From Macrostomum lignano (taxonomy: Eukaryota), in NCBI GenBank assembly GCA_002269645.1, contig NIVC01005082.1:1-26780 (forward strand): a DNA stretch of 26,780 nt. Direction: 5' to 3'. Shown piece by piece: positions 1 through 26,780 of this stretch. The position numbers and the translations under genes were made by a program. Every line of letters starts with the position of its first letter. The first letter of the stretch is position 1. The notes below the pieces were generated by a model. That model ran no database searches. It worked only from the letters and a program-made list of their open reading frames with translations, and was not told the origin of the DNA.

Positions 1-105
1 TGCGACACAAAATAAGACTATCAAATTATTTGGTAGCCCTGAAAAAGGGCCGTTTTATCATTCAGGTACAATTACTGTACAGTGTACACTAGCCGCGAAG
101 AGTGT

Positions 106-300
106 TCAGGCAGGGTAGTAGTGGCTCACCCAGTACAGGAAGTTGCCGAAGTGTTACCCGTCCGGGTACAGCCAGCGCCACAGGTATTCCTGCAGGTGGG
201 ACTCGAACAACGCGTCGCTTGTCCGTGCATGGCCTGCAGCTTTGCCTTGGAGTGCGCCCAGGTGCCCCGATGGTATTGGTGTGGACGGTTGGGTCCTGGT
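106..300 (-). mobile_element. Merlin / IS1595-like (ISXO2-type) DDE transposase C-terminal relic, pseudogenized
   Basis: Correcting two 1-bp deletions, the minus strand reads VHTNTI(E)GTWAHSKAKLQAMH(G)TSDALFESHLQEYLWRWLYPDG*HFGNFLYWVSHYYPA*. HTNTIEGxW...L.E..WR is the IS1595/Merlin C-terminal signature. Internal TAA at 154-156, terminal TGA at 106-108. Confidence 0.7.
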
Positions 301-1574
301 CATTGGCCTGACCTCAGCCAGTGGGACAATCGTCGTTGGAGCAGATAGGCGACCTGCCATGCTGAAAAAGGGGTAAAAAATAATATAAGACTTTGAAAAT
401 AATTAAACGAACGAAACTGAAGGATAGCCGACCTTTTCTATATTGTGATAATAAATAACCCTTTTTTGAATTGTATAAAGTAACCTTTTTGGCAAATAAT
501 TTGGTTCATTTTTTTATTTAGCAATACCAATAGGCCATAAAGGCCTACTCTTTCTAATCAAAAATTTATACATGCCAAAATTTGTTTAAATGCTTTATTA
601 TAGGCTTGAAAACCTAGAAAGCTTTAAATTTACACCAAAAAATAAGTTTTTTTCATATTTTTTCTACTTCATATTTTCTTAGAAGTGATACATACCAATT
701 GTATATGCCTATTTTTGGCATGCAGGCCAATGTATGCCCAAAAATTTGGGCATATATTATATGATCCAGAGTATAGTATAAGTATGATTATTTTTCTACA
801 AAATTTTGTTTCCTAATATAACAATATATTCTGTTAAACTAGTATCCTGGCTGCCATTAACATTGATACAATGTTTTTTAATGGTTAAAAAAAGGTTGCT
901 ATTGGATATTAAAATAACATCATTTTTAGCCTGCCTTTTTAAGATTTTTAAACGTTAGTGGCCAATGTTGGGATTAGATTAAAAAATAACCATCTACCAA
1001 CCTTTTTGCTACATGCCCCACTGACTACTTATAGACATAGCTCTATAGTTTCAGAAAATAATTAACAGAAGAGTCTTTTGCTTTTTTTAGCAAAAGAGAT
1101 TGATTGTAATTCCATTTATTTAAAGTGGCATAGTAAACTTATGGTTACGTCAATAATAGATGTTATAAAATGAAACTGGGCTTGTATAAATTTAGTAATA
1201 TGTTTTGATGTATAATTTATTAAAAGCTAGCATACTTTAGTAGGAAAGATTAAAAGACTACATGAACACTTATAGAAAGATGCGCTCTTATGCGGGTGGG
1301 CCTGTAAAATTGAACCTCATTAATTAGTTGACCAAATTTTTGCAATAGCTAAAATAAGCTCATATGGGAAAGCAGTGCTTGCAAACATGCTTACTAAAAG
1401 TGGTTAAGAGTTTAATTGTTTTTGTTGTCAAATAAAAATTTGAGTTTCTGACCATTTCTGATAAAAGAATTAAAATGTTTTAATAGATAATTTTTGTATG
1501 AGCATAGCAAGTACAATATATTTTACAAGCTATTTGATATGGATGGTGGATGCTGTTTATGTTATATAAGTGGC

Positions 1575-3714
1575 TTAGTCTGCATACATTTCACATAGAA
1601 GATCCCCATCCTCCTCTGTGTCCATGTCACCGTTCTCAGCAGAATCACTCGAAATTGTCAAACCTTCAGCAGCTGCGGAACCAGTCTGGTTTCCAACAAG
1701 CAGCAACCTTTCACTCTGCTTTCTGATTCAAGTGCCTGCGTGCCTTAGATGCTCGCCAACTGCGGCTTCAGCCATTATTTTTGTGCAGTCACGGAAGACG
1801 CCAGAAGCTGCAGCTAAAAATACAAGATTTTGAAATATATTTTAAGCAGTACCTTTGAAGGATACAACTGTGGAAGGCTAATCCTATTTAACTCAGCTCT
1901 GTCAACTCAATTTAATACAGCTATATAATGTTGCAAATTGCACCAAACTGATTTATAGGAATCTTACTTACCATGGATAATAGGAAATAGACCAAGAGAG
2001 TCGAAGCTTCTCTTTGCGGCTCCTCGGCGAGTAGCCCCTTGCAGGCTAAACTGTGCTGCAAGCTGTCACAAAATGTTGGAAATCAGGTAATTTAGCCTCT
2101 TGCCCCCCAGAGAGCAAAATCGAACAATCTGAAAATGGATGATGGGGAATTATCTGCTGATTATACTGACTTTTATTACATGTGTGTAGTGCGTAATATC
2201 TAATTCAGGGCCTATATAAATTATTTTTTGCAGTATAAATGTAAGACTGTTCTCTGTTATTAGCGTTACTACTTTAATCAGTAATAAGTATCGACATCGA
2301 GTGACGTCCTTTGTTCACTCACTGTGGCTTTTTCGGCCTTCTTATCTCCCTTCACAGCCAAAATCTAGCTCTCAAGGGCTGCAAAGTCACTGAATGGCAA
2401 TGCTTCAAATAGCTGACGGTAGTCACAGCTGTCGGTGTTGTTCTCGTGTGGATTAGTTAGATGAGCCATTGTCTTGTTCTCCAGATCTGTTAATGCAGCT
2501 GTCACTGATGTATGCTAAGCCCAAACTACATCTGTGCAGTAGAATGATACAGTATATTATATAGAATTAGTAGCATATTGCATTATTGCAGTTCAGCATA
2601 AGAAGTCGAAATCAAGTAAGAAAGTACAAGTATATATTTACTTTGATTCAGGGGTTGCAGAGCTAGATTTTTTTAAGAGGGGGGAGGGCATTTTTCTTTT
2701 TAATCAAGGATTTTTTTTCTCTTTCAATTGAATAATTAGGCTTAGGGACTTTAATTTTAATGCTAAATTCACATGTAGTCACTCTCAAGCTGCTTAATAG
2801 CTGCTGTGAGCTTGTCTACTTTAGCGCACAAATTAGACGCAGAGACGCTATCATTTGGCTGCATTTGTCTAAACGCAAGAACGTTGGGCTCCCTGTTATG
2901 AGCTGCCGGTGTTGATGCGACAGTCAGTATAGGTGTGCCAAAAATGTTGGTCCCAGTAGCTGCCAACATGCTGGAATGATCAGCCGCTGCTGCTGCTCCT
3001 GTCAACTTGGAAGTTTGCGATTGCACTGGCATCTCTGGTGATGGTGAATTTCTGATTGGCAGAATCGGTGGTGGAAAGCTTTCCTTTTGCTGTTGTTTCC
3101 TGCGACTTTGAGTCGTGTCATCAGGCCCATGATCCGTCCGTCTGTCTCATCGATGAAGCATGCTACTGGCTGCCGAGACTGTGGAGCATCAGAGTCACTA
3201 GTCTCTATAGTGCCTCTCCTTGCGAATCGCTTTCAAAATTCAAAAGCTTCCTTCTGAGAGTCTGCAGCAGTGAAGATCAAAGAGAAATGATTTTATTTGG
3301 CACTTTAGCCTTCATTCATTTTGATTTGATACAATGTATTGTGATAATTCATGCCCACGTATTAAGACACATGCTTTATGTGTCTTAGAATTGGGATTGG
3401 GTATTGTATATTTACAAAGTTAACGTTAAAGCTAAACACAGGCGTTTAAAAACTGCAATATAATTCCTCAAATATTGAAAATAATACTTATATTAACTAT
3501 TCAATTGAATTTTCTTATCCCAAGATCTAACTATATCCACTGTCTTGAATGACCACTTGTCACTCGTCATCTTCTTGCCATTTATGGCTTGCTTATAGTC
3601 CAATACTGGTGGCCAGCAAACAAGATTTGGGTTCTTGAACCACGTGTTTAGAGTCAACTCTATGCTGCCATTGTCAAAAATGACCAGCACAAATTTTTTC
3701 TCCAAATGGGACAT
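1575..3714 (-). pseudogene. Multi-exon DUF4806/BEN-like domain gene, disrupted by several in-frame stops
   Basis: Approximate exons: 3714-3519 (FVLVIFDNGSIELTLNTWF..VCWPP), 3261-2773 (S/P-rich linker with stops and a frameshift), ~2500-2323 (LPFSDFAALES*IL), 2128-1972 (SLGGKRLNYLISNIL*QLAAQFSLQG..KRSFDSLGLFPIIH), 1813-1575 (AASGVFRDCTKIMAEAAVGEHLRHAGT*IRK...). The last two introns have GT-AG ends with matching phases (0 and 1). The first donor and the exon 3 acceptor are unclear. Confidence 0.55.
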
Positions 3715-4751
3715 TTTCGGATGATTAGGCTATTCTTAATTCTATGAAATAAAATGGAGCTAGGATGACACCTAAAGCACTTAAACTAGATTTGATGAGA
3801 ATATTCTAATGACAAAAGACAAAGTCAATATGATTAAGACAGCTAGCTGAAGCAAAATATACAAACAGTTTTCTTTTTACTCATTTACCACAGTTTGCAT
3901 ATTGGCTTTAAAGTATATTTCCATCAGTCTTCACTCCTCAGTCAACCAATTAAAATGAAGCAGCCCCCGGAATGAGGCCTCACCGCCTGGCCAATTGAAC
4001 ATTGCATATTGGACAAGCAAAATTGTACTGAAATTGTATCTTTCAGCAGCGGCAGATCCAGGGTTTTTGCTTAGGGGCTGAGAATTACATGTGAGGGTGC
4101 CGCCTTTTGTCAGGCAGGGGCGCCTGGCGCCGCATCAGGTTAGAACCTATGCGATGAACGCCATTTTTAGCGCTTGTAGCACCTTTTGGCGCCTGTGACC
4201 CTTTCTAGGACAACGGAGCAACCTCCTGTGACAGGGCGCCCACCTAAGACAGGCGCTGTTCGATTTGGGTGGCGGGGGACAACTGGGCGGGTCAATAGGC
4301 CATGTGAATGAAGTGAGCAGTCGCTCAAACTCTTTCGTTCCTTCGTTATATGAGTGATTCGCTCATCGTATTGCAGATCATTGTTGGTAAAATAAATAGG
4401 ACAAAGTCATATCTTCTTTAAGGAACCAAAATTTTTTTTAGAAACTATAAAGCTAAGACTTGGGGCTTGGGGAAACCTGGAGAGCCAGTAATTTATGACG
4501 GGGAGACATTTAGTTTCTTTTACTTCCTTAGTCGTTTATCCTTTCATTGACAGGAAGGAAGAAAAATTACTTGTAAAATTTGTAACCTTCTTATGCCATG
4601 ACTTCAATCTATCTGATTTCATCAAACCATCCAGACTTCATAGATCCCATGTCGTCATATTTTATCTGCCATGTTTCTATTTCTTCTGATTTGAAATGCC
4701 TATTAGTGCTTATTATGCGCTATGATATTTTTTCCAATTTTTATATAGCTT

Positions 4752-4760
4752 TTATTCCAC
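4752..4760 (+). repeat. Left target-site duplication TTATTCCAC
   Basis: Identical 9-mer at 7374-7382, directly after the (TGT)n tail. Confidence 0.85.
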
Positions 4761-6145
4761 GGCGCGTTGACTATGGCGGCGAAGAACTCGCGCATCTCGT
4801 TCCTGCGCTCATCCGGAGTGTCGCCTGCCAGGTTGAGCACGATGCGACGCTTTCGCCCCGTCAGAGTGTTGATGACGGACCAGGCCACGCGCTCTCTGGC
4901 ATTGGGCCCTGCGGCAGAGACGGCTTGGATGGCGTCATCGACAGCGGACTGCTGCCGCTGCAGGTAGACAGCCGCCAGAGCCTCCTCCGCCTCGCGAGTT
5001 TGCCGCCCACTCAGACGGAGCCTCTCCAGATCTTCCCTCGCTTCGTCGATCGCGGGTCGTCCTGCCACCGGCTGCCCGCGCTGGGCCGGTCGCATCAGCG
5101 GGACTGCTTGCTCCGCAGCGGCTCGAACTGCAGCGCTCACCTCCGCGTACTCGGCTCCTCCACGCTTGTCGCCCAGCGCAGTGACAAAGGCACCGGCAAA
5201 GCGACGTCGCGTCTCGGCGTCCCTGAGCGCGCGGTAGTAGCGCCGCGGTGGCCGCTTTGGCGGACGGTAGAGCGGGTCCCGAAGCCGAAGGTCGCAGATG
5301 AGCAGCCGATGGTCGGACCGCAGAGCCAGCGGCGTAATGGTGCGGCAGTTGGTGACGCGGCGGCTCACACGAAAGCGCACAAGCACGTGGTCGAGCTGTG
5401 CCAGCCTCCGCGTAGCGTTCCGGCCGCGCGCGTTCCGCCGCCTCCGCTTGCAGCCCACGAAGGTCGCGAGCCTGCCCGGTGACTTGCGGAATCTGGTGTT
5501 GGCCGACACCATGTCCTGTCTCTCCAGGAAGTCCTCTAGCGCTCCGGTGTTGCCGTTCTCGCGCGCTGTTACGAACAGCGATCGCTCGGACCTACGCAGA
5601 ACTGCGTTCAGGTCTCCGAGAATGACCACTGTGTCACGTTGCGCCATCTCCTCCACCCGCACCGAGAGTTGCTCGAAGAAGGCCTGAGCCTCATCGGAGC
5701 GGGTAGCAGGCGGCGCGTACGCGCAGAACAGGCGGGCGTTCCGGCCGCGAAGCCGGACGTCGACCCGAAGCAGCCGAGAAGACAGGGCGACGCAGCGACA
5801 GCTCTGCTGCAGCCTCGGTCCGATCAGCGCTTCAACTCCTCCACGGCCTCGCTCATCCGCTGAGGTGTACCAGAGTGTCCACCCGGCGCCCAGGTCCTCA
5901 CAGTGAAGTCCGGGGTCGGCTCTGATAGACACCTCCTGTAGTGCGATGACATCACAGCTGAGGTCGAGCGCTAGCCTCGCCAGCAGCCCTCTCCGCCATG
6001 TGGCCTTGAGAGTGCGGCAGTTCAGCGTCCCGACCCGAAGCGTGCCCTCTGGTACGGCTGGGGCTCGATGCTGGTGAGCCTCATGGTCCCCGGCGCCACC
6101 CGGAAGATCCAATTGGGCCAGCGCAGCAGCAGCTCGGCGGGCGGC
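4761..6145 (-). CDS. Retrotransposon APE endonuclease + linker (inverted segment, stop-free)
   Basis: Within ORF 4703..6511: VGTLNCRTL, DVIALQEV, CAYAP, VILGDLNA, QLDHVLV, SDHRLL. The element ends at ...REFFAAIVNAP; the WNKSYIK tail is host flank, and the first ~120 aa of that ORF are antisense to the RT. Confidence 0.88.
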
Positions 6146-6146
6146 G

Positions 6147-7328
6147 CCTGAGCAGAACGGATTCCGGCCCCATCGCGGCACAGTGACGCAGATCCTGGCT
6201 CTTCGGCGAGTCATCGAGGAGGCGCGCATCCGCCAGTTGACCCTGATCCTGATCTTCGTCGATTTCAGGAAGGCCTTCGACTCGGTCGTGAGGGACGTGC
6301 TCCCAGAGGTGCTCCGTGCGTACAACGTGCCAGAGCTGCTGATTTCTGCTGTCATGGCGCTGTACCACGGCACGACGGCTGCTGTCTCAACACCGGACGG
6401 CCTATCGGATTTCTTCGAGACATCCTCCGGGGTGCTCCAGGGAGATACGCTAGCGCCGTTCCTATTTATTCTGGTGCTTGACTGGGTGCTACGGACTGCT
6501 CTGCCTTCCAACGACGACGGCTTCCTGCTGCGGCGACGCGTGGGTCGACGCCAAGCGGAGAGACGGCTCAGCGTGCTTGGCTACGCCGATGACCTCGCCC
6601 TGCTGTCCTCGACCGTCGAGGGCGCCCAACGACAGCTGGATAGGCTGGTTGCCGTTGCGGCGAGCGTCGGCCTGGGGGTCAACACGCAGAAGACCGTCGT
6701 GCTATGCGTGCCGGACGACACCGAGGCTGCAATCTTCTGCCGAGGCGCTGACGGACAGGCGAGTGAGCTTCCAAGATGTCAGCAGTTCGTCTACCTCGGC
6801 GGTCTGGTTCCCGACGTCCGCGAGGATCTGCGGCGTCGCCGAGGACTTGCCTGGGCTGCCTTTCGTTCTATAAGGTCATTCCTGCAGTCCGAGGCCCTAC
6901 CGGACCGCCAGAGGGCGGCGCTGTTCCAGGCGGTGATCGAGACCGTCCTGTTATACAACGCCGAGACCTGGACGCTGACAGACTCGCTCGAGGCTCAAGT
7001 CGCGCACGCTGGCCTGCTGCGCGCCGCCTTCAAAATCGGCAACGAGCGAGTCACCAACACGGCGCTCTATCATCGCGCCGGCCTGGCCCGTCCTAGCGAT
7101 TTGCTGCGCCGTCGGCGACTCCAGCTGGCAGGCCACGTCATCCGCGCCGAGGCCTACTGTCCGGAGCCGGTGCAGGAGGTGCTGCTACTTACGTTGCAGG
7201 CACCCTACCGGCGGGGACAGGCGAGGACTCGGCGCTACGTCGACTGTCTGCTGGCTGACGCCGGCGCCCCGGACTCTGCCGGCGGTGCGGCCTTTGTTCG
7301 CGCCCAAGCTTCGAAGCGCGCCATCTGA
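6147..7328 (+). CDS. Retrotransposon reverse transcriptase (N-terminal part missing) + C-terminal domain
   Basis: PEQNGFRPHRGTVTQILALRRVIEE, FVDFRKAFDSV, GVLQGDTLAPFLF, LGYADDLALL, FVYLGG, VLLYNAETWTL, RRRLQLAGH. Open frame to TGA at 7328. Confidence 0.92.
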   Translation, partial: PEQNGFRPHRGTVTQILALRRVIEEARIRQLTLILIFVDFRKAFDSVVRDVLPEVLRAYNVPELLISAVMALYHGTTAAVSTPDGLSDFFETSSGVLQGDTLAPFLFILVLDWVLRTALPSNDDGFLLRRRVGRRQAERRLSVLGYADDLALLSSTVEGAQRQLDRLVAVAASVGLGVNTQKTVVLCVPDDTEAAIFCRGADGQASELPRCQQFVYLGGLVPDVREDLRRRRGLAWAAFRSIRSFLQSEALPDRQRAALFQAVIETVLLYNAETWTLTDSLEAQVAHAGLLRAAFKIGNERVTNTALYHRAGLARPSDLLRRRRLQLAGHVIRAEAYCPEPVQEVLLLTLQAPYRRGQARTRRYVDCLLADAGAPDSAGGAAFVRAQASKRAI

Positions 7329-7373
7329 CGCTGCTTTTGCGAACTGACAGCGTACTCTGTTCTGTTGTTGTTG

Positions 7374-7382
7374 TTATTCCAC
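7374..7382 (+). repeat. Right target-site duplication TTATTCCAC
   Basis: Identical to 4752-4760. Confidence 0.85.
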
Positions 7383-7769
7383 TAATTTCTATGCTAAAAT
7401 ATTTTAGCTTTTAACCTATATCTATTAATAAAAAAACAAATATAGCTAGAATGGCCAAGGCTTTGCAAGGTTATTGATAAAGTTAGCTCTATGCCTTAAA
7501 ATGTGCATTAGTGACAAAAACATTTTAGATTTTTGCTATTTTTTCTATTCTCTTTAATTCTTTTTTTCCTATAGAAAAAATGGAGTATTTTAAGTTGTTT
7601 ATTGTTTATTGACTATTTAAGACAACAAAGCTAACTTATTCAAAAAATATAAAAATAAGAATTTTGTCAGAATTTCAATTATATCTAAATAAAGAAGATG
7701 AATAAAAAATAGAAAAAAAGTTTATTATATTGGCTTTGCATTTTATAATGACTTCTTATGTTAACATAA

Positions 7770-7955
7770 GCCTTTTTGACTGTTCTCTCCTTTTCTTTTC
7801 CTTTTTGTCTGCCCTCTCCTTTTGCTTTTCTATGCCCCCTTTTCTCTCCTCTCCCCTTTCTCTTCCCCTCCTCCCTCTTCTTCCCCTATCTTCTCTTCTC
7901 CTTCTTTCTTTGTGTTCTTTCCTCTTTGCCATCTCTCTCTTCACATATCTCTTTT
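7770..7955. repeat. Polypyrimidine (CT-rich) low-complexity tract
   Basis: Almost entirely C/T on the plus strand; it produces the spurious L/S/F/P-rich and R/K/E-rich ORFs. Confidence 0.8.
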
Positions 7956-8114
7956 TATAATGTTTGAGTGATTAAAGTAATAAAATATGCAATTCTTGCT
8001 GAGATATTCTGTGAGAGCAATGGCTTGCTTATCAATGGGTTTTCAATAAGCCTCATTTGCCTTCTTCCAATCTGATCTCATTGTGGACATGGCATTAAAA
8101 ATCTTTGTTGCTTA

Positions 8115-8507
8115 GAAACTGGCAATATTCATTTATCAAGAAAGCTTCCCTTATATTAAAAGTGAAAATTATCTTAACTTTAGCCTCCCTCCCATTTTAA
8201 CCCCAAAGAGCATGTAGTGTTAAAATTTTCTGTCTGTTGCTTGAGTCCCCAATTCTAAGGGTTTAAGAGCTCCTCTCTCATTGAAAGTGAAAACATTCAA
8301 TCTTAAATTTAGCCTCTACTATCCAAACTTTATCCTAGTTCCTAACTCTAGGGACTAGAAGCTCCCATTGAAAGTGAAAACATTAACCTTTTAGCCCCTA
8401 CCACCCAACCACAAGGGGGACATGACATTGAAAATCTCCATTGCTTGAGTTCTAAATCCTAGAGATTAAGAGTTCCCCTTACTTGGAAACTGGCAATATT
8501 CATTTAT
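8115..8507. repeat. Degenerate local duplication
   Basis: GAAACTGGCAATATTCATTTAT occurs at 8115-8136 and 8486-8507; TTGAAAGTGAAAACATT at 8281-8297 and 8368-8384; recurring TTGCTTGAGT and TTTAGCC segments. Confidence 0.6.
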
Positions 8508-8927
8508 TTCTACTATCCTACTCCCATCAACTGAACAGCTTCAATGGTCTTTTAAGTGTCAGTTGAGTGGTATTTCTAGATATGGGAAATATGTGTTCTT
8601 TTAACTGTATACATATGCTTTGCCAAAAACTTCTAAAAAGTATCCATAACTTTTTATAGCCATATCTGTAGCTAAAGTGGAATTCTAATTCTACCTATGT
8701 AGTTGCATTGCGAAGTTATTCATTTTCATTATTTATTAATTCATTCTTAGAGTTAAATTAACGAAGCTGTATGCTTACCTCATCTTCAACATTGCTAAGC
8801 ACTACAAGCTGTTTTTCTATTATACTTAATTTTCAGTGTTCTAAGTGAATATTAATTTAGATTTTTACTAACAGTAAGAATTAAATAGGATCCTATTCTG
8901 TAACAATTTATTAAAATATCTGTTTTC

Positions 8928-10106
8928 ATGCCGCCGCTAGCAAGTACGCAGGCCCTTCGTAGGCACCCGACAATGCACGCAGCAGCAGCGGTTGCTTCAG
9001 CCGCCTCTGTTACTTCTGAGGCCATGCCAGCTGCTAGCGGTTCTCCATTATCTAGCGAGCAGTGGCCTAGTAGTTACCAGGGTAACCATAGCAACAGCGG
9101 CAGCAGTTCCCCAGCCTCCATCAGCCTGCTGCACCAGCAGTCTCGCAAGCGCCGTCGCACCGGCGGCCCGCTATCGTCGCCAACAGCTAGTAATCATAAT
9201 TCAAAGCTGCCATTTCATCTGCCACCGATGGTAAAGAAAGAGAAATCGATCAGTCTAGTTGCCATGGAGACGGCTAGTACAAGCGAGTCTGTGTCGGATG
9301 CTTCTATGCCGAATGGCAGCGGCGCAGACCAGAGCAGTCACGCCGGCGCCAACGGCAAAGAGCTGTTTGTACTGTCGCTGGCTGTGATTCTGTCGCTAAC
9401 TGGAGGCGGCGGCCAAGCACCCTGGGATGAGTTCTCCGCTGCTAGCCAGCCGTTGCCAGGCGTTGCCAAGGACGCCGCTATGCTGCCGCAGCTGCCTCAT
9501 GACCTGGCTCTAATTGGCGGCCTAAGCAGCAAATCCGACCGCATCTCCGATTGGCTGGCCGCTAATCCTCTGGCTCTGCGTCAGCAGCAGGCGGCTTATC
9601 CCAGCACCATTGTGGGCTGGTCGCCGTCAACTTCGACTAACTCAATGTGGAACGATCAGGACACGGTTGCTTTGGCATTCTATCAACAGCCGGATTCGAA
9701 AGATTTAATGCTAGGAGGCGGTGCAGCTGCCGGAGTGTCTGTGTTACCGAAACCGCTGACTACTATGAGTAGTAGCAGCAACGGCAGTCAGAGTCCGCCG
9801 CAATCGACCACATCTTCATCTCTGTGGTGGCAGGCTGGTTTAGAATCCGACGCTAACAATGGAGACGAGCATCTGAGCGAGTCGGAGTTGCAAATCAATG
9901 CCGAATTGGATCAGCTGTTTCCGCTTGGCGAGTTGGATCAGCTGGGATTTGATCCCGATAGTTTTATGGGGTTGTTGAACGAACCTGCCGTTGACATTTC
10001 GGGCGCGGCTGGGACGGACAGCGAAGGTCAAATGATGTCAGCAATGCTGATGCCGCCAAAGTCTGAGGACGGCGACCAATCGGAAGGATTTAAAACTGAG
10101 GAGTGT
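8928..10106 (+). CDS. cnc: CNC/Nrf-family bZIP transcription factor, exon 1 (393 codons; S/A-rich and acidic regions)
   Basis: Long GC-rich ORF ending ...KTEEC at a GTAAGT donor (10107, phase 0). Contains an SRKRRR basic cluster, a hydrophobic LFVLSLAVILSLTG segment and an acidic ELDQLFPLGELD region. Upstream exons cannot be excluded. The symbol is family-level only. Confidence 0.75.
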
Positions 10107-10140
10107 GTAAGTTGGTTTGGGGTGCCACTTTTAGGGTAGG

Positions 10141-10530
10141 GGCCATATATGGGGCTTTCAGAGTCCCTTTTTATGGACCATATGGGGCTTTGAGAGTCCC
10201 TTTTTATGGACCATATGGAGCTTTGAGAGTCCCTTTTTATGGACCATATGGGGCTTTCAGAGTCCCTTTTTATGGACCATATGGGGCTTTCAGAGTCCCT
10301 TTTTATGGACCATATGGGGTTTTCAGAGTCCCTTTTTATGGACCATATGGGGCTTTCAGAGTCCCTTTTTATGGACCATATGGGGTTTTCAGAGTCCCTT
10401 TTTATGGACCATATGGGGCTTTCAGAGTCCCTTTTTATGGACCATATGGGGCTTTCAGAGTCCCTTTTTATGGACCATATTGAGCTCTCAGTCCCATATG
10501 GAACCACATAGTTTTGGACCATATGGGGTT
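10141..10530. repeat. 33-bp minisatellite, 10 near-identical units plus degenerate ends, in the CNC intron
   Basis: Unit GGACCATATGGGGCTTTCAGAGTCCCTTTTTAT; seen as the 11-aa periodicity (WSIKRDSESPI) of the overlapping ORFs. Confidence 0.95.
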
Positions 10531-10784
10531 GCAGCGCACTTTTAAAGCCTGGTTGAAGAACTGAGTGAGTCAGACTGTAGGCTACCGACAAAATACCCAG
10601 TATTTAAGTGTGCACTGTATCGAATATTTGAGTAGAAAAGACGCTGCTCGTCTTGCTTGTTATGGACCAAGCCTTGAGCATGGGAGTCCTTTATAAAAAA
10701 TGAAAACAGAAATGTCTGACTCGCTGTTAAGTCTTTTTGAACGAGTTACCTAAACAATTTTTTCAACGGGGCATATAGAATTTT

Positions 10785-11015
10785 CTGATGTACCAGCGGC
10801 CCAGGCTCGATTCCAAGTGCAGTCACGTTAATTTGGGGGCTAAATTGTAATCTCGGCTTGGCTCTGCTCGTGCAATTAAAGCCCTTCCCGATTAAAACGG
10901 TACCCAGACCAAAAATCTTCTCGTCGTTTTAGAATCGTTTAGAATCGACTCCCCTGAATGCTTAGGGGAGTCGGCCGAATGGGCAGTAATACCTCTCGCC
11001 GGTTGTGCGACAATG
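10785..11015 (+). mobile_element. Truncated, internally deleted copy of tRNA-derived SINE family B
   Basis: CTGATGTACCAGCGGCCCAGGCTCGATTCCAAGTGCAGTCACGTTAATTTGGGGGCT...CTCGGCTTGGCTCTGCTC and CAGTAATACCTCTCGCCGGTTGTG match the reverse complement of 22877-23249. Confidence 0.75.
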
Positions 11016-11084
11016 CCGACAATGCACACAGCATCCTGCCTATAATAAAACTTACACACCTGTAAACAATATTCATTTTTTCAG

Positions 11085-11744
11085 GCTGGCCTACGCGCTA
11101 TGCTTCACAATCACACCTACGCCGCTTCGGCTGACGCTGCTGCGCCTTGGCAACCGTTGCTAGGCAACAGCGACGCCGCTGAGGACGACAGTAAATCCGG
11201 TATTTACCTGGCTGAAGCGCCTCGGCTGCTGCAGCAACAAGTCGACTATCAGGATTACGAAGATTACGAGGACAACTACGACTCTAGAGACATGCGCTCG
11301 GCCATGTACCGGAACAAAGACCCGGCTAGGCTAGTGGCGGCAGGAGTCAAGCTAACCTATAACGAGGTTGTCACCTGTAGTCATCAGAAATTTCTAGCCC
11401 TGCTGCAGTGCTACAATCGCAAGCAGCAGGCCGTACTGCAGGAGGTGCGCAAACGCGGCAAAAATCGTTTAGCCGCGTCGAAATGCCGACAGAAGAAATC
11501 GGATCGAGTCGGTCGAGTTCGGGAAGAGCTCAGCGAGCTTGGCCAGCGCACTAACAGGCTGGCTGCTCAAACTGAAGCTGCTCAAGCTGAGGAGAGGCGC
11601 TTGCGCGACAAGTACATGCAGCTGTACCTGACCGCCTTTGGCAGGCTGAGGGACGCTGAGAATCGGCCGCTGGATCCCAGGGTGCACCGGCTGCAACACG
11701 GCCTGGATGGATCCGTGATTCTGGTTGCTAGGGACGCTGCTTAG
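11085..11744 (+). CDS. cnc: CNC/Nrf-family bZIP transcription factor, exon 2 (CNC-bZIP and Neh3-like tail); joined CDS 612 aa
   Basis: TTTTTTCAG acceptor, phase 0, in frame with exon 1. Contains the HNHTY motif, a CNC-like helix region, basic region RKRGKNRLAASKCRQKK, a zipper, and the C-terminal LRDAENRPLDPRVHRLQHGLDGSVILVAR resembling Neh3. Confidence 0.88.
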   Translation, partial: AGLRAMLHNHTYAASADAAAPWQPLLGNSDAAEDDSKSGIYLAEAPRLLQQQVDYQDYEDYEDNYDSRDMRSAMYRNKDPARLVAAGVKLTYNEVVTCSHQKFLALLQCYNRKQQAVLQEVRKRGKNRLAASKCRQKKSDRVGRVREELSELGQRTNRLAAQTEAAQAEERRLRDKYMQLYLTAFGRLRDAENRPLDPRVHRLQHGLDGSVILVARDAA

Positions 11745-11880
11745 ACTGGGAAAACGCTTCTATGAATATGCTTTTGCGAACTTGATTGACTGGTTGCTAA
11801 GGTGCGCTAAATGAACTCTTTAGTTGCTGTCCGGTTGCCAGAGACGCTTTTTCAGCTGCGGTTCTAGACACGCTTCTTTT

Positions 11881-12335
11881 GTGGTTGCTAGGGACACGCA
11901 AGCTATGCCACAATGCAGTCTGGTTGCTAGGGACACGAAATCTGTACCCCAATGCAATGGTTGCTAGGGACGCGCAAGCTATACCCCAATGCAGTCTGGT
12001 TGCTAGGGACTGAAACCTGTACCCCAATGCAGTATGGTTGCTAGGGACACAACCTGTCCCCCAGTGCAGTATGGTTGCTAGGGACACAACCTACCCCCCC
12101 CCCAGTGCAGTATGGTTGCTAGGGACACAACCTGTCCCCCAGTGCAGTATGATTGCTAGGGAACAACCTGTACCCCAGTGCAGTATGATTGCTAGGGAAC
12201 AACCTGTATCCCAGTGCAGTATTGTTGCTAGGGCACAACCTGTACCCCAGTGCAGTCTGGTTGCTAGGGCCAGAACCCAAACCCCAATTACCCCAATGCA
12301 GTCTGGTTGCTAGGGGCGCAACCTGTACCCCAATA
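11881..12335. repeat. 36-41-bp tandem array, 12 units, immediately 3' of the CNC stop codon
   Basis: Consensus near GGTTGCTAGGGACACAACCTGTACCCCAGTGCAGTAT. Degenerate cores at ~11790, 11831 and 11859, and a perfect core inside the CDS at 11721-11738. Confidence 0.92.
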
Positions 12336-12371
12336 GTCTGGTTGTTCGGGTTGCAATAGAATTGTGGTGCG

Positions 12372-12385
12372 GTTGCTATGGAAAC
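12372..12385. promoter_or_regulatory. Candidate RFX X-box GTTGCTATGGAAAC
   Basis: Fits the X-box consensus GTHNYY-AT-RRNAAC and lies at the end of the GTTGCTAGGG array. Function untested. Confidence 0.35.
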
Positions 12386-12491
12386 AATTAATATTATTGA
12401 TATCAACCCTCGTAATTGTCTTCGCCGTTTGGTGGTCCAATTTTAATACAACAGTTTTATTTTCTATAACTAAGCATGAAATTTAGTTTTC

Positions 12492-13200
12492 GTCAGTGTA
12501 CTATTAAAACGGCCCTTTTCGTGGCTGTCAGTTTTTTTGTCTCGCACTCTTGAATACAAAAACAGGAGCGTACATCAAATGCTTACTTGAAGTAGCATCG
12601 CTGGTAAAGAAAAATAATATATACTCTTACAAAAATTGTTTATTTCAGTTTTAATTCTTTATCTAAGCTAAGTAGTATAATCACAGTAGTATGAGCTGTT
12701 TTTTTTTAATTTTAGTACACACGGTTACATCTTACCCAAGTGTGATGTGCTGGCTTTGCTCTCCGCTTTCTCCTGTTATTCTGCTTTTTTGATTTAGTTA
12801 GACGCTCGATCTGTTTAAATATGACTCCAGTTTTTTGTTTAAACAAGCTTAAATAGTCTTACTCTGCACTCCTATTGTTGATCGTTGTATATTCAGTAAA
12901 GTTGAAAGTAAAATTGATAAAAATATCCAAATGAAAAAGCCATAAATCAAAATAAGACAGGGTAACGAGTGTTTGTGTATGTATGAATAAAAATCGCTTG
13001 CTTTGTATTATTTTTATATTTTAGTTTCCATTCTGTTTTTGTCGGTTTTGGGTTTTTTTCAAACGGCCCTTTTTAGGGTCAATTATGATATTTTAATGCT
13101 AGTTTGAAGTGCAAAAATGATTGTTATAAATGAAAAAAGTTGGGTAAATTTTGCTTGGTGGTCAGTGTAATGTTAAAACGGCCCTTCTGAGGGCTGTTAG
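12492..13200 (+). repeat. Dispersed direct repeats with an AAACGGCCCTT core
   Basis: 12492-12531 and 13161-13200 match at 33/40 positions; a shorter core is at 13061-13078; the same core is on the minus strand at about 36-58, next to the Merlin relic. Confidence 0.6.
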
Positions 13201-14380
13201 TTTGTTTTGCATTCGATGGCAGAACAGGAACTTTAGCAACTGCATAAAACCAGACACAATGAATTCGTTCTGTTTTGTCTACTCTGATGCACTTTAACCT
13301 GTAAATAGCTGTCATCCTTGTTTCCTATTTATTAACTTTTTAAAATATCTTTGTTGTGCTTGCATCTTTCTATTTCTCTTTTTAAATTGTCAAGCTTTTT
13401 TTCTACTCTTAGTAGTCTATCCCGGGTTTTTTTAGCGATTGAGAGTGTCTCTGTATCCTCTGAGTTAATTTAATCTAAATGTTTATAGTATATAGGTTGC
13501 TTTCAGTTAATGTTTTATTAGAATCACACCTTATATTGTACTCGTATTATATTGTTAATTTTAGGCTGTGAAATTTTCCGTTGGCAAATATTTTATTGTG
13601 TCCTCAGCTTGTTGTTCGCTTGCTTTGTTTAAAAAATAAAAAACTTTATTATTGAGTAGTAGAGTTAGTTTATATTTTCTTTGCATTATTATCTTGGTGG
13701 TGTGTTCATTTTGTGTCCTCGGTTGCGGATTCTAAATGCAAATTGCCGATATGAAAAATAAATAATAAAATGCAAAATTATTTAATATTTTTTTATTTCC
13801 CTCGATATCCTACTGATCAGTAGTGTGAGTCGGTTTTATTCGCTTTAATCTAAGTGTTCACCAGTAGTAATTTATTGTTTATTTATCTATTAATTTTTAA
13901 TCGGTTGTTTACTTGTCCACCCTTAAGCATTTGTTGTACCAATATATTTAAAGTGAGTGAATATATTGGCTGCCTGTTGTCCCTCTCTATCCTATGCGTG
14001 CTTCTAATTCTAACCCACTACCTTGCTAATTAACATTTTACTATATAAAAGTGTCTTGCGAGCAGTTAACTTGAAGAAAAATAAAAATAAAAAAACAAAA
14101 AAATTTGTCGCGTGCGTTCTGTTTACTACTACCTAATTACAAGAACTAGTAGTGATTCCTGCCTTTTTGCGCTTTTGATTTTTAATTTAAAAAATCCTGC
14201 ATCATTAAAATACGAACCAAAATATTCGGCCCATTCCGATGTGTATTCCGATGTGAATTGCAGGACAAGTAGGTCAAAAGTTACTAACTGCAAAGCCAAT
14301 AATTTGCTTCAATCTTAACTTCAAGCGATATTTATTTTCTTTCAGCTAAGATTTTTAAATTTTTAGAAAGTCTATCCACT

Positions 14381-17326
14381 TCACATTTTTGCGATTCTGC
14401 AAACTTTATTTTCGACTTCCTCGACGTTCTCAGCGAACCAGGCTTTGATCCTCGGTAGGCTCTCTATCCTCCACTTGGCGTTGATGAGCACTTTCTCAAG
14501 AGACTGAGCCAGCGCGCGACCGAACTTCTTCAGATTTTCCTTGTTTTGCTTTTTGAAATTCAAGATCTCCGTGTAGTGCTCCAAATCGCTGAAAATGCCC
14601 AGGTAGCTTATGACATCAGACTGCATGAGTGGACTTGGAATTTTACTGTTTACATTCCTCCAATTCTTCTGCAAGTGGTTCCAGAAAGTCTGTAATCCAT
14701 TAGGATTCTTGGCCATGCTTTCAAGCGCAAAGGCCATTTCCTGCATTCGAAAATGGCTGTCATTAGCTGGATGTTGGAGGTAATGCTCAAGAATCGATGG
14801 CTTGCTAGAGCAGGCAAGACCTGGGATGATGTCGATCTTAGTGCCTAGGTGAGAAACGGTCTTGCTGAGTGAGTCCCACTCCTCCTGAGAACTCCCTTCA
14901 GCCCCCTCGCAGAGAACAGCTGGTCTAAAATCAGGATTGATCAGCGACCGAAACCCGGAATTCACGTATTCTCTGAACTTCGCTTTCGCGGCATCTTTGC
15001 AGCTCGCCAATCCGTATTTGTACGCCGACGAAGTGATAAGCTCTCGCTTCAGCTTAGTCAGGTGGGTGTCCGTGTCTTTGTTTTCAAGCCCGACATCGTT
15101 GAAGGCTCCCTCGAGTAGATCTCGCATGTACGCATTCAGCGGTCCGTATTCAGAAGGCCGTGACTGCAGCATCGAGCGCAGGTAGCCAATCTTCGATAGA
15201 GCGGCCGACCACGGTGCAAAGTGCGTCTCCCTCTTCAAGTACTTGGTCATGTTGAGCGGAATGCTGTAGTCCAGATAGCCGGCACTGGCCAGAGCGAAGC
15301 TGTCATCGAGCAGACGAGCCCTGTCCTGCGGACTGAACACCGTGTGATTCGAGACCAGCTGATCGATGAGCCGCTTCCAGTTGTTCAAGTCGTAGTTCAC
15401 TCTGTAGAAGCCGGACGAGCGAAGGTTGAGCAGATACCAATCGGCCGAGCTGTCGAGTTCGAAGGACTGCTCCTTCTCGGTCATCCAGTTCACAAAGCCC
15501 GACACGTCCTCAGGAGTTCCCGAGGTGAGGTTCCGCTTGGTTCCCATGGTGACAGGGATGATCCACGTGTAGTTGTAGTCGCTCAGGTAGCTCGGAACTT
15601 GACTGGCATTCCAGAGAAAGTGGTTCTGCGTCAGTGTGAGACGTCCAGTCGCAGTGACGAAACAGTTGAGCACGGGGTAGCCATCTGCTTGATCCAGCGA
15701 TCCATCACTGAGCCGACGTCGAGAGACTTGTTTGTGGACTCGGAGTACTGCCGGGTCAGACTGTCATAGAGAGCGGTGTGGAATGTGTTTCCGTAGCTGT
15801 TCTGACGCAAGTAGTTTCCGACACCTTTGCGAAAGACCTCGTCACCGACGAAGCCGTGAAGCATGCGGAGAATCATTCCACCTTTAAAGTAAGTGATTGA
15901 GTCGAAGTTTTGGTAGATATTTATCAGTTGCTTGACTTCGAAGAAAATCGGATGACTGTTAGCCAGCGAATCTGTTTCCATCGTCTTCAGCTTATAAGTC
16001 GCAACAAACTGAGCATCAAAATCCCAATCCGGTCGAATGTTGTTCACGCCAATGGTTAGCGCGAAACTAGCGAATCCTTCGTTCAGCCACAGGTCGTCCT
16101 ACCATTGAGGAGTGACTAAGTTTCCAAACCACATGTGAGCGACCTCGTGACTGACAAGAAGTCCACTAAACTGGTAGTTGAAGGCCCTATCTTTTCGGTT
16201 GTCAATGGCAACGTAACTTTCACGATAGACAACTAGACCCCAGTTTTCCATGCCCCTTGAAGGAAAATCAGGAACAGCAATTTGGTCTTTTTTTTTCAGC
16301 GGAAATCGAACATCAAAGTAGGATTCGAAGAACAGAGTTAGATTCTTTAGCGCGTCCTGTGAAAAGTTCATTATGTTTAGAAGCTCTGGTCTCACATAAG
16401 TGCGGTACGTTCGCATCTGAGAATCCGTGTCTTCAATGTATTCGAACTGAGAAACAACGAACGCAAGAATGTACGTGGACATGATGGGAGTGGTCTCAAA
16501 GTCTTCCTTTTCTACCTGATCTCTACCTGATCCGAGTCGCTCATCTCGCTGAACCAATTGCTGGCCCTGGCTTTGGTAACTCGTTTCGATGGCATGTTGC
16601 TGAGCGCAGTGAAACCCTTCTCTCTGACAATGCTGATGTCAAACCTGGCCTTGAATGCGGGCTCGTCGAAACACGGAAACACCATCCTGGCGTGAGATAC
16701 TTGAAGCTGGGACGTCGCTAGGTACTTTGTGGTTCTCTTCTCGGTGTACGAGCTCAGGTACTAGCCTCGCAAACCAGATCGAAGCGGAGATCTGAAGCGT
16801 GGGATCTCGATCACGATGTTGGTGCTGTTCGCTGGCAGCGGCGCACACAGGTCGATGCTGTACCACTGACTATCGCTGTCGCACACAGGTCGATGCTGTA
16901 CCACTGACTATCGCTGTCGTACACACAGTTGGCGATTGCGTAGTTTATGTCTAAGCAGCTGTCGTAGACCCGAAAATCCGCTGCGGTGAGTTTAATGTTC
17001 TCCGCCGAGTGCAGCTTGATGTTGCTAGTTGAGTCTTCGATGCTGAGTCTCACCTGCATGGAGCCGATGAAGTAGAACTCCAAGGCATTGCTCCCGTAGA
17101 TGTAGGGCGCCAGGGTGACTGCACAGTGTAGTGGCTTCACTCCGGTCGGCAGGCGAACGTTAGGCGGCGGTTGCCCCGCATTTTTTGCCTTGGTCTCATT
17201 GGTGCCGGATGTAGGTGCAGGAGTTGCTTGGGGCGGAGCAGTGTCAGGCTGGCCATAAACAGGTCCTTCTGCGAGCAATAGCAGCAGTGCTAGGGCCGTT
17301 AGCAAGCGTTGCTTTCGTGATTTCAT
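14381..17326 (-). pseudogene. Intronless M1-family aminopeptidase N-like pseudogene with a signal peptide
   Basis: VRLP..VKPLH, ARMVFPCFDEPAFKARF, ALSNMP, FETTPIMSTY, RGMENWGL (GxMEN), HEVAHMWFGNLVT..W*DDLWLNEGFA (HExxH...E), ITYFKGG, GFYRVNYD and an ERAP1-like C-domain. Lesions: 38-bp duplication (16844-16919), TAG (16761-16763), 11-bp duplication (16511-16532), TAG (16099-16101), 1-bp deletion (~15682). Confidence 0.9.
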
Positions 17327-18069
17327 TTCGAATGATTTTTTGTCTTCTTGTTTAGTCGCAGAATTGCTCTGTTGGTTCTAGCGAATTTATTCGTTCTTAT
17401 TTTACTTGTACATGGGGATTTTGTAACGAACTGTATCATTTTATATCATTCTAATCTGGAAGAAATCAAAAAATCGTACGAAATTATCTTGTTTTTTTAG
17501 AATATCCAGATCACTCCAGCTCCTAAATTGGTATTTATTGCATGCATTTGGATAAAACATATCAAAAATAATTAAATAAGGTTGAATAATTCTTAAGCTG
17601 AAAAATTTTGCTTAATAAAAAAAATAGCTATCATGAAAATTTCAACGTTTCCAATTTATGAGGTTGAAGCTTTAGCCTGCAGGAATGGATATCTGCGGTA
17701 AAAACTCACTGAAAAAAGCATTAGCTAGGCGCAGAACAAGGACAACTAAAGCAACGTATATACAGGACGCAACACTCACGTTTCATGGGAAAGGTTCTGA
17801 AGCTTCATGGGCCACTTTTTGCCAAAAAAATGCACTAGCTATGGAGATAGAAAGTTTTGATTTTTTCAGCACAAAAATTGTTTTTGCTTTCGACAGATCC
17901 AATGTTCATCGTTTGATATGTTAATTGTGCCTTTCTTATAGCTCTATTGATATTCATAAAGCTTTTTGTTCAAAAAATTAACTAGGATTATGTGTTAATT
18001 TTTTATTCACCGTATATGTACATTTCCTGTATCTAAAAATCATAAAAATGCATGGCAAAGCTCGAGTCT

Positions 18070-18146
18070 TTGGTTTTGTGAATCTATTTTATCATCTCTG
18101 TTTCACATGTTGTTACAAGAATGGCAAAATAGATTCATAAAACCAA
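18070..18146. other. 77-nt inverted repeat / hairpin
   Basis: TTGGTTTTGTGAATCTATTTT (18070-18090) pairs with AAAATAGATTCATAAAACCAA (18126-18146) with one mismatch (G-U wobble-compatible on one strand); partial further pairing inside. Confidence 0.7.
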
Positions 18147-18160
18147 TGAGCCGTGCCATT

Positions 18161-19835
18161 AACTACCGACGGGGGGCAGAGCGCCGCGATTAGGCTGCGA
18201 GGCCCCTATCGCAACCCCAAGCTAAAAGCAGAAAGGCGTTAGCCTTGGGGCTGCGCCCACCCCTCGCCGGCAGCAGAAGCGCTGGCAAGAGTGGCGGCGT
18301 CTGCGATCTTCATCCGCCCAGAATCTCGAACGAATGCGCGCAGGTCACGGATCCGGTCCGGAGTGGTGAGCTCGTCCAGCCTTAGCGGGTGACCGAGGTG
18401 ACGCCTTCGCGCCTCGCTGAAGTGCGGGCAGAAAGTGACGTGGTTGCGTCGAGGTTTCCTCCTCTAGATCACAGAATGGGCAGATAGGGGAGCAACCACT
18501 TTGCAGTGAAATATGTCTCTGGAAGAAGCCATGGCCAGTGATGACCATGCACATCTCCCTGATGTCAGTTTTACTTAAGGAGATTAGATATTCGGATACT
18601 TTCCGGTTTATGACAGGCATTGCAATTCGTGTTTGCCGATATTCGGAGCAGCTGTCCCAGTGGACCTGGTGCTGGCGATTCAGCCAATCTTGAATGGCGC
18701 GATTGACTGATGACTTCGGAGAAGGTAACTTGACTGGGCGTTGGCTCCACCGGGGTGCAACCCGTTTAACGAGTTGATCCACAAGCTCATTGCCGAGGAT
18801 GTTGCTATGGCCTGGTGTTCAGATAACATTGATCCTGTTGAGAATCGCTAGGGTCTGCAAGCTTTTGAAGCAGTCTGAAACTGATTTGGTTGAGAGCTTG
18901 ATGGAAGACAAGGCCTTAGTAGCAGCCTGGCTGTCAGAATAAAAATAAATGTCAAAGCTGCTGATACCAGCTTTGTGCAAATTTGCTCAGCGCACTGGTT
19001 GATGGCTCCAACTTCGGATTGAAAAACCGAGACATTCTCACCAAGATGAAGACTTTCTTGTAAGATCGCCTCACCCTAGTGGAAAATGGCGATGCCCGCG
19101 CCCGCGAGACCGTCACACAGGGATCCGTCAGTGAAGCAGTGAATACCCTGGCTTCTCCTGCCCACGTCCAGCGGGTGGCTCCCTCGCGGCGGAAGGGTTG
19201 AACTTGAAGCCCTTCCTGAGGATGAAAGTGGGGGTTTGCAGTCCACCTCGTCTAAATTGAGGTGGATGTGTTGAAGATCGCGACGGATGTAGTCTAGATG
19301 TGGGATGAGAGTCTTCTCGGGCATGAAGCCCGAGGGGGTGTTAGCAATAAATTTATCACAACTGAGAAGCGTGGCACCCTTCATCGCCTCAGCTCTAATG
19401 AACAAATGCAGCGGAGGCATGCTGAGGATGGTGTTAAGGCCCTCGTAAGGGGTGGATGGATAGGCACCGGTGATGGCACGGCAGATGTACCCTGGAGCTG
19501 GTACAGCCGGTCCCGCACAGTCTTCAACTCCAACGCACTGGACCAGATAACACATGCGTAGGTAATACTGGGTCGAATGATGCCAGTGTAGATCCACCTG
19601 ACCGTCTTGGGAGATTGTCCCCAGGTAGGCCCAACGTGCTTGGTTAAGTCCAACGCAGATCGTGAGTGAGCGTCACACCTAGATATTTTGTTTCCTTGAC
19701 TAGGGGATGTCCTTACCATAGATGGTGAGGTTCCGCATGCTCCACTTCCGCTTCCTGGTGAAGATAATGGCCATCGTCTTAGCAGTGCTAATGGTTAGGC
19801 CGTGCCGGGTAGCCCAGGCTTGCGCCTTATCGGCG
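18161..19835 (-). mobile_element. 5'-truncated, decayed non-LTR retrotransposon with RT tail, RNase H and C-terminal Cys knuckle (R1/Loa/I-group-like)
   Basis: [69 protein letters not shown], RNase H CFTDGSL...FQSEV...YSDSQAA...[34 protein letters not shown]. Several stops and frameshifts. 13-bp TSD GAGCCGTGCCATT at 18148-18160 and 19836-19848. Confidence 0.88.
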
Positions 19836-19861
19836 GAGCCGTGCCATTTCAGTGGTTTTAA

Positions 19862-20019
19862 GGTAACCTTTTTACAACTGGGTGAACTGAAGCAATGCAG
19901 AGTTAAGTATCTTGCTCAAGGACACAAATTGTGGGTAGAGACCGAGTGGGTCGAGAATTGAATCCCCAACCTTTCAGTCGTGAGTCCGAAGCTCTAACCA
20001 CACTATAGGCTGCGACCCC
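19862..20019 (-). mobile_element. tRNA-derived SINE (family A) with a CORE-like central domain
   Basis: Head GGGGTCGCAGCCTATAGTGTGGTTAGAGC with a degenerate B-box GGGATTCAATTCTC, then TTGTGTCCTTGAGCAAGATACTTAACTCTGCATTGCTTCAGTTCACCCAGTTGTAAAAAGG, resembling the MIR CORE as recalled from memory. Confidence 0.65.
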
Positions 20020-21088
20020 ACTAGCTTCAAGGCCAAGCGCTCTCCTATTAATGATGAAGTGGAAGCAGAACCGAAAACTGTCGACATTGATTATATAGTC
20101 ACGCAAGAATTCAACGAGCGGCCCATCTAGAGATAATTAGCATTTAACAATACATCGTATTTTTGGCTTCATGAAGTGAAAAAAGTAGCTAATGTTTTTT
20201 CAGACAGCTTTAATAACATAAGTTTGGAATCAATATACACTTGCAAAAATACGTACATTTATGTATACGCAATCAATGTTTTTCCTGCCTACCCTGAGCT
20301 TTAGCGGCGGCTCTTCAAGTGAACACTTAAAAGGAAAAGAGCTGAAAAATGAGAAAAGGGAGGTTGCTGAAGTGTACCGAGCGGGAAGTGCTACCCTTCT
20401 TGGGAAACTAGGAAAAATTAGTCAAGAACCAGAGAGTTTTGCCCAATTGACGCCTAAACACCACCTGTCGGCACTCTGTGGCTGTTTTTACGTGTATACA
20501 TCGGAGTTGTCTATTTTATCGCGTTGTGTCAAGCGCTTTAATTGTTTGTGCCGCCTTCTGAGTCAGGTTTACCCCACCTCTACAGAAGAGTAGGAATGAA
20601 GACGCTTTCCATCTCCGTGTCAGCTTCTCAACTTCCTAGCCAAGTAGCTCCTACTCTCGATCTTTCTCCCAAAGCCACTCGACTCATCCCGTCACCCTTA
20701 GTTACTGGTCCAACAACTCAAGCTAAAGTTACTTCTGTAGAAAATATTTCTTTTGTTTTTATTCCCAAGTTAGTCCCAGCCGCTGTCAAAAATAGGAACA
20801 GGAAACATAAAGCAGGCGTGCATCTTCAGACAGCAAATGCAGCGCTTGAGAAAGGCTGGCTTATTGATTCGCTGAGAGGGTTGCGTCTTCATTGTGGTCC
20901 AAGCATTTTGACTATTTAGCTGACGCCTCTCACGGAAATATGGACGCCACTCTCTCAAGGAGGAGGAGAAACTTTTCAATTGGTATAAAAAAGTAAATTT
21001 AACAGCAAGAGACGAAACAGATAAGATTACGAAAAATCTTAAAATTTTTATTCCATTCCGAACTACTCGTAGAACTTTTTTAGCTGAA

Positions 21089-22793
21089 ATGATTTCGCAA
21101 CTAATAATACTTTGTTTGCTATCCACCGGTAAGATACCTAATCCATTTCGCAACTCACTTTGACCCAAATATCCCTGAACTCCCAATTAATTGCTATTTC
21201 AGCCACCTGCGTGACTGCCAGCCAAGCTCCTGAGCAAGAGTACTACCTGGTCGATGAGCCCGTTACCATCAACGCCTCGGTGAGCAGCGAAGTGATCAAT
21301 GTGACCGGGGTGGCTTCCGAGATCGACTGCGTGACGAGGTGCCTGTCGAGAGGCTGCTCAGTGGCGGTGGCTCACGAGAGCATCGGGCTCTGCCAAATGG
21401 CCATGGTGTACGAAGGCCACTCGTCCGGGAGTCGCGTGCAGAGGCTGCTGGGCTCGGAGGCCGGAGCCAGGGTCTGGACGTTCGACGCACCGCTAATTCA
21501 CCTAAACTTCAGCATTGAGTTTCTCAGTAAGGACTTCTGCAAAATTCCAAAGTTTCGTTAGATCTGCGAATATTTATCTCTCTATGCTAAACTCCATCTT
21601 CCAGACTCCAGCACCGGTAGAAACGGCACCATCCAGCAGCTGCTGATCGACACCACCCACTGCTACCGGATTGAAGCTGCCGGTGCCAGCGGGAGTCCCG
21701 GGGCTCGACAACCGAGCGGTCGAGGAGCTGTCATGGCAGGCAACTTCAGCCTGACTGCCGGCACCCTGCTGACCATTGTTGTCGGACAGCAGGGGGGCCC
21801 CGCTAGCGGTGATGGCGGCGGAGGTGGCGGCGGAGGCAGCTTTGTGTACACTGTCAACGCCTCTGGCAACCCGCTGCTGCTGCTAGCTGCTGGCGGAGGC
21901 GGCGGTGGCTGCTACTATGACGCTGGTAAGTGCCAGAGCAGGGTCTCGTCTGACTGCTGAATCACCTGTTTGAGATGAGAGCCTTCATGCGAACGCGAGC
22001 ATTGGTTATCAAAGAAGAATGAAGCGGATTAAAAAAAATTAAAGAGATAATTAACAATTATTTTCTTGATTAGGACTCATTATTTGACATCATCAGGGTT
22101 GAATTATTTAACGAACGAGTGACTGAGCAAATTTAAAGTATGTACAGCTAGAGGAGAATGAGCAAAAGCAATGACTATGGCCCTAACCTTTGATTGATGG
22201 ATTGGTTGATTGATTGATTGACTTATTGATTGATTGGTTATTTACAAGCTTACTACTTACTATTAGTAGTCAGTTATCAAAGTTAAAGCTCCTGTCGTGT
22301 TTCAAAATTCAGGTGCTGATGGCTCAGGAGACGAAAGAGGCACGAACTCAGTTGCTGGGGATTCTGATTACTCTGGCTACGGCGGCAGCAACGGTCAGGC
22401 GGCTTCAGCAATTCTGATAATAATGACGAAGACTACTACCCCGGCGGCTGCGGCGCCGGCTGGTTTGGCAAGAATACCAACGCTAAAGCCACGCAGCACG
22501 ACGGCGACCACGGTGGAAGCTTGGCTGACGGCTGGGTCGGCGGAGCCGTTAACACCAACTATAACGGCGGAACCGGAGGGTTCGGAGGCGGCGGCGGTGG
22601 CGGCAGCACCCCCACGAACGACAATGGCGGCGGCGGAGGCGGCGGCTTCAGCGGTGGCGGCGCCGCTGGCAATCACGGTGGCGGAGGCGGCGGCTCCTTC
22701 TGCGGCGGCCGCGGCTGCGCCGCCATCAGCGGCGGCAACACCGGCAGCGACCAGGGCTTCGTCAAGGTGCAGTCGGTCCTGGATTGCGATTGA
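21089..22793 (+). CDS. Predicted secreted protein, copy 1: signal peptide + PAN/apple + ALK/LTK-type glycine-rich domain (~388 aa)
   Basis: Exons 21089-21128, 21203-21526, 21605-21925, 22313-22793, all with GT-AG phase-1 introns. MISQLIILCLLSTA; PAN core CVTRCLSRGC...C; CYRIEAAGASG..GRGAVMAGNFSL...IVVGQQG..GGGGGGGGSFV...LLLAAGGGGG; GCGAGW; GGFGGGGGG; GGGGFSGG; GGGGGSF; GFVKV. One missing G at ~22398 shifts the frame (assembly error or true lesion). Confidence 0.8.
22190..22237. repeat. (TTGA)n imperfect microsatellite in intron 3 of copy 1
   Basis: TTGATTGATGGATTGGTTGATTGATTGATTGAC... Confidence 0.8.
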
Positions 22794-22876
22794 ACAGTTT
22801 TGATGATAAAACAACTTTGGGTTGAGAATTCGAACGTTTTTGTCAATGTTATTTACCAGCCTAAGTAAGATTTCTA

Positions 22877-23249
22877 GTTAGTTAGAGGCAGGCGGTTGTG
22901 TGTAGCCTGGCGCACTTTAGGCGCGACATTGGCACACAACCGGCGAGAGCCATTACTGGCGCCCATTCCGCCGAATCCCCTGAGCAGGCACACAAGCCCG
23001 CGGATACGTACGCAGTCATACGCACAGGCACACACTCACACAGGAGTTTACAGCGGCCCTGACTTTATTTATCGTTAGGCATGTACACTTCACTGTGCCT
23101 TGGGGGTTGGGCCTCAAAGACGTTAATTTCAGGAGCAGAGCCAAGCCGAGATTCCAATTCAGCCCCAAATTAATGTGACTGCACTTGGTATCGAGCCTGG
23201 GCTGCTGGCACATCAGAGCGCCACGTTGGACCGCTGGGCTTCAGCCCCC
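22877..23249 (-). mobile_element. tRNA-derived SINE (family B), near full length
   Basis: Head GGGGCTGAAGCCCAGCGG (A-box-like) and GGCTCGATACC (B-box-like); short (CTAA)n-like tail; homologous partial copy at 10785-11015. Confidence 0.7.
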
Positions 23250-24574
23250 TACCCGTGACCTGACACAACAATTCTATATAGCACATGCATACGGTTATTA
23301 TTACTACTAGTACATTTTCTTCTTCGTAAACATCATGTACTTTCTGCTAGAAATTGCCTTCATAGTTGCTCCTGTTCTTTTTGCTTTTTTTGCTGTATTT
23401 TTCTTTCACAAAGTAAAAAAGGTTTTTCAATCTGTGATATTTAATTTGGGCCCTTTGGGCCAGTAAGCAACTTCTCTCGGACCTCCCCATGAGGGTGTAA
23501 TTCGAATTTGTAATTTTGCTGTTACACCCTATCGCTCAGCGTGGTGATTACGTAATATACGCCCCGCAGTGTAAAGTGGAAGTTGTGCAACATGCAATTA
23601 GGGAGATTCAAGAGAAGTTGTTTACTTGTGCAAGTTTTAAATGTTGCCATTTCTCTAAGCTCTGCATCATTAACAACCCGATTTGTTCGATTTCGATCGC
23701 AGCTTGTGCACTATGCAGTTCTTTATAACAAATAAACATTGCACAAAAGAATTTTAACACCTGATTCTTATTGTTATTTGAAAATCGTTGTACACGCCGC
23801 AGAGGTGTTCCATTTTAATTATTTAAGCTAAAGTTAAATGTTTGCGGTTAACAATCTTCTCTGTCAAGTAATGTCGCCATGGGCCATACTACCGAACATC
23901 GGTTAAGGAAGCAACTTCTTCGGTTCTAGGAAAGTCTGTTTCTCAAAAAACCTGTGCTTAATGTGCTTAAAAAGCAGTACAGAAGTGTTTTGAGTGAGTA
24001 TTGTCAGCTCAACTAAAAGGGTCTGAAAGTCAGCAGAAAATTGAAAGGGGAGGAGAGAAGCCTCCTACCCTGCTGACGCTGAGCACCTGTCCTCCTGCCC
24101 CTCTCGTCCATTTAGTTGCCAAGTGCCTTTGTTGCCAAGGCGATCTTCTAAGTTATTAACCCGGCCCCCGCCAAAAGAGGAGGAAGATGCTTCTAACTTC
24201 TCAACACCCAACAAGAGTTTCTACTCCTGATCATTGTTCTTTGCTCAGCAAGACTCGCCTGCCGCCTTACTGGTCTTTGCTTTTGTTTTAAGAGGCTCCC
24301 AAATTCACTGGCAAAAACTGAGACAAAAGCTGAAAGCTGCCAGGGAAGCCTGACAGGATTGAGAGGCTGGCGTATTGACGAAGGGTAAAAATAGCGATGA
24401 AGAGGTTGTTTACCTGCCTTCCTTGTGGTATACTTAGGCTATTTAGCAAAATTCTCGCACCACAGAAATTGTGAGGCTCTCCTAATAAGCAGGGGTTCAA
24501 GTCTTTTTTCAAGGCGATACAAATCAAGACTAACCCTGATTTTATAATATTCAATCCTAGTTTTCTTTACTGAA

Positions 24575-26780
24575 ATGATTTCGCAAATAGTACTACTTAG
24601 CCTGCTCTCCACCGGTAAGATACCTAATCCATTCCGCAACTCACTTTGACCCAAATATCCCTGAACTCCCAATTAATTTGCTGATTTCAGCCACCTGCGT
24701 GACTGCCAGCCAAGCTCCTGAGCAAGAGTACTACCTGGTCGATGAGCCCGTTACCATCAACGCCTCGGTGAGCAGCGAAGTGATCAATGTGACCGGGGTG
24801 GCTTCCGAGATCGACTGCGTGACGAGGTGCCTGTCGAGAGGCTGCTCGGTGGCGGTGGCTCACGAGAGCATCGGGCTCTGCCAGATGGCCATGGTGTACG
24901 AAGGCCACTCGTCCGGTATTCGCGTGCAGAGGCTGCTGGGCTCGGAGGCCGGAGCCAGGGTCTGGACGTTCGACAAGATAAGCTCGGGACCTCGGGACAA
25001 CAGGACTTTTATAAGTGAGCATTTATTTCTACTCTTTCACTTCGGCTTGTCTGGAAAGTCGAGAAAATGTGTGAAGCAAGCAAGAAAGAAGCAAGCTGTT
25101 GACATGGTGGACAAAGCTCAAGATCCTGACTTTATCGCCAGCCAAAGTAATAAAAGATCGTTGGCACAGTTCCCTAACAGCAGAAGTCGTAAATTTCAGA
25201 CACCGGAACCGGCCGGACCGGCTCCATCCAGCAGCTGCTGATCAACTCCACCGGGTGCTACCGAATTAAAGCTGCCGGTGCCAGCGGCGGCTCCAGCACA
25301 GCCAAATCAGGCGGTCGCGGAGCCGCCATCGCTGGCACCTTCAGCCTGACAGCCGGTATCCTGCTGACCATTGCTGTCGGACAGCAGGGCGGTGCTGGTG
25401 GATCGCTCAGCTGGGGGGGGCTACACAGGAGCTGGCGGAGGCGGAGGCAGCTTCGTGTACACATTTAACACGACTGGTTTGCCAACACTGCTTCTGGCCG
25501 CCGGCGGTGGTGGAGGCGCCTGTTACACTACTAATGGTAATGCTTTTAATGCCTGTTAATCCAATACACTAAAAATGTTCTGTCGGTATGTGTGTGATCG
25601 GGCCTGACAATGATCAAGGTGGAATGCTGAGGCACATGTAACAAAGCTTCTAGTCTAAGAATTCTTGCTAAAAGGGGCTACTTTTCCTGCTGAATCTCTG
25701 ACATGAATAACAATAGAGACTATCAAACATGGTTGAATGTTTTTTTAGATTTTTTCTTTAGCTGCCTAAAACACATTGCAGTACGAGACCCCTTGCTACC
25801 CCGGCCCTGTCCCCCAGCGACCATGAGAGTGAAATGTAGTATTGTTAGTGGTAAATGTTTCATTCGAATTTAAAGAAGTTGGAAAAAACATCGCAATGGG
25901 CCCGTCAACTTAAGCCCATAAAGTGGAGCCTGAGTAACATATGTACACAAATGATACGCCATTATTGTCACAATGCACTAGAAGGAAGCTGGGTGGTTGC
26001 ACTAAAAAGCGACGAAAAATTGGACTACGTAGGTAGAATAAAAAAATTAACATAGAATCCGATTTTTCTGAACGAGAAGCTTTATGAATATCAATAGAGC
26101 AATAAGAAAGGCGCAAATTATCAAAAGACGAACACTGGATCTGCCTCCTATCAAAAGCAATAAACAATTTTTGTGCTGAAAAAATGAAAACTTCCTATCT
26201 CCGCTGTGTATTTTTTTCGGAGGAAACCTGCCTTCAAACATTTTTCAAAAACGAGGTTTCCTGTCCTTCCACTTAAGCCGTCCTTGATCCGTAACCGTAG
26301 CGCCACTAGCTAGGCAGGATCTCCGTAGTCGCAATCCGTAACCGAATTAAGTTTTAGGGTCCTTCTGCTTCGGTTGTCCATCAGTGACTCTAATATCTCG
26401 TAAAATATACCCCTCCATGGTTAATATTTCAGGCGCGCCGCCGGTTCCGGAGGAACATCCGGTACGGCTTCGATACCCGGTGACACTCCATACTACGGCT
26501 ACGGAGGAGCGAACGGTCAGCCCGGATCCAACAACCCCGCTGGAAGGAAAACAGACTCTTACGTCGGTGGCTGCGGCGCGCGGGTGGCTGGGAAAGGCAG
26601 CAAAAACCACCAAGTAACATGTACGATGGAGGTCGAGGCGGCAGTCTGGCTGATGGCTGGATTTGTGACAGCGCTGGGACTGCTGGCGGCTTCGGTGGCG
26701 GCAGCGGAGGAGCTAATTACCCGATGACGAGTCTCAAACGCCGGTGGCGGTGCGGCGGCTACAGCGGCGGCGGTGCCGGC
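24575..26780 (+). CDS. Predicted secreted protein, copy 2: signal peptide + PAN/apple + ALK/LTK-type glycine-rich domain; runs off the window, with several frameshifts
   Basis: Exons 24575-24614, 24691-25014, 25200-25536, 26433->26780, with the same intron positions and phases as copy 1. MISQIVLLSLLSTA; near-identical PAN; CYRIKAAGASGG..GRGAAIAGTFSL..VGQQGG; YGYGGANGQ; VGGCGA; GGSLADGW; GGFGGG. One extra G in the G8 run at 25413-25420 and several small insertions in exon 4. Confidence 0.72.

Follow-up and report, generated by a model that had tools for sequence, protein, structure and literature searches.

Twin-primed (5′-inverted) insertions of mammalian L1 elements were reportedly described by Ostertag and Kazazian in 2001, and 5′ inversion is regarded as a hallmark of L1 integration. 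It is found in ~30% of young human and chimpanzee L1 copies, and ~70% of the 5′-inverted copies in these two species possess 2–5 nt of microhomology at the end of the TSD (PMC2912911). An experimental comparison of LINE clades yielded 5′ inversions almost only with L1 in human cells and led to the conclusion that 5′ inversion depends on the element as well as on the host. The L1 inversions had 10–20-nt TSDs; for ZfL2-1, an element with a ~5-nt overhang and no 5′ inversions, this overhang was suggested to be too short for stable pairing with the RNA (PMC4245944). Among other LINEs, the RTEs of plants end in (GTT)n, and an RTE-type insertion signature was described that consists of a TSD of 7–15 bp beginning with T and a T stretch ~10 nt upstream (PMC6007223).

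The published assembly of the flatworm Macrostomum lignano is highly redundant and more than half of it is repetitive (PMC5730564). Here we describe a LINE copy from this species, RTE-like by its architecture, in which the endonuclease and reverse transcriptase (RT) parts lie on opposite strands within one TSD pair. Most likely, an RTE-like LINE retrotransposed here once, with priming on both sides of one staggered break (twin priming). The mechanism is already known; the clade and the host are new. An earlier, sequence-only reading of the locus knew of no documented case for a non-L1 clade in an invertebrate, and the best-ranked literature on twin priming was indeed entirely on mammalian L1, in a search beyond which most subscription journals lay.

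In the window (the whole stretch of DNA analysed, 26.8 kb), a single insert occupies positions 4761–7373. Its GC content is 65–67%, that of the surrounding flanks 27–37%. Further copies of the element were not found elsewhere in the 26.8-kb window. The following features were delimited:

4738–4742, plus strand: T-stretch TTTTT, 10–14 nt upstream of TSD base 1 (read from the sequence)
4752–7382, mixed strands: the unit bounded by the TSD pair, ~2.6 kb (sequence, ORFs and homology)
4752–4760, plus strand: 5′ TSD copy TTATTCCAC (sequence; exact-match count in the window)
4761–6148, minus strand: inverted 5′ arm with the linker and an apurinic/apyrimidinic-type endonuclease (ORF, Pfam and tblastn)
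6146–6149, no strand given: inversion junction GCCT (alignment to the relative L086)
6146–7328, plus strand: coding part of the direct 3′ arm, reverse transcriptase (ORF, RVT_1 and tblastn)
7329–7362, plus strand: 3′ UTR, 34 nt (family comparison)
7363–7375, plus strand: (TGT)n/(GTT)n microsatellite tail, the sole such microsatellite in the unit
7374–7382, plus strand: 3′ TSD copy TTATTCCAC (sequence; exact-match count in the window)

The same 9-mer flanks the whole unit, as had been noticed from the letters alone. TTATTCCAC stands at 4752–4760 and 7374–7382, and these are exactly the two copies that the window contains, both on the plus strand. From shuffled sequences 0.09 copies were expected, and two or more copies occurred in 0 of 100 shuffles. 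A flanking match of at least 9 nt had a probability of ~8e-4 in a Monte Carlo simulation using AT-rich window positions and a slack of ±3 nt at both boundaries. The final TT of the tail overlaps the start of the 3′ TSD copy, which sets the true length of the TSD at 7–9 nt. With its 9 nt, a T as the first base and TTTTT at positions P-14 to P-10, the site agrees with the signature reported for RTE-related retroposons; as it concerns a single insertion and the flank is rich in T (41%), this agreement is weak evidence. The possibility that TTATTCCAC belongs to the element itself or marks a favoured target was considered and rejected: there are 4 matches in 86 loci, and their surrounding bases differ, pointing to coincidence. 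For one 9-mer on both strands of these loci, a few matches by chance are plausible. TTATTCCAC also occurs 10 nt past the tail in the relative L006.

The inverted arm comprises 462 stop-free codons on the minus strand, from 'GAARRAAAAL...' to '...FFAAIVNAP', and contains the Exo_endo_phos domain (PF03372, E 2e-7 in Pfam). It corresponds to positions 207–1599 of L086 with 84% nt identity, and compared with the relatives ~206 nt of the element 5′ end are absent from the window copy. Window position 4761 equals position 1599 in L086 and position 194 in L004, and the homology to the relatives ends there. Antisense frames stay open too, among them a 294-aa ORF on the plus strand at 4598–5482. Because GC-rich DNA keeps long antisense ORFs open, unbroken homology is better evidence for intactness than the lack of stop codons. 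A search for (ACA)n at the left end of the unit was negative. The sequence CGGCGC, present at both ends of the inverted arm, was discarded as a candidate for a private TSD since it is element sequence with 14 occurrences in the unit, including the reverse complement.

The direct arm contains 393 stop-free codons from 6147 to a natural TGA at 7326–7328. It begins at 'PEQNGFR', just past RT motif 2 (position 1993 in L086 and 588 in L004), and its RVT_1 match begins at profile position 40 of 205 (E 5e-21). With the M. lignano gene model P0017 it shares 95% aa identity. Immediately after the stop codon, the 3′ UTR contains a possible stem, CGCTG...CAGCG; at this position, 6 of 8 family members have a predicted hairpin, which is not significant for the window copy alone. 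The tail, TGTTGTTGTTGT at 7363–7374, is present at the right end only, adjoining the 3′ TSD, and (TTG)n tails are the normal 3′ end of the element family (L001, L002, L004, L005 and L006). A repeat of 5 nt or longer flanking the direct arm alone was not found, hence this arm has no separate TSD. The description given by the sequence-only reading, with a stop-free endonuclease/linker half on the minus strand and a stop-free RT half on the plus strand that is closed by a (TGT)n tail, thus holds in all its parts.

Comparison with the relatives also confirmed how the parts are joined. The left TSD copy adjoins the inverted arm at its most 3′ point ('...AIVNAP'), and the two arms meet at their 5′-most points, so that the 5′ point of the inverted piece abuts PEQNGFR, both as proposed before. 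Microhomology was checked at either joint. Between the 3′ end of the TSD and the presumed internal priming site 1 nt is common, C4760 and the G of ...GCGCCG; C4760 can be assigned to the TSD or to the inverted arm; the corresponding sequence of the relatives is ...AACGCGCCG. At the junction near 6146, the nucleotides GCCT (6146–6149) can be assigned to either arm, corresponding to a microhomology of likely 3–4 nt and certainly 2 nt, and there are no filler nucleotides. The sequence of L086 at the 5′ end of the inverted arm is CGA–GGC, that of the direct arm CGG–CCT. In antisense reading, the collinear copies continue as 'NPFCSG-RRYGSS' across this point and the window copy as 'NPFCSG-AARRAAA'. 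The gap between the arms is exactly 393 nt relative to the closest two relatives, L004 and L086, and 396–402 nt judged by the ends of the tblastn segments against L001, L002 and L004–L007. The lost segment encodes RT motifs 0–2 ('...PGGKALGPDEVP...IPKKPGT...HRGI.L.SCAAKLFN...'), which accounts for the N-terminal RT motifs that had been reported missing. A large protein search with the 602-aa junction ORF returned no protein crossing the inversion junction, with a coverage of at most 79%.

Joints of this kind could be produced during assembly, if the assembler fused two different family copies or incorporated a chimeric long read. The published assembly is redundant and repeat-rich (PMC5730564), and the junction is absent from every other dataset searched. 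However, the same 9-mer at both element boundaries ties the flanks to one locus, and the arms share just 3–4 nt at the junction, which makes a repeat-driven misjoin unlikely. Moreover, the junction is not a self-complementary palindrome and is therefore not the product of a long read with a missed adapter. We consider an assembly artefact very improbable.

Seven relatives from other datasets (L001, L002, L004–L007 and L086) are collinear on one strand; hence, the inversion is specific to the window copy. In tblastn, one segment without gaps covers each arm in the alignment to the full-length relatives; frameshifts are thus absent. The identities of the inverted and the direct arm were compared using four references that span both arms, giving nt identities of 88.7/86.4% to L004, 71.3/72.8% to L005, 72.3/72.1% to L002 and 67.5/68.8% to L001. 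Since the identities of the arms match for each of these four references, both arms belong to one source family, and the two halves are not from different families, a possibility that had been raised at the outset. Nor are they independent insertions each with its own TSD, as neither arm has a private TSD or tail. A scan of metagenomes for family copies returned 80 loci, the best of them 73% identical at the protein level, and in no two-domain locus among the 80 were the domains on opposite strands. These loci confirm that collinearity is the norm and are of no use for counting inverted copies of the window subfamily. Two M. lignano gene models are informative as well. P0037, read by eye, follows the element in sense order, and P0017 consists of an antisense piece followed by a sense RT piece, with breakpoints unlike those of the window copy.

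The enclosure of the unit by a single TSD, the common family of both arms and the collinearity of the relatives support the earlier suggestion that the inversion formed during integration. Alternatively, a collinear copy would have been inverted and partially deleted at a later time, or a 5′-truncated copy in sense orientation and an antisense fragment unrelated to it would have inserted separately side by side. Repeats are very abundant in the genome, the element family has many copies there, and antisense and sense pieces stand next to each other in at least one further gene model, P0017. Nevertheless, one of the breakpoints of a later inversion would have to coincide exactly with the boundary between TSD and element, 4760/4761. 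With neither tail nor TSD, the antisense arm is not an ordinary insertion, and the sense arm also lacks a TSD of its own, the sole flanking repeat surrounding both arms. In addition, the two arms do not differ in intactness or in their relatedness to the references. An origin by rearrangement or by two insertions thus has a very low probability. The lack of stops and frameshifts in both arms fits a single recent event.

The arrangement has the geometry of twin-primed L1 insertions (inversion with deletion), as was recognized before: there is a single TSD, the tail is on the direct arm only and the inverted arm is on the 5′ TSD. We infer the priming and the order of events as follows. Before insertion, the target would have been CTTTTATTCCACTAATTTCTATGC, with one TTATTCCAC. 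The element endonuclease would nick the bottom strand just left of TTATTCCAC, and the freed 3′ end (...GGAATAA-3′), paired with the (UUG)n tail of the element RNA, would prime first-strand cDNA synthesis from the tail to the point now at 6146. Before completion of this first cDNA, the top strand would be cut 9 nt downstream, and its 3′ end (...TTATTCCAC-3′) would prime a second cDNA at '...AACGCGCCG' on the same RNA or a sister RNA. This second priming site would be located 393 nt upstream of the stopping point of the first cDNA. The second cDNA would head for the 5′ end of the RNA and halt ~206 nt short of it. The 3′ ends of the two cDNAs may then anneal via 3–4 complementary nt (GGC(T)/(A)GCC), followed by fill-in. 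The product would be the order TSD, inverted endonuclease/linker arm, direct RT arm, tail and TSD, without RT motifs 0–2. As its ORF is split, the window copy would be unable to move again. Priming by the top-strand 3′ OH would place the left TSD just where it lies, at the 3′-most element coordinate of the inverted arm.

A template switch would lead to an identical structure with identical microhomology at the junction: the reverse transcriptase, copying a sense RNA, would jump at the 6146 point, via the 3–4 shared nt, to the 3′ terminus of a family antisense transcript and copy it to its 5′ end, and ordinary 5′ end joining would then link the product to the top strand. RTE-clade LINEs were reported to switch to other RNAs such as U6 (PMC4476161). 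Moreover, long antisense frames of the element are open, and antisense stretches occur in M. lignano gene models, which is no proof of antisense transcription. The weak match of 1 nt at the left junction is as compatible with end joining as with priming. However, the switch requires an antisense RNA ending exactly at both breakpoints, and we know of no antisense transcript with such ends. Twin priming requires just the element's own RNA, which is present on site, and the left junction is exactly at the end of the TSD, the expected place of the top-strand 3′ OH. We therefore regard a template switch as quite unlikely.

Several quantitative aspects bear on twin priming in either direction. In favour of it, the 9-nt overhang exceeds the ~5-nt overhang of ZfL2-1. 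The complementarity of 1 nt at the priming site, compared with 2–5 nt in most inverted L1 copies, counts against it, as do the 393-nt gap, which means that the first cDNA ended well before the second priming site, and the fact that this is a single case. The 393-nt deletion may exceed the size usual in twin-primed L1. That twin priming is regular in the Macrostomum RTE-like family, and not a one-off, appears doubtful at present, with P0017 as a second candidate.

The classification as RTE-like and non-L1, made initially from the sequence alone, is supported by the architecture of the element, which points to an RTE-like LINE rather than to L1: a length of ~3.3 kb, a single ORF of ~1040 aa, a (GTT)n-type tail, a 9-nt TSD and a large distance from L1 ORF2p. 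The relative L001 measures 3280 bp, with a 78-nt 5′ leader and the ORF at 79–3207 (1042 aa), and the order of domains in the ORF is endonuclease, then RT. For the arms of the window copy as for the full-length relatives, Pfam detected only PF03372 and PF00078, and the family has neither an RNase H nor an ORF1 of the usual size. The family profile matched human L1 ORF2p with ~140 bits over ~790 residues and gave no match to it past profile position 855 of 1023; its RT-only matches to R2 proteins reached up to ~110 bits. The nearest proteins outside the family share 21–33% identity with a family member. The closest of these outside matches are EN+RT proteins of ~870–1010 aa, some from strongylid nematodes, that are unnamed or annotated as 'hypothetical'. 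The invertebrate origin assumed in the sequence-only reading is corroborated by six M. lignano gene-model proteins that match parts of the element, in sense or antisense, with 92–98% identity.

A clean natural example from an RTE-like flatworm element would indicate that two-ended priming is possible with a very different LINE, one with a single ORF, a microsatellite tail, a 9-nt overhang and a non-vertebrate host. It bears on the timing of the second-strand cut during integration and on the minimum overhang that a LINE reverse transcriptase can use. For annotation it is a warning, because such copies resemble two opposed fragments, and M. lignano gene models absorb them. Being a single case, it can guide a genome-wide census but is not a result at the level of the family. 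If many such copies were found in a census, early second-strand cleavage and reverse-transcriptase priming from a short overhang of ~9 nt would both be general features of endonuclease-type LINEs, neither being peculiar to L1 in mammalian cells.

The RTE clade of LINEs includes RTE-1 of C. elegans, BovB, SR2/SR3 of Schistosoma and the RTEs of plants. In common with this clade, the window element has a length of ~3.3 kb, one ORF with an N-terminal endonuclease and RT, no space for an ORF1, and a very short 3′ UTR with a trinucleotide repeat end, (GTT)n as in plant RTEs. Its TSD falls within 7–15 bp and starts with T, with a T-run ~10 nt upstream (PMC6007223). It differs in that the nearest outside proteins are just 21–33% identical, the likeness being one of architecture, and in that the family was found only in Macrostomum gene models and in metagenome and read-archive contigs.

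With twin-primed mammalian L1 copies the window copy shares one TSD pair, a direct 3′ arm with the element tail, an inverted 5′ arm whose 3′-most point is on the 5′ TSD, the loss of sequence between the arms and microhomology without filler at the inversion junction. In contrast, L1 is 6 kb long with two ORFs and poly(A), whereas the window element has ~3.3 kb, a single ORF and a (GTT)n-type tail, and the 9-nt TSD compares with a peak of 14–16 nt in L1. Further differences are the 1-nt microhomology at the 5′ junction, the 393-nt internal deletion, the flatworm host and the single case here, compared with a mass phenomenon in L1.

A 5′ inversion of a non-L1 LINE was also observed for an insert of Nimb-2_DR in chicken DT40 cells (PMC4245944), again with a TSD of intermediate length (peak at ~12 bp for Nimb-2_DR). 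This single inversion shows that 5′ inversion is not strictly confined to L1. However, this insert of a zebrafish element was obtained experimentally in cultured vertebrate cells, whereas the window copy is natural, from the germline of an invertebrate, and belongs to another kind of LINE. Finally, inverted snRNA/L1 chimeras, which were ascribed to twin priming on two different RNAs (PMC4476161), resemble the window copy in the use of a second primer on an oppositely oriented RNA within one TSD. There, the template was a cellular snRNA and the enzyme that of L1, whereas here both arms consist of the element. These chimeras indicate that the arms can derive from different RNA molecules, which would explain the 393-nt gap, too.

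The insert at 4761-7373 comprises 2613 nt of 65-67% GC and is surrounded by DNA of 27-37% GC. As the sequence-only reading had it, the endonuclease half lies on the minus strand and the RT half on the plus strand, the same 9-mer flanks the whole unit and a repeat tail ends the RT half:

4752-4760, 5' copy of the target-site duplication (TSD), TTATTCCAC, directly left of the insert
4761-6148, minus strand, inverted arm, 462 stop-free codons with Exo_endo_phos (PF03372, E 2e-7)
6147 to TGA at 7326-7328, plus strand, coding part of the direct arm, 393 stop-free codons with RVT_1 (E 5e-21)
34 nt between stop codon and tail, plus strand, 3' UTR
7363-7374, plus strand, tail TGTTGTTGTTGT, right end of the insert
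7374-7382, 3' copy of the TSD, TTATTCCAC, directly right of the insert

TTATTCCAC occurs exactly twice in the window, against 0.09 occurrences expected from shuffles, and flanking matches of at least 9 nt arose at a rate of 8e-4 in 200,000 trials with random pairs of AT-rich window positions, allowing ±3 nt of slack per boundary. Because the leading TT of the right copy could be tail sequence, the true TSD length is 7-9 nt. The 9-mer is also present at 2724-2732 of L006 (JGI metagenome), a relative with 65% identity, 10 nt beyond its (TTG)n tail. There are four occurrences in 86 loci and the bases beside the L006 copy differ; its presence there is probably a coincidence, a few chance matches being plausible.

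Each arm aligned with full-length relatives as one single tblastn segment, hence neither is frameshifted. Antisense frames are open too in such GC-rich DNA (e.g. a 294-aa plus-strand ORF at 4598-5482), so that unbroken homology outweighs the lack of stop codons as evidence of intactness.

By architecture, the element is RTE-like. It measures ~3.3 kb and contains one ORF, in which the endonuclease precedes the RT; PF03372 and PF00078 were the only Pfam domains in the window arms and the full-length relatives. In the window copy, the 3' UTR is very short, the tail repeats a trinucleotide and the 9-nt TSD begins with T, with TTTTT at P-14 to P-10 relative to the TSD start. For the RTE clade, TSDs measuring 7-15 bp, a first TSD base T ~10 nt past a T stretch and, in plant RTEs, (GTT)n tails were described (PMC6007223), and our copy resembles these elements in TSD size, T start, T run and trinucleotide tail. 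Judged from its sequence, the element is not an L1. There is no space for an ORF1: in L001, a collinear relative on a 3280 bp contig, a leader of only 78 nt is followed by a single ORF (79-3207) and a (TTG)n end. The family profile scored only ~140 bits across ~790 residues when matched to human ORF2p, with no match past profile position 855 of 1023, and RT-only matches of the same profile to R2 proteins reached ~110 bits. Outside the family, the closest proteins are unnamed and 21-33% identical to a family member.

Throughout the family, one arm of a predicted 3' UTR hairpin begins inside the stop codon or immediately behind it (TGAC...) and the other ends just before TA/TG + (TTG)n. These sites are:

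7326-7362 in the window
3205-3255 in L001
1774-1803 in L004
the equivalent place in L006, L008, L009 and L010

The stems differ wholly between subfamilies (e.g. CAGTGCACAC with GTGTGCACTG, CTCCCC with GGGGAG, CGCTG with CAGCG). A hairpin was predicted at this position in six of eight members, with 0 to 51 of 200 shuffles folding equally well, depending on the member; for the window copy alone it was not significant. The predicted structure looks like a conserved stem-loop of the type recognised by LINE reverse transcriptases.

A search with the joined arms retrieved full-length proteins of 930-1090 aa, encoded on contigs of 3.1-4.3 kb from read archives and metagenomes. L002, L004, L005 and L006 show a short UTR and a (TTG)n end, then unrelated flank. 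The endonuclease/linker and RT parts lie on one strand in all seven collinear relatives (L001, L002, L004-L007, L086). Among M. lignano gene models, P0017 is 95-96% identical across the RT arm and P0024 92% across the endonuclease arm, and P0085, P0086 and P0088 (93-98% over antisense readings) came from a further search. These matches point to M. lignano or a very close relative as the host. Nucleotide identities of the two arms (inverted/direct) are 88.7/86.4% for L004, 71.3/72.8% for L005, 72.3/72.1% for L002 and 67.5/68.8% for L001; as they match for each reference spanning both, the halves belong to one family, not two. Between the arm equivalents, six relatives contain 396-402 nt (tblastn segment ends), and the closest two, L004 (86-89% nucleotide identity to the window copy) and L086 (83-84%), have exactly 393 nt there. 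The absent segment, in L086 '...PPPPLPNSLSLPPE...KTPGGKALGPDEVPIEALR...IVGIPKKPGTTKLEEHRGICLMSCAAKLFNRLLLTRLQPVLDPFLRY', holds RT motifs 0-2, which bears out the absence of RT N-terminal motifs in the sequence-only reading; the RVT_1 match begins only at profile position 40 of 205. Read by eye, the gene model P0037 has the element in sense order including this segment, with frameshifts.

We refer to the 3'-most and 5'-most points of the inverted arm as X and W, respectively, and to the 5'-most point of the direct arm as Y (slash, breakpoint). The left flank is indeed joined to the inverted arm at its most 3' point: at X, with all sequences in sense orientation, ...GTCAACGCGCCG/TGGAATAA stands in the window and ...GTCAACGCGCCG/CCACCCCC in L004 and L086, homology stopping at 4761. 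One nucleotide is shared with the TSD, as the G opposite C4760 can be assigned to either; any microhomology between TSD end and priming site would be confined to this 1 nt. At W (L086, CGA/GGCGCCGACCGCCG; window, TCA/GGCGCCGCCCGCCG) the arm reaches 6148, or 6149 with the A included. Aligned with L086, this end falls at position 207, leaving the copy ~206 nt short at the element 5' end. The arm abuts the RT start at Y (L004, CTGCGG/CCAGAGCAG; window, GGCGGCG/CCTGAGCAG), where homology begins at 6146. At the junction (6146-6149), GCC(T) fits either arm without filler; the microhomology is likely 3-4 nt, of which the Gly and Pro codons make 2 nt certain. P0085, an antisense reading of a collinear M. 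lignano copy, has 'NPFCSG-RRYGSS' where the window has 'NPFCSG-AARRAAAAL', and the 'AARRAAAAL' stretch after the window junction is the N-terminal region found in P0024.

Two separate insertions would leave an antisense fragment without tail and TSD unexplained. The inverted arm has no (ACA)n at its left end, and no common 5-mer or longer connects the sequence left of 6146 with that right of the tail. The CGGCGC present at each end of the inverted arm belongs to the element; counting the reverse complement, it occurs 14 times in the unit. Misassembly is unlikely. The junction was absent from all other datasets searched, and a protein search with the junction-crossing ORF returned nothing spanning it; against an artefact, the 9-mer links the left and right flanks to a single site, the arms have only 3-4 nt in common and the junction is non-palindromic. 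If an inserted copy had been inverted later, one breakpoint would have to coincide exactly with the TSD/element boundary. An identical product would arise if reverse transcription had switched from the sense RNA to an antisense transcript of the same family, whose ends must then fall exactly at the breakpoints.

The arrangement is real, and twin priming very probably explains it best, the geometry of the copy being what that model predicts (PMC2912911, PMC4245944). The structure is observed directly, and from it we infer the following priming steps. A bottom-strand nick left of the TSD would release ...GGAATAA-3'. This end could anneal to the (UUG)n tail (UUGUU to AATAA, one G:T pair included) and would prime the first cDNA. 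A top-strand nick 9 nt downstream would release ...TTATTCCAC-3', from which the second cDNA would start at X, within the RNA. The cDNA 3' ends ...CAGGC-3' (Y) and ...GCGCC-3' (W) would then pair via GGC/GCC, followed by fill-in. The window copy is weaker than typical L1 cases in priming-site pairing, with 1 nt against 2-5 nt in ~70% of 5'-inverted L1 copies (PMC2912911), and in gap size (393 nt). To account for the gap, the first cDNA could have stopped early, or each primer could have used an RNA molecule of its own, a route suggested for inverted snRNA/L1 chimeras (PMC4476161).

In P0017, residues 387-671 read the RT N-terminal/linker region antisense (L001 2240 down to 1530; L004 482 down to 99) and residues 672 to 1107 read the RT in sense (L004 480 to end). 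The pieces are again head-to-head, with breakpoints unlike those of the window and an overlap of ~330 nt or more rather than a gap. This model may derive from a further 5'-inverted copy; alternatively, a predicted intron may connect two separate copies lying side by side.

The M. lignano UniRef entries P0017, P0024-P0032, P0037, P0056, P0057 and P0085-P0088 include long stretches of the element translated in sense or antisense, under host-domain names such as MUS81, VHS, ERM, Apple, CIA30 and AMP-binding. The GC-rich sequence of the element leaves antisense frames open, and gene predictors took these for exons. In L086, ~70 N-terminal codons were called as a separate short ORF (118-330) overlapping the start of the main ORF (309-1700), unlike in L001, where this region is fused within the single ORF. 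The split may come from a frameshift in L086, or the short piece may be an upstream ORF that overlaps the main one, of the kind present in C. elegans RTE-1.

The remaining window resembles an ordinary animal genome:

outside the insert, plus strand, bZIP_Maf gene
several exons, minus strand, M1 aminopeptidase gene
10147-10491, minisatellite, 33-nt unit, 10.5 copies, 96% matches, directly after a long ORF (8928-10139)
11882-12334, minisatellite, 37-nt unit, 10.5 copies, shortly after the bZIP exon
18345-19719, minus strand, ORFs resembling another, unrelated retroelement fragment, RNase H-like in look, no Pfam match at E <= 0.001
21076-21915 and 24562-25526, tandem duplication, spacing ~3.5 kb, blocks 71-99% identical
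10784-10886 and 23116-23217, inverted-repeat pair
17843-18004 and 26041-26202, inverted-repeat pair

The duplication carries an exon of a cysteine-containing domain, then glycine-rich repeats (GGCGGC-type, 21800-22750 and 26660-26780). Both inverted-repeat pairs (25-55 nt per arm, 84-95% complementary, 8-12 kb apart) resemble scattered, oppositely oriented copies of two short repeat families.

Of 106 papers that mention twin priming, the 40 ranked best all concerned mammalian L1, and no report of a 5' inversion in an RTE-type element or an invertebrate was found in a search largely confined to journals outside subscription, in line with the novelty the sequence-only reading had suspected. The mechanism is already known; element type and host are new, from one copy. 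With a single exception, a Nimb-2_DR insert in chicken cells, an experimental comparison of LINE clades yielded 5' inversions solely from human L1 in human cells, and ZfL2-1 gave none (PMC4245944). Overhang length was tied to this outcome, L1 inversions having TSDs of 10-20 bp and an overhang of ~5 nt being thought too short (PMC4245944). Between the ~5 nt of ZfL2-1 and the 10-20 bp of L1, the 9-nt overhang of the window copy takes an intermediate place.
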